Part shown: positions 1 through 64,000 of the stretch, piece by piece | Position numbering within the stretch: the first letter of the stretch is position 1 | How the letters are laid out: each line of letters starts with the position of its first letter | Sequence record: SRR31156797_4840 | Reading direction: 5' to 3' (one strand) | Length of the DNA stretch: 64,000 nucleotides | Position numbers and translations under genes: made by a program | Notes under the pieces: model-generated | Told to the model about the DNA's origin: nothing | The model's database searches: none | What the model saw: only the letters and a program-made list of their open reading frames with translations

Positions 1-69
1 GTTTGTTTATTTTGTCGTGATTTAATCATATTAGAGAACGATATGTTTTTTAATACCGAAAATGAAAAT

Positions 70-164
70 GAGGCTGAAGAATCAATTTTGACTCATCAGT
101 CCCATAAATTATAGAGCCTTTCTTGCGGCGTTCTTTTATGGGCTTTTGTCACAGTCTCTTTTTT
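70..164. repeat. Imperfect long hairpin, possibly an intergenic palindromic repeat or terminator
   Basis: GAGGCTG(70)...CAGTCTC(158) outer arms, CCCATAA/TTATGGG inner arms, followed by a T-run. Confidence 0.35.
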
Positions 165-732
165 GCGTTATTTCAAAAATAACTTTACTTATTTTATCAA
201 AAACAGTGATTTATAAAAAAAATAATAATTTTTATTTTGTTATTTTATATGCAATGAAATTTTTAAATAACGTTTTTTATTCATTTTTGATTATAACATT
301 ATTATTATCTACAGTCAGAAGATAGGAAGCGTTCTTTTAACTTATTATTTTAGGTCGTTAGAAAAGAGTTTTGTGCCGCTGAATTTTGTCAAATATTCTA
401 ACATTTTATTTATTTTTCTCATCTTAATTTAATTATGAGTGTTGATTTATCCCTCGTTTTTTGTATGATTTATGAAAGAGAAAAGCAGTTTTTTGAAAAG
501 AATCGATGATTCATCCTGATAATTTGCGCTTTTTTTCAATCGATGAGTAACAGATAGCTATAAGATGTGGAAGTTACAAAAATCAGAATTATGAAAAATC
601 AATTATAATCATAATTTTGAATGGAAGAAAAAAAGAATTATAATTCTCTTTCGCCAACTCGCTAAACTAAGAGTTGTAACACAGGGCGTGCACTGCGCGA
701 TACGTTTATTTTTTTAAGATAGGAGGGATAAA

Positions 733-3700
733 GTGAAACGGTTTTTAACAACTTTACTTGTTTTTCTACTAACATCAGGTCCGTGTTTTTCATATGCAAT
801 GGTAGTGGCACAAGCCGAAAGTGTTACAAAAACAAGTGAAGAACAAAGTATGTCTTCTTCTGACCCTGTCGTTTCATCGATCGACAGTCTGGAAGAGACG
901 AACGAAACTGAAGTGCAAGCATCTAGCGAACCTGCTTCGACAGATTCGTCTACAGGAGCCACTGACACAGCTTCAGCTGAAACAGAAGCTTCATCGGAAG
1001 CTGCAGAAGAAGTACAGGTGACCTTTCTGACAGACACGGAGCATGTATTTGCTAACGGGGAAACCCGCACTCAGATCAGCAAAAACAAAGGGGAAGCACT
1101 AAAAGAAAGTGATTTACCAGTTTTTGAAGATGATACTGCTTTTGAAGGTTGGTCGTTAGATGGTACGGTCTATACAAGTCAAGCGCTGACCGAATTGATT
1201 CTCACGGAGAATCAAACCTTGACCGCTGTTTTTAAACCGACTGTTAAGGCAAGAGCGGCGGACATCTCGTTGGCAGAACAATCGATCAAAGAGATCATTG
1301 CAGAAGCCGATAAAACGAAAGTGATCGCTGTACCAAGTCCAGCTGGAGATGATTCAGCATATGCAGAATACACCAATAGTGCTGAAGGGATTCGTCAAGC
1401 GTTGTTCGATATGTATCAAAACGGCAATGGCCAAGAATTTGCTTTGTATGTTGGTTCGGGTGGATCGTTGTCACTGCCAACGAATCTGACTTCAAAGACG
1501 ATTCCAGCCACAATTGATAATACCAACATGACTTTCTATGCACTACAAGGAAAAGTCAGCCGCTTGATCATCACAGGTCATGGCGATGATCCCATCACAG
1601 ATGCGACAACGTTGACTTCTGGTAGTCGAACAGTTGCACTTGGCACGGACATCTACTTCGGTTCTGATGTAGTGATTCGAAACCTCAACTATACGGGGAC
1701 GAGAATGTACATGAATGGGCATAGTCTTTCCTTGAACGGTGGTTCCACCGGCAATGGCCTAGCTATTTATGGAGGAAGCAACAATGGCGACCTTACTGGA
1801 AATCCGACGATCACTGTAAATGCGACAGGCTCTGGAACTTGGAACATCTATGGTGGGAATCAAAGCGGTGGTACATTGACTGGGAATACAGCGATTGTCG
1901 TAAATAATACGGTGGGCGGCATCAGTACGATTGCAGGAGGTGCCAATATTGGTACGATTGATGGGAACACGAATGTTGCAATCAATCGCTTGAATGGGAC
2001 ATTAGGCAGTTATTATGGCGGTGGTCTTGGAACAAATGCTTCCAATACAGCCAATGTGACAGGAAATGTTGAAACGACGATCCAGACGACCAATACAAGC
2101 TTTCGCTTAAGTGCTTTTACTGGTGGCGTTCAATATGGAAATATCGGTGGTACAATCCGCAGTACGATCTCTGGTGCAGGCGGTTGGTCAGGCACAGCCA
2201 ATCGTTTCATAGGCGGTTCATTTTATGGCAACATCGGCTCTGATCGTTCTAAGGATGCCATCGTGACTAACCTAGATGCTAGCAGTTATTCCACTGGACG
2301 TAGTGAATTTGAAGGTGGCAATCGGAATACTGGTACCATCACAGGGAACATCGTTAACACCGTGAAAGCAGGACCGAGTGCGAGCGTCGGGGGGATTGGT
2401 GATTTTAACGGCGGCGGGGGAAACAACGTTAGTACCTTGACTCAAAGTTCAATGGGGGCTTCGAATACGACGACGTATGACAATTATACCCCGGAACAAC
2501 GAGCAGCACTGGCAGAAGCAGCGGCAAGTTTTAAAGTTTATGGCGATATCACTTCTCATCTAGTCAGTGGTTCCTTTTCAAATGGCGCGATTTATTCGAC
2601 GGCAGCTGGTCGAGGCGGCTATGTTGAAGGAAATACGACGATTGAAGTTGGCACGATCACTTCGGATGGTAGTCCTGGTGGAGATGGGATTGCTTACACA
2701 GGAACCAGACCAACGAATCTAGATTACTCAACAACCAACAAAACAAGAGGAAACGCCTCTGGTTGGGACATCGTTGGTGGCGGTGGTTATCCTGGTACGG
2801 CTTGGGATATCTATATTAAAGGAAATACCAAAACGATCTTAAATAACACGGTTGCTCGCTGGACCTACGGTGGCTCCTTCTCAGGTGTCATTGAGGGGAA
2901 TTCTTCCAATACTTTGAATTCGGGGATCGTCGATACGCTAGAAGGAACAGGGTATACTGGACGCCGCGTTTACGGAGATGGACGAACGACAGTAAATAAT
3001 GGGCAAGTAGACTGGTTTTTATCTGGTGGCGGCTGGGATGACTTATTAGTGACCGGCAATGTCGCAGTAACGGTTTATGATGGGGTGATCAATGCTTCAC
3101 TCGGTGCTTCTTATGGTGTCGCTTCTTCCCACACCATTAACGGAAACTCAGATAATCGAGTGTTTGGCGGGAACTTCTCAGGCACCCCGCGTACAGGGTC
3201 TAATGGTTTTTCAGGCGGTGTTACGAACAATGGACGGTTATTAGGAAATGCTAGTTTGACATTGGATTTGAGAGATTACGATGGTGAGTTTGCTCTTCCT
3301 TCAGGAACGAATATCTCAGGTGGAAATCCGTTTAACAGTACGAATATCGTTGGGACCGACAGCTCCAATACGATTACATTGAACATATACACAAAGCCGG
3401 GCTCAGATGCACTGAATGGTGCAACGATCTATGGCGATGGTGGACGGACTGCTAGCAATACAAGAAGCGGCAAAATTTATATGAATATCCAGGCAGAAGG
3501 ATCAAGTATCGGGAATTTATACACCACGTACTATTCCAATATTTCTTCCAGCCAAATTTTAAGAGATGTCGAAATGCGGGTTCAAGGAGCCAAAAGTATC
3601 AATGGGATTTCAGGCGGAAATGCGTCAGACAACTTTACGAACACGATCGTAGCCAACAGCAGCAATCAAGTGAAGATGAGCTTTGGTGAAAATGTCGATG

Positions 3701-5601
3701 GGACAGCTTCTTATCAAACTGATCCAATCGCTGTGACGGGTCTGGGAATCGTCAACTTTACCGAATTGAATGTGACAAACGGCATCAAGCTAATGGCCAA
3801 TGGGGGAGACATCAAAAATGGCCGTTCAGCCACTGCTGCGAATCACGCAACGACCTATCATCAGTTCGGTGACATCCATCTTTCCAAGGATGCCGGTATC
3901 GGTATTTCTTCTGCAACGAATTTGATTTCAGGCGCGAAGTTAACGGTGGAAGACAAAGGGACGATTGAGTCACCGCCGGGAACGGGGCGAATCAATCTTT
4001 CAGATTTCGCAACACCAGATACGGACAAAGATCATTTAACGTGGCTGAAAACGACGACCAATGATGCAGGTTCTCGAGTCAACAGTCAAGGGACGTGGTT
4101 TGGAGCGGTTAGTGCCTATCAAGTACTGACTATAAATCCAACTGCTGCTAATGCTGCAGCGATCACGCCAATCAACTTCAGCGGGATCGAAAAAGCGACT
4201 GGGAAAACCTTCATCGGGGACAACGATGTGACCAATGCAGCCAACGGGTACGGTATTGCGATACCAGGTTCGATCATTAACTACGAAGTCGAAACACCGG
4301 GAGTCGCTAACGGGATTGGCGCCATTAGTCACAATGTAACGGCAGTCAAAGAGAACAATACGCCGCTGACCTTGCAAGCATGGGGAACTGAGCAGGCGGG
4401 GACACAGGTGCAAAAAGGGCGTTTATTGATTCCCTACACGGTAACGGAATTGCCAACATTGACGTTTACACCAGAAACCCAAACGTCCGGTTCATGGGTC
4501 TATGCGGGGCAAATCAAATCCAGCAAGCTGGATAGCACGGATCAGCAGTTGACGGAACAACCAGATTCAGAGCCAGTTGACTGGACGAGTCCTGATGGGG
4601 AGTATAGTTACGATATTAGTGTCCGCTACTCAAATAAGGCGGAAGTCCAAGCCCGCAATGTGATCCTTACAGAGCAAGAGGCACAATCGCTGACCAAAGA
4701 ACAAGCCGTGACTTATCTCGAAGCCAGCGGGCGTCCTTTCTTTAAGGATACGCTGACAGATGAGGTCTTAGCTGCGATTCAAGAACCGTTAGAAACAGCG
4801 GTCTACCGCAAACAAGCGATCACTTTTTCAGTAGGGGAAAACGATCAGAATCAGGCAGAAACTACCGTGAATCTGGTGGTGGTCAAAAATGAAAGTGTCA
4901 TTTCTGCTGATCGGCAATTTGCCGTCTATGCAAAAGATGTCCGTTTGACCTTACCAGAAGCAACGGCGCTGACAGATGAAGCCGCTTTGGCAGACTATAC
5001 CCAAGCAACCACGATTTTTGCAGATAATCGGGCAAATATACCACCGACTGTCGATCCGCAAGCTTTTGCCGCGATCCAGCAAGCAACGGAAGATGAGCTG
5101 TTGAAAAATGTATCAACGGCTTACCATTATGAAGCAGGCAGTCAACGGGCAGAAAAAGTCGTCAATGTCGCAGTTGCCGGCGAGCTTATTTTAAGCAGTG
5201 TGCCAACAGACTTTGATTTTGGGCAGCAGAAAGTTGCCACAGAAACACAAGATTATTGGCCAACGATCACAGGTGAGCTAGCGGTGAAAGATACGAGAGG
5301 GTCCGAACGGAGTCCATGGCGCTTGACGGTCAAAGAGCAACAGCCATTAACGGATGGGACAGATCAATTAACCGATGTCTTCCGCTTTGTGACAAACGGT
5401 CAAGAACAGATGATAACCAGTGGGGAAATGATCATCGAGGAAACGGAATTGACAGAAAATGGCACATACGTCGTGAATCAGCACTGGGGCGAAAGTCAGA
5501 ATGAAGGAATCAAGCTTACCGTTCCAGTCGAACAGCAAAAAGTTGGGGACTATCAAGGAACCTTGAGCTGGCAACTGGTTTCGGCACCGGGCAACCCATA
5601 A
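733..5601 (+). CDS. Large secreted WxL-domain surface protein (1622 aa), putative adhesin
   Basis: RBS AGGAGG + GTG; signal peptide; S/T/E-rich linker; long Gly/Asn/Thr-rich repeats (IYGG, GN-x-x-I-x-V); C-terminal WxL domain (FDFG...DTRG...WRLTV...YQGTLSWQL). Confidence 0.9.
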   Translation: MKRFLTTLLVFLLTSGPCFSYAMVVAQAESVTKTSEEQSMSSSDPVVSSIDSLEETNETEVQASSEPASTDSSTGATDTASAETEASSEAAEEVQVTFLTDTEHVFANGETRTQISKNKGEALKESDLPVFEDDTAFEGWSLDGTVYTSQALTELILTENQTLTAVFKPTVKARAADISLAEQSIKEIIAEADKTKVIAVPSPAGDDSAYAEYTNSAEGIRQALFDMYQNGNGQEFALYVGSGGSLSLPTNLTSKTIPATIDNTNMTFYALQGKVSRLIITGHGDDPITDATTLTSGSRTVALGTDIYFGSDVVIRNLNYTGTRMYMNGHSLSLNGGSTGNGLAIYGGSNNGDLTGNPTITVNATGSGTWNIYGGNQSGGTLTGNTAIVVNNTVGGISTIAGGANIGTIDGNTNVAINRLNGTLGSYYGGGLGTNASNTANVTGNVETTIQTTNTSFRLSAFTGGVQYGNIGGTIRSTISGAGGWSGTANRFIGGSFYGNIGSDRSKDAIVTNLDASSYSTGRSEFEGGNRNTGTITGNIVNTVKAGPSASVGGIGDFNGGGGNNVSTLTQSSMGASNTTTYDNYTPEQRAALAEAAASFKVYGDITSHLVSGSFSNGAIYSTAAGRGGYVEGNTTIEVGTITSDGSPGGDGIAYTGTRPTNLDYSTTNKTRGNASGWDIVGGGGYPGTAWDIYIKGNTKTILNNTVARWTYGGSFSGVIEGNSSNTLNSGIVDTLEGTGYTGRRVYGDGRTTVNNGQVDWFLSGGGWDDLLVTGNVAVTVYDGVINASLGASYGVASSHTINGNSDNRVFGGNFSGTPRTGSNGFSGGVTNNGRLLGNASLTLDLRDYDGEFALPSGTNISGGNPFNSTNIVGTDSSNTITLNIYTKPGSDALNGATIYGDGGRTASNTRSGKIYMNIQAEGSSIGNLYTTYYSNISSSQILRDVEMRVQGAKSINGISGGNASDNFTNTIVANSSNQVKMSFGENVDGTASYQTDPIAVTGLGIVNFTELNVTNGIKLMANGGDIKNGRSATAANHATTYHQFGDIHLSKDAGIGISSATNLISGAKLTVEDKGTIESPPGTGRINLSDFATPDTDKDHLTWLKTTTNDAGSRVNSQGTWFGAVSAYQVLTINPTAANAAAITPINFSGIEKATGKTFIGDNDVTNAANGYGIAIPGSIINYEVETPGVANGIGAISHNVTAVKENNTPLTLQAWGTEQAGTQVQKGRLLIPYTVTELPTLTFTPETQTSGSWVYAGQIKSSKLDSTDQQLTEQPDSEPVDWTSPDGEYSYDISVRYSNKAEVQARNVILTEQEAQSLTKEQAVTYLEASGRPFFKDTLTDEVLAAIQEPLETAVYRKQAITFSVGENDQNQAETTVNLVVVKNESVISADRQFAVYAKDVRLTLPEATALTDEAALADYTQATTIFADNRANIPPTVDPQAFAAIQQATEDELLKNVSTAYHYEAGSQRAEKVVNVAVAGELILSSVPTDFDFGQQKVATETQDYWPTITGELAVKDTRGSERSPWRLTVKEQQPLTDGTDQLTDVFRFVTNGQEQMITSGEMIIEETELTENGTYVVNQHWGESQNEGIKLTVPVEQQKVGDYQGTLSWQLVSAPGNP

Positions 5602-5615
5602 AGGCAGGAAAACAA

Positions 5616-5984
5616 ATGAAAAAAATCATGATCGGTATTATTGCTGGCTGTCTATTAATATTTCCTCAGCTCGTTTCAGCAGCCGAAGCAGGTGCTTATG
5701 ACAGCAATGGCATTACTTCCTTTTTCGGCGTCTATGAAGAACCAGTTGAGGAGCCAGAAGAGCCCGTAAAAGAACAGCCAGGGAATAAACAAGTTAATCA
5801 AAAAGGCAACAATATTCTGCCGGCAACAGGATCAGATCACTTCAATAGCTATCAAAGCAGTGGTCTTGTCGTTTTGTTGGCAGCAGGAATCATTTTAATC
5901 AAAAGGAGAACAAAAAATGAAAAAACTTTTCTTGACGGCAGGCATTCTATTGATGAGCACTGCTCTGTTACCAACAACCGTTAA
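5616..5984 (+). CDS. Small LPXTG cell-wall-anchored protein of the WxL locus
   Basis: Signal peptide, LPATG, hydrophobic stretch, KRR tail; mature part only about 50 aa. Confidence 0.85.
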   Translation: MKKIMIGIIAGCLLIFPQLVSAAEAGAYDSNGITSFFGVYEEPVEEPEEPVKEQPGNKQVNQKGNNILPATGSDHFNSYQSSGLVVLLAAGIILIKRRTKNEKTFLDGRHSIDEHCSVTNNR

Positions 5985-6630
5985 TGCCGCTGAATACACT
6001 TCAAATGGAGCAATCACTTTTGAAGCGGACCCGAATCCAACCAATCCAGTTGATCCGACCGATCCAGAAAAACCAGTGGATCCCGTCGATCCAACCGATC
6101 CAGATGGACCAAATCCTGGAACAGCTGGACCATTATCGATTGATTTTGCTTCAAGTTTTCAATTTGGCAACCAACTGATTACTTCTGAAACAAAAGATTA
6201 TTACGCACAGCTGCAAGAGTTCACAGCTGGCGCTGCTGGACCAAACTATGTGCAAGTAACAGATAAACGAGGAACGCAAGAAGGTTGGTCATTGAGTGTT
6301 GTGCAAAACGGACAATTCAAAACGGCTGATGACGAAGAGCTAGTCGGCGCTTCATTATCGATCGCCTCAGGTGCAGCAACTTCAGTCACCGATATGCAGT
6401 ATGCACCAACAGTTACTGCAAGTCATACCTTTGTACCCGATAGTGAAATCACCTTGGTCAATGCACCTGTCGGAAAAGGAATAGGAACTTGGATTTACAA
6501 GTTTGGGAACGATGCAACGGAAGGGTCAACGGCAGTAAAATTAAACGTACCAGGCAGTTCCGTAAAATTAGCCAAAGAGTATCGGACGACATTGACTTGG
6601 AATTTAAAGAATGTCCCTGAAAGCAATTAA
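5917..6630 (+). CDS. Small WxL-domain protein 1
   Basis: Signal peptide, PVDPTDP linker, GPLSIDFAS, VQVTDKRG..GWSL, YRTTLTWNL. Confidence 0.93.
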   Translation: MKKLFLTAGILLMSTALLPTTVNAAEYTSNGAITFEADPNPTNPVDPTDPEKPVDPVDPTDPDGPNPGTAGPLSIDFASSFQFGNQLITSETKDYYAQLQEFTAGAAGPNYVQVTDKRGTQEGWSLSVVQNGQFKTADDEELVGASLSIASGAATSVTDMQYAPTVTASHTFVPDSEITLVNAPVGKGIGTWIYKFGNDATEGSTAVKLNVPGSSVKLAKEYRTTLTWNLKNVPESN

Positions 6631-6675
6631 AATCACTGATTTTCAGTAAAACAGATAAAGGAGTGTCAAATAGAA

Positions 6676-7476
6676 ATGAAAAAAACAGCATGGGTCTTTG
6701 TAAGTCTTGCCGTCTTGGCAGCAGCGAGTGCAGCAACCGAGGTTTCAGCAGCCGAAGCGGCTTCTTACACCTCAAATGGGGCGGTTGATTTTATTCCGAA
6801 TACTGATCCGACGAACCCAGTCAATCCAGAAAATCCAGATCCAGAAAACCCGGTCAATCCTGTGGATCCAACCGATCCCGATGGACCAAATCCTGGAACG
6901 AATGGCCCATTATCGATCGATTATGCCTCTAGCTTAGATTTTGGTGTCAATAAAATCTCTAATAAAAACGAAGTCTATTATGCACGAGCACAAGGGTACT
7001 TGAACGATGATGGCACAGCTTCTACATTAAAAACTGCCAATTATGTCCAAGTAACTGATAATCGCGGTAGTAATGCCGGTTGGCGGTTGTCTGTGAAGCA
7101 AAATGGTCAATTTAAAAATGAGACGACCTTGAATAAAGAATTGACAGGTTCTGTCATCACCCTAACAAGTCCTGCCGTTAAATCAAATGCGGTTGGCGTC
7201 ACAGCTCCCGTGGCAGAAGCAACGATCACGTTGGATGCAGCCGGTGCTGAATCAGTGGTGATGACTGCAGCAAAGCAAACAGGTGCTGGAACATGGGTCA
7301 ACGCTTGGGGAAGTGTTGAGTCGATCACTGAAATAGACAAAGATGATCAAGAAGTACAAGCCGATATTACCAAAGCAGTCGCACTTTCTGTACCAGGCAG
7401 CACCCCAAAAGATGCCGTTAGCTACACGACTACATTGACTTGGGTATTATCAGATACACCAGGAACGGAAGGATAA
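6676..7476 (+). CDS. Small WxL-domain protein 2
   Basis: Paralogue of the previous gene; GWRL and YTTTLTWVL motifs. Confidence 0.93.
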   Translation: MKKTAWVFVSLAVLAAASAATEVSAAEAASYTSNGAVDFIPNTDPTNPVNPENPDPENPVNPVDPTDPDGPNPGTNGPLSIDYASSLDFGVNKISNKNEVYYARAQGYLNDDGTASTLKTANYVQVTDNRGSNAGWRLSVKQNGQFKNETTLNKELTGSVITLTSPAVKSNAVGVTAPVAEATITLDAAGAESVVMTAAKQTGAGTWVNAWGSVESITEIDKDDQEVQADITKAVALSVPGSTPKDAVSYTTTLTWVLSDTPGTEG

Positions 7477-7487
7477 GGAGTATAGAC

Positions 7488-8228
7488 ATGAAAAAAACAC
7501 TAGCATTTCTCTCAGTATTAGGCTTAAGCCTAGCAGCACCAGTGCTGGCACAAGCAGCGGACAGTGCAGAATACAACTCAAATGGACAAATCACCTTTGA
7601 ACCAAATACGGATCCAACTAATCCAATCAGCCCAACGGATCCAGATCCAGAAAATCCAATCAAACCAGTGGATCCAACGGACCCAGATGGACCAAATCCG
7701 GGAACGAACGGACCGCTATCGATTGATTTTGCTTCAAGCCTTTACTTTGGCACACAAAAAATCACCTCAAAAACAGAGATCTACCATGCGGAAACTCAAA
7801 AATATGTGGATTCAGTTGGTGATAATCAAGAAGGACCGAATTTTGTCCAAGTGACAGACAATCGGGGAACAGAGAGCGGTTGGACATTGAATGTTCGCCA
7901 AAATGGTCAGTTCAAAACAGCGGAAGATCAAGAATTGACTGCTGCGCAAATTCGTTTGACGAAGGGAACTGTGGTAACTCCTTCATTGTCACCAAAACCA
8001 TCAAATGTGAGCGCAACGATCACATTGAATCCAAATGGTGCCCAATCCTTAGTGATGAGTGCCCAAGATGGCGAAGGGGCAGGGACCTATTTAATGAGCT
8101 GGGGCGATAGTTTAGCTGCAGCCATGGATAGCATTGAGTTGGAAGTTCCAGGCTCAACGACGAAATATGCCAGCCAATACAACACCACATTTACTTGGTT
8201 ACTAACAGACACACCAACCAACCCATAA
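7488..8228 (+). CDS. Small WxL-domain protein 3
   Basis: Start moved to ATG 7488 (RBS AAGGAG, MKK signal peptide); GWTL and YNTTFTWLL motifs. Confidence 0.93.
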   Translation: MKKTLAFLSVLGLSLAAPVLAQAADSAEYNSNGQITFEPNTDPTNPISPTDPDPENPIKPVDPTDPDGPNPGTNGPLSIDFASSLYFGTQKITSKTEIYHAETQKYVDSVGDNQEGPNFVQVTDNRGTESGWTLNVRQNGQFKTAEDQELTAAQIRLTKGTVVTPSLSPKPSNVSATITLNPNGAQSLVMSAQDGEGAGTYLMSWGDSLAAAMDSIELEVPGSTTKYASQYNTTFTWLLTDTPTNP

Positions 8229-8237
8229 GTACCAGCT

Positions 8238-8270
8238 TTCTCCTTGAACCTCGAAAGGGTTCAAGGAGAA
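8238..8270 (+). other. Strong intergenic stem-loop without U-tract
   Basis: 13-bp perfect stem TTCTCCTTGAACC/GGTTCAAGGAGAA. Confidence 0.7.
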
Positions 8271-8295
8271 TACATAGAAAGAAGGGACATCCATC

Positions 8296-9378
8296 ATGAA
8301 AAAAATCAAACAGCTTTTGGCGCTCCTATTCGCAAGTATTTTCTTTTTTGTACCAACCATAGGAACCGCTTCTGAATTTAACTTTGCCGTCAATCCAGTG
8401 ATTCCAGAGAATCAAATCGATAAAGAAAAGACTTATTTTGACTTGAAAATGGAGCCAGGAGCGGTTCAAACTGTAGAAGTCCAATTGCGCAATGACACCG
8501 ATCAAGAGGTCGTCATCGCGCCAGTGATCGCTTCTGCTACTACGAATCTAAACGGGGTCGTGGAATATGGCGAAAACGACATCGAAGCGGACGAAACCTT
8601 GCCTTATGATATGGCTGATTTGATTGAAGTGGAGGAAGAGATCACGATCCCGAAACAATCCCAAATCACCTTACCCTTAAAGATCAGTATGCCCTCAGAA
8701 TCGTTTGAAGGGGTTATTGCCGGTGGTTTGACCTTGAAAGAAACGACAGCGGAAACCGATACTGCTGACAGTGAAGAAGACCAAGGGTTAGCCATCAAGA
8801 ATGAGTATGCCTATGTCGTTGCGATTTTACTCCGTCAAAATACAACAGAAGTCACGCCGGATCTAAAACTGCTGGATGTTGGACCGGGACAAGTCAACGC
8901 TCGCAATACCATCAATGTTACGTTGCAAAATCCTGAATCAGCTTACTTAAATTCCTTACGGTTGATCAATGAAGTGAAGAAGAAAGGCGATAGTGACGTC
9001 TTGTATGCTTCAGATACCTCACGAATGCAAATGGCACCTAATTCAAACTTCTCGTACCCAATTTCCTTGGAAGGACAACGTTTAGAAGCAGGGACCTATG
9101 TGTTGACTTCCGTGGCCTATGGTGGGAAAAGCGATGAAGGACAATACAAAGTGGAGAATGAAGAAGGCGAGGAAGAAAGCTATCTCTATAAATGGAGCTT
9201 CGAAAAAGAATTCACAGTGACTGGCGATGTTGCTCGTGATCTTAATAAGAAAGATGTGACGATCGAAACAGATTACACGTGGCTTTACTTCTTGATCGGC
9301 GGTCTGTTGCTGCTGCTCGCCTTACTGCTGCTTTTATGGTACCGACGAAAGAAAAAAAATGAAACGGATGAAGCGTGA
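8296..9378 (+). CDS. DUF916/DUF3324 WxL-interacting membrane protein
   Basis: FAVNPVIPENQ..TYFDL, ATTNLNGVVEY, NEYAYVVAI, MAPNSNF motifs; C-terminal TM + basic tail. Confidence 0.92.
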   Translation: MKKIKQLLALLFASIFFFVPTIGTASEFNFAVNPVIPENQIDKEKTYFDLKMEPGAVQTVEVQLRNDTDQEVVIAPVIASATTNLNGVVEYGENDIEADETLPYDMADLIEVEEEITIPKQSQITLPLKISMPSESFEGVIAGGLTLKETTAETDTADSEEDQGLAIKNEYAYVVAILLRQNTTEVTPDLKLLDVGPGQVNARNTINVTLQNPESAYLNSLRLINEVKKKGDSDVLYASDTSRMQMAPNSNFSYPISLEGQRLEAGTYVLTSVAYGGKSDEGQYKVENEEGEEESYLYKWSFEKEFTVTGDVARDLNKKDVTIETDYTWLYFLIGGLLLLLALLLLLWYRRKKKNETDEA

Positions 9379-10168
9379 GCACCTTGAGAAATACTTGATC
9401 GATGGCTTGATCATCGCAGGTATCCTCTTGTTGGCACTTCCTTTTTTAAAAGAAAGCATCGTCAGTTGGCAATTACGCACAAGCGAATTGACGATAGCGA
9501 CCCAGCTGCCGACAACGATTCCAGAAGAAGAAACGATTCAAATGCCGGCTCTAGGGGATGTATTGGCTCCGCAGTCGGCAACGATCACCGGGTACGGCTT
9601 TGTTGCAATTGAAGCGATCGAGTTCCAGCAGCCGCTATTGGTGGGGATAACCAATCAGCAGCTGCTGAAAGGCGGTGTCGTGATGTTTCCGGAACGTTTG
9701 TTAAAAAATAACAATTTTGTCGTTTTAGGGCATCATCTCGGTAGACAAAGTTTGTTATTTGGTCAATTGCTAGAAGCACAGGTGGGGATGGAAGTGTCCG
9801 TAACCTACCTCGAGGAACGCCAGCAGTATATTATTATCGATAAAAAAGTCGTAGATGAATCCGACTTGTCGGTTCTAACAGATGACCAGACACCAAAGTT
9901 GACATTGATTACTTGTCCCACACCTACTCGAACAGAAGAACGCTACGTGCTGACAGCGATTCCTGTTGAGCAAGCAACTGCCGGGCAGTCGCAAAACACA
10001 GCGACCATGGGCAGTACGTCACAAGGCGCAAGAGTGTTGGCTCAAAAACAAGAAATGTTATGGAAACAACAATCTGAAAAAAATTGGTTTCTTTTATTTG
10101 TTATTTTATTTATAATTAGTGGATGTCTGCTTGGCGTTCACAAACTGTTGAAACGTTCAGCGCCGTAG
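9359..10168 (+). CDS. Sortase (class A-like catalytic core, extra C-terminal TM)
   Basis: N-terminal TM; GHH (His), TLITC (Cys), downstream Arg (EERYV). Confidence 0.9.
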   Translation: MKRMKREHLEKYLIDGLIIAGILLLALPFLKESIVSWQLRTSELTIATQLPTTIPEEETIQMPALGDVLAPQSATITGYGFVAIEAIEFQQPLLVGITNQQLLKGGVVMFPERLLKNNNFVVLGHHLGRQSLLFGQLLEAQVGMEVSVTYLEERQQYIIIDKKVVDESDLSVLTDDQTPKLTLITCPTPTRTEERYVLTAIPVEQATAGQSQNTATMGSTSQGARVLAQKQEMLWKQQSEKNWFLLFVILFIISGCLLGVHKLLKRSAP

Positions 10169-10212
10169 AAAGAGCATCAAAAAGAAGCTCTGTTGATAAG
10201 GAGGGTGAAGAA

Positions 10213-10704
10213 ATGAAACGCAGATTTGGTTTTGTCATTGGTGCCTGCATGATTATTGGAATGATCGATCTTGTCACAGAACAAGTTGTTTTTGCGACTA
10301 TCTATAATCCGCTAGACCCCTCAGAAGAAATCGTCCCAACGGATCCGCCAGAAGGAAGTACGGAAAAAGCAGATGAACCGCCTGCAGAAAAGGAAGAATC
10401 CAAAGAATCGCCGGCTCCTGAACCGGAACCTGTTCCGAAAAAAGAACAGGAACAATCCGCATTTCCAGAGAGCAGTTTTTTGGAAAAACAGAAGCACTTA
10501 GCACAACGAGTCATGTTAGAAGATGTTTTTGCGTCGGATCGTTTGGCTGTCGATTTAGCACTGCCGGGAAATAATACGGATGGTGACGGGGATGACAAAC
10601 CTTCGTATCTTGCCAGCTTATGCTATCTATTTTCAGGAAACGTTCTTTATGGCCAAAAAAATAACGGAGGCTTGAAAACGCATGTTTGTGACATTTTTGA
10701 ATAA
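10213..10704 (+). CDS. Hypothetical exported Pro/Glu-rich protein
   Basis: ATG 10213 after GAGGGTG; signal-peptide-like N-terminus; overlaps both neighbours' operon context. Confidence 0.65.
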   Translation: MKRRFGFVIGACMIIGMIDLVTEQVVFATIYNPLDPSEEIVPTDPPEGSTEKADEPPAEKEESKESPAPEPEPVPKKEQEQSAFPESSFLEKQKHLAQRVMLEDVFASDRLAVDLALPGNNTDGDGDDKPSYLASLCYLFSGNVLYGQKNNGGLKTHVCDIFE

Positions 10705-12142
10705 GGCGGACAAACGAAAATTGATGATGCTGCAATATTTGGAAAACGCAGTCGCTCTTTCTGAAACGAAGGAAACATTGATGGACCAATTGACCATGTC
10801 GGAATTTCTGATCAATAAGACCGTTCAAGAATTGAATCTTGATTTTTATGAACTAGGATTGAATGAGGAATTTGAGATCGTGACCGATGGGACGGTCATT
10901 AAACTGAATGCCTCCGGGCTGGCAACTTCAGACACACTACTGACCTATTATCTAGATCAAGCGTTAAAATTTTCTATGTTGAAAGAATGCTTTTTTGAGC
11001 AATTGTCTTCTTTATACGAATTTGCTACCAATCACTATCTAAGTCATAATCCCGTCTATAAAGAATTTAAACAGTTTAAACTGATCTTGAAAGAATACGA
11101 CATTGAAGTGACGAAAGAGTTTCAGCTGGTGGGTGAAGAAAGTGAGATTCGGGAGTTTATTTTTCTCTTTTTTATGAAGGAATATTATTTGAACCATTCC
11201 CCTTTCCCAAAAGGTATCTTGGACAAAGAAAAAACCTTTGATCGATTCAATGAAAGTACTTGGCTGAATCCAGAACAGTCTGCCCGCATGCGGATTCGCA
11301 AGAAACATTATCTAGGTATTGTTTTGGCGCGGATGTCTAAAGGACATTTCATGCAAAACAGTGTGGAAAACGATTTAGTCTTGCCAAAACATTTAGTGAT
11401 CATTGAAGATTTGAAGCGTTGGTTGCAGGAGATCTTGACGATCAACGATCAAGAAGTCCTAGAACGTGAGGCACGAGATATTTTGCGCTTCTTGATCGTT
11501 GAAGGCTGGTTGATCGACAACAATAGCTACATCGACCAAGAACAAACCTATATCCAACAATTAAACGAGCAGTTTATTCAGGCAGTCCAACAGCAGTTTT
11601 CGCTAACCACTGACACGTTGGCGCTGCTTCATGTCGAAACGACTACGATTCATTACCAGCTCTTGTCGTTTTCTTTTAGTTCTCGTTATGAATACCAATA
11701 CATGGATGTCACATATTTTCTTGAGACGTATCCTGAATATGCTGCGTTTTGCCGCAACTATCTGGAAGAAAGTCGTAATCGACCGATCTTATGGAACAAT
11801 AAAGAGTTTTTGTTTTTTAGATACCTAATTTTATTAGTTTCTACGATTCCACTAAAAGAGATTTTGGTTCCTTTATATGTCTGTGTTGATTTTTCGTTTG
11901 GTGATTCCTACAACCAGATGATCAAAAAGAATATTGAAAAAATTCTCGATTTGAATGTGCAATTCCAGAGTTACCCAGATGATCATACGCACCTGATTCT
12001 TTCAAACCTGCCATTTTATGGTGCGTTGGGGATCGACCATATTTTATGGCTAGCACCACCTAGACCCATCGATTGGGCCAATTTTACTGAAAAAATCAGC
12101 GTGATTCGCAGAGAACAATTTCAAACCAAAACGGCACAGTGA
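10682..12142 (+). CDS. Mga/AtxA-like HTH transcriptional regulator
   Basis: About 490 aa; two N-terminal HTH regions, LVGEESEIR motif, C-terminal EIIB-like segment; RBS GGAGG. Confidence 0.85.
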   Translation: MFVTFLNKADKRKLMMLQYLENAVALSETKETLMDQLTMSEFLINKTVQELNLDFYELGLNEEFEIVTDGTVIKLNASGLATSDTLLTYYLDQALKFSMLKECFFEQLSSLYEFATNHYLSHNPVYKEFKQFKLILKEYDIEVTKEFQLVGEESEIREFIFLFFMKEYYLNHSPFPKGILDKEKTFDRFNESTWLNPEQSARMRIRKKHYLGIVLARMSKGHFMQNSVENDLVLPKHLVIIEDLKRWLQEILTINDQEVLEREARDILRFLIVEGWLIDNNSYIDQEQTYIQQLNEQFIQAVQQQFSLTTDTLALLHVETTTIHYQLLSFSFSSRYEYQYMDVTYFLETYPEYAAFCRNYLEESRNRPILWNNKEFLFFRYLILLVSTIPLKEILVPLYVCVDFSFGDSYNQMIKKNIEKILDLNVQFQSYPDDHTHLILSNLPFYGALGIDHILWLAPPRPIDWANFTEKISVIRREQFQTKTAQ

Positions 12143-12170
12143 GCATCTTGCCGTTTAACTATCGAAAGCA

Positions 12171-12202
12171 GCGTCTGCCTCAAATGAAGGCAGGCGTTTT
12201 TT
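12171..12202 (+). terminator. Intrinsic terminator of the WxL locus
   Basis: GCGTCTGCCT/AGGCAGGCGT stem + T-run. Confidence 0.75.
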
Positions 12203-12350
12203 GCAGAAATCTACCATATGCAAAAAGCACACAGGGATCTATTGCCCTGATGAAGTGTTCGGATAAGGTCTGTGAAAAAGGACCATTTGATAGGATTTTT
12301 TTTTAGTAGAAAATTTGGTATGATAGAAAGAGAAGAAAAAGAGGTGCCCT

Positions 12351-12920
12351 ATGATGGATGGGAAACAAACGAAGGCTGTGATTGGCCAGACATTGATCAC
12401 CCTTTGTGAGACCAAAGAAGTGAATAAAATCAGCGTACAGGAGATCGCCGAAAAGGCGCAAGTCAATCGGCAGACGTTTTACTACCATTTTCCTGATAAA
12501 AAAGCTTTGATCCAATGGATCTATCGGCAAGATGCCCTGATTTTTTTGACGACAGAAGATGTCTCCCTTGATAACTGGGAAGAAGCCGCCTTGCGCATGC
12601 TGAAAGCAATGAAACAAGCGCCGGCCTTTTACCGCAAATCACTGGCTTATGACCGCGAGATCTTAATGAACGGTTTTTTACAGATCACAGAACCGCTTTT
12701 TCAGCGCTTGTTCTTGGAGGTCGATCAAGAGCAGCAATTGACGAAACAAGACATTCTATTTTATAGCCGATTCTTTTCCTACGGCTGCGGAGGCATTTTG
12801 GAAAATTGGATTCACAACGACTTTCCAGAGACCCCATTAGAGATTGCGACGCAATTGTTTCGTTTGGCGAAGGATGTGGAATTTTTTGGCCACCAAATCT
12901 ATGAAAAAGAGGAGCAGTAA
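12351..12920 (+). CDS. TetR family regulator (DhaS-like, TetR_C_8)
   Basis: ISVQEIAEKAQVNRQTFYYHF HTH; FFSYGCGGILENW C-terminal motif. Confidence 0.85.
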   Translation: MMDGKQTKAVIGQTLITLCETKEVNKISVQEIAEKAQVNRQTFYYHFPDKKALIQWIYRQDALIFLTTEDVSLDNWEEAALRMLKAMKQAPAFYRKSLAYDREILMNGFLQITEPLFQRLFLEVDQEQQLTKQDILFYSRFFSYGCGGILENWIHNDFPETPLEIATQLFRLAKDVEFFGHQIYEKEEQ

Positions 12921-12923
12921 GCG

Positions 12924-13382
12924 ATGACGAAAGTTTTATTTGTTTGTTTAGGTAATATTTGCCGTTCCCCCATGGCAGAAGCTATTTATAAAGCAGAAAT
13001 AGCAAAACACAAGTTGGATTGGCAGATCGATTCGGCAGCGACCAGCTCATGGGAAGTCGGACATTCTGCTCATCCCGGAACCAAAAAAAGACTGCGTCAA
13101 GCAGGGATCTCTAGTGACGGTCTTATTTCACGGCAGATCACTGAAGCGGATTTTGCCACATTTGATTGGATCATCGGCATGGATGCGAACAATGTTGAAA
13201 CACTTCAAGCGCTAGCACCTGCCGATACGACCGCAAAGATCCGTTCGTATTTGAGTGTTGTTCCTGGCAAAGAGGCTGAGGAAGTACCAGATCCTTATTA
13301 TACAGGAGATTTCGAAGAGACCTATCAACTGCTGCAAGAGGGGATTCCTTATTGGCTAGAGGTTATTTCTTCTGAAAAATAA
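12924..13382 (+). CDS. Low-molecular-weight protein-tyrosine phosphatase
   Basis: CLGNICRS P-loop and DPYY. Confidence 0.95.
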   Translation: MTKVLFVCLGNICRSPMAEAIYKAEIAKHKLDWQIDSAATSSWEVGHSAHPGTKKRLRQAGISSDGLISRQITEADFATFDWIIGMDANNVETLQALAPADTTAKIRSYLSVVPGKEAEEVPDPYYTGDFEETYQLLQEGIPYWLEVISSEK

Positions 13383-13393
13383 GGCGTGTTCGC

Positions 13394-13450
13394 TTGTATT
13401 TTATCAAAAATTTGCTAAAATAGAACCATGGAAATGCGAACGTATGTGTG
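13394..13450 (+). promoter_or_regulatory. Promoter (TTGTAT / TGcTAAAAT) followed by a LexA-box-like site
   Basis: CGAACGTATGTGTG at 13437-13450, one mismatch to CGAACRNRYGTTYG. Confidence 0.55.
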
Positions 13451-13489
13451 GTTTTAGAAACTGCTGCAACGCGCAGAAAGGAATGTCCA

Positions 13490-13843
13490 ATGGAAAAGAA
13501 ACCATCGCCCATCAAACAATTGGGCAAACTCATTGTGATGACATCCACAACGTTGCTGGATACCTTTTTCAGTGATGATGCTGACAAGAAGAATCAGTCT
13601 GAGAAAGTCAAAGAAATCCGGCGAACGCTGCAAGAGGCAGCCGCTGCCAAGCATCTGGTCGTGCTGCAAGTAAAAACAGAGAAATTGGGTGGTTTTGAAA
13701 CCGTTACCGGCTGGATCGTCGGCAAAACGGTAGCAAAAGAACAAGTTGTCTTGAAATTACAAAGCGACCGTCAGCAGCTGCGGATTATTCCCCTGCATCA
13801 TGTGCTGAAAGTTAGCACCTTGAATACAAAACCCGGCTTGTAA
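13490..13843 (+). CDS. Hypothetical protein, possibly YolD-like
   Basis: ATG 13490 after GAAAGGA; helix followed by a beta-rich C-terminus ending IIPLHHVLKV. Confidence 0.7.
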   Translation: MEKKPSPIKQLGKLIVMTSTTLLDTFFSDDADKKNQSEKVKEIRRTLQEAAAAKHLVVLQVKTEKLGGFETVTGWIVGKTVAKEQVVLKLQSDRQQLRIIPLHHVLKVSTLNTKPGL

Positions 13844-13860
13844 ACAAGCCTGTGCATAGC

Positions 13861-13897
13861 AAAAAAACCGCTGCGTCATTAGACATAGCGGTTTTTT
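13861..13897. terminator. Bidirectional terminator
   Basis: A-run, CCGCT/AGCGG stem, T-run between convergent genes. Confidence 0.8.
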
Positions 13898-13906
13898 AAT
13901 TGCTAG

Positions 13907-14266
13907 TTACGCGTGCTTGTTTTTGACTTCTGCGAGTCGCCAAGCGGTCATCACAGCGATCAGTTCGTAAGGGATCGGCTGTGCAAAAGAAAACTGGACC
14001 GCCCCTTTACTGGTCTTGTATGGTTGTAAGTCCTCTTGGAAGGCCGTGATCGCAGAAGGCGTGGGATAAAAGCCTAGATGCTGTTTGGCGCAGGCAAAAT
14101 GTACGATATTTTCTCCCTGATGATAAGTAGGCATTTGATAACTGATCTTTTCAACCGCTTCAGGTAAAACGGCTTTGATGGTTTGACGGACCTTTCTTAA
14201 AATCGCTTGTCGTTCTGCTGGAGCTGCTGCAATGTATTGGTCAACTGTCGTAATGGCTGTTGTCAT
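13907..14266 (-). CDS. DUF1801/YdhG-like protein (iron chaperone family)
   Basis: TVDQYI, EKISYQMPTY, HLGFYP, SKGAVQF motifs; start ATG 14266 with RBS GGAGGTG. Confidence 0.88.
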   Translation of the reverse strand: MTTAITTVDQYIAAAPAERQAILRKVRQTIKAVLPEAVEKISYQMPTYHQGENIVHFACAKQHLGFYPTPSAITAFQEDLQPYKTSKGAVQFSFAQPIPYELIAVMTAWRLAEVKNKHA

Positions 14267-14306
14267 AGGCCACCTCCTGCCTTTAGTATACGGCAAACCC
14301 CGTAAG

Positions 14307-14386
14307 AAAAAAAGGAGCCTGTCAGTGGGTAGCTGACAGGCAAGGAGTAAAAATGAAAAGTGTTAGTTAGGGTTGTTTGTTGGGTT
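14307..14386 (-). ncRNA. Putative small RNA copy 1 (about 80 nt, csRNA-like architecture)
   Basis: Minus-strand -10 TATAGT (14393-14398), conserved CU-rich body, GC stem 14317-14341 + U-tract; paralogue 162 bp away. Confidence 0.75.
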
Positions 14387-14469
14387 ATGTATACTATACT
14401 GTCCAAATATGAATTTTTTGTGGAGAAAAGATTGGAAAGTGTTTAAGTTTGCTGGCTGCGAAAATAAGT

Positions 14470-14548
14470 AAAAAAAGACCCGTCGGTGGGTGGCCGACGG
14501 GAAGGAGTTAAAAATGAAAAAGTGTTAGTTAGGGTTGTTTGTTGGTAT
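14470..14548 (-). ncRNA. Putative small RNA copy 2 (about 80 nt)
   Basis: Minus-strand -10 TATACT (14555-14560), near-identical body, covarying terminator stem 14479-14501 + U-tract. Confidence 0.75.
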
Positions 14549-14626
14549 ACATAGAGTATACGAGATAAATATGAATATTCTGTGACAAATCTTTTCGGAA
14601 GTTCTTAAGAAATCGTAACGGTTTGG

Positions 14627-16132
14627 TTACAGAGAAAGGTTCTTTTCATCAAAACGGTTTTTCAACGTACGATACAAATCAATGTATTGCCGATCGTCTG
14701 CCGCATAATCCCAAATATAACTCATTTTTTCTGGTTTGAGTTTTTTCATCAACTGATTGGAACTAACGATGACATCATAATTTTCTTGCTGGTTTAGATC
14801 ATAAGGTTCTGCTGCTACGAAGGTCAAGTCATGTAGGAATTGATTCAATCCTTGAACGACTAAGAAATTATCTTCTAACGCAACCCCTACCCGTAAACGA
14901 TTCGAATAACGGATTTGATCATAAAACGGCAGCAGGGCGTGGGTATACATCGTTGCCATCTGCTCTTGGTTTTCATCATTGATATAGTCCACCGCTGATT
15001 CTTCGCGATAGTTCGTTAAGAATTCATCGATTTTTTGCTGCAGCTGCTCTTCAGCAGACCCGCGATTGATCGAGGGTGTCAGCAAGCGATAGATATTTGG
15101 AAACGGCTGACGGAAAACGTAGTTGCCGAAAGTCACATTGATTAAATTACCCACGACCAATGGCTCGTCTAACAGGCCAGGTTGTGAAGCAAAGAAGGTT
15201 GCTTTCATCTCTGCTAACAAGTCTGCGACTAACGGATAAACTGGGTTTTGTTTGCTTGAAAAGAATTGCAAGGTTTGTTGCAAAGCTTCTTCTTCAGGAC
15301 TCAAGTAGAATGGGAAGATTTGCGCCATCAAATAAATAAACCCTGATTCGCCTTTTAATTGTTTGTCTGTCATTGAAACTTCAGGATCAACGACTTGTGT
15401 CAAACGCTCAAAATCGAAATATGGATTATTTTTCATCAGGAAATTGTACCGCTTGTCGTATTTGGCAAAATTCCCTTTTTTGATTCGTAAAAGAATCAAG
15501 GCGGCGAAATACTTCAACTCTAATCGGCCAAGATAAGAATGAGTCATTGGGAAATACTCCGTGAATCGATCCACCATTTTTTCTGTCTCACTCTCAGCGA
15601 TCGCAAATGGCCATTCTATTCCACGAGTACCTAACCAAATGATATTGAATAGGGAGAGCCGCACAAGACGCTCATCGCCCACTAAGTTTGATTCAGTGTA
15701 CGTAAAGCGAAGCTGAAATTGCTTCAAATGTTTTTTTAGATGTTCAAATTTGCGAGACACCGTTGAACGACTGACATCGTATTTTGCACAAAAATCCGTG
15801 ATCGTAGGATTGTCTTCATTCAGCATGTAAAGAACATATAAGAACGGAACGCTTTTATTCAATAAATAGAAGCGGTATTCATCGATCGTTACCGCGATAT
15901 TCTGAGGCTGTAATTTACCGCCACGACCGAGTATCGACATATGATCCGGAGTTAACTCAGTTAGATCTTGGTCGATCTCAGTCAACTCTATAAAAGCTTG
16001 TTGGTAGCTTAACTCCATTTCCTTTGCCAATTGTGCGATTGGGTGGCTAGGGTTTTGCAGAGTCAGCATACGCCGGAATATTTTAAATTTAATTAATGTT
16101 TGCGGGTCCATCATAAGTTCTTCATAAAACAT
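14627..16132 (-). CDS. Mga-like HTH transcriptional regulator
   Basis: 501 aa; TITDFCAKYDVSRSTVSR HTH, LVGDERLVR motif. Confidence 0.85.
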   Translation of the reverse strand: MFYEELMMDPQTLIKFKIFRRMLTLQNPSHPIAQLAKEMELSYQQAFIELTEIDQDLTELTPDHMSILGRGGKLQPQNIAVTIDEYRFYLLNKSVPFLYVLYMLNEDNPTITDFCAKYDVSRSTVSRKFEHLKKHLKQFQLRFTYTESNLVGDERLVRLSLFNIIWLGTRGIEWPFAIAESETEKMVDRFTEYFPMTHSYLGRLELKYFAALILLRIKKGNFAKYDKRYNFLMKNNPYFDFERLTQVVDPEVSMTDKQLKGESGFIYLMAQIFPFYLSPEEEALQQTLQFFSSKQNPVYPLVADLLAEMKATFFASQPGLLDEPLVVGNLINVTFGNYVFRQPFPNIYRLLTPSINRGSAEEQLQQKIDEFLTNYREESAVDYINDENQEQMATMYTHALLPFYDQIRYSNRLRVGVALEDNFLVVQGLNQFLHDLTFVAAEPYDLNQQENYDVIVSSNQLMKKLKPEKMSYIWDYAADDRQYIDLYRTLKNRFDEKNLSL

Positions 16133-16194
16133 AGGTATCCTCCTTTGTGGCTCTATTGTATCTTTTTTTTACGAAACTGTCAGTCTTTTTAATC

Positions 16195-16234
16195 AAAAAA
16201 ATAGCCTACCCTTTAAAAAAAGGTAGGTTATTTT
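16195..16234 (-). terminator. brnQ terminator
   Basis: AATAGCCTACC/GGTAGGTTATT stem flanked by an A-run. Confidence 0.75.
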
Positions 16235-16250
16235 CATCTTTTTAACTAAT

Positions 16251-17603
16251 TTAGGCTGAAACAGGGTCTTTTTTGAACCACGACCATAGCAAACCGATCA
16301 AAAATCCGATCGCAGCTGGTACGACCCACCCCATCCCGATTTGGAAAAAGGGCAGATAATCTGACGCAAAAGACAAGATTCCTTGCACGAAAGCGTTGTT
16401 GGTAATCACTGCAGGACTCGCATTTAAGCCGTCGATGATTGCAGCGATCAACGTGAAGTATGTCGTCATTCGATAGACACTGGCACGATGGTTAAATAAT
16501 GGACTGATGATCGCCAACAAAATCAAAGTGATCGCCAGTGGATAGATAAACATCAAGACTGGAATAGAAAACTCGATGATATTGGTCAAGCCGACATTAG
16601 CGAAGATCGCTGGTAAGATACTTGTCAAAGCGATAAAGAATCCGTAGCTTTGCTTTGGAAACAATCCAGCAAAGGTTTCGGAAAAGGCCGTGATCAAACC
16701 AATGGCGGTTTTTAAACAGGCAGAGATGACGATCAATGCCAATAGCAGACTGCCGACAGTGCCAAGGTAATGGTTGGCGATTTGTGCCAAAGCGATCCCA
16801 CCGTTTTCGCTGATGGGAAACTGGCCTAAACTTTTGGTTCCCATATAAGAAAGTAAGGTATAGATGATCCCCATCAACACGATGCTGACAGAGCCGGAAA
16901 GGATCGTGTCTTTTGCGACCGTCGCAGGTTTCTCAACCCCCATATTGCGAATCGTTGAGACGATGATGATCCCGAAGGCTAAAGATGCCAGCGCATCGAG
17001 AGTATTGTAGCCGTTTGTGAAACCAGTAAAGAAAGCATCGCTTTGATAGCTAGGATAGATCGGCGCATCGCTGATGGTTCCTAGTGGTTGCCAAAAGGCA
17101 AAAAAGAGCAAAACTCCTAGTAAGACCAGAAACAAGGGATTTAGAAACTTCCCTACATAATCTAAGATTTTGCTAGGTTTGCGTGAAAACCACCAGGCAG
17201 CTCCAAAAAATAGGGCAGAGAACAACGCCAATAACCAAGTTTGCATGTCTGATGAAACATGGGGAGCGATCCCGATCTCATAAGAAGTAGTAGCCAAACG
17301 AGGCAGAGCAAAGAATGGCCCAATCACTAAATAAAGCAAAATCGTAAATATCATTGCATAGCGGCGATTGATCCGAGAAGCTAATTCAAAAACACCGCTG
17401 CTTTGGGAAACGCCAATAGCAATGACCCCTAAAAATGGCAAGCCGATCCCTGTAACTAAAAAGCCAAGGTTGGCTAAGCCGACATTCGCGCCAGCTTCTT
17501 GTCCCATGTGAACGGGGAAAATCAGATTTCCGGCACCAAAGAAAAGACCGAAAAGCATTGATCCAACATACATGTAATCCTTAAACTGTAACTTTTTTTC
17601 CAT
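16251..17603 (-). CDS. brnQ: Branched-chain amino acid transport system II carrier
   Basis: [34 protein letters not shown] motifs. Confidence 0.96.
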
Positions 17604-17807
17604 AAATGAAAGCTCCTATAATTCCTTAGTTTTAAAAAAAATAACAAAGTTTCTAACAAATAGCAATGGTTTTTTGTGATTTTTTGATAAATTCTGACAA
17701 TTACTCCTCCTGCAATAAAAAAACACTTAGCATTGAATTCTTCCAAGCTTACTGAAAAAGGACGAAAAAGCTCGGAAGAAGACCGCTAAGTGTTTCAAGA
17801 CAGAAAA

Positions 17808-18542
17808 TTAATTCAACACACGGGAAAGGAATTCTTTGGTGCGTTGCTCTTTTGGATGAATAAAGATATCTTCAGGCGTCCCTTGTTCGGCAATGACACC
17901 TTGATCCATAAAGATGACCCGATCAGACACTTCTTTGGCAAAGCCCATTTCGTGGGTAACGATCACCATTGTCAAGCCAGTATGAGCTAACGTATTCATG
18001 GTCTTCAACACTTCACCGACCATTTCTGGATCTAGCGCAGAAGTCGGCTCATCAAACAACATGACATCCGGATTCATCGATAAGGCACGGGCAATGGCTA
18101 CTCGTTGTTTTTGTCCACCTGAAAGCTGGGAAGGCTTGGCATTGGCATATTGAGCCATACCGACTTGCTCCAGATTTTCTTTGGCAGTCGCTTCTGCTTC
18201 TTTGCGATCACGATTCAAAACAGTGACTTGGCCCGTCACGCAGTTTTCTAATACATTCATATTGTTGAATAGGTTAAAGGATTGGAAAACCATTCCTAGA
18301 TGCGTACGGTATTTCGGCAAGTCATAGCCTTTTTCCAGCACATTTTCACCTAAGTAGATGATTTGCCCACTGGTTGGTTTTTCTAATAAGTTGATGCAGC
18401 GAAGAAGTGTAGATTTTCCTGAACCAGAAGAACCGATGATCGTGACAACTTCTCCTTTATTAACAGACAAACTGATGTCTTTTAAGACTTCGTTGTCGCC
18501 AAAACTCTTTTTTAAATGGTCAATTTCAATGATTGCTGACAT
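17808..18542 (-). CDS. Polar amino acid ABC transporter ATP-binding protein (probably lysine)
   Basis: [26 protein letters not shown]. Confidence 0.93.
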
Positions 18543-18553
18543 GTTCTTCCTCC

Positions 18554-20143
18554 TTATTCGTTCGGGTTGATGTCTTCTAATTTGACATACGCACTGGGAC
18601 CATCCATTTTGCGTTCAACAAAGCGCAAGATCTGGGTGGCACTGATGGTCAAGACTAAGTAGATCACACCGATGATCGCAAATGTTTGGAAGTATTGGAA
18701 GTTCGTTCCAGCGGCTGATGTACCTTGGAAGAAGAGGTCTGCAACACTGATGACACTTAAGACGGCAGTATCTTTGATATTGATAATGATCTCATTCCCG
18801 GTAGCTGGTAAAATATTGCGCATCACTTGCGGCAACACGACCTTGATCATGGTTTGCCAATGGGTCATTCCGATGGCTTGAGCTGCTTCAAATTGGCCGT
18901 CATCTACAGCAAAAATCCCCCCACGAACGATTTCAGACATGTAGGCACCCGTATTGATAGAAACGATCAGCACGGCTGCCAGCGTGCGATTCATGGAGAC
19001 ACCAAAGGCTAGAGCAGTTCCGTAGAAAATAACCATTGCTTGAACCATCATTGGGGTGCCGCGGAAAACTTCGATATAAATGGTCAGTAAACCATTGACG
19101 ATGCGTTGGAAGAAACGTCCTACTGGATTTTCTGAAAGCGGCAATGTCCGGAAGATACCGACTAAAAGACCGATAATCAATCCGATGATCGTTGAAAGGA
19201 TCGCGATGAATAAGGTCAAGCCAGCGCCTCGTAAAAAGAGCATGCCGTAATCATCAATGATTTTTTTAAAATCAGCGATCAGACCTTGATCCGCTGTTTC
19301 TCCGCTGGCATCTGCAGGTTGATCTAAGACTGCTTGATCCATCAGGGAAACCCGTTCTTCTTCAGAAATTCCTGCAAGAATCTCATTGACTTTTTCAACA
19401 TCGGGATCGCCTTTGCGCATTCCGACTGCTACTTGGACGTCTTCTGGGTTGGTTTCAAAACCGGCTCCTTCATCGAACTCGACCATCTTCAAATCAGGAT
19501 TTGCACCGACGGCAGTGACGCCTTCTGGACGTTCGCTGACGTAGCCGTCAATGATGCCCGAAGCTAAAGCAACGCGCATGGAGGAGAAGTCCCGCATGGC
19601 TTGTTCTTTTTGGACCTCAGGGATTTGATCTATGACGGTATAATGGAAAGTATTCAGCTGGGCAGTGATTTTTGCCCCCGAAAGATCAGCGAGGCTTTTG
19701 GCATCGGCGAACTCGCCATCTTTACGAACCACTACCACCAAATCTGATTCATAGTAAGGATCGGTAAAATCAATTTGCTCGCGACGTTCGGCAGTTGGTG
19801 ACATACCAGCGATCACAGCATCGATAGTCCCCGCTTGCAAAGCTGGCGGCAAACCGTCCCATTGGGTTTTGACGATCACTAATTCTTTGCCTAAGCCTTC
19901 AGCGATTCGTTTGGCGATCTGGACATCGTAACCGCCGGCAAACGCCGAGCCTTCTTCCCCAGAAATCGGCACGGCACCATTGGCGTCCGTCGTTTGCGTC
20001 CAGTTAAATGGGGCATAGCCTGCCTCCATACCGACACGGAATTGTTCCGCAGGCGTTTGGTCATCCGCTTGCACGGTTAGGGGCAGCTGAATGAGGGTTA
20101 GACAGAGGGCGAAGACTGCCCAGATCCAATTATTTTTTTTCAT
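18554..20143 (-). CDS. Fused substrate-binding/permease amino acid ABC subunit (probably lysine)
   Basis: [11 protein letters not shown] binding domain + FRGTPMMVQ permease; lysine riboswitch upstream. Confidence 0.92.
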
Positions 20144-20193
20144 TTTTTCTCTTTCCTTTCACGAGTTGGACAAGCAGGTAAGGATGAAAAAGC

Positions 20194-20232
20194 AAAAAAA
20201 CAGCCGTACTCCATGATTGGAAAACGGCTGTT
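20194..20232 (-). terminator. Riboswitch expression-platform terminator
   Basis: AACAGCCGT/ACGGCTGTT stem + U7 on the minus strand. Confidence 0.8.
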
Positions 20233-20261
20233 GACAGGTCATCGTCGACAAACCTTTCACA

Positions 20262-20430
20262 AAACATAGCGCAACTTAGACAAGCTAAGACAGTCCGCAA
20301 ATTGTTCATTTGCGGCCCAACAAAATCGATGCAAGCAAAACCGACCTTGTTTCGGCGATGTTCCCTAGCTCTGCTGTAAACGTGTTGCTTCACTCAGCAG
20401 GATTAATGAACCTCGCGACCTCTACCTAAA
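20262..20430 (-). promoter_or_regulatory. Lysine riboswitch (L-box)
   Basis: Minus strand reads AGAGGUCGC...AGGGAACAUCGCCGAA...UUGGGCCGCAAAUGAACAAUUUGCGGACUGUC...GCGCUAU, the hallmark L-box segments. Confidence 0.92.
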
Positions 20431-20579
20431 TGTTAAAGGGTACTCGTATTTAATTTGATTCTTCTCAGAGTTTAGAAGAAAAGCACCCAAATGTCAATTC
20501 TTTTTAACAAAAAAACGACCATTTCCCTATTTTTATCAAAGAGAAAGCGGATCGTTTTTACGAGTGTCTATTGGAACCC

Positions 20580-20882
20580 TTAAGCGACTTTCGCTTTTGG
20601 TTCACGGCCTAAAACAGCTTGGATGACTGTCAAAGCAAGCAATAAGCCAAGTGCTAGATAGATGAGGCTTGAGTATTGTGTAACGCCCCAATCTTGTCCG
20701 AAGGTACGGTAAACCACAAGGACGATGGCTTGAATGATTGCTGTGATGACATTTAAAAAGCCGAATGCCCATAAATTGCCATTTTCTTTACGTGCTAAAT
20801 AGAAGATAGAGAAATATAAGCTGACTGCCAACCAACCGAAACTGATAATGATCATTGCCCAATAAATAATAGCTGCTACCAA
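20580..20882 (-). CDS. Small hydrophobic membrane protein (3 TM)
   Basis: TTG start with RBS GAGGTG; three hydrophobic segments. Confidence 0.8.
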   Translation of the reverse strand: MVAAIIYWAMIIISFGWLAVSLYFSIFYLARKENGNLWAFGFLNVITAIIQAIVLVVYRTFGQDWGVTQYSSLIYLALGLLLALTVIQAVLGREPKAKVA

Positions 20883-21112
20883 TGTATTTCACCTCACTTT
20901 GATTCGTGACTAGTTTACCACGTTTTTTGTTCCTTGTCATGAAGGAATCTCTTTCTTTGTGAGGCAAAAAACAAAGAGCAAGAGCAGTAATGAAAAGATC
21001 ATCTACTACATTTGCTATTGGTGGGTTTACTGAAAAGAGACGATTTTTCTAGATCGGTTCATTTTCAGCTGTGTATAATAGAAATAAACTGTTTTTTGCA
21101 GAAAACTACGAG

Positions 21113-21166
21113 TTAAGAATCAATTAATAATTAGTTAATAGCTGATTTAGATCTGCTTGCTAGAAT
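21113..21166 (+). promoter_or_regulatory. Promoter with four 11-bp-spaced direct repeats (putative OmpR-family site)
   Basis: TTAAG/TTAAT/TTAAT/TTTAG at 21113, 21124, 21135, 21146, then TGcTAGAAT extended -10. Confidence 0.65.
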
Positions 21167-21197
21167 GAGCACAGAAGCAAGCAAGGAGGAAGTAAAA

Positions 21198-22115
21198 ATG
21201 GAAAATGTTCTTAAAATCAAAGGATTAAACAAACGTTACGGCAAACAGCAGGCGCTACATGATGTCGATCTAACGATCGCTAAGGGAGATATTTATGGAT
21301 TGGTGGGGAGAAATGGTGCTGGGAAGACGACCCTATTAAAAGCGATCGTTCAGTTGATCCAACCAACTAGTGGCAGTCTGCAGTTGTTTGATGTTGAAGG
21401 CGGCAAAGCGTACACTCAGATGCTGAAACGGGTCGGTAATGTGATTGAGACCCCAGTCGCTTACGACCAATTGACCGCTGAACAAAATTTGAACTATTAT
21501 TGCAAAATCAGCGGGGTGGTGGAACCTGAGGCGGTCAGTAAAGCATTGGCGTTTGTCGGATTGACCAATGTTGGCCACAAGAAATACCGTGATTTTTCTT
21601 TAGGGATGAAACAAAAACTGGGCTTAGCGATTGCTTTATTGAATCAGCCGGATTTTCTAATTTTAGATGAGCCGATCAATGGCTTGGATCCTGTAGCGAT
21701 CGTTGAATTTCGGGAGCTGCTTTTACGATTGAATCAAGAACGTGGCATGACGATTTTGATCTCCAGCCATATTTTAGAAGAGCTGTACCTAGTGGCTACA
21801 CGTTTTGGGGTCATTAGTGAGGGGCGTCTGATCAAAGAGATGACCAAACACGAATTCGATCTGATGGCGAAACGGTTTATTCAATTAGAAGTGGATGATG
21901 TAGCCACAGCTAGCCGCTTGCTAGAGAGTCAGCTGATTTCCGAATATAAAGTCGTCAGTGACCACAAAATTCATATTTATCAAGAGAATGTGTTGATTCG
22001 TGACCTGGTCCGTCAGCTGGTTTATGAAGGGATCGCTATCGACCGGATTTCTTTTGAAGGGGAAAATCTAGAGTCGTATTTCAAAGAGTTAGTAACAAGT
22101 GAAGGGGGAAATTAA
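21198..22115 (+). CDS. BcrA-like ABC transporter ATP-binding protein
   Basis: GRNGAGKT, FSLGMKQ, LDEPINGLDP, ISSH; ATG 21198 with RBS AGGAGG. Confidence 0.92.
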   Translation: MENVLKIKGLNKRYGKQQALHDVDLTIAKGDIYGLVGRNGAGKTTLLKAIVQLIQPTSGSLQLFDVEGGKAYTQMLKRVGNVIETPVAYDQLTAEQNLNYYCKISGVVEPEAVSKALAFVGLTNVGHKKYRDFSLGMKQKLGLAIALLNQPDFLILDEPINGLDPVAIVEFRELLLRLNQERGMTILISSHILEELYLVATRFGVISEGRLIKEMTKHEFDLMAKRFIQLEVDDVATASRLLESQLISEYKVVSDHKIHIYQENVLIRDLVRQLVYEGIAIDRISFEGENLESYFKELVTSEGGN

Positions 22116-22116
22116 G

Positions 22117-22878
22117 ATGTTGAATTTTATTCGAGCCGATTTGTATCGTTTATCAAGAAGTAAAAGTTTTTGGATCACAGAAGGAATTATTTTATTGTTG
22201 GTGATTTTATCCGTTGTTTCCAATGGTAGTGTAGGGGTCACTCTTGGGGATAGTACGCAAACAGGAGGCAGCCTTACGGAAATGACTGGCTTTCTGGCGA
22301 TCCAGACCAGTTTGTCTTCCATGTTGCTGTATTACTCCTTGCCATTGGTGATGCAGGTCTTAGGCAGTGAGTACACGAAAGGGACCATGAAGAATATCAT
22401 TACCGTTGGTGTCTCCAAACCCGCTTATCTTTTTGGGAAATTCTTGGTTTATACATTGGTGCTGGTCTTACAGATCGTCGCGATTTGTTTGGTGAGCTTT
22501 GTAGCGGGAACGGTTATTGGGGGGATTGGTTATAATGACCTTTCACAGATAGAAAACTTGTTGTATTATTTCGTTAGTTTTGTACTGATTTTATTAGCGA
22601 CTTCCTCTTTTGCAGTGCTAGTTTTGTATTTGACCAAAAATACAGCGGTCAGCGTGTTGGCGACGATTTTTATTCCGATGGCCTTTGCGATTGCCCGAAT
22701 CTCTTTACCCAACTGGAAGTTTTTAGAATACTTGGACTTTCAAGGCGGTTTAGAGATGGTGACCATGACTACTTTCCAAACATGGGAAACAGTCCAACCC
22801 ATTTTTCTTGGGAGCCTGATCAGTTTATTGCTTTGCCTCTTGGCTGCGCATCTGGTGTTTAAGAGACAAGAATTGTAA
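22117..22878 (+). CDS. ABC-2 type permease (BcrB-like)
   Basis: 6 TM; EYTKGTMKN motif; ends FKRQEL. Confidence 0.88.
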   Translation: MLNFIRADLYRLSRSKSFWITEGIILLLVILSVVSNGSVGVTLGDSTQTGGSLTEMTGFLAIQTSLSSMLLYYSLPLVMQVLGSEYTKGTMKNIITVGVSKPAYLFGKFLVYTLVLVLQIVAICLVSFVAGTVIGGIGYNDLSQIENLLYYFVSFVLILLATSSFAVLVLYLTKNTAVSVLATIFIPMAFAIARISLPNWKFLEYLDFQGGLEMVTMTTFQTWETVQPIFLGSLISLLLCLLAAHLVFKRQEL

Positions 22879-22884
22879 GAGCAG

Positions 22885-22936
22885 AAAAACGCCCAACCGT
22901 ATCGACTAGTGAAGGTCGAGCGATTGGGTGTTTTTT
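22885..22936. terminator. Bidirectional terminator
   Basis: AAAAACGCCCAA...TTGGGTGTTTTT. Confidence 0.7.
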
Positions 22937-22951
22937 GTGTATAGCCATGAG

Positions 22952-23857
22952 TTAGTGGGATTCAACGGACTGCTGCCAAAAAAGGGTCAAACGAAACGTC
23001 TCTTCGGTTGTATCCAATTGGATCTTGCCGTCTAATGCATTAGTCAATGCCGCGATGATATACAGACCAAGTCCGGCTTGCTGTTTATGCCGTGAAAGGT
23101 CTTCGGTATAAAAGCGGTGGGTCAATTTTTCTGGGTGCTGGATCGGTGATCTCAGCTGATTTTCCTGTTGGAAAACGATGCGATCTCCTTGCTGATTCAA
23201 GCGGATCGTCCCCGTTTCACTGCCATGTTCCAGCAGGTTACCAAGGACATTTTGGAAAATTCGTTGCCAGCTTTTTTTATCTGAAATGATCATGATGTTG
23301 GGTTGGATCGCAACCGTCAGTGATAAATGGTTTTCCTCAAAAGAAGGATAAAGCTGGAGCAGTTCTTCTTCCAATAAACGAGAAAGATTGAATTCTTCCA
23401 AAGTCAAAGCGAGCTGATTGTCTTTGAGACGCTGATAGGTCAACAACTGTTCCAGATGATTTTCGACTTTTTCTAGGTTGCTGCTGACTTTATCCAGCAG
23501 CTGTAGTTGTTGCGGGGTGAGGGTCGCATCGGCTTGCAGCAGTTGTGTGTAGCCGCTGGCGACCGTCAAAGGTGTGCGTAAGTCGTGAGAGATATTTTGA
23601 ATGGCTTGTTCCAACTGCTGGTTTTCTTGCAGCATTTGATAGTGTTGCTGCTTATTTTTTCTAAGTATCTGATTGTTTAACAAGGCGATCGCTTTTAAAG
23701 CGGGGACGCGGGTCTGTAAATGGATCTCTTGATTTGTTTCGATTTCGCTGATTCTTGTTAATTGCTGGTGGTACTTTTTTAGATCATATAGTAAGAAAAA
23801 CCAATAGCCAAACAATAACACAACGATCAGAGCGGCGAAAAACTGAAGTATATGCAT
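22952..23857 (-). CDS. Sensor histidine kinase (single TM, no extracellular domain)
   Basis: ISHDLRTPLT H-box, RFY, GLGLYI. Confidence 0.92.
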   Translation of the reverse strand: MHILQFFAALIVVLLFGYWFFLLYDLKKYHQQLTRISEIETNQEIHLQTRVPALKAIALLNNQILRKNKQQHYQMLQENQQLEQAIQNISHDLRTPLTVASGYTQLLQADATLTPQQLQLLDKVSSNLEKVENHLEQLLTYQRLKDNQLALTLEEFNLSRLLEEELLQLYPSFEENHLSLTVAIQPNIMIISDKKSWQRIFQNVLGNLLEHGSETGTIRLNQQGDRIVFQQENQLRSPIQHPEKLTHRFYTEDLSRHKQQAGLGLYIIAALTNALDGKIQLDTTEETFRLTLFWQQSVESH

Positions 23858-23871
23858 GAGGTTCCTCCTTT

Positions 23872-24540
23872 TTAAGCTAGCTTGACGCCGATGCCCCAGA
23901 CAGTATCGATATACGCTTCATCTGGATCGAGTGTTTTGATTTTGCTGCGTAAATGGCTGATATGGACATTGATCGTGTTTTCTTCACCGTAGTAAGGTTC
24001 TTGCCAAACAGCTTCATAGAGCATTTCTTTGGTATAAACTTTTTTGGGGTTCGCTAAGAGCAGGGAAAAAATCTCAAACTCCTTTTTCTTTAACTGAACC
24101 GTTGCCTCTCCTCGTTGCAGCTGAAACGAGTCAGGCAACAGTTGAATGTTTTTATACGAGTGGCTGCTGGCAACTGGAGGGGGTTGTTTATTTGTTCGCA
24201 ATTGAACAATGATACGTGCCTTTAATTCTTCGACATTGAAGGGTTTGGTCAAGTAATCATTGGCACCCGCCAGCAAAAGGGTGGAAACATCGGCTGGTTC
24301 ATCTAAGGCAGTCAAGATAATGACGGGGACCGTGGAGATTTGGCGAATCTCTTGCAAGACTTGTGTCCCATCTTTACCAGGGAGCATTCGATCTAGCAAA
24401 ATCAAGTCGAAAGCATCTTGCTGAAAAAGCAGCAGACCTTCCGTGCCTGAATAGGCTTGCTGGACGGTATAGTCAGCTGCTAAAATAGTAGCCAACATTT
24501 CGCTGATCTCATTGTTGTCTTCGATAATCAAAATTTTCAT
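23872..24540 (-). CDS. OmpR-family response regulator
   Basis: LLDRMLP, DYLTKPF, TVWGIG. Confidence 0.95.
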   Translation of the reverse strand: MKILIIEDNNEISEMLATILAADYTVQQAYSGTEGLLLFQQDAFDLILLDRMLPGKDGTQVLQEIRQISTVPVIILTALDEPADVSTLLLAGANDYLTKPFNVEELKARIIVQLRTNKQPPPVASSHSYKNIQLLPDSFQLQRGEATVQLKKKEFEIFSLLLANPKKVYTKEMLYEAVWQEPYYGEENTINVHISHLRSKIKTLDPDEAYIDTVWGIGVKLA

Positions 24541-24697
24541 TTGGTTTTCCCATTCTTCTTGTATTTATTGCATTTATTATAAGCAATTCCGCAAGAAAAA
24601 GCATTAGTTGCTTTTAAAAAAGAAAATGGCTGATTTTTCGCAAAAACGGTTCTTTTTCGGTTAGAATAAGAGAAAAGCCATAAAGGAAGTTAGAACG

Positions 24698-25390
24698 ATG
24701 AAGGTATCTATTGAGCAAGCAATCGCAACGGTCACCGCCGCATCATCCGTGACCTTTTTGACGGGTGCCGGTGTTTCAACCCCATCGGGCATTCCTGATT
24801 ACCGTTCCTTAAAAGGGGTCTATCAAGGACTGGCCCAGCCAGAGTATTTGTTAAGCCATGACTGTTTAGAAAACGAACCGGAAACATTTTATCAGTTCGT
24901 CAAGCACCTCTACCATCCTCAGGCCCAGCCGAACATCATTCATCAAAAAATGGCTGCGCTGCAAACGAAAAAAACAGTTTGGGTCGTTTCACAAAACATC
25001 GATGGACTGCATGAAAAAGCGGGGAGTCACCAAAGAATCGATTTTCACGGCTCTTTGTACAACTGTTATTGCCGAAAATGCGGTAATCCGGTACCTTGGC
25101 AAGCGTATTTGCAGGATTGGCACCATGCAGGATGTGACGGTCAGATTCGGCCGGCGATCGTGCTTTATGGGGAAGGATTTACGGATGAAACCATTGAGGG
25201 AGCCATTCAAGCCGTTGCTCAAGCCGACCTGACGGTGGTCGTGGGGACTTCGCTGCAAGTCTATCCTTTTGCAGGGCTAGTCGATTACAGCCAGCAGGTG
25301 TTGGTCATCAATAAGGAACCATTGGCGATCCCGAATGAATATGGCATGTTGACCGCAGCAGCCGAAACGTTTTTCCAGAAAATTGAATGA
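24698..25390 (+). CDS. cobB: NAD-dependent protein deacylase (sirtuin)
   Basis: [32 protein letters not shown]. Confidence 0.93.
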
Positions 25391-25403
25391 AGGAGTTTAT
25401 GAT

Positions 25404-26252
25404 ATGACACAACGTACCGAAAAAGAGAAAATGATTGCTGGCGAATTGTACTTTTCCCCAGATCCAGAATTGGTGGCAGACCGGAAATATGCCCGTGAAC
25501 AAATGAACCTGATCAACCAAGAAACTGATACAAAAATCAAAGAGCAGTTACTAAAAGAAACTTTCGGCTCTGTGACTGGTCGAATCTATATCGAACCGAA
25601 TGTCCGCTTTGATTATGGCTACAATATTTCTGTCGGCAAAAACTTCTATGCTAACTACGACTGTGTGTTACTAGATGTTTGCCCGATTACCTTTGGTGAC
25701 AATTGTATGCTGGCACCCAATGTTCGGTTGTTTACGGCGACTCATCCATTACATCCGGTCAAACGAAACAGTGGCTTAGAATTAGGAGCACCGATCGTGA
25801 TTGGCGACAACGCATGGATCGGTGGCGCGGCCACGATTTTGCCAGGGGTCCGCTTAGGCAACAATGTCGTGGTGGGGGCTGGCAGTGTGGTCACAAAATC
25901 ATTCCCAGACAATGTTGTGCTGGCGGGAAATCCGGCACGGGTCATCAAGACGATCGACTTGGAAGAAGAAAACAACCAGCAAGATCCTTTGGCTGTTCAG
26001 CGAGCGGCGATCGATGACATTGATTGGCAGCTCACGCATCTTTTAGAAAAACGCATGAGTACAGTCAATGAAATCGTGCAATTGAAGAAAAGTAGTCAGT
26101 TGCCGGTTTTAGATGAAAATCGTGAAGAGAAAGTGCTGGAAAATATTCGGCAGGCGATTTCAAATCAAGCCTATGAGGAAACGATTTTAGCCATGTTTCA
26201 ATCAATTATGAAACACTCAAAAACCTATCAAGAGAATCAATTGGAGGAATGA
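25404..26252 (+). CDS. Maltose/galactoside O-acetyltransferase fused to a C-terminal chorismate mutase (AroQ/CM_2) domain
   Basis: TEKEKM..G, DYGYNI, hexapeptide repeats, GNPARVIK; then [18 protein letters not shown]...DENREEKVL. Confidence 0.88.
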
Positions 26253-26773
26253 GTATGGATGGAGCAACACGTCGAGAAACGATTTTAGCGGCATTGAAGC
26301 AAGCGGACAAAGCGATCAGTGCCAGCAAACTGGCAGAATCACTAGGAGTCAGTCGCCAAATCATCGTTGGGGACATTGCCTTGCTGCGAGCAGCCGGTGA
26401 AGCGATCGCGGCCACTGCTCGCGGCTATCGACTGCAAGCACTGTTGAATGAGGCGGGGCATGTCAGCAAGCTAGCGGTGCAGCATCGGCCTGAACAAACC
26501 GAAGAAGAATTGCGGATTTTTGTCGCTTGTGGCGTGGAAGTGGTCGATGTCATCGTTGAACATGAAATCTATGGAGAGATCACTGGCAATTTGCAGATTC
26601 AAACAGACCAAGACGTGACTGATTTCATCAACAAAACCCAACATGCAGAAGCCCGCTTGCTCTCTGATTTAACCAACGGGGTGCACTTGCATACGCTGCG
26701 TTATACCGATCCTGCGGCTCTGGAAAAAGCCAAACAACAGTTAGCAGAAAAAGGCATGCTCTATCAAAATTGA
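26249..26773 (+). CDS. niaR: Niacin-responsive repressor (HTH + 3H domain)
   Basis: [23 protein letters not shown] and GVHLH histidines. Confidence 0.9.
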
Positions 26774-26847
26774 GGCGTAAACCATTCTGGCAAGGACGCT
26801 ATCGGCAGTCTTGGGGAACACTTAGATGAAAAAATTGTGATTTTTTG

Positions 26848-26876
26848 TTGACAAGACGTTCATTTTCCAGTAAAGT
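26848..26876 (+). promoter_or_regulatory. Sigma-A promoter of the met leader
   Basis: TTGACA-17 bp-TAAAGT. Confidence 0.75.
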
Positions 26877-26894
26877 ACAACTCAACAAGAATAA

Positions 26895-27162
26895 TGAATC
26901 TGTTGAGAAGGAAAGTAACCGCGGATACTTTAAAGAGAGACTCTGGTTGGTGGAAAGAGTCAAGTCAGAAGCGATGAAAAATGGCCTTGGAGGATTGATT
27001 GTCGATAAGTAGGCAATCACGGATGCGCACTACCGTTACAAAGTGCACCAATCTCTAGCACGGCTAGACGTTGGGTTGAGGGAAGGGAAACCTTCTAAAC
27101 AAAAGGTGGTAACACGAGTATTCGTCCTTTTACTAGCAAACGCTGGTAAAAGGACTTTTTTT
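26895..27162 (+). promoter_or_regulatory. T-box riboswitch 1 (Met specifier)
   Basis: AGAGA box, GGTG loop, specifier ATG at 26981-26983, T-box AAGGTGGTAACACG, terminator GTCCTTTTAC/GTAAAAGGAC-T7. Confidence 0.9.
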
Positions 27163-27184
27163 ATACACAAAAATCAAATAGCAC

Positions 27185-27461
27185 CACACACGAAGAATTG
27201 GTAAGTACAAAAGCACGTTTTTTCAACAGAGAGCTTCGGTAGCTGAAAAGAAGCATCAAACGACTTTTAGAAAATGGCCAAGGAGTGATTCGTTCCGAGC
27301 AGTAGTTTGCAAGGCGACGACGGTAGCGACCGTTATCTGGCTAGAGTATGATCGTACTCGAAAAGGAGCTGTATGCGAGTACAGCTTAAACTGAGGTGGT
27401 AACACGCAAAAAGGCGTCCTCAAACAAGTCACAGGTGACTTGTTTGAGGATGCCTTTTTTT
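27185..27461 (+). promoter_or_regulatory. T-box riboswitch 2 (Met specifier)
   Basis: AGAGA box, GCTGA loop, specifier ATG at 27274-27276, T-box GAGGTGGTAACACG, long terminator + T-run. Confidence 0.9.
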
Positions 27462-27492
27462 ATTGAAAAAGACAAGAACTAGGGGGAAGACG

Positions 27493-28569
27493 ATGATTTC
27501 ATTAAAAGATATATCAGTAACATTCAATCAATCAAAGAAACCCGCGATCCAAGCGGTCAAAAACGTATCGATCGAGATCGACAAAGGGGACGTGTACGGC
27601 ATCGTGGGTTACTCAGGCGCCGGGAAAAGTACACTCGTCCGTGTGATCAACTTATTGCAGCGCCCAAGCAGCGGCAGCGTCGTCGTCAACGGCACGGAGC
27701 TGACCACACTTTCTGCGAAAGACCTGCGAGAAAAACGGAAAACGATCGGAATGATCTTTCAGCACTTCAACTTGATGGACAGCCGCAATGTTTTTGATAA
27801 CGTGGATTTTTCCTTGAAATATGGGGGACGGTCCAAACAGGAACGTCATCAAAAAGTAACCGAGCTGCTGACGCTTGTTGGATTGGAAGAAAAAGCCCAA
27901 GCGTTTCCTAGCCAACTATCTGGAGGGCAAAAGCAGCGGGTCGCCATTGCCAGAGCTTTGGCAAATGATCCAGAGATCTTGCTGTGCGATGAGGCAACTA
28001 GCGCTCTTGATCCGAAAACGACCTTACAGATATTGGCTTTGTTGAAAAAATTAAATCGGACTCTCGGTTTGACCATCGTGATCATTACCCATGAAATGCA
28101 AGTTGTCAAAGAAATCTGCAACAAAGTGGCAGTGATGGAAGACGGTGAAGTTATTGAGCAAGGTTCGAGCGTTCAGATTTTTAGCCAACCAGAAAAACCA
28201 TTGACCAAAGATTTCATCCGAACGGCGACGCACATCGACCAAGCCTTAGAAACGATCCTCGGCAGTTCGAAGTTTTCTTCCTTGGCACCGAATGAATGGC
28301 TGGTGGAGCTGTCCTACGTGGGGGATCAAACCAATGAACCACTGATCGCCCAATTGTACAGTCGCTACAAAGTGACCACCAATATTCTTTACGGTAACGT
28401 GGAGATCTTGCAAGAAGTGCCGATCGGCAGCTTGGTCGTTAGCTTATCCGGAGAGTACCAACAGCGCAAACATGCCTTAGAATATTTGAAGTCTCAAGGA
28501 GTGTACACCAATATTTTAAAAGAAAATCATGCAGAACCATTAAACAATGTGATTAAAGGAGGATTTTAG
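27493..28569 (+). CDS. metN: Methionine ABC transporter ATP-binding protein
   Basis: [19 protein letters not shown]-terminal NIL domain; Met T-boxes upstream. Confidence 0.95.
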
Positions 28570-29250
28570 ATGGCTGCCTTATTAGAAAGATATTTTCCCA
28601 ATGTTGTTGCGATCCAAGATGAATTTGTCGCAGCAACGATCCAAACCTTGTATATGGTTTTTTGGACCTCCTTGATCGCGGGCATCTTAGGCATCTTGTT
28701 AGGGATCGTCCTGGTAGTGACTCGACCGAGTGGAATTTTAGAAAATCGACCACTCTTTGAATTTCTCGATAAGGTCATCAATGTGGTCCGCTCGATCCCT
28801 TTTATTATCTTATTGACGTTGCTAGGAACCTTTACCCGATTTCTTGTGGGAACGACGATCGGCGAAACAGCAGCATTGGTTCCTCTGATTGCTGGGATCA
28901 TTCCTTTCTTTGCTCGGCAGATCGAGATTGCCTTGCTAGAAGTTGACCCCGGTGTCGTGGAAGCAGCCGAAGCGATGGGCACCAGTCCTTTCGGCATCAT
29001 TTTTCGGGTCTATTTGCCAGAAGGCGTGGCGGGAATCATTCGGGTCTCTGCATTGACCGTGATCAATGTGATCGGATTGACCGCCATGGCAGGAGCAGTT
29101 GGCGCTGGCGGTTTAGGTAACTTAGCCATCACCCGCGGGTACAACCGATTCCAGACCGATGTCACGATCATGGCGACCTTGATCATCTTAGTATTCGTTT
29201 TTATCAGTCAATTTGTCAGCAACCTACTCATTAAACGAGTATCACACTGA
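28570..29250 (+). CDS. metI: Methionine ABC transporter permease
   Basis: RSIPFIIL, AMAGAVGAGGLG. Confidence 0.95.
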   Translation: MAALLERYFPNVVAIQDEFVAATIQTLYMVFWTSLIAGILGILLGIVLVVTRPSGILENRPLFEFLDKVINVVRSIPFIILLTLLGTFTRFLVGTTIGETAALVPLIAGIIPFFARQIEIALLEVDPGVVEAAEAMGTSPFGIIFRVYLPEGVAGIIRVSALTVINVIGLTAMAGAVGAGGLGNLAITRGYNRFQTDVTIMATLIILVFVFISQFVSNLLIKRVSH

Positions 29251-29302
29251 CCACCACTTACGTACAAATAAAAAAACAAGCAAGTCTATGGAGGAAGAAA
29301 AA

Positions 29303-30142
29303 ATGAAAAAAATCGTACAATCAATCGTCTTAGGGGCAGCATTATTATTTATTACAGGATGCGGAAACAATGGCAGTGCCGCAGCCACTGATCAAGAAGA
29401 AGTCACTGTGAAATTAGGAGTGATTGGCGCGGACACCGATGTCTGGGATGATGTCAAAGATCGTTTAAAAGACGAAGGCATCAATTTAGAATATGTCCAA
29501 TTCTCTGATTACAATCAACCCAACGCAGCATTAGCTGATGGTTCCATTGACCTCAATTCATTCCAACACCAATTTTTCTTGGATAATTATAATAAAGAAT
29601 TTGGTACCAATCTCGTATCGATCGGCAATACAGTCAACGCGCCATTAGGCATTTATTCCGACAAAGTGACGGATGTCAACGACTTGGCTGAAGGAGCTAA
29701 AGTTGCGATCCCGAATGATGTGACCAATGGTGGTCGGGCATTGCTCTTGTTACAATCAGCTGGATTGATCAAAGTGGATGAAGCAGCCGGACAAACACCA
29801 ACGGTCGCGGATATTACTGAAAACCGTTTGAATTTAGAAATTTCGGAACTTGATGCAGCGCAAACAGCCCGGGCACTTTCCGATGTCGATGTTTCTGTTA
29901 TCAATAGCGGCATGGCGGTAGATGCAGGATTTGTGCCTACCGAAGATGCAATCTTTTTAGAGCCTGTTGATGAAACGGCCCGTCCTTACGTCAACATCAT
30001 TGCCGCCCGTAAAGAAGATGAAGACAATGAAGTTTACCAAAAAGTGGTTGCTGCTTACCAAACAGAGGATACGAAAAAAGTCATCGAGGAAACGTCAAAA
30101 GGATCAAGTGTTCCTGCTTGGGAAACCTTTGGAGCAAAATAA
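29303..30142 (+). CDS. metQ: Methionine ABC substrate-binding lipoprotein (MetQ/NlpA)
   Basis: Lipobox ITGC; FSDYNQPN, NSFQH, PNDVTNGGRAL. Confidence 0.93.
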   Translation: MKKIVQSIVLGAALLFITGCGNNGSAAATDQEEVTVKLGVIGADTDVWDDVKDRLKDEGINLEYVQFSDYNQPNAALADGSIDLNSFQHQFFLDNYNKEFGTNLVSIGNTVNAPLGIYSDKVTDVNDLAEGAKVAIPNDVTNGGRALLLLQSAGLIKVDEAAGQTPTVADITENRLNLEISELDAAQTARALSDVDVSVINSGMAVDAGFVPTEDAIFLEPVDETARPYVNIIAARKEDEDNEVYQKVVAAYQTEDTKKVIEETSKGSSVPAWETFGAK

Positions 30143-30204
30143 GTGCTATGTAATTTGATAAAAACACTGAAAAAAACCATGTAAGAAAAAGGAGAGATTT
30201 GATT

Positions 30205-31413
30205 ATGACAACAGCAACTATTACAAAAGCAACGATTAAACCATTTATCCAAGAGCGTTTAGCCGCTTATCAAGCCTTGGCATTAGATATCCATAATCAC
30301 CCAGAAGTCAGCAACTATGAGTTTTACTCAGCCGATGCCCTGATCGCCCAATTAGAAAAAGAAGGCTTTGCTGTTAAAAAGGATGTCGCAGGACATCGCA
30401 CCGGCTTTGATGCCCGCTATGTCAGTGGAAAACCGGGCCCAACGATTGCCTTTTTAGCTGAGTACGATGCGTTACCAGGGATCGGTCATGCTTGTGGGCA
30501 CAATCTCTTCGGGACTTATTCCGTCTTAGCAGCCAGTGCCCTGCAACCTTTCATCGATGAGCTAGGCGGGGAGATTCGAGTCTATGGGACGCCAGGAGAA
30601 GAAGGTGGGGAAAATGGTTCCGCTAAAGGCAGTTTTGTCCGTGAAGGGTTCTTCAATGATGTCGATGCCGCTCTTTGTGTCCATCCAGCCCATCGCTATG
30701 GCAAAACGACAGCGTCATTAGCCAATGATCCAGTGGATATCAAGTTCTATGGTCGAGCTTCCCATGCGGCAGCTGCACCAGAAAAAGGCATCAACGCGTT
30801 AGAAGCATTGCTGCAAGTCTTTAACGGGATCAATGGATTGCGTCTGCACTTACCAAAAGACGTCAATATTCATGGTGTGATCACCGATGGTGGCGTGGCA
30901 GCCAATGTCGTGCCAGAATATGCAGCCGGTCGTTTTTATTTACGAGCAGCCAATCGAGCGACCTTGAACGATGTCTACGAGAAAGTCGAAAACATCGTCA
31001 AAGGAGCCGCTTTAGCCACGGGAGCGACCTATGAATTCGGCTTGTTCCAAAACTCCGTCGACGATGTGATCGTGACACCAAGTTTTGATGAGATCTTCTT
31101 TGCCCATGCCCAAGAAGCGGGCGTACCTGCCGATGAGATCGATACGGAAGCCAAAACAAGTCTTGGTTCTTCTGATGTCGGCAATGTCAGTCAAGTGATC
31201 CCGACGATCCAACCCACCGTTTCGATTTCAGATGACTACATTGCGGGTCATTCGGAAGAATTCAAAGCCGCTGCCAAGAGTGAAAAAGGCTTGCAGTCGA
31301 TCGCTATCGCGGCTGAACTTTTAGCGCTGACCGCGTTAGATCTTTTTGAACAACCGGCGTTATTAGAAAAAATCAAAGCCGATCATCAAGAAAGCCTAGC
31401 AAAAGGCAATTAA
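30205..31413 (+). CDS. M20D amidohydrolase (HmrA/AbgB-like)
   Basis: EYDALPGIGHACGHN, GTPGEEG, GSSDVGNVS. Confidence 0.92.
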   Translation: MTTATITKATIKPFIQERLAAYQALALDIHNHPEVSNYEFYSADALIAQLEKEGFAVKKDVAGHRTGFDARYVSGKPGPTIAFLAEYDALPGIGHACGHNLFGTYSVLAASALQPFIDELGGEIRVYGTPGEEGGENGSAKGSFVREGFFNDVDAALCVHPAHRYGKTTASLANDPVDIKFYGRASHAAAAPEKGINALEALLQVFNGINGLRLHLPKDVNIHGVITDGGVAANVVPEYAAGRFYLRAANRATLNDVYEKVENIVKGAALATGATYEFGLFQNSVDDVIVTPSFDEIFFAHAQEAGVPADEIDTEAKTSLGSSDVGNVSQVIPTIQPTVSISDDYIAGHSEEFKAAAKSEKGLQSIAIAAELLALTALDLFEQPALLEKIKADHQESLAKGN

Positions 31414-31463
31414 CGCCAAAACCTTGAAAGAAGATATCCAGAGGATACTCAATAATATAGAAG

Positions 31464-31504
31464 AAAAAAAAGTCTCTGCCGCAAAATGTCGGTAGAGACT
31501 TTTT
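31464..31504. terminator. Bidirectional terminator
   Basis: AAAAGTCTCTGCCG/CGGTAGAGACTTTT. Confidence 0.8.
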
Positions 31505-31506
31505 AG

Positions 31507-32070
31507 TTAGTCGATGACTAAAATGCCTTCTTTCAATGAAAAAGGATTTTGTTGATTGATATGATCGTAGAACATGACCCCGTTCAAATGATCGATCTCA
31601 TGCTGAACGACGATTGCAGGATAGTTCTTCAAACGAACTTTTTTCTTTTTGCCGTTGATGTCGTAATAGCTGATCGTGATCCGGGCATGGCGTACCACGT
31701 AGCCAGGGACTTCACGGTCCACGGACAGGCAGCCCTCGCCTTCACCCAAACAAGCTTCTTGCACGGAATGACTTAAAATTTTGGGATTGTAAAGAACATC
31801 TTTAAAATCAGGTTCAGTTTTTTCTGGGTCGCTGCTAGGGACGAGGACCGCTGTGATTCGTTTTGAAATATCTAATTGAGGAGCTGCTAGACCAACACCA
31901 CCTCTTAATTCGAGTTCTTCTGCCTTGACTGGGTCTTGGCTGTTTTCTAAAAAGGTCATCATTTCTTTTCCTAGTGCGATATCTTCTTCGCTCAAAGGAA
32001 AAGGTACTTCTTTTGCTACTTCACGCAAGGTTGGATTGCCTTCGCGAATAATATCATCCATTGTAATCAT
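31507..32070 (-). CDS. def: Peptide deformylase
   Basis: [19 protein letters not shown]; start ATG 32070. Confidence 0.97.
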
Positions 32071-32193
32071 TGATGATGTGATTCCTCCTACTATGTAAAA
32101 ATGACGAAAGCAAGTTTCGTTCCTAATAAAGTGTACCACAAGTGCAGAAAGAAGGGCATAAGAAAGTTTAAACGGTAAAGCTTTCTTATTAAA

Positions 32194-32287
32194 TGAAACG
32201 ATATTTCTATATTGGTGATTTAATTATGAAATATAGTTGCGGACAGGAAGAGAATCAGTTATAATACTTTTATAGAAAACGGTATCA
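32194..32287 (+). promoter_or_regulatory. mur operon promoter with putative RpiR/MurR operators and a cre site
   Basis: TGAAA-N5-TTTC (32194) and TGAAA-N5-TTGC (32227); TTGCGG-17-TATAAT; AGAAAACGGTATCA cre-like at 32274. Confidence 0.6.
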
Positions 32288-32316
32288 CGAAAGTGACTCA
32301 CCAAGGAGGCAAAGAG

Positions 32317-33381
32317 ATGTTCGGCTTTTCTGTATTTATGAACGAAGACTTGACGGCAGCAGAACTTGAGCAGATGACTGCGATGGCATCAGGCTTTAAA
32401 GGGATTTTCACCTCCATGCACATACCAGAAGACGATCGCAGTACCTATCGGCAGCGTCTGACGGACTTGGGAGGTTTCGCACAAGACCATCAGCTGTCTT
32501 TAATGGTAGATATTTCTGGAAACGCCTTAGCAGAAGCGGGCTTTTCCATCGACAATCTGGCGGAACTAAGGGGAATCGGTGTCACTGGTTTACGAATGGA
32601 CTATGCCATCGACAATCAACAAATCGCAGCTTTTTCAAAGGAAATGACCATCAGTTTGAATGCCAGTACATTAACGGAAAAAGACATTCGAGAGCTGCAG
32701 GCGTATGGAGCCGATTTTACTCGTTTGGAAGCTTGGCACAATTATTACCCCCGACCAGAAACAGGACTGGATGCTGACTGGTTTCAGGAGAAGAACCGCT
32801 GGTTGAAAGCACAAGGCTTTTTCGTCCAAGCCTTTGTTCCAGGAGATGCCAAGAAACGCGGACCGTTATTTCAAGGATTACCCACACTGGAAAGACACCG
32901 CAACTGGTCGCCTTTTGCCGCAGCGATCGACTTGTTGGCTACTGGCTCAGTTGATGCTGTTTACATTGGTGATGGGATGGTTTCTGCAAAAAGTGCGCAG
33001 CAGTTTGCGACGTATCTGCAAGAAGCGCGGATCGTTTTGCGGGTCAAAGATCTTGGTTCGACTTACTTTGAACACGTACTAGGGGATCACCAGAATCGTT
33101 ACGATGAAGCTCGGGATGTCTTGCGCAGTGCTGATGCCCGTTTCAATGCCATTCCAGAAGTCAAACCTGAACTTAGTCAAGAGCGGACAATTGGTGCTGT
33201 GACGATCGATAACCAAAAGTATTTGCGCTATATGGGAGAGATTCAAGTGTGCAAACGTCCTTTGCCAGCAGACCCAAAAGTCAACCTCGCCGCTCAGGTG
33301 ATACCAGCCGATCTGCCGTTGATCCAACAAATCAAAGCAGGGATGCGATTTAAATTAGAAAGAGATGATTCCAATGAATAA
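32317..33381 (+). CDS. mupG: 6-phospho-N-acetylmuramidase (DUF871)
   Basis: [35 protein letters not shown]; adjacent to murQ. Confidence 0.9.
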
Positions 33382-34282
33382 AATCAATTTAGACAAATTA
33401 ACGACTGAACGACGCAATAGCGAAACGAGTAATTTAGATGAAATGACAATTTTAGAAGCGTGTCAAAAAATGAACCAAGAAGATCAAAAAGTTGCCTATG
33501 CGGTGGAAAATGAAATTCCTAGTATTGAAAAAGTGATTGAACAAACTATCGCTGCTTTTAAAAAAGGCGGACGCTTGATTTATCTTGGCGCTGGGACAAG
33601 TGGTCGATTAGGCGTCTTGGATGCAGCAGAATGTGTCCCCACCTTTGGGGTATCACCTGAGATGGTGGTCGGTCTGATCGCCGGTGGTGAAGAAGCGATG
33701 ACGGTTGCTGTCGAGGGAGCAGAAGACTCCTTAACGCTAGGGAAACAAGACCTTGTCGATCTGAAGTTGAACCCAAATGACATGGTGATCGGGATCGCTG
33801 CCAGTGGTAGAACGCCTTACGTGATTGGGGCTCTTGATTACGCCAATGAGCTTGGTGCCACAACAGCTACGATCGCTTGTAACAAAGATGCGGAGATCTC
33901 TCAACATGCCAGCTTTCCAATTGAAGTCGATTGTGGCCCAGAGTTTCTGACGGGTTCGACTCGTTTGAAATCAGGAACTGCCCAAAAATTGATTTTGAAT
34001 ATGATCTCGACGTTATCGATGGTAGGGATCGGTAAAGTCTACAATAATTTGATGGTCGACGTGAAAGCGACCAACGAAAAATTGGTGGAACGCTCAAAAC
34101 GGATCATCATGCAGGCAACTGAAGCTGATTATGAAACAGCCGCTGCAGCATTTGAAGAAGCAGATCAGAATGTCAAATTGGCGATCGTGATGCTGTTGAC
34201 GGATAGCACGAAAGACGAAGCACAAGCAAAACTTGCCACGGCACAAGGGTTTGTCAAAACGGCGTTAGGAGGAGAAAAGTAA
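33374..34282 (+). CDS. murQ: N-acetylmuramic acid 6-phosphate etherase
   Basis: [28 protein letters not shown]. Confidence 0.97.
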
Positions 34283-36294
34283 TGGCAAAAGAAACACTGA
34301 CGGTAGAAGAGTTAGCGGAGAAGATTTTTCAAGAAGCCGGCGGAATGGACAACGTAGAAACAGTCAATCACTGTATGACTCGCGTACGAATGACCGTCCG
34401 CGACCACGACAAGGTCGATCAACAAGGGTTAAAAGAGATTCCCGGCGTGATGGGTGTCGTCAATGACGAGCAGCTGCAAGTCATTATCGGACCAGGGAAA
34501 GTCAACAAAGTAGCCAACGCAATGGTGGCAAAAGCCGGTGTTGATTTGGGGCAAGAGATCCCGCAGCAAAAATCAGGCAAAGAGGCGTTATCAGAAAAAA
34601 CGGCAGAGATGAAAGCAGCCCAAAAAGCCAAACAAAAATCATCACCATTGAAGTCGCTGCTGAAAGACATTTCAAATATCTTTGTTCCAATGATTCCAGC
34701 CTTCGTTGGTGCAGGACTCGTTGCAGGGATCGCCTCCGTTCTGACCAACATGATCACTGCTGGAAATTTAGATGGAGACACTTGGAATTATTATGTCATG
34801 ATTTTAAACGTCCTAAGAAATGGGATGTTCACCTATTTAGCAATCTTTACTGGGGTCAATGCTGCGCAGGTCTTTAAAGCCAATCCAACCCTTGGTGGAG
34901 TGATCGGTTCGATCATCTTGCTGACCGGTATGAACCCAGAAGCCCCGATCCAAAACTTGTTCACCGGCGAAGCTTTAGCTGCCAACCAAGGAGGGATCAT
35001 CGGTGTGATCTTCGCCGTATGGCTTTTGGCGAAATTAGAGGCAGTGCTGCATCGAGTGATTCCTGAAGCGATCGATATTATCGTGACCCCGACGTTGTGT
35101 TTATTGATCATCGGTTTGACGGAGATTTTCTTGATCATGCCATTGGCTGGTCTGATCTCTGACAGCTTAGTCGGTTCGATCACTTGGGTCTTGAATGTGG
35201 GCGGTGCTTTCTCTGGGTTTGTCTTAGGAGCGGCCTTCCTACCAATGGTCATGTTTGGTTTGCATCAAATTTTGACCCCGATCCACATCCAAATGATCGA
35301 AGCAACAGGCAGCACGCAATTATTACCGATTTTAGCCATGGCTGGTGCCGGTCAAGTCGGAGCAGCTTTCGCCTTATGGGTACGACTACGTAAAGACAAA
35401 GAGCTTTCTGAAATGATCAAAGGTGCATTGCCAGTTGGGATCTTAGGTATCGGCGAACCATTGATCTACGGAGTGACATTGCCATTAGGTCGACCATTTA
35501 TCACTGCTTGTATTGGTGGTGGGATCGGTGGTGCGGTCATTGGCGCTTTGACAAATATCGGCGCAACGGCGATTGGACCATCAGGGCTAGCTTTGATTCC
35601 ATTGATTGCCAACGGCCGTTGGATGGGCTATATTTTCGGCTTGTTAGCAGGCTATGCTGGCGGCTTCGTTGCCACCTACTTCTTTGGGATTCCTAAAGAT
35701 CGCTTAGAAGCAGTCAAAGGGATTGAGGCAGAGGAGGCAAAACCAGCTGCAACCGTCACTGTGCAACCGCAACCAAAAGAAACGAGTGAAACGGTGGCAA
35801 AGGAAACGGCAGCAAATTCATCAGCAACAACGATCGATACACCCTTATACGCAGTAGCAACAGGCACGACAAAATCAATCAGTGCATCAAGTGATCCGGT
35901 ATTTTCGCAAAAAATGATGGGCGACGGGTATTTTGTCTTGCCAGACAATGGAGCGATCTTTGCACCAGCAGCAGGAACGATCACGACGATTTTCCCAACG
36001 AAACATGCATTGGGGATTAAGACTGCCAGCGGGCTAGAGATTCTGCTACACATGGGTGTCGACACCGTGGAATTGCAAGGAGCACCTTTTGAAATCCTGG
36101 TGGAGGAAGGCCAAGCCGTGACACCAGCCACCCAAGTTGCCCAAGTCGATTTGGCGCAGTTGACAGCTAAAGGCAAAGCTTCTGAGATGCTTGTCATTAT
36201 CACCAATATGGACCAAGCTGCCAACGTTGAACTGTTACCGATCGCGGAAACAAACGCAGGTCAAGCAGTCATGCATGTGGCAACGATAAAATAA
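34282..36294 (+). CDS. murP: MurNAc(-GlcNAc) PTS EIIBCA
   Basis: HCMTRVR EIIB, GIGEPLIYG EIIC, DPVFSQKMMGDG...HMGVDTV EIIA. Confidence 0.87.
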   Translation: MAKETLTVEELAEKIFQEAGGMDNVETVNHCMTRVRMTVRDHDKVDQQGLKEIPGVMGVVNDEQLQVIIGPGKVNKVANAMVAKAGVDLGQEIPQQKSGKEALSEKTAEMKAAQKAKQKSSPLKSLLKDISNIFVPMIPAFVGAGLVAGIASVLTNMITAGNLDGDTWNYYVMILNVLRNGMFTYLAIFTGVNAAQVFKANPTLGGVIGSIILLTGMNPEAPIQNLFTGEALAANQGGIIGVIFAVWLLAKLEAVLHRVIPEAIDIIVTPTLCLLIIGLTEIFLIMPLAGLISDSLVGSITWVLNVGGAFSGFVLGAAFLPMVMFGLHQILTPIHIQMIEATGSTQLLPILAMAGAGQVGAAFALWVRLRKDKELSEMIKGALPVGILGIGEPLIYGVTLPLGRPFITACIGGGIGGAVIGALTNIGATAIGPSGLALIPLIANGRWMGYIFGLLAGYAGGFVATYFFGIPKDRLEAVKGIEAEEAKPAATVTVQPQPKETSETVAKETAANSSATTIDTPLYAVATGTTKSISASSDPVFSQKMMGDGYFVLPDNGAIFAPAAGTITTIFPTKHALGIKTASGLEILLHMGVDTVELQGAPFEILVEEGQAVTPATQVAQVDLAQLTAKGKASEMLVIITNMDQAANVELLPIAETNAGQAVMHVATIK

Positions 36295-36298
36295 TGGT

Positions 36299-36333
36299 AA
36301 AACCTCTATCTGATAAAGATGGAGGTTTTTTTT
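36299..36333 (+). terminator. Intrinsic terminator
   Basis: AAAACCTCTATC/GATGGAGGTTTT + T-run. Confidence 0.8.
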
Positions 36334-36372
36334 AAGAAGTTACTAAATTGATTGCGGAAACGAGGCCTTTAT

Positions 36373-36389
36373 GTTACAGTTTCGTTACA
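36373..36389 (-). promoter_or_regulatory. WalR/VicR-consensus direct repeat
   Basis: Minus strand TGTAAC-GAAAC-TGTAAC, exact match to TGTWAH-N5-TGTWAH. Confidence 0.6.
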
Positions 36390-36422
36390 AAGGGAGAAAT
36401 CCCATTCGAGGAGGCAATGACG

Positions 36423-37454
36423 ATGAAAAAAATAATTTGGTTCGGACTAATGACGCTGGCATTTTCACCAATGATGGTTCATGCAGATGAAACGGCTACG
36501 AGTGGAAGTGACAATCCGGTTGCCGTTAGCGAGACGCTTTCATCAGAAGGGCAAACAGACAGTGAGCAGATTCAAAATTCTGCCCAAGAAAGTACAGATG
36601 AAAACCAAGAAACGGATCAATCCGCTACTTCAGAAACTACAGCTGACGAGAATCAAGAGCCAGTCGATTCCGAAGCCGTTATTGCCTCGATCCAAGCAGA
36701 GACAGGGACGCAAAACGTCAATGAAATCAATACATTAGCCGATGAACCTAGTTCGTTGCGTAGTGCGTTAACCCAAGGGATCACTGAAGGCAGTGTGACC
36801 GCATTTACCCAAGAACAGTTGGACCAGTTGACAGATGAAGAATTGACCAATGGCAATCGCCTAGCGCTACGTTATTCTAGTGATGCGATGGGCTTTGATA
36901 TTGCTTACTTGGCAAAAATCATCGGTGCCTTGTTTGTCGATCAGACGTTATCCTGGGAAGCCATTGAGCCGCAACTGGCTTTTGATGCGAATAGCTACGC
37001 CAGTTTTGCTGACTTGATTCCTGTCGTGGATCAGTTGCAGGAATATTTACGGGTCGTCTATCCAGCAGACGGAGTCTTTTTACATTTGAATCAAGCCGTT
37101 TCCAACGAATGGATGATCTCAATTTTGACCAATTTGAATCAGATGGAACAAGAGATGCAAGTTGATCCAGGTGCCTTTGTCCCCGGACGGATCTCTTATA
37201 TCATTCAAGCGGCAAATGATTCCATGTATCTGCCTACAGGCACGCAAACGAGTACGACTGAAGAAGCGACGGCAACTTCGACGACAGCCCAAGAAACAGC
37301 GACAACGACTTCTTCGAAAGAGGCAGACGCAACTGCCGATGGCGAAAAAACATTACCTAAAACCAATGAAGCGCCAAGTTATACCTTATTGATCGCAGGT
37401 GTTATCCTGCTGCTGATCGTTTTCTTGATTTTATGGCGCCGAAAGAAAAAATGA
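36423..37454 (+). CDS. LPXTG-type (LPKTN) cell-wall-anchored protein of unknown function
   Basis: RBS GAGGAGG, MKK signal peptide, acidic linker, helical core, Thr-rich stalk, LPKTN + TM + RRKKK. Confidence 0.88.
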   Translation: MKKIIWFGLMTLAFSPMMVHADETATSGSDNPVAVSETLSSEGQTDSEQIQNSAQESTDENQETDQSATSETTADENQEPVDSEAVIASIQAETGTQNVNEINTLADEPSSLRSALTQGITEGSVTAFTQEQLDQLTDEELTNGNRLALRYSSDAMGFDIAYLAKIIGALFVDQTLSWEAIEPQLAFDANSYASFADLIPVVDQLQEYLRVVYPADGVFLHLNQAVSNEWMISILTNLNQMEQEMQVDPGAFVPGRISYIIQAANDSMYLPTGTQTSTTEEATATSTTAQETATTTSSKEADATADGEKTLPKTNEAPSYTLLIAGVILLLIVFLILWRRKKK

Positions 37455-37488
37455 CCGTTATTTATAATCGGCAGAATGAAAAAATAGC

Positions 37489-37524
37489 AACCTTCGTTTT
37501 CCATCAGGGAAACGAAGGTTTTTT
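37489..37524 (+). terminator. Intrinsic terminator
   Basis: AACCTTCGTTT/AAACGAAGGTT + T-run. Confidence 0.8.
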
Positions 37525-37619
37525 GTTTTCAGAAATTTCACTCGTGATTTCTTTTCAAATAACGCCTTTTATAAAAAGACCAGAATCGATTCCTTCATAA
37601 AAAAGTCAAATTTAAATTC

Positions 37620-37675
37620 TTGCATTCTCTGGTGAGGGGTGTATAATGACACAGTGTCATATGACATCGTGTCAT
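37620..37675 (+). promoter_or_regulatory. Promoter with tandem palindromic TetR operator
   Basis: TTGCAT-16-TATAAT; ATGACACAGTGTCAT (37646) directly followed by ATGACATCGTGTCAT (37661). Confidence 0.8.
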
Positions 37676-37720
37676 ATTGAGGGCTGTGATTTATTTTAAA
37701 TTAGAAAGGAGTTGCTTGTG

Positions 37721-38389
37721 ATGCCGACCGATACATTTTTTCACTTGCCGCCGGAAAAACAAAAGCGCATCTTAAATGCGGCGAAAAAAGAATTCTCAAG
37801 GCTGCCGTTGAAAGACGCCTCGATCGCCAACATCATCAAAGATGCCGAGATTCCTCGCGGGAGTTTTTACCAATACTTCGAAAACAAAGAAGATCTTTAT
37901 TACTATTATTTCCATACGTTGAAAAAAAATAGTCAGCGAGATCTGCTGAAATCGATCCAACATGAAAACGGTGATCTGTTTGCGGGGTTCGAATGGTACT
38001 TTTCACGGATGATCGCCGAGGTTTTCAAAGGCAAAAACGCAAACTTTTACCGCAATTTATTTATGAGTATGGATTATCGTTCCTTCCATAAAGTCGTGCC
38101 AGAGATGCAGCACAAGATGCATCAAGAACACAAAGCCGATCGGCAGAAGCAGCAAGCCATCTTTTTGTCAGAGGTCGACAAAGATTTATTGAAAGTCAAA
38201 GACGACCATGAGTTGAAAATGCTGATCCAGCTGCTGATGCATACCGTCTTTTCGACGATTGCCGAAGCCTATCGCCAATCAGCATTTGATCCAGACTATG
38301 ATCCTGCCGAAGCGATCGCTGATTTCAACAGTAAAGTCCGCTGGTTAAGAGAGGGCGCAAAAAAAGAAAGAGGGGAAACCTATGATTAA
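37721..38389 (+). CDS. TetR family regulator
   Basis: MPTDTFFHLPPEKQ, SIANIIKDAEIPRGSFYQYF. Confidence 0.92.
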   Translation: MPTDTFFHLPPEKQKRILNAAKKEFSRLPLKDASIANIIKDAEIPRGSFYQYFENKEDLYYYYFHTLKKNSQRDLLKSIQHENGDLFAGFEWYFSRMIAEVFKGKNANFYRNLFMSMDYRSFHKVVPEMQHKMHQEHKADRQKQQAIFLSEVDKDLLKVKDDHELKMLIQLLMHTVFSTIAEAYRQSAFDPDYDPAEAIADFNSKVRWLREGAKKERGETYD

Positions 38390-40109
38390 GCTGATAAAAC
38401 GCGTATCCGTCATTTCCATAATCATGGCAGTGGTGTTTATGGTGATCCAAGTCGTTTCTGATTTGTATCTACCGACATTGACTTCCAATATTATCAACAA
38501 TGGTGTGGCGACAGGGGACATTGATTACATTTGGAAAACCGGCTTTTACATGATCGGCTTTTCATTGATCAGTATCATCGCTGCTTTAGGAAATACGTAT
38601 TTCGCAACAAGAGAATCACAAAAATTAGGACAAAAACTACGTTCGGACATTTACCAAAAAGTTGAGAATTTTTCTTCTCGTTCTTTCGATAAATTTGGGA
38701 CCGCATCATTGATCACACGAACCACTAACGACGTCAACCAAATTCAAATGGTGACGCAAATGTTTTTACGTATGATGATCAATGCACCGATCACACTGAT
38801 TGGGGCGAGCTTCTTGGCCTATCAAAAAGATGCCCAATTAACACGAATCTTTTTAGTCGTTATTCCTATCATGCTAGTATTAGTTGGCGGTATTATGTAT
38901 TTTGCCGTTCCTTTATTCAAAAGTATGCAAAAGAAAACTGACCGTTTGAACTTAGTCTTTCGTGAAGGCTTGACGGGGGTCCGCGTTATTCGGGCATTTG
39001 ACAAGACGGATTATGAAGCGAATCGCTTTGATCAAGCCAACAAAGATTACACCCACACCGCGATCAAAGTAAATACCATCGTGGCCTTGATGATGCCTTT
39101 AATGACGTTGATCATGAGTGGAACGAACATTGCCATCACATGGTTTGGTGGTCATTATATTGCCGAAATGACCTTAGAAGTCGGGAACCTGATTGCGTTT
39201 ATGACTTATGCGATGCAAATTTTGATCAGCTTTATGATGCTGTCCATGATCTTCGTGATGGTGCCAAGAGCCCAAGCATCAGCTGACCGGATCAACGAAG
39301 TCTTAAATGAAGAAGATGAAATTCTCGATCCAAAAACACCAGCGACATTGAGCTTACAAGGGGATCAAGCAACCTTGACTTTTGACCATGTGGCGTATCG
39401 CTACCAAGGCGCTGAGAAATTGGCGTTGGAAGATATCGACTTCCAAGCAAAATCTGGTGATTTTGTTGCCATCATCGGTGGGACGGGCTCAGGGAAAACG
39501 ACCCTAGTCAATCTCTTGCCTCGTTTGTACGATGTGGAGTCTGGTGCAATCAAAATCAATGGGGTCAATATTGCAGAAATCACCCAGCATAATCTACGAG
39601 AAGTCGTGGGCTTTGTTCCGCAAAAAGCGGTACTGTTTTCCGGTACCATTCGTGAAAATATGAAATACGGAAAACCTGATGCGACAGACGAAGAAATCTG
39701 GCAAGCATTAGAGATCGCCCAAGCCAAAGATTTTGTCTCCGAACTGGCAGATGGCTTAGATAGCCGTGTAGAACAAGGCGGCGGCAACTTCTCTGGTGGA
39801 CAACGTCAACGTTTAGCGATTGCTCGTGCGTTAGTGAAACAAGCAGATGTCTATGTCTTTGATGATTCCTTCTCCGCATTGGACTTCAAAACCGATGCAA
39901 ACTTACGAGCAGCGCTGAAACGCGACATGCAAGACAGCATCATGGTCGTGGTTGCCCAACGGGTCAGCACCGTCATGGATGCCGATACGATCTTAGTATT
40001 GGATGAAGGACAACTCGTAGGGAAAGGGACCCATGAATCATTAATGGCAGACAATGAAACCTATCAAGAAATCGTTTCTTCACAATTGAGAGAGGAGGAT
40101 CTTGCATGA
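38382..40109 (+). CDS. Heterodimeric multidrug-type ABC exporter, subunit with degenerate catalytic motifs
   Basis: TMD+NBD; Walker B FDDSFSALD and VAQR switch. Confidence 0.93.
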   Translation: MIKLIKRVSVISIIMAVVFMVIQVVSDLYLPTLTSNIINNGVATGDIDYIWKTGFYMIGFSLISIIAALGNTYFATRESQKLGQKLRSDIYQKVENFSSRSFDKFGTASLITRTTNDVNQIQMVTQMFLRMMINAPITLIGASFLAYQKDAQLTRIFLVVIPIMLVLVGGIMYFAVPLFKSMQKKTDRLNLVFREGLTGVRVIRAFDKTDYEANRFDQANKDYTHTAIKVNTIVALMMPLMTLIMSGTNIAITWFGGHYIAEMTLEVGNLIAFMTYAMQILISFMMLSMIFVMVPRAQASADRINEVLNEEDEILDPKTPATLSLQGDQATLTFDHVAYRYQGAEKLALEDIDFQAKSGDFVAIIGGTGSGKTTLVNLLPRLYDVESGAIKINGVNIAEITQHNLREVVGFVPQKAVLFSGTIRENMKYGKPDATDEEIWQALEIAQAKDFVSELADGLDSRVEQGGGNFSGGQRQRLAIARALVKQADVYVFDDSFSALDFKTDANLRAALKRDMQDSIMVVVAQRVSTVMDADTILVLDEGQLVGKGTHESLMADNETYQEIVSSQLREEDLA

Positions 40110-41986
40110 GTGAAAAGAAAACAACAACACAACACCGTGGCGGACCAATGGGTGGCGGCCCGGGCCGTAACATCGGTGCCAAAGGACCAAAACCAAAAAA
40201 CTTTTGGGGGACGGTCAAACGGCTTTTCGGGTACATGTCGAAACGCTCCCTCGCTATCATTGCCGTCTTCGTTTTAGCGATCGCAGCCGTGATCTTCCAA
40301 ATCCAAACACCGAAAATTTTAGGGGAAGCGACCACTGAAATTTTTAAAGGGGTCATGATCGGTACGCAGCAGATGCAAGCCGGCCAACAGGTGACAGAAT
40401 TTCCTATCGATTTTGAGAAAGTTGGTCAAATCATTTTGATCGCGATCGGCATGTATGTGATTTCAGCCGTCTTCAACTTTCTACAACAGTTTATTATGAC
40501 CCGTGTCTCTCAACGAACGGTTTATGAGCTGCGTCGAGACTTAGATGAAAAAATGAACCGCTTGCCGATCTCTTACTATGATACTCACTCAAATGGGGAT
40601 ATCATGTCACGGGCAATCAATGATATGGATAATATCGCAAGTACCCTGCAACAAAACTTGACCCAATTTATTACGAGTGTCGTGACCTTTATCGGGGTTT
40701 TGTGGATGATGCTGACGATCAGTTGGCAACTGACTTTGATTGCTTTAGCAACGGTTCCTTTAAGCTTGATCGTCGTGATGATCGTCGCACCAAAATCGCA
40801 AAAATTCTTTGCGGCCCAACAAAAAAGTTTAGGATTGCTCAATGACCAAGTCGAAGAAACTTACGGCGGTCATACAGTAGTCAAAACCTTCAACCATGAA
40901 GCTGCCGATCAAGTCGTTTTTGAAGAAGAAAATGACCGTCTGTATTCTGCTGGTTGGAAAGCCCAATTTATTTCAGCGATCATTATGCCCTTGATGAACT
41001 TCATTAAAAACTTAGGCTATGTCTTCGTGGCTGTCCTTGGTGGAATCAAGGTAGCGAATGGGAACATGACGTTAGGGGATGTGCAAGCATTCTTGCAATA
41101 CACCAATCAATTCTCTCAACCGATCACTCAAATCGCTAGCTTGCTAAACACCATCCAATCAACCGTTGCATCTGCCGAACGGGTCTTTGAAGTCTTGGAT
41201 GAAGAAGAAATGAATGATGAGCCTTCTGGTTTACCAGTGGAAGACAGTGAATACAAAGTTCGTTTCGATCATGTTCAATTTGGTTATGCCCCAGACAAAT
41301 TATTGATGACCGATTTTAATCTGGATGTCAAAGCTGGTGAGATGGTGGCTATCGTAGGACCAACCGGCGCTGGGAAAACCACGCTGATCAATCTCTTGGA
41401 ACGTTTTTATGATGTTTCTGGCGGTAGCATTCGTTATGATGGCAGAGATACCCGAGACTTGACTCGTGATGAATTGCGTAGTAATATCTCGATGGTGCTG
41501 CAAGATACGTGGTTGTTTACCGGCTCCATCTATGACAACATTCATTATGGAAATGAAAAAGCGACCAAAGAACAAGTGATTGCTGCGGCGAAGGCTGCCC
41601 ATGTGGATGATTTTGTTCGCAAATTGCCAGAAGGCTATGATACGGTCTTGAATGAAGAAGCCAGCAACATCTCCCAAGGTCAACGTCAGCTGATCACGAT
41701 CGCCCGCGCCTTCTTAGCGGATCCGGACGTCTTGATTTTGGATGAAGCAACTTCTAGTGTCGATACGCGGACTGAGATCTTGATCCAGAAAGCAATGGGG
41801 CGTTTGTTAGAAAATCGGACCAGCTTTGTGGTTGCTCACCGTCTCTCTACGATTCGTGATGCTGACAATATCATCGTGATGAATCACGGATCTATTGTTG
41901 AAACTGGAAACCATGAGGAATTGATGGCGCAAAACGGTTTCTATGCAGACCTTTATAACAGTCAATTTTCAGAAGAAGTGGCGTGA
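40106..41986 (+). CDS. Heterodimeric ABC exporter, subunit with consensus catalytic motifs
   Basis: GPTGAGKT, ISQGQ, LDEATSSVD, VAHR. Confidence 0.93.
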   Translation: MSEKKTTTQHRGGPMGGGPGRNIGAKGPKPKNFWGTVKRLFGYMSKRSLAIIAVFVLAIAAVIFQIQTPKILGEATTEIFKGVMIGTQQMQAGQQVTEFPIDFEKVGQIILIAIGMYVISAVFNFLQQFIMTRVSQRTVYELRRDLDEKMNRLPISYYDTHSNGDIMSRAINDMDNIASTLQQNLTQFITSVVTFIGVLWMMLTISWQLTLIALATVPLSLIVVMIVAPKSQKFFAAQQKSLGLLNDQVEETYGGHTVVKTFNHEAADQVVFEEENDRLYSAGWKAQFISAIIMPLMNFIKNLGYVFVAVLGGIKVANGNMTLGDVQAFLQYTNQFSQPITQIASLLNTIQSTVASAERVFEVLDEEEMNDEPSGLPVEDSEYKVRFDHVQFGYAPDKLLMTDFNLDVKAGEMVAIVGPTGAGKTTLINLLERFYDVSGGSIRYDGRDTRDLTRDELRSNISMVLQDTWLFTGSIYDNIHYGNEKATKEQVIAAAKAAHVDDFVRKLPEGYDTVLNEEASNISQGQRQLITIARAFLADPDVLILDEATSSVDTRTEILIQKAMGRLLENRTSFVVAHRLSTIRDADNIIVMNHGSIVETGNHEELMAQNGFYADLYNSQFSEEVA

Positions 41987-42052
41987 TCCACTGTTTGTAA
42001 TGAAAGAAATTCTTCCCCAAATGATGATAAACAGACCGCCAAAGGTTGACTG

Positions 42053-42088
42053 AAAGAAAGCAGTGATTGTCACTGCTTTCTTTTTTTT
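42053..42088 (+). terminator. Intrinsic terminator
   Basis: AAAGAAAGCAGTGA/TCACTGCTTTCTTT + T-run. Confidence 0.85.
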
Positions 42089-42139
42089 ATGAATTTATAT
42101 GGCTTTATTTTAAATATTTATTGCAATTATCTAGATAAA

Positions 42140-42157
42140 AATGTATATTAATACATA
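42140..42157. promoter_or_regulatory. ARG box (ArgR/AhrC operator)
   Basis: AATGTATATTAATACATA near-palindrome upstream of argD. Confidence 0.65.
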
Positions 42158-42190
42158 ATTTCGAATGATCCAAGACAAGGAGTGAAATCA

Positions 42191-43336
42191 ATGAGCCATC
42201 TTTTTCCTAATTACAGTCGTTTGCCCATCGATATCCAGCAAGGCAACGGCAGCTATGTGGTAGATTCGCAAGGGAACCAATATTTAGATTTAACAAGCGG
42301 CATCGGGGTCGTTAATCTCGGTTATGGGCATCCCAAAGTGCAAGCCGCGTTGATGACCCAAGCAGAGCAAATTTGGCATGTGCCGAATTTGTATGACAGC
42401 CAGCTGCAAGAAGAAGTTGCCCAAAAGCTGACCCAAAATCAAACGAGCGCCTCAGACGAGCCGTATCTGGCTTATTTTTGCAATAGTGGCGCTGAGGCGA
42501 ACGAAGCTGCTTTAAAGCTGGCTCGCAAAGCGACTGGCCGTAGCAAAGTCATCAGTTTTGAACAATCTTTCCACGGTCGGACCTTTGGCGCGATGTCTTT
42601 GACTGGGCAAAGCAGTATTCACGATGGGTTTGGTCCGCTGGTACCAGAGATGGTTTATGTACCGTTTAATGACCTTGAGGCATTGCAAGCCGTTTTAGAT
42701 GAGCAGACGGCAGCCGTGTTTTTAGAATTGATCCAAGGCGAAGGCGGCGTGATCCCTGCCGAGGTGGCGTGGGTCCAAGGGGTGGCAGCCCTTTGTCAGG
42801 AGCAGGGAGCACTGCTGGTGGTGGATGAGATCCAAACCGGGATGGGACGGACAGGAACACTGTTTGCTTTTGAAGGATATGGCATTGAACCTGATCTTTT
42901 TACCGTAGCAAAAGGGCTTGGTAACGGGATCCCTGTCGGAGCAATGCTAGGCAAAAGTCATTTGCAAACGGCTTTTGGACCCGGTAGTCACGGTTCGACC
43001 TTTGGTGGCAATAAATTAGCGATGGCCGCTGCTAGTGCCGTCTGCAGTGTGTTGCAAGAAGAGGACATTCAAGTCAATGTTCAATTGCGTCAGCAGCAGT
43101 TTTTCGACGGATTGCAAGGACTATCTAAGGTGCAGGCGATTCGTGGGAAAGGATTGATGATTGGTATCGAATTAGCAGATTCGGAAAGCTTGCAATCCGT
43201 GTTGACTCAACTGCGGAACCAAGGCCTCCTCGCATTAAAGGCGGGTACCAAGGTTTTGCGCTTGCTGCCACCCTTAACGATCTCGCAAGAGGAAACGCAA
43301 GCAGCCTTGGCGATTTTACAAGCGATCTTAGCATAA
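42191..43336 (+). CDS. argD: Acetylornithine aminotransferase
   Basis: NSGAEANE, SFHGRT, DEIQTGMGRTG, AKGLGNG; adjacent to argCJB. Confidence 0.93.
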   Translation: MSHLFPNYSRLPIDIQQGNGSYVVDSQGNQYLDLTSGIGVVNLGYGHPKVQAALMTQAEQIWHVPNLYDSQLQEEVAQKLTQNQTSASDEPYLAYFCNSGAEANEAALKLARKATGRSKVISFEQSFHGRTFGAMSLTGQSSIHDGFGPLVPEMVYVPFNDLEALQAVLDEQTAAVFLELIQGEGGVIPAEVAWVQGVAALCQEQGALLVVDEIQTGMGRTGTLFAFEGYGIEPDLFTVAKGLGNGIPVGAMLGKSHLQTAFGPGSHGSTFGGNKLAMAAASAVCSVLQEEDIQVNVQLRQQQFFDGLQGLSKVQAIRGKGLMIGIELADSESLQSVLTQLRNQGLLALKAGTKVLRLLPPLTISQEETQAALAILQAILA

Positions 43337-43451
43337 TTGTATAAAAATAGATTTTTTGGGCATTTTTTCTTATAAAAACCGAATAACAGCGAGTTTATTT
43401 TGAATAGTTTTATAAATAATCATTGACAGAGCGATGGGAGTTTCTTATAAT
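43336..43451 (+). promoter_or_regulatory. argC promoter with ARG-box-like sites
   Basis: ATTGTATAAAAATAGATT (43336), TTTGAATAGTTTTATAAA (43399), TTGACA-17-TATAAT (43423-43451). Confidence 0.7.
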
Positions 43452-43482
43452 CTTAAGTAAATTCTTTTGAGGAGTGACGTGT

Positions 43483-44505
43483 TTGAAGGCAGCAATCGTT
43501 GGTGTAACAGGGTATACCGGAATTGAATTGATTCGTTTGATCCAGCAGCATCCCCAATTGGAGGTGGGCACCTTGCATAGTCATTCTATGCATGAAAATT
43601 CATCAGTTTTGTATCCTCATTTAATTGGACTGACAGAGCGGTTGATCGAACCTTTTGATGCAGAAAAAATCCAAAAGGAAAATCAACTCGTGTTTTTTGC
43701 GACTCCTGCTGGAATCAGCAAAGAACTCGCAGCGACTTTTGTCGCAAATGACTTTCCAGTGATTGACCTTTCTGGTGATCTGCGATTGAAGGATCGGGAT
43801 AGCTATCAAAAATGGTATCACCAAGAAGCTGCACCTGCCGAGTTGTTGGCACAAGCGACCTATTCGCTGCCTGAGTTTGCAACGACTTCTGGCAATTTGA
43901 TCGCCAATCCAGGCTGTTATGCGACTGCTGCCATTTTAGCTGCTGCGCCGTTGGTTCAGCAAAAACTATTCAGCGGCACGTTGATTTTTGATGGCAAGTC
44001 GGGCTTATCGGGTGCTGGAAAGAAATTGACTGACAGCAGTCACTTTGCAACCGCTGCGGATAACATGACGATGTATAAGCCAAATCAGCATCAGCATATT
44101 CCTGAGATCATGCAACAGTTTCAACAATGGGATCAGGCAATGCCGCCGATCCAATTTTCTACCAGCTTACTGCCTGTCAAAAGAGGGATCTTTATGACGC
44201 TTTATGCGCCTCTCAAAGACGCGATTTCGCAAGAGGACATCTATGAGCAGTACGTAAAAACATATCAAGACCATCCGTTTGTCCGAGTGCAACCGTTAGG
44301 AAAGCTGCCCGAGCTGCGGCAAGTGACGGGAACGAATTTTTGTGACATTGGCCTATGTTTCAATCCGCTGACCCAAGTGTTGACCGTTGTCGCAGTGATC
44401 GATAATTTAGGCAAAGGGGCTGCTGGCCAAGCGATCCAAAACTTCAATCGATGGGCAGGGATACCAGAAACGACCGGTCTTATGCAAGCTCCGTTATACC
44501 CATAA
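43483..44505 (+). CDS. argC: N-acetyl-gamma-glutamyl-phosphate reductase
   Basis: GVTGYTG, ANPGCYAT, DNLGKGAAGQAIQN; probable TTG start 43483. Confidence 0.96.
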   Translation: MKAAIVGVTGYTGIELIRLIQQHPQLEVGTLHSHSMHENSSVLYPHLIGLTERLIEPFDAEKIQKENQLVFFATPAGISKELAATFVANDFPVIDLSGDLRLKDRDSYQKWYHQEAAPAELLAQATYSLPEFATTSGNLIANPGCYATAAILAAAPLVQQKLFSGTLIFDGKSGLSGAGKKLTDSSHFATAADNMTMYKPNQHQHIPEIMQQFQQWDQAMPPIQFSTSLLPVKRGIFMTLYAPLKDAISQEDIYEQYVKTYQDHPFVRVQPLGKLPELRQVTGTNFCDIGLCFNPLTQVLTVVAVIDNLGKGAAGQAIQNFNRWAGIPETTGLMQAPLYP

Positions 44506-44583
44506 AATAGCCAACAGACACGTGAGAATACTCGTGTCAGCCAGTGGACAATCCGCAAAAAGGTGGCAGTAGGAGGAAAGAAA

Positions 44584-45774
44584 ATGAAAGAAATCGAAGG
44601 AACGATCGCAACCCCAAAAGGTTTTTTTGCCGACGGTCTGCATTGCGGTCTGAAGAAAGAGAAAGTCGATCTTGGTTGGATCGTCTCTGAAGTGCCAGCC
44701 AGTGCTGCGGCAGTCTTTACCACCAATCAAGTACAAGCGGCACCCATTCTCGTTACAAAGGAAAAAATGCAAGCAGGCACCTTGCAAGGCGTGATCGTCA
44801 ATGCGGGCAATGCCAATGCTTGTACCGGGGAGCAAGGTTTAAAAGATGCACAAGAGATGGCAGAATTGGCAGCAGCCCAGCTGCATACGAGTCCCGAAGC
44901 CTTTGCGGTAGCCTCCACCGGGATCATTGGTAAGAGCTTACCGATGGAAAAAATCACGGCAGGGATTCAGCAACTAAACAGGCAAGGGGATGCCCACCGA
45001 TTTCAAAGAGCAATTTTGACGACGGATCTGACTGAAAAAAGCAGTGTCATCCAATCAACGATCGCTGACAAAACGGTGACTGTTGCGGGCTGTGCCAAAG
45101 GGTCTGGTATGATCCATCCTAATATGGCCACGATGCTGGCATTTGTTACGACGGATGCAGCGATCTCGTCAGCACTCTTGCAAACACTGCTGAAAGAGTT
45201 GACCGATGTCACCTTTAATCAAATCACGGTCGATGGTGATACATCTACCAATGATATGGTGTTAGTTTTAGCCAACGGGTTAGCCAAAAATCCAACGATT
45301 GAAGCTGACACGCCAGCTTATCAGGAGTTTAAAGGGATGCTTAAAGCAGTTCTGACCGCGCTAGCCAAAGCAATTGCGAAGGACGGAGAAGGCGCCAGCA
45401 AATTGATCGAAGCTCACACGAGTGGAGCTGTGACCGATGAAGCAGCCCGAATGATCAGCAAAACCATCGTTGGTTCGCCGCTGGTCAAAACAGCCCTCTT
45501 TGGCAAAGACCCAAACTGGGGGCGTATCTTATGTGCAGTGGGTTATAGTGGGCAACCCATCGATCCAGCAACGGTATCGATCGCACTAGCCGACATTCCC
45601 GTCTTTGTCCAAGGGATACCGGTAGCTTTTGACGAAACCATCATGCAAGAACAGTTGGCGGAAAGTGAAGTCAAAGTCGCTGTTGAGCTGAAAGAAGGAG
45701 CAGGTGTTGGCACCGCTTGGGGCTGTGATCTGACGTATGACTATGTGAAAATCAACGCACTATATCATACCTGA
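44584..45774 (+). CDS. argJ: Ornithine acetyltransferase / N-acetylglutamate synthase
   Basis: GNANACTG, KGSGMIHPNMATML, DGDTSTND, GCDLTYDYV. Confidence 0.97.
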   Translation: MKEIEGTIATPKGFFADGLHCGLKKEKVDLGWIVSEVPASAAAVFTTNQVQAAPILVTKEKMQAGTLQGVIVNAGNANACTGEQGLKDAQEMAELAAAQLHTSPEAFAVASTGIIGKSLPMEKITAGIQQLNRQGDAHRFQRAILTTDLTEKSSVIQSTIADKTVTVAGCAKGSGMIHPNMATMLAFVTTDAAISSALLQTLLKELTDVTFNQITVDGDTSTNDMVLVLANGLAKNPTIEADTPAYQEFKGMLKAVLTALAKAIAKDGEGASKLIEAHTSGAVTDEAARMISKTIVGSPLVKTALFGKDPNWGRILCAVGYSGQPIDPATVSIALADIPVFVQGIPVAFDETIMQEQLAESEVKVAVELKEGAGVGTAWGCDLTYDYVKINALYHT

Positions 45775-45809
45775 AACAAATCAGGTACTAGACAAAAAGG
45801 AGCGAGTAG

Positions 45810-46571
45810 ATGGAAACGATCGTAGTAAAAATCGGCGGTGTCGCCTCAGAAAATTTAACCCCGTCATTCTTTGAGACGATAGCAGATTGGCAAGCTGCGG
45901 GCAAAAAAGTGGTCATCGTCCATGGCGGTGGTCACTACATCTCAGAAATGATGGAGAAAATGGCGTTGACAGTCACGATCAAAGACGGCCTGCGGGTGAC
46001 CGATCCCCAGACGCTTGAAGTAACTAGAATGGTCCTTTTGGGACAAGTTCAACCGCTGATCACGACCGCTTTCCAGCAAGCTGGCTTCCATGCCGTGGGA
46101 CTGAATGCTGGCTGTGATCAGCTGATCCAAGGAGAATTTATCGATGAGGAGAAATTAGGTCAAGTAGGGAAGGTTCAACAAATCAACGCTGCTTTCCTGC
46201 AGCTCTTGACAGAGAAAAAACATGTTCCGATTTTGGCCCCACTAGGAATTACTCCAGATGGGCAATGGTTGAACATCAACGCGGATGAAGTGGCTTGTCA
46301 GGTCGCAGCCAGCTTACAAGCCGAAAAACTGTATTTGTTGACGGATGTTCCTGGCATCAAACAAGAAAGCAAGTGGTTGTCGGCTGTTTCTTTTGAGGAG
46401 ATCCCCCAACTGATCGCCGAAGAAGTAGTCACGGGCGGCATGCTGCCAAAACTAAAAAGTGCTCAGAAAGCCTTAAAATCAGGGGTAGCTGCCGTTTGTA
46501 TCACCGATCGGATCGATCGTTTAGGAACCCAGATCCTCGCGGCAAGTCCAGCAGCAGCTGGCTGTAGTTGA
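45810..46571 (+). CDS. argB: Acetylglutamate kinase
   Basis: VKIGG, VHGGG, GLRVT, NINAD, GGMLPK. Confidence 0.96.
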   Translation: METIVVKIGGVASENLTPSFFETIADWQAAGKKVVIVHGGGHYISEMMEKMALTVTIKDGLRVTDPQTLEVTRMVLLGQVQPLITTAFQQAGFHAVGLNAGCDQLIQGEFIDEEKLGQVGKVQQINAAFLQLLTEKKHVPILAPLGITPDGQWLNINADEVACQVAASLQAEKLYLLTDVPGIKQESKWLSAVSFEEIPQLIAEEVVTGGMLPKLKSAQKALKSGVAAVCITDRIDRLGTQILAASPAAAGCS

Positions 46572-46746
46572 AGCCATTAGCGACACCTAAACGCCACCTC
46601 TCTACTTATAAAAATGCAAAATTCTGACTTTTCTGTGCTTTTCTTCTTATTTTCTCTAAAAAAAGAATAAAATAGGTAGGGATTTCATTTGCTAGAATTT
46701 CGTTTTATCAGTACAATGAGTACATATGTAAGTAGGGGGAGAAACA

Positions 46747-47568
46747 ATGACAGATTTCTTATTGGGGAGCAGTACGAAGTTGCTGACTGTTGCAATTCGG
46801 GTAAAAGACCGCGATCAAGCGATTGCCTTTTATCGCGATGTACTTGGCTTTGAGCTGAAAAGAGAAGAAAATGAGTTGGCCATCTTTGGTCTAAAAGGAT
46901 TAGATAGAGAAGTTTTATGGTTGGAAGAAAGCCCGCGTGCCAACGACCATTTCGGTGAGATCAAAAAGATGCAGCGCATCGTTTTAGCCATATCCTCGCT
47001 AGAAGAAGCGGCAACTATCGCGAGCAATGCCCAACAAAAAGCGATTGCTTTCGAAGAAGCTCGTTATGAAGCGAATCAATTAGGCTTTATTATAGCGGAT
47101 CCAGAAGGAAACAAAATCGAAGTCTTATTTACAGCACCCGCAGGAACTGCGGTACCAAAAGACGAAGCAGAATTGATCAAAGCGGCACCTGCAAAAGCGG
47201 CTGGCTTATCAAAAGAGGCTCATTTTGGCAAGCTGTATTTAAACGTCAGTGATTTAGCCAAAGAGCAGCTTTTCTTAGAAGAAAGCTTAGGATTGAAAAC
47301 AAAAGAAGCCGAAACAAAGGAATTTATCCTCAATGATGGTGACTTCCAAGTTGGCTTGACTGAAGCACAAGGTGGTACGATCGACTTACCGAGCCACGAG
47401 GTGCTTGGCTTAGACTTCTTGAAAATCTCCATCAGTCAAGAAGATATCGATACATTGGAAAAACACTTGTCTGAGAAGAACCAAGAGTTTTTCATCGACA
47501 AAAAACGGCAATTGTTGACGACCTACGATGCGATCGGTATCGAATGGTGGTTTATCGTTAAAAAATAA
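46747..47568 (+). CDS. VOC-fold protein, CppA-like
   Basis: Two VOC-type halves; LEESP..KK..RI, AQG and GIEWWF segments resemble pneumococcal CppA (recalled, not aligned). Confidence 0.7.
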   Translation: MTDFLLGSSTKLLTVAIRVKDRDQAIAFYRDVLGFELKREENELAIFGLKGLDREVLWLEESPRANDHFGEIKKMQRIVLAISSLEEAATIASNAQQKAIAFEEARYEANQLGFIIADPEGNKIEVLFTAPAGTAVPKDEAELIKAAPAKAAGLSKEAHFGKLYLNVSDLAKEQLFLEESLGLKTKEAETKEFILNDGDFQVGLTEAQGGTIDLPSHEVLGLDFLKISISQEDIDTLEKHLSEKNQEFFIDKKRQLLTTYDAIGIEWWFIVKK

Positions 47569-47577
47569 AGTGTTTTG

Positions 47578-47621
47578 AAAGAAAAAGCAGCGAGGACTAT
47601 TCTCTGCTTTTTCTTTTTTTT
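47578..47621 (+). terminator. Intrinsic terminator
   Basis: AAAGAAAAAGCAG/CTGCTTTTTCTTT + T-run. Confidence 0.75.
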
Positions 47622-47975
47622 GTCAAAAAAAGAAACTTTTGTTTTTATTTCGCACGAAAGAGTGCAAAAACCTGTTACATCGATTCGAAGACCAATCATT
47701 GAAAAAACGGTAGTTTATCTGCATTAGTAGAACAGGTCCAATCTATTTTGAATTTCTTATTTAGTTATTTAATATTTGAAACGCTTGTCTTAAAACTTAA
47801 TATAATAGCCATTATGATTCAAAAATCGCAAACATTATATTGAATTGTGGTTATTCTTAATTTATAATAAAAAAGAATCGAGATTCGATGGCTCTGGACG
47901 CAGAGGTTATTTGTTGTTATTAATGTATGCGGTTTCTTATGGTGTTGAGCAGTAACGGGAAGACAAGGAGTAGAT

Positions 47976-48893
47976 GTGATGGAAAAAAAGTGGATACACC
48001 GATATTTTGCTCAGTGGGATCTGCAGATGATGGTACTGCCGGCGATCTTACTGGTAGGCATTTTTAGCTATATCCCAATGTACGGGATTTTGATGGCATT
48101 TCAACAGTACAATATTTTTGAAGGTATGACAGGCAGTCCATGGATCGGCTTTGATAATTTTCGGCGCTTTTTTAGTGAACCACGTTTTTGGGAAATTTTA
48201 CGGAATACCATTATGATCAGTGTGCTAAAGATTGCTATTTGTTTTCCAGCACCGATTTTGCTGGCGTTGATGCTTAACGAGGTCAAGAACGTTGCATTCA
48301 AACGTGTGGTGCAGACGATTACTTATCTCCCACACTTTTTATCATGGGTGATCGTGGCGGGGTTTACGATGTCGATTTTATCGATGGATAACGGTAGCTT
48401 AAATATTGCTTTGGAGAGTTTAAACCTGATCGATGAACCAATCAACTTTTTATCGATCCCTCGCTATTTCTGGACGATCATCGTTACGACAAATCTTTGG
48501 AAATCGATTGGCTTTGGCTCGATCGTCTATATGGCAGCCATTGCTGGGATCGATCCGCAACTGTACGAAGCAGCATCACTAGATGGCGCAACGAAATTTC
48601 AGCAAGTCTTTTTGATCACTCTGCCTTCGATCGTTCCAATCATTACGATTTTTCTCATTTTGGAGATCGGCAACTTATTGAATGCGGGCTTTGAAGATTT
48701 GCTTTTACTTGGGAGCAATCCAGCTCTTAGAAATGTGGCGGATGTCATTGATACCTATGTGTATCGGGTAGGGATCAGCAACTCTCAATATTCATACGCA
48801 ACAGCTGTTGGTTTGTTCAAAGCAGTCATTAGTGTCACTCTTTTGAGCGGAGCAAACTTTTTCGCACGCAAAGTGGGTCACAGCTTATGGTGA
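47976..48893 (+). CDS. Carbohydrate ABC permease (LplB/YteP-like)
   Basis: YIPMYG, YLPHFLSWV, LYEAASLDGA, DVIDTYVY. Confidence 0.92.
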   Translation: MMEKKWIHRYFAQWDLQMMVLPAILLVGIFSYIPMYGILMAFQQYNIFEGMTGSPWIGFDNFRRFFSEPRFWEILRNTIMISVLKIAICFPAPILLALMLNEVKNVAFKRVVQTITYLPHFLSWVIVAGFTMSILSMDNGSLNIALESLNLIDEPINFLSIPRYFWTIIVTTNLWKSIGFGSIVYMAAIAGIDPQLYEAASLDGATKFQQVFLITLPSIVPIITIFLILEIGNLLNAGFEDLLLLGSNPALRNVADVIDTYVYRVGISNSQYSYATAVGLFKAVISVTLLSGANFFARKVGHSLW

Positions 48894-48915
48894 TCAGCAG
48901 AGGAGGAAATGAACA

Positions 48916-49809
48916 ATGAAGAAAAATTGGGGCGACCAAGCGATGATGATTTTTATCTACCTTTTCTTGATAACGCTTGCATTCTTGACATTTTATCCCT
49001 TCTGGAATTCACTGGTGATTTCCTTTAATTCTGGACGTGACACGGTGACCGGTGGGATCACGTTTTGGCCAAGAGAATTTACGTTGGAAAACTATCAGAT
49101 CGTCTTTCAAGATCAGCGCTTGATGAATGCCTTTTTCATCAGTGTCTTACGGACAGTGATCGGGACGTTTTCATCGATCATGCTGACAGCGATGGCAGCA
49201 TATGGAATGTCAAAAAGAGAACTGATAGGGCGAAAATTTATTACGATTTTTTTCATCCTCACGATGTTCTTCAGCGGCGGCTTGATTCCAACTTTTTTAG
49301 TGGTACGTTCACTTGGACTGATGGATTCTTTTTGGGTAATGATCATTCCTGGTCTGATCAGTGTTTGGAATATGATCATCTTCCGTACGTTCTTTCAGCA
49401 ACTGCCGAAAGGATTGGAAGATTCAGCGAAAATTGATGGTTGTGGTTATTGGGGCACGTTTTTCCGAATCATTTTGCCGTTATCAGGTCCAGTCATTGCC
49501 ACTTTGTCGCTATTTACCGCCGTTGGGCATTGGAATGATTGGTTTATGCCAAGCATCTACATTACTTCAGATCATCTGATTCCCTTGCAGACCTTTTTGC
49601 AACGAGTCTTGAATTCGAACACGGTGAGTTCGCAAATGAGTCAAATTGATTCTGGCTCAGCAGCACGTTTGGCGGAAATGACTGGTGTCACAGGAAAATC
49701 CTTGTCGATGGCGATCATGATGGTGGCGACTTTGCCGATCGTAATGGTTTATCCGTTTGTCCAAAAGTATTTTGTAAAAGGTGTATTGATTGGTTCGTTG
49801 AAAGATTAG
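48916..49809 (+). CDS. Carbohydrate ABC permease (LplC/YtcP-like)
   Basis: MFFSGGLIP, DSAKIDG, YPFVQKYFVKG. Confidence 0.92.
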   Translation: MKKNWGDQAMMIFIYLFLITLAFLTFYPFWNSLVISFNSGRDTVTGGITFWPREFTLENYQIVFQDQRLMNAFFISVLRTVIGTFSSIMLTAMAAYGMSKRELIGRKFITIFFILTMFFSGGLIPTFLVVRSLGLMDSFWVMIIPGLISVWNMIIFRTFFQQLPKGLEDSAKIDGCGYWGTFFRIILPLSGPVIATLSLFTAVGHWNDWFMPSIYITSDHLIPLQTFLQRVLNSNTVSSQMSQIDSGSAARLAEMTGVTGKSLSMAIMMVATLPIVMVYPFVQKYFVKGVLIGSLKD

Positions 49810-49874
49810 CAGAGCAGGAGGAACTCTCTTGATTAGAGGAGAGAAGGAACGAAACGTTGAAAGGGGATAAAAGA

Positions 49875-51506
49875 ATGAAAGCAAAGGTATTAAAAGGCGT
49901 GCTGTCAGTGACTGCGATGAGTCTCTTACTGGCTGCTTGCGGCAGTGAGTCAGGGACAAAAGAAAGTGATGGGGCGGCAGCGAATGACCGTGACAGTTCG
50001 GAGGTCTTTGAATTAGGTAGTGAACCGTTGGAGATCACGATGTTTGGTAATTATGATTGGTACACGATGGATCGTTGGGGAGATGATCCAGCAACTGCTG
50101 CTATCAAAGAACTGACCAAGGTAGATATTCGCGCAATCGATGGTGGCGGGAATGCAGCACAGCGGCTAAGCACAATGATCGCTGGCGATGATCTACCTGA
50201 TTTTATTTGGCTTGATCGAGGGTCGGATGTGGAACGGCTGCGAGAAGCGGGTGCCTTAGTGCCATTTGATGATTACTTGGATAAGTATCCGAACTTGAAA
50301 GAATGGGCGGGAGAAGACATCCTGAACATGCTTCGTTCAGAAGACGGCAAACTTTATCAGTTTCCCAACTGGTATAGCTCGGAGCCTTTCGGGAATGCGG
50401 GTTATGTCGTCAATAAAGAGATCCATGATGCTTTAGGTGCGCCAGAATTGAAAACAACCGATGATCTTTATGAGTATTTGAAAGAAGTTCAAACAGAGTT
50501 TCCTGATGTTATTCCATTTGAAACAGATGTCAGCGGACAAGGGATCAATGTCTTATACTCCGCCTTTGCAGAAGGGCGTTCACCAGCAGATATCCGCATT
50601 CGCGCTGTTCCTGAAGGCGACGTGTTGACCTCGATCTTTGCCAATGAAAACTACGTAGAATCGATTGAATATGCGTCAAGATTGTACCGTGAGCGCTTGA
50701 TGACCCAAGATACCTTGACCCAAGATGCGGATATGGTTGCAGAAAAAGTAACTAGCGGCCGCGTAGCAGTTTACGCTGCTGCCAGTCCATCGAATCATGC
50801 TCGCGATGCCCACTATATCTTACAAGAGCAAAACCCAGATGCGGGGTATTTCTATATCGAACCAATTGCTAAACCAGGACTAGATCCTGACAATATTTTC
50901 CCAGGTTCCTATGAAATGCTAGGGTGGAATGTCAGTGTCATTACTAGAAATGCAGAAGACCCAGAAAAAGTCTTTGCCTTCTTAGATTGGTTGACAGGAC
51001 CGTTGGGCCAATCGATCTTGATGTTTGGTCCAGAAGGCCAGTATTGGGATGGCTTTGATGAAGAAGGCTATACGAAATTTACGGATGCCTATGCAGAAGA
51101 CAGTGCAGGCGTTTCGGAGATCGAGCAAGCAACTTCAAGTTTCCAATGGAACGGCAACTCCGCCTTTTTAGACAATACCAAAACAAAATTTGAGTTAAAT
51201 CTTCCAGAAGATCAAATGAACTGGGCAACGAAATGGCAGCATGCCATCACTTGGGACACGCAAAAAGACGACACGGAATTTGCGGCGATCAACCCGATGC
51301 CAGACTCACCAGAAGGAATCATTCAGCAACGGATCAACGATATTTTTGAAGAAGCCAATGCTTCAGCGATCTTTGCTGACAGCGATGAAGAAGTGCGTGC
51401 CATCTTTGCTGAGGCGGAAGCCCAAGCACAAGCAGCGGGCTATCAAGAGTTGCTGGATTATCAAACAGAGAAATGGCAGCAAAATCTACAAAACTTAGCC
51501 CGCTAG
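49875..51506 (+). CDS. Carbohydrate ABC substrate-binding lipoprotein
   Basis: Lipobox LAAC; MIAGDDLPD, DGKLYQFP. Confidence 0.9.
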   Translation: MKAKVLKGVLSVTAMSLLLAACGSESGTKESDGAAANDRDSSEVFELGSEPLEITMFGNYDWYTMDRWGDDPATAAIKELTKVDIRAIDGGGNAAQRLSTMIAGDDLPDFIWLDRGSDVERLREAGALVPFDDYLDKYPNLKEWAGEDILNMLRSEDGKLYQFPNWYSSEPFGNAGYVVNKEIHDALGAPELKTTDDLYEYLKEVQTEFPDVIPFETDVSGQGINVLYSAFAEGRSPADIRIRAVPEGDVLTSIFANENYVESIEYASRLYRERLMTQDTLTQDADMVAEKVTSGRVAVYAAASPSNHARDAHYILQEQNPDAGYFYIEPIAKPGLDPDNIFPGSYEMLGWNVSVITRNAEDPEKVFAFLDWLTGPLGQSILMFGPEGQYWDGFDEEGYTKFTDAYAEDSAGVSEIEQATSSFQWNGNSAFLDNTKTKFELNLPEDQMNWATKWQHAITWDTQKDDTEFAAINPMPDSPEGIIQQRINDIFEEANASAIFADSDEEVRAIFAEAEAQAQAAGYQELLDYQTEKWQQNLQNLAR

Positions 51507-51543
51507 AGGGTAAATCAGCTGATTAGAGAAAGGAGGCGGACTG

Positions 51544-52245
51544 ATGGGAAATGAACGATGGTATCGTTGGTATGGTGCCAGTCAAGCGATAGCTAGTATG
51601 TTGCTTTTGAATGGCTACTGGTTACTGTTCAATCTGCCCGTTCTATTGCTAGCTTTGGGGCTGATTTTCCCCAGCTCTCCTCGTCAGTTTCTTTTCTCTT
51701 TGGTTGGTTTGATCATTAGTTTTCCTAGCATTCTTTTGCCAGCGACCTTTGCTTTATTTGGGGTCATGCGGCGCTGGTTGTACTATCAAGAACCACGACA
51801 GGCCATCGGAGGGACCTTTTGGCGGCTCTATCGGGAAAATTATCGGCGCAGTGTTGCCGCAGGCCTCTTTTTCGGTAGTCTCGCTTTGCTGCTGTTAGGC
51901 TCTTATCGCCAAATCGATTCCTTTCAGTTGCCCTTATTGGCTGTCGGCTATTTGTTTTTAAGTATCATTTTACTCGTGTGGTTGCTGTATTTTATCTGCG
52001 ACAGTGTGCATTTGGCGGCACCCATGCGGCTCGCCTTGATCAAAAGCTTTTTCATCATCTTTTGGGCACCGTTGCAGACACTGATGTTGCTAGGGCTGTT
52101 GAGTGGCCTCGCTTTACTGCTCGTCTTGATCAATCCCTTACTCGCGGGATTGATCGTAGGGGGACTAGGTAGCCAATGTGCGTGTTACAGTTATTTGAGA
52201 ATCATCCAAAAGGCGCAAGCAAAAGCTGCACCAGCCGATGAGTAA
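51544..52245 (+). CDS. DUF624/YesL-like membrane protein
   Basis: LNGYWLLFNLP, PATFALF, FWRLYRENY. Confidence 0.8.
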   Translation: MGNERWYRWYGASQAIASMLLLNGYWLLFNLPVLLLALGLIFPSSPRQFLFSLVGLIISFPSILLPATFALFGVMRRWLYYQEPRQAIGGTFWRLYRENYRRSVAAGLFFGSLALLLLGSYRQIDSFQLPLLAVGYLFLSIILLVWLLYFICDSVHLAAPMRLALIKSFFIIFWAPLQTLMLLGLLSGLALLLVLINPLLAGLIVGGLGSQCACYSYLRIIQKAQAKAAPADE

Positions 52246-52364
52246 TCTATGTAACACTGATTAGAAAAAAATCTTAAAACTATCCTTAATGGGTAGTTTT
52301 TTTCATTGGCAAAAAGTGCTAAAGTTAGAAGCAAGACAAGCCTGAAAGGAGCGAGTATGGAACG

Positions 52365-53381
52365 ATGACAATGTACCCAAAAACAGTACAGCTCATTCAA
52401 GAAAAAATGCCGACCGTTTTCCCAGGAGCGGTGCTGCGTTTTATCGCTGGTGAAACCCAAGAGACCCAGGTATTCGGACAGGCAGCGCTTCTTCCGAAAA
52501 CCGAACCTATGACGAAAGATCATTTGTTTGATTTAGCCTCATTGACGAAAGTCGTTTGTACAACGAGTGTTCTGTTAAAATTGTGGGATCAAGGAAAAAT
52601 CGAGATGGAGGCGCCGCTTACTCGTTGGTTGCCAGCGTTTAAAGACGATCGGGTAACGATCAAGCACTTGCTGACGCATACGGCAGCCATCAACACGTGG
52701 ATTCCTCATCGAGACCAGTTGGATGCTGCTGCCTTGCGCAAGGCGTATTTGCAGCTTGAAAGCAGTGATACGATCGGTCAAACGGTCAGCTATACGGATA
52801 CTGGGACGATTTTGCTGGGCTTTTTATTGGAGGAGCTGTATCAAAAACCAGTGACCGAGATTTTTCAAGAAGAAGTCTTGACGCCTTTAGGCATGAAGAA
52901 CAGCGGCTTTCCGCCTTTTCCTCCTTCACAGCTGCCATTGATCGTGCCTACCCAGCAGCAGCCAGACGGCAGTATCCTTAGAGGAATCACCCATGACCCA
53001 AAAGCACGAGTGCTGGGAAACCATGCCGGCAACGCCGGGTTGTTTTCTACCGTGGATGATTTGACGCTGTTCGTTCAACTGTTATTGGCAAATGGTCAGC
53101 AGCAAGGTGCGCCGTTTTTCTCAGAAAAAGTGATGCAGGCGCTGGCTCAGAGGCAGACGCCTGAAAGCACAAAGCCCCGCACCTATGGCTGGGACTTATT
53201 GGGTGCGCCGTACCAATTATTTCATACAGGCTATACAGGCACGTTTCTCGCAGTAGATATCCCTAACAAAAAAGCGTTTATTTTCTTATCGAATCGGGTC
53301 CATCCAGTGGATCATCGAGAAAGCTACTTGGGTCATCGTGACGAAATCCTGCAATGTTACTTAAAAGAATCTGCCGAATAA
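52365..53381 (+). CDS. Serine hydrolase, beta-lactamase/esterase-related family
   Basis: SLTK (SxxK), LLTHT, YTD, HDPKA, HTGYTG. Confidence 0.9.
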   Translation: MTMYPKTVQLIQEKMPTVFPGAVLRFIAGETQETQVFGQAALLPKTEPMTKDHLFDLASLTKVVCTTSVLLKLWDQGKIEMEAPLTRWLPAFKDDRVTIKHLLTHTAAINTWIPHRDQLDAAALRKAYLQLESSDTIGQTVSYTDTGTILLGFLLEELYQKPVTEIFQEEVLTPLGMKNSGFPPFPPSQLPLIVPTQQQPDGSILRGITHDPKARVLGNHAGNAGLFSTVDDLTLFVQLLLANGQQQGAPFFSEKVMQALAQRQTPESTKPRTYGWDLLGAPYQLFHTGYTGTFLAVDIPNKKAFIFLSNRVHPVDHRESYLGHRDEILQCYLKESAE

Positions 53382-53429
53382 GCGGATTCATGCTATAATA
53401 TGCACGAACAACTAGAGAGGGGAACAATT

Positions 53430-54380
53430 ATGGAACCATTGTTTATGAAACCTGTTTTTCAAGAAAAAATCTGGGGCGGCAGTCGCCTGCATTCTGTTTT
53501 TGGTTTTGATTTACCGAGTGACAAGATCGGTGAAGATTGGGCGATCAGTGCGCATCCTCATGGGGTGAGCGTCATTGAAAATGGTCCGTTTAAAGGCAAA
53601 ACATTGGCGGATCTTTGGCAAGACCATCAAGAACTGTTTGGACATTCAGACGAACCAGTCTTTCCATTATTAATTAAAATTCTAGACGCGGAAGATGATC
53701 TATCCGTTCAGGTCCATCCTGATGACACGTATGGGCTAGCCCATGAAGGGGAATTAGGGAAAACGGAATGCTGGTACATTATTGATGCCGAACCAGGTGC
53801 GGAAATCATTTATGGCCACCACGCACAAACCAAAGAAGAACTTGCGGAAATTATCGAAGCGGGTCGTTGGGATGATTTGTTAACAAAAGTCCCTGTGAAA
53901 AAAGGCGATTTCTTCTACGTGCCAAGTGGAACGATCCACGCCATTGGGAAAGGGATCATGATCTTAGAAACCCAACAAAGCTCGGATACGACTTATCGGG
54001 TGTACGACTATGATCGTACTGATGATCAAGGACAAACACGGGAGCTGCATATCCAACAATCAATCGATGTGACGACGATTCCTGCACGGACGCCAGAATT
54101 ATCGATCCGTGAAGTCAAACAAGGACAATCAGCAGTCGTTACCTATCTTGAAACGCCATTTTTCAATGTGTATGAATGGGAAGTACGTGGGAAATTATCT
54201 TTGGCACAAAAGGCCGATTATACCTTGATGACCGTGATTGATGGGTATGGGCAGTTGATGATCGACGGTCATTCCTATGAACTAAAAATGGGCACGAGCT
54301 GCATTTTGCCAAACCCGATCAAGAAATGGGAATTGGTTGGTGAATTGACTGTCATTGCCTCTGAACCTGGAAAAAAATAA
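53430..54380 (+). CDS. manA: Mannose-6-phosphate isomerase class I
   Basis: LSVQVHPDD, GKTECWY, SGTIHA, QQSSDTTYR. Confidence 0.95.
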   Translation: MEPLFMKPVFQEKIWGGSRLHSVFGFDLPSDKIGEDWAISAHPHGVSVIENGPFKGKTLADLWQDHQELFGHSDEPVFPLLIKILDAEDDLSVQVHPDDTYGLAHEGELGKTECWYIIDAEPGAEIIYGHHAQTKEELAEIIEAGRWDDLLTKVPVKKGDFFYVPSGTIHAIGKGIMILETQQSSDTTYRVYDYDRTDDQGQTRELHIQQSIDVTTIPARTPELSIREVKQGQSAVVTYLETPFFNVYEWEVRGKLSLAQKADYTLMTVIDGYGQLMIDGHSYELKMGTSCILPNPIKKWELVGELTVIASEPGKK

Positions 54381-54579
54381 AACGATCAGTAAGTGACGTG
54401 ATTCGCACAAGCAAAACAGCACACGTTCCTGATTTTTCGTAAGGCTGAACGCGTTCAGCTGCCTGTCATCATTGGCGATTTTTCCGCTTTTGACTGACAG
54501 GTTTTTTCGTATGGACACTCACGATAGACGTCTGAGCAAGATTTGTTATAATGGCAGTAATGAAGGATAGGTGAAAAGA

Positions 54580-55719
54580 ATGGTTTACTTAGATCATGCA
54601 GCAACGACACCGCTGCACCCAGAAGTGATCAAAGTGATGAGTGAGACGATGCAGACATTTTTTGGCAATCCATCAAGCATTCATCATTATGGTCGAGATG
54701 CCCACACCCAATTAGAATTGGCTCGTCAAGCGATCGCTCAGCAGCTAGGGGTCAAGGAACATGAGATCATTTTTAACAGTGGAGGTACCGAAAGTGATAA
54801 TACAGCGATCATCGGTACAGCCCTTAGCAAACAAGCACAAGGCAAACATATCATTACGACCCAGATCGAACATCCGGCGGTCATTGAGAGTATGCGCTAT
54901 TTAGAAGGCTTAGGCTTTGAGGTGACCTATTTGCCCGTAGATCAAAAGGGGCAATTGGCCGTCAGTGAAGTTGAGGCTGCCTTACGTCCCGATACGATTT
55001 TAGTATCCATAATGACGGCAAACAATGAAACGGGCAATTTGTTGCCGATTGCAGAAATTGGCGCCCTTTTACGGGAGCATCCCGCCGTTTTTCATACCGA
55101 TGCCGTGCAAGCTTATGGCAAAATCCCGCTTGAAATCAATGAAAATAGCATTGATCTCCTAAGCATTTCGGCTCACAAAATCAACGGACCAAAAGGGATC
55201 GGCTTTTTGTATAAACGAGATGGCTTGTCGCTACCTTCGCTACTCCACGGTGGCGAACAAGAAGAAAAACGGCGAGCAGGGACGGAAAACTTGGCAGCCA
55301 TCATGGGAATGGCCAAAGCAGCTTCTTTGCATACCCCCGAAGCGCAGCAAGCAGCGGCAGAACAATATCAAACGTTTGCCGATGTGCTGATGGAGACCTT
55401 AGCAGCACAAGGCGTTGATGTTCAGTTGAATGGTGATCCAGCACACAAATTGCCCCATATTTTGAATCTGCGTTTCCCAGGGGTCAGCAGTGACTTGTTA
55501 CTGATGAAATTGGACTTAAAAGGAGCCGCCATCTCGACAGGCAGCGCTTGTACGGCGGGCAATGTTGAACCCTCCCATGTGCTAGAAGCGATGGTAGGCA
55601 AAGAGCATCCAGCTATCCGGGAATCGGTCAGAGTCAGCTTTGGCTATGGCAACACATTGGCGGAAATCGAAGCATTTGCTCAGCTATTAGCAGAAACTGT
55701 CTTAGCAACGAAAAAGTAG
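54580..55719 (+). CDS. iscS: Cysteine desulfurase (IscS/NifS-like); alternative GTG start 54571
   Basis: YLDHAATT, GNPSS, HTDAVQ, SAHK, TGSACT. Confidence 0.9.
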   Translation: MVYLDHAATTPLHPEVIKVMSETMQTFFGNPSSIHHYGRDAHTQLELARQAIAQQLGVKEHEIIFNSGGTESDNTAIIGTALSKQAQGKHIITTQIEHPAVIESMRYLEGLGFEVTYLPVDQKGQLAVSEVEAALRPDTILVSIMTANNETGNLLPIAEIGALLREHPAVFHTDAVQAYGKIPLEINENSIDLLSISAHKINGPKGIGFLYKRDGLSLPSLLHGGEQEEKRRAGTENLAAIMGMAKAASLHTPEAQQAAAEQYQTFADVLMETLAAQGVDVQLNGDPAHKLPHILNLRFPGVSSDLLLMKLDLKGAAISTGSACTAGNVEPSHVLEAMVGKEHPAIRESVRVSFGYGNTLAEIEAFAQLLAETVLATKK

Positions 55720-55787
55720 GAGAACAGCTAGCAATCTCGCTGAAAACTATTTATAATGAAAGAAATGATGTTAAAGAGGTGAAGAAC

Positions 55788-56129
55788 ATGGCATTTGAAA
55801 CAACAGCAACCGTTTTAGGCGCAGCAACCCAATACCGCATTGCTCCTGAAGCAAAAAAATATACGTTGCGGGACAATGGCTTTACAGAAACGAACGGCGG
55901 CAACTTCCAATTGATTCGTGGCCTTGAAGCAACACCCCAAAGCAAAGAAGGATTTAAATTAAAAATCACTGTTGCAAAAGATCTGCAAACCTTCAAGATG
56001 TCGATCACGACAGCCAATGGATTAAAAGCAGTCAATATTTTCAAAGATGAACAGCACAAAATGCTGCAAGAAAAATTTTACTTTTTAATGGATGGTTTTA
56101 TCAGCCGCGGGTTGTTTGTCAAAGCGTAA
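55788..56129 (+). CDS. DUF1831 family protein
   Basis: MAFE..KKYTLRDNGF..GNFQL; commonly follows iscS in Lactobacillales. Confidence 0.85.
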   Translation: MAFETTATVLGAATQYRIAPEAKKYTLRDNGFTETNGGNFQLIRGLEATPQSKEGFKLKITVAKDLQTFKMSITTANGLKAVNIFKDEQHKMLQEKFYFLMDGFISRGLFVKA

Positions 56130-56306
56130 GCTTTTGTCAAAAGCAGCTATACCGTTCAAAGGGCAAGAAGTGTGTCACTCCGCCAAACAGGCAAGGGATT
56201 GATACACTTCTTTTGTATCTTTGCCGGTTTCTTTTTATACTAAAGTAAACAAACCTAAGCCGTTCTCAGAAAGTGGATACGTTGAGACGAGAAAGAAGGA
56301 ATCCAG

Positions 56307-57152
56307 ATGAAACGAACCTTAAACAAGCAATCCGTGTTAGCCGTTGGAATGGGGACTTGGCATATGGGGGATGACCCTGCTAAGGAAAAAGCCGAGATCG
56401 ATGCGCTGCAAGCGGGCATCAAAGCCGGAGCGGCTGTCATCGATACCGCAGAAATGTACGGCGAGGGAAACGCAGAAACGCTAGTTGGCAAGGCGATCCA
56501 GCCCTTTACACGAGGGGATCTTTATTTGATTTCAAAAGTTTATCCCTGGAATGCCTCCGCAGATGAATTGCCGAAAGCTTTAGACCGTAGCTTAGCGCGT
56601 TTAGGCACCGACTATCTTGATCTGTATCTGCTCCACTGGCGAGGAGATGTGCCGTTAGCAGAAACAGTTGACGCACTAGAAGCTGCCAAAGCCTCTGGAA
56701 AGATTCGTGCATGGGGCGTCTCTAATTTTGACGTGGCAGATATGGAGGAGCTGTTGCGGTTAGAAAACGGCGATCAATGTGCCGCCAACCAAGTACTCTA
56801 TAATTTAGGTGCCCGGGGGATCGAATACGATCTTTTGCCTTGGCAGGCAGAGGCTGAGATTCCGGTGATTGCCTACTCACCCATTGCTCAAGGCGATCGG
56901 CTAGGGCACCACTTCAAAAATGATGAAGTGGTGAAAGAGCTGGCAGAAGCCAAAGGCTGCACGATTTTTCAGCTGCTTTTGGCATGGACCCTTCGACAAC
57001 CCCACGTCTTAGCGATCCCCCAAACCAGTGACTCGCTGCATATGCTGCAGAACATTGAAGCTACCAAAATCGTTTTTTCCAAAAGCGAATTGGCGACAAT
57101 CGATGCACGCTTTCCGGAGCCAACGAAAAAGCAGCCGCTAGCGATGATTTGA
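56307..57152 (+). CDS. Aldo/keto reductase
   Basis: IDTAEMYG, SKV, YLLHW, GVSNF, AYSP. Confidence 0.95.
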   Translation: MKRTLNKQSVLAVGMGTWHMGDDPAKEKAEIDALQAGIKAGAAVIDTAEMYGEGNAETLVGKAIQPFTRGDLYLISKVYPWNASADELPKALDRSLARLGTDYLDLYLLHWRGDVPLAETVDALEAAKASGKIRAWGVSNFDVADMEELLRLENGDQCAANQVLYNLGARGIEYDLLPWQAEAEIPVIAYSPIAQGDRLGHHFKNDEVVKELAEAKGCTIFQLLLAWTLRQPHVLAIPQTSDSLHMLQNIEATKIVFSKSELATIDARFPEPTKKQPLAMI

Positions 57153-57194
57153 AGACCCTAATCACAGAAAAAAGCAGTAAAGTAAGGAGCGACT

Positions 57195-57800
57195 ATGAAA
57201 TTTTTTACGTCTGATACCCATTATTTTCATGCAGCCTTGCTCGGGGACAATGACTTTGCCCCACGCCCCTTTGAGACAGTGACGCAAATGCATGAAACGA
57301 TGATCGCTAGCTGGAATGAGGTCGTTGCGGATAAAGATGTCGTTTATCATTTAGGGGATGTCGCGATGCACCCTGCTTATGAAGCAGGTTTTCCAGAAAT
57401 TGCGGCGCTGTTAGCACAGCTGCAGGGCAAAATCGTTTTTATCAAAGGCAATCATGATACCCGGGCTTTCTTTGCGTACTTGCGCAAGCATGATCCTGGT
57501 TGTTTGGGAGCCCAAAAGTATGCGTTTGAAGATGTTGGTGTTTTGCTGAAGTTTGCTCATCAGCAATTTTTACTAACCCATTATCCTATGCTGCTGGGGA
57601 TCACCAAAAACAGCCGCAATCTGCATGGGCATATCCATCATCATAGTGTACCAATCGCTGAGAATCTCAACGTAGGAGTCGATGCACCGGAATTGGCGTT
57701 TCTGCCGCAGCCGCGTCCCTTCGGTCGACCAGTTTCCGAAAATGAACTGGCGGTGCTACATCATGCAAAGCAACAAGAACTTGCCAAGCTAGCTCGTTAA
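57195..57800 (+). CDS. Calcineurin-like metallophosphoesterase
   Basis: SDTH, LGD, GNHD, HYP, HGHIH. Confidence 0.93.
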   Translation: MKFFTSDTHYFHAALLGDNDFAPRPFETVTQMHETMIASWNEVVADKDVVYHLGDVAMHPAYEAGFPEIAALLAQLQGKIVFIKGNHDTRAFFAYLRKHDPGCLGAQKYAFEDVGVLLKFAHQQFLLTHYPMLLGITKNSRNLHGHIHHHSVPIAENLNVGVDAPELAFLPQPRPFGRPVSENELAVLHHAKQQELAKLAR

Positions 57801-57811
57801 CAGATAACAAG

Positions 57812-57853
57812 AAAAGCAAGCATCCAAACAGATTCGGGTGGCTTGCTTTTTTT
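57812..57853 (+). terminator. Intrinsic terminator
   Basis: AAAAGCAAGC/GCTTGCTTTT + T-run. Confidence 0.75.
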
Positions 57854-58005
57854 GTGATGACTTTGACAGCAAGCTTTGATTAAGGAAATTTTTTTGATAA
57901 AAATAAACTTTATATGTAAAAAATAATCGATTCCAAGAGTTATTATTTGATGGATATTTAAGAAATGTGTATGCTTTAAGTAGAAAGCAGTAAAGGAGGT
58001 TGCCA

Positions 58006-58569
58006 ATGCGTAAGATTTCTAAAGTGATTTTTATCATCGGATTGCTTTTACTCTTACTTGTCTTTTATTTTGGGATCATCGCCAATCAGCAAGCGGCTTC
58101 ATTGCCTGTTTACTTGATTCCTTTGGATGAATATCCTTGGGTCGGATCTTCCATGAGTATGCTGCTCTTTTGGTTATCTGTTGGCTTTGCTATTTTTACA
58201 GTGATCGCACTCTTTGTCGTTTTGTTTTATCCAAAACGCTCAGACCGCTTGATCATTCCCCATAAGACAGGCGATTTAGTGATTCAGAAGAAGGCGTTAG
58301 AGCATTTTGTGCTCGAGCGGGTGAAACAAGCAGATTTCATCCATCAGCCATCGGTAAAAATCAAAATCGTCAAGAATAAAGTAGCGGTAAAAATCGATGG
58401 AGAAATGAAACAAACAGCAGCCATCCCGCAAAAACAAGAAGCTTTGGTTGGTGAGATCAGCAGCAGTCTGCAGCAGCTTTTCGGTATCGAAAGCAATATC
58501 CAAACGGAAGTTGTTTTAAAAGATACGCAAGAAACGCCAGCAGCCCATGACCAACCGCGTGTAGTTTAG
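58006..58569 (+). CDS. amaP: Asp23 membrane anchor protein
   Basis: 2 TM + soluble domain ending PRVV; upstream of DUF2273 and asp23. Confidence 0.85.
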   Translation: MRKISKVIFIIGLLLLLLVFYFGIIANQQAASLPVYLIPLDEYPWVGSSMSMLLFWLSVGFAIFTVIALFVVLFYPKRSDRLIIPHKTGDLVIQKKALEHFVLERVKQADFIHQPSVKIKIVKNKVAVKIDGEMKQTAAIPQKQEALVGEISSSLQQLFGIESNIQTEVVLKDTQETPAAHDQPRVV

Positions 58570-58580
58570 GAGGAACAGGT

Positions 58581-58775
58581 ATGAGTGAATGGTTCTACCA
58601 CTATAAGATCCCGCTTATCTTTGCAGGTTTCGGTTTGATCCTAGCGATCCTGTTTCTAACGATCGGCTTTTTGAAAACCATACTGCTGGTGCTATTTACG
58701 GCACTAGGTACGTATCTGGGATTTTATCTCAAAGAAGTCGGATTCTTTGAACAATTTCAAAGACCGCGCCGTTAA
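58581..58775 (+). CDS. DUF2273 small membrane protein
   Basis: ILFLTIGFLKTILL motif and operon position. Confidence 0.85.
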   Translation: MSEWFYHYKIPLIFAGFGLILAILFLTIGFLKTILLVLFTALGTYLGFYLKEVGFFEQFQRPRR

Positions 58776-58831
58776 CTTTGGTAACATTATTAGTTTAATT
58801 TATATCAAGATTATAGTAGGAGGAATGTACG

Positions 58832-59350
58832 ATGGAAAACCAAACAAAACCAACAACAGGTGTTAAAGGAGAATTAACTTACGAAGATAAAGTGATTCAA
58901 AAAATCGTAGGCATTGCATTAGAATCTGTAGACGGACTCTTAACAGTCGATGGCGGTTTCTTCTCAAATATTGCAGGTAAATTAGTCAACACCGATGATG
59001 TGACTTCAGGGATCAATGTTGAAGTTGGGAAAAAACAAGTGGCAGTCGATCTTGATATCGTTGCAGAATATGGCAGCGACATGACCACGATCTACGACCA
59101 AATCAAAGAGGTTGTTTCAACACAAGTCAACAAAATGACGAATTTAGAAGTCATCGAAGTAAACGTGAATGTAGCAGATGTCAAAACACGTGAACAATTC
59201 GAAAAAGACTCTGAAACAGTTCAAGACAAAGTAAGCAGTGCGGCAGAAACAACTGGCGACTTTGCGTCAAAACAAACACGTAAAGCCAAAGGTGCCTTCA
59301 ACCGGACAACGACGCGTATTCAAGAAAACAACGAACCACGCGTTCAATAA
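58832..59350 (+). CDS. Asp23/Gls24 family envelope stress protein
   Basis: LTYEDKVIQKI, GINVEVGKKQVAVDL, EVNVNV. Confidence 0.93.
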   Translation: MENQTKPTTGVKGELTYEDKVIQKIVGIALESVDGLLTVDGGFFSNIAGKLVNTDDVTSGINVEVGKKQVAVDLDIVAEYGSDMTTIYDQIKEVVSTQVNKMTNLEVIEVNVNVADVKTREQFEKDSETVQDKVSSAAETTGDFASKQTRKAKGAFNRTTTRIQENNEPRVQ

Positions 59351-59363
59351 TAGCAAGATAAGC

Positions 59364-59392
59364 AAAAGACTAGCTGCGGCTAGTCTTTTTTT
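59364..59392. terminator. Bidirectional terminator
   Basis: AAAAGACTAGC/GCTAGTCTTTT. Confidence 0.85.
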
Positions 59393-59436
59393 GTCCCACA
59401 AAAGGTGTATTTTTGCAGCTTCAGCCGATCAGAACA

Positions 59437-60150
59437 TCAAAGCCAAAAGCTCCAATAATGGATTCCTTCTGCTTGAAAGACATCGTTAGGATAGCTTTTC
59501 TCATAATGGGCTTTTTCGGGGGAATCATTAGGATCGAATACTTGAATCGTTCCTTCTTTGTTCAAAGCCAATACCATAATATGTCCGGATGTCGTAAAGG
59601 TTCCTGCTTGAACCGAGACCACAACGGGGATGCCTTGTGTCATTTTCTCATAGGCAGCCTCAAATGAATCCCCTAAATCGGCAAATTGGTAACCAAAAGC
59701 TTCGGCAAACTGAGGAAAGATTTGCCAACTCGTTCCTTGTTTGGGAAGATAAAATTGATCGCCAGCCCACTCCAATAGTTTGTCAGGATTCGGCGGACGA
59801 TCCGTCCAAAAAGAATCGATCATGGCTAAAGAAGCAATAGCGCACCCGTTTGCCGCAAACGTATTTTGCTCTTCTCCATATCCATACGTGTTATTGCCCC
59901 AGCGTTGATCGGTTTGTACAATCAACGGCAGTTGCTGCGTATCTGCCATCGCTTGTTGAATCGCTTGATTGGCTTGGCGAGTGAACTGTTTTGAGACAAG
60001 CGCTGTCTGATCAAACGCAGCATCCCTGACCTGATCAATCACGTAATGAATGACAAAAACACCACCGATGAGAAAAAGCAGCAGTGCAAGGCTCTTTTCT
60101 TTCTTCCCATCGTTTCTCCTCGTTTTCGATATCCTTGTGTGCGATCGCAT
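59437..60150 (-). CDS. Membrane-anchored peptidase C39-like protein
   Basis: N-terminal TM; QTDQRW, GCAIASLAM (Cys), GHIMVL (His), FDP (Asp). Confidence 0.85.
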   Translation of the reverse strand: MRSHTRISKTRRNDGKKEKSLALLLFLIGGVFVIHYVIDQVRDAAFDQTALVSKQFTRQANQAIQQAMADTQQLPLIVQTDQRWGNNTYGYGEEQNTFAANGCAIASLAMIDSFWTDRPPNPDKLLEWAGDQFYLPKQGTSWQIFPQFAEAFGYQFADLGDSFEAAYEKMTQGIPVVVSVQAGTFTTSGHIMVLALNKEGTIQVFDPNDSPEKAHYEKSYPNDVFQAEGIHYWSFWL

Positions 60151-60500
60151 GAAATGCCCCTCCTCGTAAAGTAGTATCTAAGAGAAGTATAGTCTTTTTC
60201 TAATAAGAGCATTTCTGCATTTCCTGAAGAATTTCATACGATTTTATGACAACCACCATTTGAAAAGTAAGTTGTTACTGTTTGGACAGCTGTCGATGAC
60301 AGACACAAAAGCAGCGCTTCCTCTATTTGGCTGAGTGGGTGGAATAACGAACAGCAACTTCTCTCCAGATGTCTTTTCTAAAAAAGGAATTTTTAAGAAA
60401 AGACAGCAAACAGTGAAGTTTTTTGTGTTTTGTTGTATAATGCAAATTACTGAAAAGTTGCGACCTTCAAATCGTAGATGATTTCAGAATCTATAATTGA

Positions 60501-61637
<1,137 letters not shown>

Positions 61638-61652
61638 CCACTAACACAATCT

Positions 61653-61705
61653 GCCCTAGCTAAGAACACTGAACCAATCAGTTGCACTTAGCTAGGGCTT
61701 TTTTT
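61653..61705. terminator. Terminator between mnmA and the kinase gene
   Basis: GCCCTAGCTAAG/CTTAGCTAGGGC + T-run. Confidence 0.8.
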
Positions 61706-61759
61706 ATTTGTACCAACGAATGTTTTGCGTAATCAAGAGAACCAAAAATAGGTAGCCGA

Positions 61760-62716
61760 TTATTCTTTGATCTTGAAAAGGTGGATCTGTTCGCTAAATG
61801 CAGCGACTTGTGCAGGATCGATCGTACCGTTTGTTTTCGAAAGCGCATTAGACATGCCACAAGCCATAGAATAGGTCAATGCTTGTTCCATTGGATACTG
61901 TTTATTCATTGCAACAGCCATACCACCAACGGTTGAATCGCCACAGCCAGTCGTATTAACGATGGCGATTTTAGGGATCTCGATCTTAAAAAAAGTCGAC
62001 TGGTGTTTAACGATTGCCCCATCGCCGCCTTGAGAAACCATGACGGTGTCGATCCCTTCGAAAAGAGTGCTCTCTAAGACAGAGAAAATGTCTTGCGATG
62101 AATGCAATTTTTGACCCATTAGTTCTTCTAATTCCTGTTGATTTGGTTTAATAAAATTCGGACGAGCATTCGTTTGAGTCAAACAATTTTTTAGTTGTTC
62201 CCCAGCTATATCCATGAGGATCGGGACTTGTTCACCTAATGATTGACGGATGAATTGAAGCAACTGATCGTGAAAGTGTCCATTATCAGAATTTACTGAT
62301 CCAGAAATACAGACGACCGTGATGGGGTGTTGTTTAATTATTGCTGCAAGGTGTTGGTAAAAAAGTTGTTCGTTTTCCTCCGACAGATAAAGTCCTTTTT
62401 CTACTAGCTCAGTATGAGTGTTACCGTCATGCATGATCGTGATCGCATTGCGAGAATTGCCGTCGATGGTGAGGAAATCCAATACATAACGTTCTTCAGC
62501 TAGTAAAGAATCAAGGATCGTTTTGCCTACAGGTCCACCTAAAATACCTGTCAATAAAACGGCTTCCCCAGATTGTGCGATGACTCTGCCAGCATTGATG
62601 CCTTTTCCTCCAATTGATGTATGTGGGTTATCTACCCGATTTACTTGATCCAATTTTAGCGAAGGAACAAGATAGTTGTAGTCCATGGAAGGGTTCATTG
62701 TGATGGTTAAAATCAT
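61760..62716 (-). CDS. PfkB-family hexose kinase (tagatose-6-phosphate kinase LacC-like)
   Basis: MILTITMNPSMD, GGKGIN, IKPNQQE, NTTGCGD. Confidence 0.88.
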   Translation of the reverse strand: MILTITMNPSMDYNYLVPSLKLDQVNRVDNPHTSIGGKGINAGRVIAQSGEAVLLTGILGGPVGKTILDSLLAEERYVLDFLTIDGNSRNAITIMHDGNTHTELVEKGLYLSEENEQLFYQHLAAIIKQHPITVVCISGSVNSDNGHFHDQLLQFIRQSLGEQVPILMDIAGEQLKNCLTQTNARPNFIKPNQQELEELMGQKLHSSQDIFSVLESTLFEGIDTVMVSQGGDGAIVKHQSTFFKIEIPKIAIVNTTGCGDSTVGGMAVAMNKQYPMEQALTYSMACGMSNALSKTNGTIDPAQVAAFSEQIHLFKIKE

Positions 62717-63474
62717 TTTTGTTCCTCCTTGAGGATCTCTGTAAAGGAACGATAATAGTCAAAAGTAGTCTCAGAAAGTTTATCATCAGTGATCAAATAG
62801 TCGATATCTGAAAGCGAGTAGAAGGTATAAACGTCAGAGCGATTAAACTTGGAACTATCTGCAACGATGCATTTTTTGCGGGAATGTTTGAATGCGACTC
62901 GTTGAATCGAACCTTCAACAAGATTTGCAGTGGTGATATTATTTTCAAAGATCCCATTTGTAGCAGCAAAAGCGATATCGATATTTAAATTTTCAAAACT
63001 CTTCTCTGCTGTTTCCCCATAAAATTCTTCCGTCGTGCGGGAAAATTCTCCACCGGTCAATAAGACACGATAGTCTGTGTTGTAAATCAAATAATTAAAA
63101 GCAAGTAAACTATTTGTGATCACGAATAAGTTTGCTTTTTTTAGTTCAGGTAAAGCGTGGAGCATCGTAGTTCCCGCACCGATATAGATAGTATCGTTGT
63201 CTGATATGATACTGTTCATTACTTTTCCGATGAATTTCTTTTCGGCAACGTTCGTATCGATTTTTTCTTGAGTAGAAAGCTCGTGTTCGATTTTTTCGAG
63301 TTTTTGGGCGCCACCATAGATTTTTACCAATAAAGATTGATTCGCTAACTCTGTAATATCTCTACGAATGGTCATATCGGAAACGTCTAATGTTTTGGCT
63401 ATTTCTGCAATGGATAAGTAATCGTGCTGATTCACTAGCGCTAGAATTTTTTCTTGCCGTTCTTTCTTTAACAT
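62713..63474 (-). CDS. lacR: DeoR-family repressor (LacR-like)
   Basis: MLKKERQEKI, VSDMTIRRD, GAGTT, TNSL. Confidence 0.8.
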   Translation of the reverse strand: MLKKERQEKILALVNQHDYLSIAEIAKTLDVSDMTIRRDITELANQSLLVKIYGGAQKLEKIEHELSTQEKIDTNVAEKKFIGKVMNSIISDNDTIYIGAGTTMLHALPELKKANLFVITNSLLAFNYLIYNTDYRVLLTGGEFSRTTEEFYGETAEKSFENLNIDIAFAATNGIFENNITTANLVEGSIQRVAFKHSRKKCIVADSSKFNRSDVYTFYSLSDIDYLITDDKLSETTFDYYRSFTEILKEEQK

Positions 63475-63647
63475 AGTTTCACCTCTGGTTGATTAACGAT
63501 TTTTTTAAGTTTCTTTTTTATCGATGTTCTTTATACATTAATTAATAGCATTTACTTTTGGAAAAAGCAAGGGAAAATGTTCATCTTTGTTAAAGTTTGA
63601 TAGTTTCGTGTATTGGTGAAAGGAATCAGTTTGAAAAAAATACCAAA

Positions 63648-63684
63648 AGAAAGCGTTGACAAGAAAAATTAACTATTGTATATT
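63648..63684 (+). promoter_or_regulatory. PTS operon promoter with overlapping cre site
   Basis: AGAAAGCGTTGACA cre-like site overlapping TTGACA-17-TATATT. Confidence 0.7.
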
Positions 63685-63755
63685 TACATTGTAAAACATA
63701 TTGTAACAAACTTTAACAATATTTATCATTTGAGTTGAACAAGGAGGAAGAATAG

Positions 63756-64000
63756 GTGGGCTATACGAGCATGTTTGATGAAAGGCTAATTTTTATCGAT
63801 GTGGAAGGAGAGGAGTTGAAAGAACTATTTGAAGAAATAGCAAAACGATTACAGCAACAAGGTTTTGTGAATGAACAGTATGTAGAAGGATTACTAGCAA
63901 GAGAACAAGCTTTTCCAACTGGACTGATTACACAGTATTTGAATATTGGCTTGCCTCATTCAGAACCAGCGTATGTCGAAAAGCCTTTTATTGCGATCGT
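63756..64000 (+). CDS. PTS EIIA component (galactitol/galactose type), truncated by the window end
   Basis: Not in the ORF track; RBS AAGGAGG + GTG; translates MGYTSMFDERLIF...AREQAFPTGL...GLPHSE. Confidence 0.85.
   Translation, partial: MGYTSMFDERLIFIDVEGEELKELFEEIAKRLQQQGFVNEQYVEGLLAREQAFPTGLITQYLNIGLPHSEPAYVEKPFIAI

Follow-up and report, generated by a model that had tools for sequence, protein, structure and literature searches.

A sortase-bearing WxL locus predicted to encode an Elr-type donor-strand pilus

The enterococcal locus at positions 733-10704 of the window (the whole stretch of 64,000 nucleotides analysed), together with the regulator gene at 10682-12142, probably encodes a WxL pilus of the Elr type, in which subunits are joined non-covalently by chaperone-guided donor-strand exchange and the base is fixed covalently to the cell wall. 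For this locus, the reading is supported by sequence similarity, one structure and one complex prediction.

The reference system is elrABCDE of E. faecalis, for which cryo-EM and biochemistry established a donor-strand fibre (bioRxiv 10.64898/2026.10.17.759780, 17 Oct 2026; hereafter the Elr preprint, cited for the parts of its text available to us). ElrD polymerises by N-terminal donor-strand exchange (cryo-EM at 3.5 A) and alone gives fibres hundreds of nanometres long; its polymerisation depends on ElrE, and deletion of its N-terminus abolishes oligomers. DUF916/DUF3324 is the membrane chaperone of the system. In a srtA mutant the high-molecular-weight ElrD polymer is lost from the cell-wall fraction, and ElrA and ElrD monomers are found in the supernatant. 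The tip and base of Elr were assigned by AlphaFold prediction, and ElrC was left unplaced. An SDS-stable pilin polymer or 3-4 nm fibre, chaperone dependence and release without sortase are known for E. faecalis Elr only (Elr preprint). The initial annotation of the window had arrived at the same model and considered it undescribed, which the Elr preprint contradicts; the four roles it had assigned (tip, shaft, base and chaperone) agree with the published model and with matching features found here, and are predicted roles for this locus.

Operon layout and proposed assembly

The genes and their main features are listed in Table 1. The start of pilin 3 was taken as the ATG at 7488, the ORF list having a TTG at 7440, and its gene ends 68 nt upstream of the chaperone gene. 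The three small WxL proteins matched Pfam WxL with 225-244 bits (E 1e-66 to 2e-72).

Table 1. Genes and sequence features of the WxL locus, in window coordinates
Feature	Position	Strand	Basis
Giant tip candidate, 1622 aa	733..5601	+	ORF; signal peptide, then body, then C-terminal WxL core
WxL core of giant (predicted acceptor domain)	5161..5589	+	Pfam WxL match; without donor strand or Pro/Asp linker
Mini LPATG anchor, base candidate, 122 aa	5616..5984	+	ElrB family; NF053819
Anchor residues 23-39 (AEAGAYDSNGITSFFGV), predicted donor strand	5682..5732	+	Complex prediction
LPATG sortase motif of anchor	5817..5831	+	Sequence and orthologue alignment
WxL pilin 1, 237 aa	5917..6630	+	Pfam WxL 1.1e-66, model 3-214
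Pilin 1 donor strand EYTSNGAITF, residues 26-35	5992..6021	+	Motif
WxL pilin 2, 266 aa	6676..7476	+	Pfam WxL 5.5e-71
Pilin 2 donor strand SYTSNGAVDF, residues 30-39	6763..6792	+	Motif
WxL pilin 3, 246 aa	7488..8228	+	Pfam WxL 2.3e-72
Pilin 3 donor strand EYNSNGQITF, residues 28-37	7569..7598	+	Motif
Membrane-anchored DUF916/DUF3324 (WxLIP) chaperone candidate, 360 aa	8296..9378	+	Pfam, AF2, Foldseek
Locus sortase, 269 aa	9359..10168	+	Pfam Sortase 1.4e-17
Small secreted protein, 163 aa	10213..10704	+	Signal peptide; conserved; no known family
Mga/AtxA-type regulator (AcpB/EbpR/MafR family), 486 aa	10682..12142	+	Mga HTH 2.4e-16

In the proposed sequence of events, all subunits, each having a signal peptide, would be exported via Sec, and the membrane-anchored DUF916/DUF3324 protein would lend one of its strands to occupy the open groove in every WxL core, as was shown for the E. 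faecalis homologue. The giant protein is predicted, in the homologue as here, to start the chain as the distal tip because it has a groove and no donor strand. Each small WxL protein would then push out the chaperone by inserting its strand S-N-G-x-[VI]-x-F into the preceding subunit's groove, a step shown in the homologue; one small WxL protein is probably the shaft and the others adaptors. The ElrB-family protein, which has a strand and no groove, is predicted in both systems to end the chain, after which its LPATG would be cut and joined to peptidoglycan, probably by the locus sortase, instead of or besides the housekeeping enzyme. The Mga/EbpR-type regulator would turn the operon on. A sortase requirement was shown in the E. 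faecalis homologue; which sortase acts, and any role of the secreted protein, we infer from the present locus only.

The N-terminal strand of pilins and anchor

The motif Y-x-S-N-G-x-x-x-F stands directly after the signal peptide in the three pilins and in the anchor (AYDSNGITSF, residues 27-36). A search for Y.SNG...F in all six-frame open stretches of at least 50 aa of the whole window (450 stretches, 46,879 aa) returned exactly four matches, namely these proteins. The strand which had been claimed as common to the small WxL proteins and the mini LPXTG protein is present in all four sequences as quoted. The three pilin N-termini (residues 1-54 to 1-68) are matched by the anchor family model NF053819 too, at about 30 bits (E 6e-7 to 8e-7), which gives their likeness to the anchor a measured score. 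Every pilin has the published consensus [S/T]-x-[G/A]-x-[V/I]-x-F (SNGAITF, SNGAVDF and SNGQITF). The Pro/Asp linker described earlier between strand and core was likewise present, at a greater length than the estimate of about 30 aa (35 aa in pilin 1, 37 aa in pilin 2 and 37 aa in pilin 3).

Among sortase-bearing loci, [ST]x[GA]x[VI]xF was retained in 37/37 orthologues of pilin 2 and, in its strict form, in 34/37 of pilin 3, the remaining three having Y for F. Pilin 1 is the variable position: the strict consensus was kept in 19/37 related loci, and in many genera the strand reads Y-Q-S-G-G-x-x-[VI]-K-P, with no Phe at its end. None of 37 anchors matched the strict pilin consensus, since the anchor strand has Thr at the Val/Ile position of the pilins; a loosened pattern was found in 31/37.

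The co-variation of anchor and WxL N-termini that had been proposed was borne out between locus classes within one genome, where the own-locus anchor-pilin strand score averaged 24.9, compared with a mean of 20.7 on permutation (p=0.004), and this locus class scored 33, against 19 or less for the other classes. It did not hold within that genome's seven T-[ED]-G loci, in which the own-locus pair ranked anywhere from 1 to 7.

The distinctness of the three pilins bears on the length of the product. They might be incorporated in a set order between tip and base, each in one copy or a few, so that a short stalk, flexible at the Pro/Asp linkers of 35-37 aa, would tether the adhesin and no long fibre would form. 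Different genera do keep the three positions apart, each position has a characteristic strand, the consensus is much less regular in pilin 1 than in pilins 2 and 3, and ElrC was treated as a possible adaptor (Elr preprint). We nevertheless regard such a stalk as rather unlikely, as ElrD alone makes long fibres in E. faecalis (Elr preprint), and pilins 2 and 3 both combine a core with a complete consensus strand, so that either might self-polymerise.

Base, tip and chaperone candidates

By sequence the anchor is a member of the ElrB family, with 69.6 bits against NF053819 (EF2685/EF0750 LPXTG family; cut-off 47) and 24.6 bits against TIGR01167 (LPXTG anchor). It consists of a signal peptide, the donor strand, a Pro/Glu linker and the LPATG sorting signal, with 45 residues from the predicted signal-peptide cleavage site to LPATG, after which come a hydrophobic segment and KRRTK. 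Sequence and NF053819 match agree with the earlier description of a strand, P/E linker and LPATG without a folded domain, and the protein corresponds to the small LPXTG protein with donor strand and without WxL domain of Elr-type systems. Invariant residues in 24 orthologues were Y28, F36, G38, Y40, P69, T71 and G72.

The modelling of a strand-deleted WxL core with the LPXTG N-terminal peptide, as had been suggested, was done with pilin 3 residues 40-246 and anchor residues 23-71. This pair passed, scoring 0.93 (median of three runs), while the best of three controls reached 0.28; the mark set for this score is reached by 51/78 solved complexes and by 2/108 mismatched pairs. The runs shared at least 99% of contacts, with a partner pLDDT of at least 58. 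In the confident interface only residues 23-39 of the anchor touch pilin 3, and they are predicted to lie antiparallel to its C-terminal strand (residues 226-242; pairs 28/237, 30/235, 32/233 and 34/231) and parallel to residues 77-92. The antiparallel topology is the one reported for the ElrD fibre (Elr preprint). The anchor strand is thus predicted to fill the pilin groove, a prediction that shows likeness and not binding. A sequence search of the PDB copy with pilin 2 gave 0 matches, so a pilus-like WxL complex seems to be absent from that copy.

The whole giant protein had no family match in Pfam or NCBIfam, and its residues 201-1150 are rich in G (16%), T (12.5%), N (10%) and S (10%). Pfam WxL matched its last 242 aa (5e-13, 50 bits against a cut-off of 25) only from position 39 to position 214 of the 214-position model, whereas the small WxL proteins enter the model at position 2-3; the part holding strand and linker is therefore missing, as had been read from the sequence before, and no strict motif was found. 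The C-terminus also matched PDB 9i25_A, 'WxL domain surface protein' (1.1e-6), a profile of tip C-termini found the three pilins (1e-8 to 3.5e-11), and a large homologue with the same C-terminus was present in 39/41 sortase-bearing loci. With more than 500 aa, the most C-terminal position of its WxL domain and no donor strand, the giant has the makeup expected of a tip. A weak look-alike, YTQATTIF, was noted at residues 1422-1429, 59 aa upstream of the WxL core and without S-N-G or P/D linker; it is kept in the eight rows of the tip class of about 1500-1665 aa (among 17 aligned tips) and fits the loose pattern only.

The chaperone candidate contains the Pfam domains WxLIP_PGBD and WxLIP_HBD, with matches to PF06030 (2.7e-40, 137.6 bits, cut-off 27.3) and PF11797 (4.6e-45, 153.4 bits, cut-off 28.9). 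The operon rule of the Elr preprint looks for PF06030 and PF11797 in one protein of 150-800 aa, membership further calling for a C-terminal membrane helix; here both domains lie in one 360-aa protein with a C-terminal helix at 328-359, and a WxL pilin is encoded within 10 kb of its gene. The AF2 model (mean pLDDT 89.3, pTM 0.75) has two beta-sandwich domains and a low-confidence loop at 153-165. Foldseek matched it to 9i1y_A (2.6e-26, TM 0.67/0.89) and also to 9i25_C, from the entry in which WxLIP has a long WxL protein bound, and the chaperone profile found EfmWxLIP1 at 7e-63.

A chaperone-usher pilus was considered and rejected: PapD-type PF00345 was absent, PF06030 and PF11797 being the only Pfam families listed for the chaperone candidate (E up to 0.01). 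Caf1M and CfaA were matched weakly by Foldseek (E about 1e-6, TM 0.29/0.45), level with other tandem Ig-like proteins, and no usher-like ORF was seen among the ORFs of 1-16000, as judged from the ORF and family listing and not by a named usher model.

Until 2023 the published view was of a static, non-covalent wall platform (PMC9772566 and PMC10599100, in the sections available; summarised in the Elr preprint). In that view WxL domains bind peptidoglycan, each N-terminal strand folds back on the domain it belongs to, the role of DUF916/DUF3324 is only to stabilise WxL on the wall, and the LPXTG protein is a wall-anchored neighbour without a part in the system. AlphaFold monomers do put the strand on its own domain (PMC9772566), and WxL domains were earlier reported to bind peptidoglycan non-covalently (cited in the Elr preprint and PMC9772566). 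This platform is very unlikely here, as the homologous ElrD forms donor-strand fibres and loses its oligomers on N-terminal deletion (Elr preprint), the anchor has a strand yet no domain into which it could fold, that strand is predicted in the pilin groove with controls at or below 0.28, and the tip conserves a core without a strand.

The sortase-bearing subtype and known systems

A sortase is encoded in the same locus, as initially annotated. His125, Cys186 and Arg195 are invariant in 29 sequences, and all 29 aligned members have N- and C-terminal transmembrane segments. Of the NCBIfam models only the generic TIGR01076 was passed, the class C and class D models lying far under cut-off, and no class A model was among the NCBIfam matches at E up to 0.01. 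The best PDB sequence matches were class A sortases (1e-18 to 1e-14), and a homologue in the database carries the NCBI name class A; by sequence comparison the enzyme appears class A-like, that is, nearest to class A. Its family profile finds presumed housekeeping sortases across the order (about 1e-30 to 1e-39). On grounds of synteny and motif differences, the locus sortase probably processes the anchor, rather than or besides the housekeeping enzyme; sortase-bearing loci of other families use LPQTG as well. WxL-linked sortases are grouped here by synteny, not as one demonstrated clade.

A covalent pilus, its subunits linked by the locus sortase through isopeptide bonds, is extremely improbable: pilin-polymerising class C sortases have a C-terminal membrane segment, as does this enzyme, and there is a weak NCBIfam class C match (38.4 bits), but this score is far under the cut-off of 160, the closest solved relatives and the profile matches are class A and presumed housekeeping sortases, and the sorting signal is confined to the mini protein, the pilins and the giant ending in WxL cores.

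Within the family, 34/134 genomes were found to have the sortase-bearing subtype of the Elr-type locus, and it was also found in four more families. The order tip-anchor-pilins-chaperone-sortase was conserved in 41 loci of the family, and the same synteny was seen in 15/20 loci fetched from the four other families. Anchors of the subtype carry [LI]PxTG, base subunits often having IPxTG instead of LPxTG. The locus was also present in RNA-labelled runs, but as very long contigs, and no sign of transcription was taken from them.

The small secreted protein has a signal peptide, then [TV]xIY[DN]P[LMT][DN]P, a central part that is acidic and of low complexity, and conserved motifs at the C-terminus (P33, P36, P42, G142 and G147 invariant in the alignment). 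It matched no family in Pfam or NCBIfam, is predicted to be disordered (AF2 mean pLDDT 56.8) and was present in 32/41 sortase-bearing loci by pattern search. The regulator scored 125.3 bits against NF053736, just below the cut-off of 130, and a Mga-type regulator adjoins the sortase in 25/30 loci. One may ask whether such loci are self-contained assembly lines, in which the locus's own two-anchor sortase beside the membrane chaperone couples chain termination to wall attachment, replacing the usher, and the secreted protein is an assembly factor not recognised before. With its mature N-terminus it might occupy the deep terminal pocket left open by the chaperone, which would time or block donor-strand exchange; the [TV]-x-I-Y-[DN]-P of this N-terminus resembles the last three donor-strand positions only. 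We consider this reading as a whole quite unlikely.

A sortase-anchored donor-strand WxL fibre is an answer to a long-standing question on a gene cluster that almost all enterococci, lactococci and listeriae possess. As the same model was reached from raw sequence alone, the sequence signature is strong enough for direct annotation of such loci. To this the window adds a widespread subtype, a pilus operon with its own sortase, a conserved secreted protein and a Mga/EbpR-type regulator. Should this dedicated sortase act specifically on the base subunit, it would offer a clean genetic handle separating fibre assembly from wall anchoring, and such pili would not always be anchored by the housekeeping enzyme.

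Among known systems, TasA/TapA fibres of Bacillus subtilis are likewise Gram-positive fibres held by strand donation, but without WxL fold, DUF916 chaperone or sortase anchor (Elr preprint, per its Discussion). The chaperone candidate has the fold and family of the solved EfmWxLIP1 of E. faecium WxL locus A (PDB 9i1y, 9i25), and the C-terminus of the giant matches the WxL chain bound to EfmWxLIP1 in 9i25, as far as that entry is described. The E. faecium work presented a platform model and a binary complex of WxLIP with WxL; its available text (PMC10599100) nowhere uses the terms polymer, oligomer, LPxTG or sortase.

Chaperone-usher pili of Gram-negative bacteria use another chaperone family; judged from its genes, the system described here has no usher, a membrane-anchored chaperone and a base joined to the wall by sortase. 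The csc clusters of Lactobacillus plantarum were reportedly proposed in 2006 as cell-surface complexes for carbohydrate use. They likewise bring together DUF916, WxL proteins and a small LPXTG protein in one cluster (PMC1534035, 2006, in the passages available). Sortase-assembled pili such as Ebp of E. faecalis share the LPXTG base subunit, a sortase gene in the locus and an adjoining EbpR-family regulator, whereas here one protein has a sorting signal, the subunits are not covalently joined and the sortase is nearest class A, not class C.

Locus-encoded sortases are not mentioned in the main-text sections and most 'sortase' passages of the Elr preprint, supplements aside, and the conserved subtype, defined by its own class-A-like sortase, [LI]PxTG anchors, disordered secreted protein and Mga-type regulator, goes beyond what those parts of the preprint describe. 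Compared with Elr, the present locus has three pilins instead of two, a 1622-aa Gly/Thr/Asn/Ser-rich tip with no recognised domain in place of a leucine-rich-repeat protein, a sortase of its own where Elr uses the housekeeping SrtA, and an additional conserved disordered secreted protein.

Gene content and N-terminal strands of the WxL locus

The ORF listing of the window gives nine genes on the + strand from 733 to 12142, closely spaced or without any gap (see table). The mini protein, the candidate base or anchor, was assigned to NCBIfam NF053819, 'EF2685/EF0750 family sortase-dependent surface protein' (69.6 bits, cut-off 47). Going by the V583 locus tags, EF2685 is presumably ElrB. The Mga-type regulator scored slightly under the cut-off of the AcpB/EbpR/MafR family (NCBIfam). 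The locus is followed by a TetR-type gene, a low-molecular-weight phosphatase, a DUF1801 gene and a second Mga-type gene, the last of these 2.5 kb downstream on the opposite strand. No second WxL locus was detected within the window by searching the six-frame open stretches.

Features of the WxL locus and its immediate surroundings
Feature	Coordinates	Strand	Length	Description
Promoter match	617-644			10 of 12 positions, ahead of giant
Giant (candidate tip adhesin)	733-5601	+	1622 aa	Secreted
YTQATTIF segment of giant	4996-5019	+		Residues 1422-1429
Mini protein (anchor)	5616-5984	+	122 aa	Ends in LPATG, hydrophobic stretch, KRRTK
Anchor/pilin 1 overlap	5917-5984		68 nt	Different frames
Small WxL protein (pilin 1)	5917-6630	+	237 aa	Pfam WxL (E 1e-66 to 2e-72 for the three pilins)
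Small WxL protein (pilin 2)	6676-7476	+	266 aa	Pfam WxL
Small WxL protein (pilin 3)	7488-8228	+	246 aa	Pfam WxL
DUF916/DUF3324 protein (candidate chaperone)	8296-9378	+		Pfam WxLIP_PGBD and WxLIP_HBD; C-terminal membrane helix
Sortase	9359-10168	+		Pfam Sortase
Secreted protein	10213-10704	+	163 aa	Between sortase and regulator
Mga-type regulator	10682-12142	+		Pfam Mga HTH domain
Second Mga-type regulator	14627-16132	-		Mga HTH (2.3e-17)

The anchor ORF continues for 25 codons after KRRTKNEK and reaches into the start of pilin 1, an arrangement kept in the closest orthologues. The promoter and terminator scan gave no excess of promoter-like sites (21 against 21.0 ± 4.0 in shuffles), and one of the matches lies ahead of the giant. 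About 80% of sampled words were present in 18 RNA-labelled runs, and in three RNA-labelled runs compared with the window the locus was covered by single contigs of 9–20 kb. These say nothing on transcription, because the same three runs also contain contigs of 66–142 kb and may thus derive from DNA.

The short N-terminal strands described in the initial annotation, which would be lent to the WxL core of a neighbouring subunit, were recovered in full: the pattern Y.SNG...F occurred exactly four times in 450 six-frame open stretches (46,879 aa), only in the three pilins and the anchor, and each time a few residues downstream of the signal peptide. The ElrB-family model (NF053819) also matched all three pilins over residues 1-54 to 1-68, with scores near 30 bits. 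A linker separates strand and WxL core as annotated, with a length of 35–37 aa instead of the approximately 30 aa first given. The giant was likewise confirmed to end in a WxL core without the strand and linker part, its last 242 aa matching Pfam WxL (5e-13) from model position 39 only, whereas the small WxL proteins enter the model at position 2–3. The same 242 aa matched the WxL chain of PDB 9i25 (1.1e-6); pilin 2 gave 0 matches to PDB sequences at E up to 0.01.

A weakly strand-like segment of the giant, YTQATTIF followed by ADNRANIPPTVDP, is located 59 aa ahead of the WxL core, and was kept in the eight large-class rows among 17 aligned tips. Either it is a weak trace of a donor strand, or it belongs to the domain before it. 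Its placement inside a repeated domain was unsupported, as BLAST of two segments matched only 9 residues common to both slices.

Predicted structures of the anchor complex, the chaperone and the 163-aa protein

Strand donation from anchor to pilin, as proposed in the initial annotation, was assessed by predicting the complex of strand-deleted pilin 3 (residues 40-246) with the mature anchor (residues 23-71). Computed without the alignments supplied for it, the complex scored 0.93, against 0.28 for the best of three controls; the mark used for such predictions was attained by 51/78 solved complexes and 2/108 mismatched pairs. Contact agreement was at least 99% and partner pLDDT at least 58 in the complex runs. 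Only anchor residues 23-39 formed the predicted interface, inserted between pilin 3 strands 226-242 (antiparallel; the C-terminal strand) and 77-92 (parallel; the first core strand), so that the anchor strand completes the pilin 3 sheet in the model. The prediction supports, rather than shows, binding of the anchor to pilin 3 by its strand.

The AF2 model of the chaperone, built with 34 aligned sequences (mean pLDDT 89.3), folds into two beta-sandwich domains; residues 153-165 form a low-confidence loop, and the chain ends in a helix. In Foldseek, solved E. faecium WxLIP entries came out on top, among them 9i25 'bound to long WxL' (E 2.6e-26 to 2.4e-24), whereas Caf1M and CfaA were placed lower (~1e-6, TM 0.29/0.45), amid other tandem Ig-like proteins. 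The chaperone family profile matched EfmWxLIP1 at 7e-63.

Behind the signal peptide of the 163-aa protein, the mature N-terminus reads [TV]-x-I-Y-[DN]-P-[LMT]-[DN]-P; the middle is acidic and of low complexity, and motifs at the C-terminus are conserved. The protein belongs to no Pfam or NCBIfam family, its best score against the ESM Atlas (0.78) was under the meaningful level, and it was predicted disordered (AF2, mean pLDDT 56.8). By pattern search the ORF was identified in 32/41 sortase-bearing loci, 2/20 regions of other families and 1/14 regions of the comparison genome G001, the last being the orthologue of the window locus. Its N-terminal motif is reminiscent of a donor-strand end joined to the start of a pilin linker. 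A role as an assembly factor is speculation.

Distribution and variation of sortase-bearing loci

The nearest named relatives of the locus sortase are from Enterococcus casseliflavus (85% identity) and E. innesii (83%), which assigns the window to an enterococcus of this group. A related-locus search gave no sufficiently conserved stretch when started from an alignment, and two loci only when started from the single protein. His125, Cys186 and Arg195 were invariant and both transmembrane segments kept across 29 sortase sequences. Only the generic sortase model of NCBIfam passes its cut-off, and among solved structures the closest by sequence are class A sortases. A covalent pilus of the class C type was considered and rejected.

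Matches to the sortase at E up to 1e-10 were present in 52/134 genomes of the family. At the best 30 sortase loci, a DUF916 gene was directly upstream in 30/30, a WxL gene visible in 28/30 and an Mga-type gene in 25/30. Longer stretches of 40 loci from 33 genomes were combined with the window into a set of 41 sortase-bearing loci, of which 37 contain three or more pilins, 37 a mini anchor, and 39 one large protein with a giant-type C-terminus, whose gene precedes that of the anchor or is flanked by pilins 2 and 3. The flanked position was seen in L074, L083-L086, L090, L092, L105 and L106. Tips fall into size classes of ~880–1045 aa and ~1500–1665 aa. One orthologous locus (L060/L031) looks degraded: its chaperone and sortase form one 603-aa frame with two TAA flagged within the sortase match, and pilin 3 falls into two frames, of 140 and 137 aa.

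When 401 genomes of the order were searched with a profile, full-length matches also came from other families; presumed housekeeping sortases matched at ~1e-30 to 1e-39, in the catalytic part. Among 20 loci taken from this search, 15, from four other families, contain pilins and have the chaperone gene immediately upstream, most with anchor and tip; one had a distant chaperone and four were without WxL context. Five consecutive pilin genes and an anchor ending in IPHTG or IPKAG were observed in sortase-bearing WxL loci of two genomes from another family of the order (L109, L111, L113). For the sortase tree, 4/64 matches outside 200–330 aa were dropped, leaving 60 rows (53 WxL-linked, 7 free). 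The tree does not show a single origin of the WxL-linked sortases: the label needs three changes, two of them forced by well-supported branches; the label is still clustered (0/500 shuffles as low).

Sorting motifs of the 37 anchors all end in G, and 15/37 begin with IP, not LP (LPATG 10, IPATG 6, LPRTG 5, IPLTG 4, LPSTG 3, IPRTG 3, LPVTG 3, and LPLTG, IPNAG and IPKTG 1 each). Sortase-less anchors of G001 (n=9) carry LPQTN (5), LPKTN (2) or LPQTG (2). This contrast of G and N does not hold as a general rule because ElrB, in the published account as far as available, has LPxTG despite a locus without sortase.

The first pilin of many other genera carries a differing strand that lacks the terminal Phe, e.g. 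Y-Q-S-G-G-G-T-T-V-K-P-L-D-P (L069-L081, L087, L089, L091, L094, L096-L098). Pilins 2 and 3 conform to the consensus, a pattern which suggests that pilin 1 may be a specialised adaptor.

The expected co-variation of anchor and pilin N-termini was assessed in G001, the nearest genome compared (77% shared words, 14 DUF916 matches). In ten G001 loci with anchor and pilin, likeness within the own locus class averaged 24.9 against 20.7 on permutation (p=0.004, a value that overstates independence because the loci are paralogues). The S-N-G class, to which the window belongs, scored 33 and the others at most 19. Co-variation thus stood between locus classes of one genome, but was absent at locus level among seven T-[ED]-G loci, which are interchangeable. 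G001 holds about 13 WxL loci (L016-L028); seven sortase-less ones combine T-[ED]-G type strands with LPQTN or LPKTN at the anchor end, and in two outliers (L026, L027) the strands of both anchor and pilin are without Gly or Phe. Among the G001 loci only the window-locus orthologue has a sortase within 10 kb, and three further sortase genes lie elsewhere in that genome.

Relation to the Elr pilus and earlier WxL models

Two earlier papers proposed a static platform: one describes an N-terminal strand with a long linker in AlphaFold models (PMC9772566), the other predicts strand insertion by the DUF916 protein (PMC10599100), and the available text of the latter contains none of the words polymer, oligomer, LPxTG or sortase. 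The E. faecalis elrABCDE operon was since reported to produce fibres of 3–4 nm (bioRxiv 10.64898/2026.10.17.759780, 17 Oct 2026). According to that preprint, ElrD polymers are joined via the N-terminal strand (3.5 Å cryo-EM), which is oriented antiparallel to the acceptor's C-terminal strand; N-terminal deletion abolishes the oligomers, and ElrE (DUF916/DUF3324) is a membrane chaperone required for polymerisation. ElrA as tip and ElrB as base are roles that the preprint takes from AlphaFold predictions. All three pilins of the window locus fit its donor-strand consensus, [S/T]-x-[G/A]-x-[V/I]-x-F.

The donor-strand fibre proposed in the initial annotation is supported for this locus, but the mechanism is not new, as the preprint already describes it for the homologous elr operon. 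No other WxL paper of this kind was found by full-text literature search. The window locus is best classed with the Elr-type WxL pilus systems.

No description of a sortase-bearing WxL pilus variant was found in the literature texts available to the full-text search, and no mention of a sortase gene inside a WxL locus in the available text of the preprint. The locus represents a conserved sortase-bearing variant: whereas Elr anchoring is reported to be carried out by the housekeeping SrtA (bioRxiv 10.64898/2026.10.17.759780), the window locus contains a sortase gene of its own.

What the first reader, a model, noticed from the sequence alone, without database searches (positions are those of the whole stretch)
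14307..14548. Tandem sibling sRNAs with an anti-RBS/anti-start-codon seed
Seen: two minus-strand units about 162 bp apart, each with its own -10 and terminator. They share CCAACAAACAACCCUAACUAACAC-UUUU(U)CAUUUUUA(A)CUCCUU. The terminator stems differ by compensatory changes (CCTGTCAG/CTGACAGG vs CCCGTCGG/CCGACGGG) and keep a C-rich loop. The seed is complementary to AAGGAG-N-AAAAAUGAAAA, i.e. SD + AUG + Lys codons. Established: streptococcal csRNAs and Listeria LhrC siblings use this logic. Inference: these repress MKK-starting exported proteins; candidates in this window include WxL1 (5903-5925), WxL3, metQ and the lysine-binding protein. The A-rich seed makes chance matches likely, and the family may already have a described enterococcal member.
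Basis: partly seen in the sequence, partly recalled or inferred. Interest (0 to 1): 0.75.

Follow-up and report, generated by a model that had tools for sequence, protein, structure and literature searches.

The report
Tandem enterococcal anti-ribosome-site small RNAs
Two neighbouring genes encode about 80-base regulatory RNAs of a family found in nearly all enterococci, whose open front half mirrors the start region of messages for exported proteins and probably controls their translation.

Summary
Two minus-strand units (RNA about 14548..14470 and 14386..14307, starts 162 nt apart) each have a -10 box, a G-free unpaired 5' tract of about 45 nt holding CAU and ACUCCUU, and one terminator hairpin.

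They are not orphans. A covariance model built from them hits 133 of 134 Enterococcaceae genomes, 1-18 copies each and often in tandem. Outside the family it gave only weak matches, in 3 of 131 genomes of the same order.

The 5' tract is almost invariant, while 8 of 9 terminator pairs show compensatory changes.

Promoter strings printed in the supplement of Michaux et al. 2020 for E. faecalis sRNA_112 and E. faecium sRNA_005 lie, letter for letter, in front of AUACCAAC copies in two searched genomes. The family is therefore already detected, with mapped starts. Rfam Ref84 (sRNA 84) is a divergent paralogue; the window units fail its threshold (23.9 against 52 bits).

New here:
- the sibling, multi-copy organisation of the family;
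- a direct-repeat box (TTCAYA-N5-TTCAYA, 9 nt before the -10) shared family-wide with the htrA promoter, which parallels CiaR/csRNA/htrA in streptococci;
- a preference of the seed for start regions of signal-peptide genes (0 of 40 shuffles reached it).

Repression of translation is inferred, not shown. Expression in this organism could not be tested.

The parts
14470..14548 (-). sRNA unit A, about 79 nt: a G-free unpaired 5' tract (14548-14502) followed by the terminator
   Evidence: Sequence. Fold. R1 scores it 87.0 bits. The start is inferred from the -10 spacing and from published starts of homologues.
14307..14386 (-). sRNA unit B, about 80 nt; same plan as unit A, with a 1-nt shorter U-run before CAU
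   Evidence: R1 scores it 84.2 bits.
14502..14516 (-). Unit A anti-start CAU (14516-14514) and anti-Shine-Dalgarno ACUCCUU (14508-14502)
   Evidence: The stretch is unpaired in the fold and nearly invariant in 82 distinct copies.
14342..14355 (-). Unit B anti-start CAU (14355-14353) and anti-Shine-Dalgarno ACUCCUU (14348-14342)
14479..14501 (-). Unit A terminator hairpin: 8 pairs with a C-rich loop
   Evidence: Covariation of the stem across the family.
14317..14341 (-). Unit B terminator hairpin: 9 pairs with a C-rich loop
14555..14586 (-). Unit A promoter: direct repeat GTCACA (14586-14581) and TTCATA (14575-14570), 11-bp period, then 9 nt, then -10 TATACT (14560-14555). There is no -35 hexamer.
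   Evidence: Logo from 108 distinct copies. Same geometry in published start-site tables.
14393..14424 (-). Unit B promoter: TCCACA (14424-14419) and TTCATA (14413-14408), then 9 nt, then -10 TATAGT (14398-14393)
14627..16132 (-). Upstream neighbour: Mga-type helix-turn-helix regulator, 501 aa
   Evidence: Pfam PF05043, E 2.3e-17.
13907..14266 (-). Downstream neighbour: DUF1801 protein, 119 aa
   Evidence: Pfam PF08818, E 2.7e-16.
5917..9378 (+). Candidate targets nearby: three WxL genes (starts at 5917, 6676 and 7488) and a WxL-interacting protein gene (8296)
   Evidence: Pfam. Duplex ranks among 795 genes: 6676 ranks 7, 7488 ranks 133, 5917 ranks 161, 8296 ranks 677. These are predictions only.

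Best explanation
The two units are separate genes for trans-acting small RNAs of an Enterococcaceae-wide sibling family. Published members are E. faecalis sRNA_112 and E. faecium sRNA_005. sRNA_109/sRNA_093 and Rfam Ref84 (sRNA 84) are more distant paralogues.

Each unit is transcribed from a promoter that has no -35 hexamer. In its place is a direct repeat, TTCAYA-N5-TTCAYA, ending 9 nt before the -10. This is the layout of a site for an OmpR/PhoB-type response regulator. The same box precedes htrA across the family, so the RNAs probably belong to one envelope or secretion-stress regulon. That would make them the enterococcal counterpart of CiaRH with csRNAs and htrA, or of LisRK with LhrC and htrA.

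The RNA is a 45-nt G-free, unpaired tract plus a terminator. The tract pairs with the SD, AUG and Lys codons of an mRNA, and through its CA-rich front with the G/U-rich signal-peptide codons that follow. It most likely blocks 30S binding and lowers synthesis of exported proteins (lipoproteins, WxL and LPXTG proteins).

Shown: the anatomy, family membership, conservation pattern, the shared box, and the computed target bias. Inferred: expression in this strain, the sign of regulation, and the identity of the regulator. The best candidate regulator is the PieRS-like two-component system that sits next to another operon carrying the box.
For: Anatomy.

Family: R1 hits 8 of 8 genomes of the genus with 4-7 copies each, and 133 of 134 genomes of the family in 17 of 17 GTDB genera. 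In a sample of the order it hits 20 of 20 Enterococcaceae but only 3 of 131 other genomes, and those weakly.

Conservation: 109 copies (82 distinct) keep the 5' 45 nt almost unchanged. In the stem, 8 of 9 pairs carry double changes, 92.3% of cells are paired, 0 of 500 shuffles reach the covariation score, and slid controls give 20-47% paired.

Link to published RNAs: the start-site table in the supplement of PMC7724050 gives the 50 nt before the starts of sRNA_112, sRNA_005, sRNA_109 and sRNA_093. The final 28 or so letters of each stand directly before ATACCAAC in G009, G042 and G039. R1 scores those loci at 67.3, 71.9, 32.4 and 41.5 bits. In that table sRNA_005 ranks 1 and sRNA_093 ranks 2 in expression in E. 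faecium.

Promoter: the logo from 108 distinct copies has C at -25 in 107 of 108 and A at -24 and -22 in 107 of 108, with repeats at -38..-33 and -27..-22. Promoter plus 5' end as one pattern matches 121 of 134 genomes with 0 control hits.

htrA: TTCATA-N5-TTCAMA-N9-TAGACT stands directly before htrA in 6 of 6 genomes inspected. It occurs in 88 of 134 genomes, once in 87 of the 88 and twice in one, with 0 control hits.

Target bias (795 heuristic genes from 880 kb): signal-peptide-like genes (76) average -15.62 kcal/mol against -12.58 for the rest, and 0 of 40 shuffles reach this difference. The same holds for lipoproteins (16) and for MKK starts (36), each 0 of 40. Both halves of the tract contribute, 0 of 25 shuffles each.

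Michaux's CopraRNA run for sRNA_112/005 also pointed to lipoproteins and ABC transporters (passages).
Against: No expression data exist for this organism. The RNA runs found were assembled contigs or lacked the organism.

Overall duplex strength to start regions is not exceptional: mean -12.87 against -11.66 (sd 0.88) for shuffles, and the counts of strong duplexes lie within the shuffle range.

Gene calls and the signal-peptide classes are home-made heuristics, the shuffles preserve mononucleotide composition only, and site accessibility was ignored.

For the paralogue sRNA 84, deletion lowers WxL/LPXTG transcripts and proteins (PMC12642391, Results read). That speaks for activation or an indirect effect rather than repression.

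The regulator is unidentified. PHO boxes of the same genomes read TTTACA, not TTCACA. The published CroR motif is TTTATTAA (PMC9426447 passages). The PieRS-like assignment rests on one adjacent operon (5 of 6 genera) and on NCBIfam scores below cut-off.

Ref84 proper has a different promoter.
Confidence: 0.6

Rival explanations
1. The RNAs are genuine members of the family but act as activators or stabilisers of surface-protein mRNAs, as proposed for the paralogue sRNA 84, rather than as blockers of translation.
For: In PMC12642391 (Results and Discussion read), deletion of sRNA 84 in E. faecalis OG1RF lowered 18 of 25 differentially expressed genes. Many of these were WxL, LPXTG or MucBP genes, and WxL proteins fell too. 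IntaRNA found complementarity in both clusters. The window holds a WxL cluster 4-13 kb from the units.
Against: That study did not show direct binding. The window units belong to another subfamily: they score 23.9 bits against Ref84. The invariant tract covers the SD and the start codon, a geometry that in csRNAs and LhrC is tied to repression (passages of PMC3091779 and PMC4132741). A drop in the knock-out can be indirect.
Confidence: 0.2
2. The RNAs act mainly as abundant decoys. They would titrate a protein or the 30S subunit through the unstructured CA/U-rich tract, rather than regulate specific mRNAs.
For: The E. faecium homologue is the most abundant predicted sRNA in the supplement table of PMC7724050 (rank 1). 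Genomes carry many copies, up to 18. Overall pairing to start regions is no stronger than for shuffles.
Against: The whole 45 nt, including CAU and ACUCCUU at fixed spacing, is invariant, and the real order of letters favours signal-peptide genes (0 of 40 shuffles). The tract has no GGA motifs for CsrA. The main text of the Grad-seq paper does not mention these RNAs under the names I searched.
Confidence: 0.1
3. The functional product is a plus-strand micro-ORF (MKKC, or MKSVS in unit B) with a perfect ribosome-binding site.
For: The reverse complement reads AAGGAG-N6-ATG. In 64 of 82 distinct copies it encodes MKKC followed by a stop.
Against: In 17 of 82 copies the frame or peptide differs, and 1 copy lacks the ATG motif. 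Unit B reads MKSVS. The hairpins are terminators only on the minus strand. Published primary starts lie on the RNA strand. The conserved promoter is on the minus strand. The peptide identity simply follows from nucleotide invariance.
Confidence: 0.03
4. The units are copies of a selfish or neutral intergenic repeat with no regulatory role.
For: The copies are many, tandemly arrayed and dispersed.
Against: The 5' tract is invariant across 17 genera while the stem covaries. Each copy keeps a promoter at fixed spacing. The arms of the only hairpins I looked for, the terminators, form the terminator itself. Homologues are highly expressed.
Confidence: 0.04

Closest known systems
E. faecalis sRNA_112 / E. 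faecium sRNA_005 (Michaux et al. 2020, PMC7724050; passages and supplement tables seen)
   Same: The 5' sequence is the same: unit A and the G009 copy that sits behind the published sRNA_112 promoter string differ at about 2 of the first 47 nt by my own reading (no tool counted this). The single-hairpin plan, the promoter geometry and the start at the A of AUACCAAC also match. The paper notes that the first 50 nt are conserved and predicts lipoprotein and ABC-transporter targets.
   Different: This is another species, with two tandem copies here plus five more on another contig of the nearest genome. In the passages I searched, the paper treats the RNA as a single conserved pair, and the words sibling, paralog and tandem do not occur.
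Rfam RF02846 Ref84 / Enterococcus sRNA 84 (Innocenti 2015, known to me only as cited; Bowden et al. 2025 preprint, PMC12642391)
   Same: Both are restricted to Enterococcaceae. Both have an unpaired 5' end beginning UACCAAC...AACC, then CAUUUU, ACUCCUU and a terminator.
   Different: The units score 23.9 bits (A) and nothing at E up to 10 (B), against a gathering score of 52. They lack the first stem-loop. The promoter of Ref84 proper in G009 is different. Ref84 is reported to raise, not lower, WxL genes.
csRNAs of Streptococcus (CiaRH regulon; PMC3091779 passages)
   Same: Both are several sibling RNAs per genome. Both have a promoter in which a hexamer-N5-hexamer direct repeat replaces the -35, 9-10 nt before the -10, and a start 7 nt after the -10. 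Both carry anti-SD and anti-AUG in an unpaired stretch. In both, htrA carries the same box.
   Different: The repeat is TTCAYA, not NTTAAG/TTTAAG. There is no sequence similarity and no Rfam csRNA hit. Most of these RNAs have one hairpin rather than two. The regulator is unknown.
LhrC1-5 of Listeria monocytogenes (LisRK; PMC4132741 passages)
   Same: Both are multicopy and partly tandem, G-poor, and block the SD of mRNAs for surface or lipoproteins. Both have a C-rich terminator loop and are linked to envelope stress.
   Different: There is no sequence match. The LhrC seed is UCCC in loops. The LisR-responsive element lies upstream of -53, not at -38..-22.

Membership tests
sRNA_112/sRNA_005 family (Michaux 2020) | Conserved first 50 or so nucleotides | tested here: met
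   Model R1, built from the window units and their siblings, scores the G009 and G042 loci that sit behind the published promoter strings at 67.3 and 71.9 bits.
sRNA_112/sRNA_005 family (Michaux 2020) | Primary transcription start with its own sigma-70 -10 box, in an intergenic position | tested here: inconclusive
   The promoter geometry is identical to the published start-site strings. The starts in this organism itself could not be measured.
sRNA_112/sRNA_005 family (Michaux 2020) | Short RNA ending in an intrinsic terminator (83 nt in E. faecium) | tested here: met
   The units are 79 and 80 nt from the predicted start to the end of the U-run.
Rfam RF02846 Ref84 | Score at or above the gathering threshold of 52 bits | tested here: not met
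   Unit A scores 23.9 bits (E 0.91). Unit B has no match at E up to 10.
Rfam RF02846 Ref84 | Two stem-loops after the unpaired 5' end | tested here: not met
   Only the terminator hairpin forms. The alignment to the model deletes stem-loop 1.
Rfam RF02846 Ref84 | Restricted to Enterococcaceae | tested here: met
csRNA (CiaR-dependent sRNA) | CiaR box NTTAAG-N5-TTTAAG 10 nt before the -10 | tested here: not met
   The repeat is (G/T)TCACA and TTCAYA, 9 nt before the -10.
csRNA (CiaR-dependent sRNA) | Anti-SD and anti-AUG in an unpaired region, followed by a terminator | tested here: met
csRNA (CiaR-dependent sRNA) | Dependence on CiaRH | not testable with these tools
   No expression or mutant data are available, and no CiaR reference sequence was on hand.
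LhrC | Sequence and structure match to the Rfam LhrC model | tested here: not met
   No such match in the whole-window gathering scan or in the permissive scan of 14200-14700.
LhrC | Multicopy siblings induced by an envelope-stress two-component system | tested here: inconclusive
   The multicopy part is met. Regulation is only inferred, from the box shared with htrA.

The most novel reading that the evidence does not exclude
Enterococcaceae possess an undescribed envelope or secretion-stress circuit of the CiaRH/LisRK kind. One OmpR-type regulator would bind TTCAYA-N5-TTCAYA boxes; the candidate is the PieRS-like system that sits beside a box-bearing operon. It would switch on htrA together with a battery of 1-18 sibling RNAs per genome (sRNA_112/005, sRNA_109/093 and their tandem copies). 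The invariant G-free tract of these RNAs is an antisense image of SD-AUG-Lys-Lys-signal peptide, and would throttle translation of exported proteins as a class. The colonisation RNA sRNA 84 would be a diverged branch of this battery.
Probability: 0.35. Interest if true: 0.75.

Novelty: new member of a known kind. Interest (0 to 1): 0.55.

Why it matters
Few enterococcal small RNAs have a known target, signal or mechanism. The regulator of sRNA 84, an RNA needed for gut colonisation, is stated to be unknown (PMC12642391, Discussion).

Three results here give concrete, cheap experiments in both hospital pathogens and commensal enterococci:
- the most abundant sRNA of E. faecium, sRNA_112 of E. 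faecalis and these tandem copies form one sibling family;
- the family carries a shared regulator box that also marks htrA;
- it carries a seed that mirrors exported-protein start regions.

The experiments are box mutants, deletion of the two-component system, and seed/target compensatory mutants.

The result also carries a warning. Single-copy knock-outs in species with 4-18 copies will understate the function.

Tried and rejected
Own genome: it is not held, so I worked on the nearest genome, G001. It shares 77% of sampled words, and the 311-nt locus is 100% identical.

Expression: run X11 is labelled RNA but holds the whole stretch in one long record, so it cannot show transcription. X19 and X21 laid no reads. 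X20 laid 3 reads at 90-95% likeness that belong to a relative's copy and run into its promoter. None of this is evidence either way.

Earlier notes of this scan: nothing on this sequence or genome. The three notes found by words concern other phyla and were not used.

Ern0160 of E. faecium: I considered it as the same RNA and rejected it. It lies at 231 kb, whereas sRNA_005 overlaps Sinel's putative sRNA_0080 at 178.8 kb.

Regulator candidates:
- PhoP: the pstS PHO boxes in G001, G009 and G042 are TTTACA repeats at an 11-bp period, and the third letter differs from the invariant C of the sRNA box. PhoP is less likely.
- CroR: the published motif is TTTATTAA. Not a match.
- LisR: no consensus is in print, and the responsive element is placed elsewhere.

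Patterns that failed: my first combined pattern had a spacing error and found nothing; it was corrected. The strict pattern TTCAYA-N5-TTCAYA alone is not enriched over its control and misses the sRNA promoters, whose upstream half is G/A-TCACA.

Literature: the Grad-seq paper's main text does not name these RNAs. A search for 'sibling sRNAs' together with Enterococcus returned 0 papers. sRNA_112 and sRNA_005 occur in one paper only. Figures and PDF supplements of Michaux 2020, including the alignment in Fig. 6 and the northern blots, could not be seen and may bear on how much of this is already shown.

Full report
**The observation**

On the minus strand the window holds two units with one plan.
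- Unit A: -10 TATACT at 14560-14555, predicted start at 14548, 47 unpaired nucleotides, a terminator at 14501-14479, and a U-run to 14470.
- Unit B: -10 TATAGT at 14398-14393, start at 14386, a terminator at 14341-14317, and a U-run to 14307.

The units align at 82% mean column identity. The consensus scan calls both hairpins terminators on the minus strand only.

Each RNA folds into an open 5' tract and one hairpin, far better than shuffles (z -4.5 and -6.3; 0 of 200 shuffles). The two stems differ by two C-G to U-A double changes, and both loops are C-rich. CAU and ACUCCUU sit in the open tract.

**The family**

The window's own assembly is not held. The nearest genome, G001, carries the 311-nt locus at 100% identity and five further copies on another contig. 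All of these have the same promoter pattern. TTCAYATTT-N6-TATNNT occurs 8 times in G001, and 7 of the 8 are these genes.

I built a covariance model, R1, from the seven copies. Its hits were:
- 8 of 8 genomes of the GTDB genus, 4-7 copies each;
- 133 of 134 genomes of the family, in 17 of 17 genera, with 1-18 matches per genome, often spaced 160-250 nt apart. The single miss is a genome that is 76% complete;
- in a sample of the order, 20 of 20 Enterococcaceae, but only 3 of 131 other genomes, at 37-41 bits.

**Conservation pattern**

I aligned 109 copies (82 distinct) from 41 held sources. The first 45 or so nucleotides are almost invariant and G-free: the median position of the first G is nt 46.

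The terminator stem varies, with compensation. Eight of 9 pairs show changes on both sides, 92.3% of cells are paired, and 0 of 500 shuffles reach the covariation score. Slid controls pair only 20-47% of cells. The alignment was fitted to the model, which favours the structure somewhat. An invariant open tract beside a drifting, compensated stem is what a base-pairing seed plus a mere terminator should look like.

**Link to what is in print**

The permissive Rfam scan gives one relevant match. Unit A matches RF02846 Ref84 (Enterococcus sRNA 84) at 23.9 bits against a gathering score of 52, sharing the 5' end, CAUUUU, ACUCCUU and the terminator but lacking stem-loop 1. Unit B gives no match.

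Michaux et al. [quoted passage not shown] They note that the first 50 nt are conserved, and that CopraRNA targets lie among lipoproteins and ABC transporters.

Their start-site table prints the 50 nt before each start. I then searched one pattern, promoter box plus -10 plus ATACCAAC. It matched 121 of 134 family genomes with 0 control hits. Among the matches are strings identical to the published ones:
- sRNA_112 and sRNA_109 in G009;
- sRNA_005 in G042;
- sRNA_093 in G039.

So the published primary starts fall on the A of AUACCAAC. R1 scores these loci at 67.3, 71.9, 32.4 and 41.5 bits. By my own reading, unit A and the G009 copy behind the sRNA_112 promoter differ at about 2 of the first 47 nt.

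In the same supplement, sRNA_005 and sRNA_093 rank first and second in expression among E. faecium predictions.

Ref84 proper is a different locus in G009 (112.6 bits) with a different promoter. E. faecalis-like G009 thus has at least five loci of the wider family.

The window units are therefore new members of a described family. They are not members of RF02846 as Rfam defines it.

**What seems not to be in print**

- 'Sibling sRNAs' together with Enterococcus returned 0 papers.
- sRNA_112 and sRNA_005 occur in one paper only.
- In Michaux 2020 the words sibling, paralog and tandem do not occur in the main text.
- In the sRNA 84 preprint the words paralog, copies, promoter and Shine-Dalgarno do not occur, and its Discussion says the cues controlling expression are unknown.

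I could not see figures or PDF supplements.

**Promoter and regulon**

A logo from 108 distinct copies shows the -10 at -12..-7 and no -35 hexamer. Instead there are two hexamers with an 11-bp period: tTCAcA at -38..-33 and TTCAcA at -27..-22. In the second hexamer, C at -25 and A at -24 and -22 are each present in 107 of 108 copies. In the first, C at -36 is present in 107 of 108. This is the layout of OmpR/PhoB-type activator sites.

I scanned four genomes for the whole architecture and found 20 matches against 2 for the control. Outside the sRNA genes the matches precede:
- htrA (two genomes);
- a class B penicillin-binding protein gene;
- ireB;
- a peptide-binding lipoprotein gene;
- a conserved membrane-protein operon.

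In 6 of 6 genomes inspected, from six genera, htrA is directly preceded by TTCATA-N5-TTCAMA-N9-TAGACT. That pattern occurs in 88 of 134 family genomes, in 13 of 17 genera. It occurs once in 87 of the 88 genomes and twice in one, with no control hits.

The membrane-protein operon with the box lies tail-to-tail with an OmpR-type regulator and a HAMP histidine kinase in 5 of 6 genera examined. Their best NCBIfam names are PieR and PieS, both below the curated cut-offs.

Two named regulators look unlikely. PHO boxes of the same genomes read TTTACA. The published CroR motif is TTTATTAA.

In streptococci the CiaR regulon joins htrA with sibling csRNAs. These have a hexamer-N5-hexamer box 10 nt before the -10 and carry anti-SD and anti-AUG tracts (PMC3091779 passages). 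In Listeria the envelope-stress system LisRK drives the LhrC siblings (PMC4132741 passages). That LisRK also controls htrA is my recollection and comes from no call. The enterococcal arrangement has the same logic with a different box.

**Targets and mechanism**

I called 795 genes heuristically on 880 kb: six G001 contig stretches plus the window. I then computed duplex energies between nt 1-47 of unit A and positions -25..+30 of each gene.

Overall strength is unremarkable. The mean is -12.87 against -11.66 (sd 0.88) for 40 composition shuffles, and the numbers of strong duplexes lie within the shuffle range.

The real sequence does, however, favour particular classes:

| Class | Genes | Difference from the other genes (kcal/mol) | Shuffles reaching it |
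|---|---|---|---|
| Signal-peptide-like | 76 | -3.04 | 0 of 40 |
| Lipoproteins | 16 | -5.68 | 0 of 40 |
| MKK starts | 36 | -3.46 | 0 of 40 |

Both halves of the tract contribute, 0 of 25 shuffles each. The 3' half pairs with the SD, AUG and Lys codons. The CA-rich 5' half pairs with the G/U-rich codons that follow. Where the reverse complement of a copy stays open, it reads like a signal peptide, for example MKKCLLGLFVG.

In the window the best candidate is the WxL gene at 6676 (-25.0 kcal/mol, rank 7 of 795).

I conclude that occlusion of the ribosome-binding site on exported-protein mRNAs is the most likely mode of action, at about 55%. The caveats are home-made gene and signal-peptide calls, no accessibility term, and mononucleotide shuffles.

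Against repression stands the sRNA 84 knock-out, in which WxL and LPXTG genes fall. That RNA is a different branch of the family, and its direct binding was not shown.

**Rivals**

- The plus-strand micro-ORF is a by-product of nucleotide invariance: 64 of 82 distinct copies read MKKC, 17 read otherwise, and 1 has no ATG. It also has the wrong strand for the terminators, the promoter and the published starts.
- A neutral repeat does not fit the conservation pattern.
- A decoy role is not excluded, given the abundance and the copy number.

**What could not be tested**

Expression in this organism remains untested. The public RNA runs were either assembled contigs, one of which holds the stretch in a single long record and so may be DNA, or lacked the organism.

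**Verdict**

This is a real pair of sRNA genes. It is a new member of a known, family-wide enterococcal sRNA family, and it is not a member of RF02846 by Rfam's criteria.

The sibling organisation, the regulator box shared with htrA, and the seed that mirrors exported-protein start regions are, as far as my searches reach, new. All three are directly testable.

Noticed in passing
window 20259-20432 (-) and 18554-20143 (-): A lysine riboswitch (79 bits) lies directly upstream of a 529-aa fusion of an amino-acid-binding domain (SBP_bac_3) and an ABC permease. It already has a cis-regulator.
   Followed up: partly
window 26894-27132 (+): A T-box leader (110.9 bits) lies ahead of an ABC transporter operon that ends with the NlpA/MetQ-type lipoprotein gene at 29303.
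   Followed up: no
window 733-10704 (+): A complete WxL surface-protein cluster: a 1622-aa protein with no Pfam match, a 122-aa protein, three WxL proteins, a WxL-interacting protein (peptidoglycan-binding and host-binding domains), and small membrane proteins. It is followed by an Mga-type regulator at 10682-12142, and a second Mga-type regulator lies at 14627-16132 (-).
   Followed up: partly
L016 (G001:C37:50000-66000): Five sibling copies lie on the minus strand at L016 12340, 10374, 5666, 5488 and 5309, three of them in a tight tandem. They sit between plus-strand transporter genes: an ECF S-component, a duplicated ABC ATPase, CbiQ, an ABC-2 permease and an SBP_bac_5 protein. htrA with its box lies about 25 kb away on the same contig.
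   Followed up: partly
L165 (G009:C1:1099500-1107500), L166, L167-L169: An OmpR-type regulator and a HAMP histidine kinase (nearest NCBIfam names PieR/PieS, below cut-off) lie tail-to-tail with a two-gene operon. The operon encodes a 234-244-aa membrane protein and a 183-214-aa protein with weak likeness to ABC ATPases. Its promoter carries the same TCATA-N6-TCAWA-N9-TATACT box.
   Followed up: partly
G120: One family genome has 18 matches to the model, against 1-11 in the other genomes with a match. The reason for this expansion was not examined.
   Followed up: no
window 14260-14289 (+): A sigma-70-like match on the plus strand (TTGTCA-18-TAGTAT, 9 of 12) would read antisense through both units. 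The scan found no more promoter-like matches than shuffles give, and its conservation was not checked.
   Followed up: no
G001:C41:57506-57536 and G001:C51:34635-34665: The same promoter architecture stands before ireB and before a class B penicillin-binding protein gene in G001. Whether these sites are conserved in other genomes was not checked.
   Followed up: no
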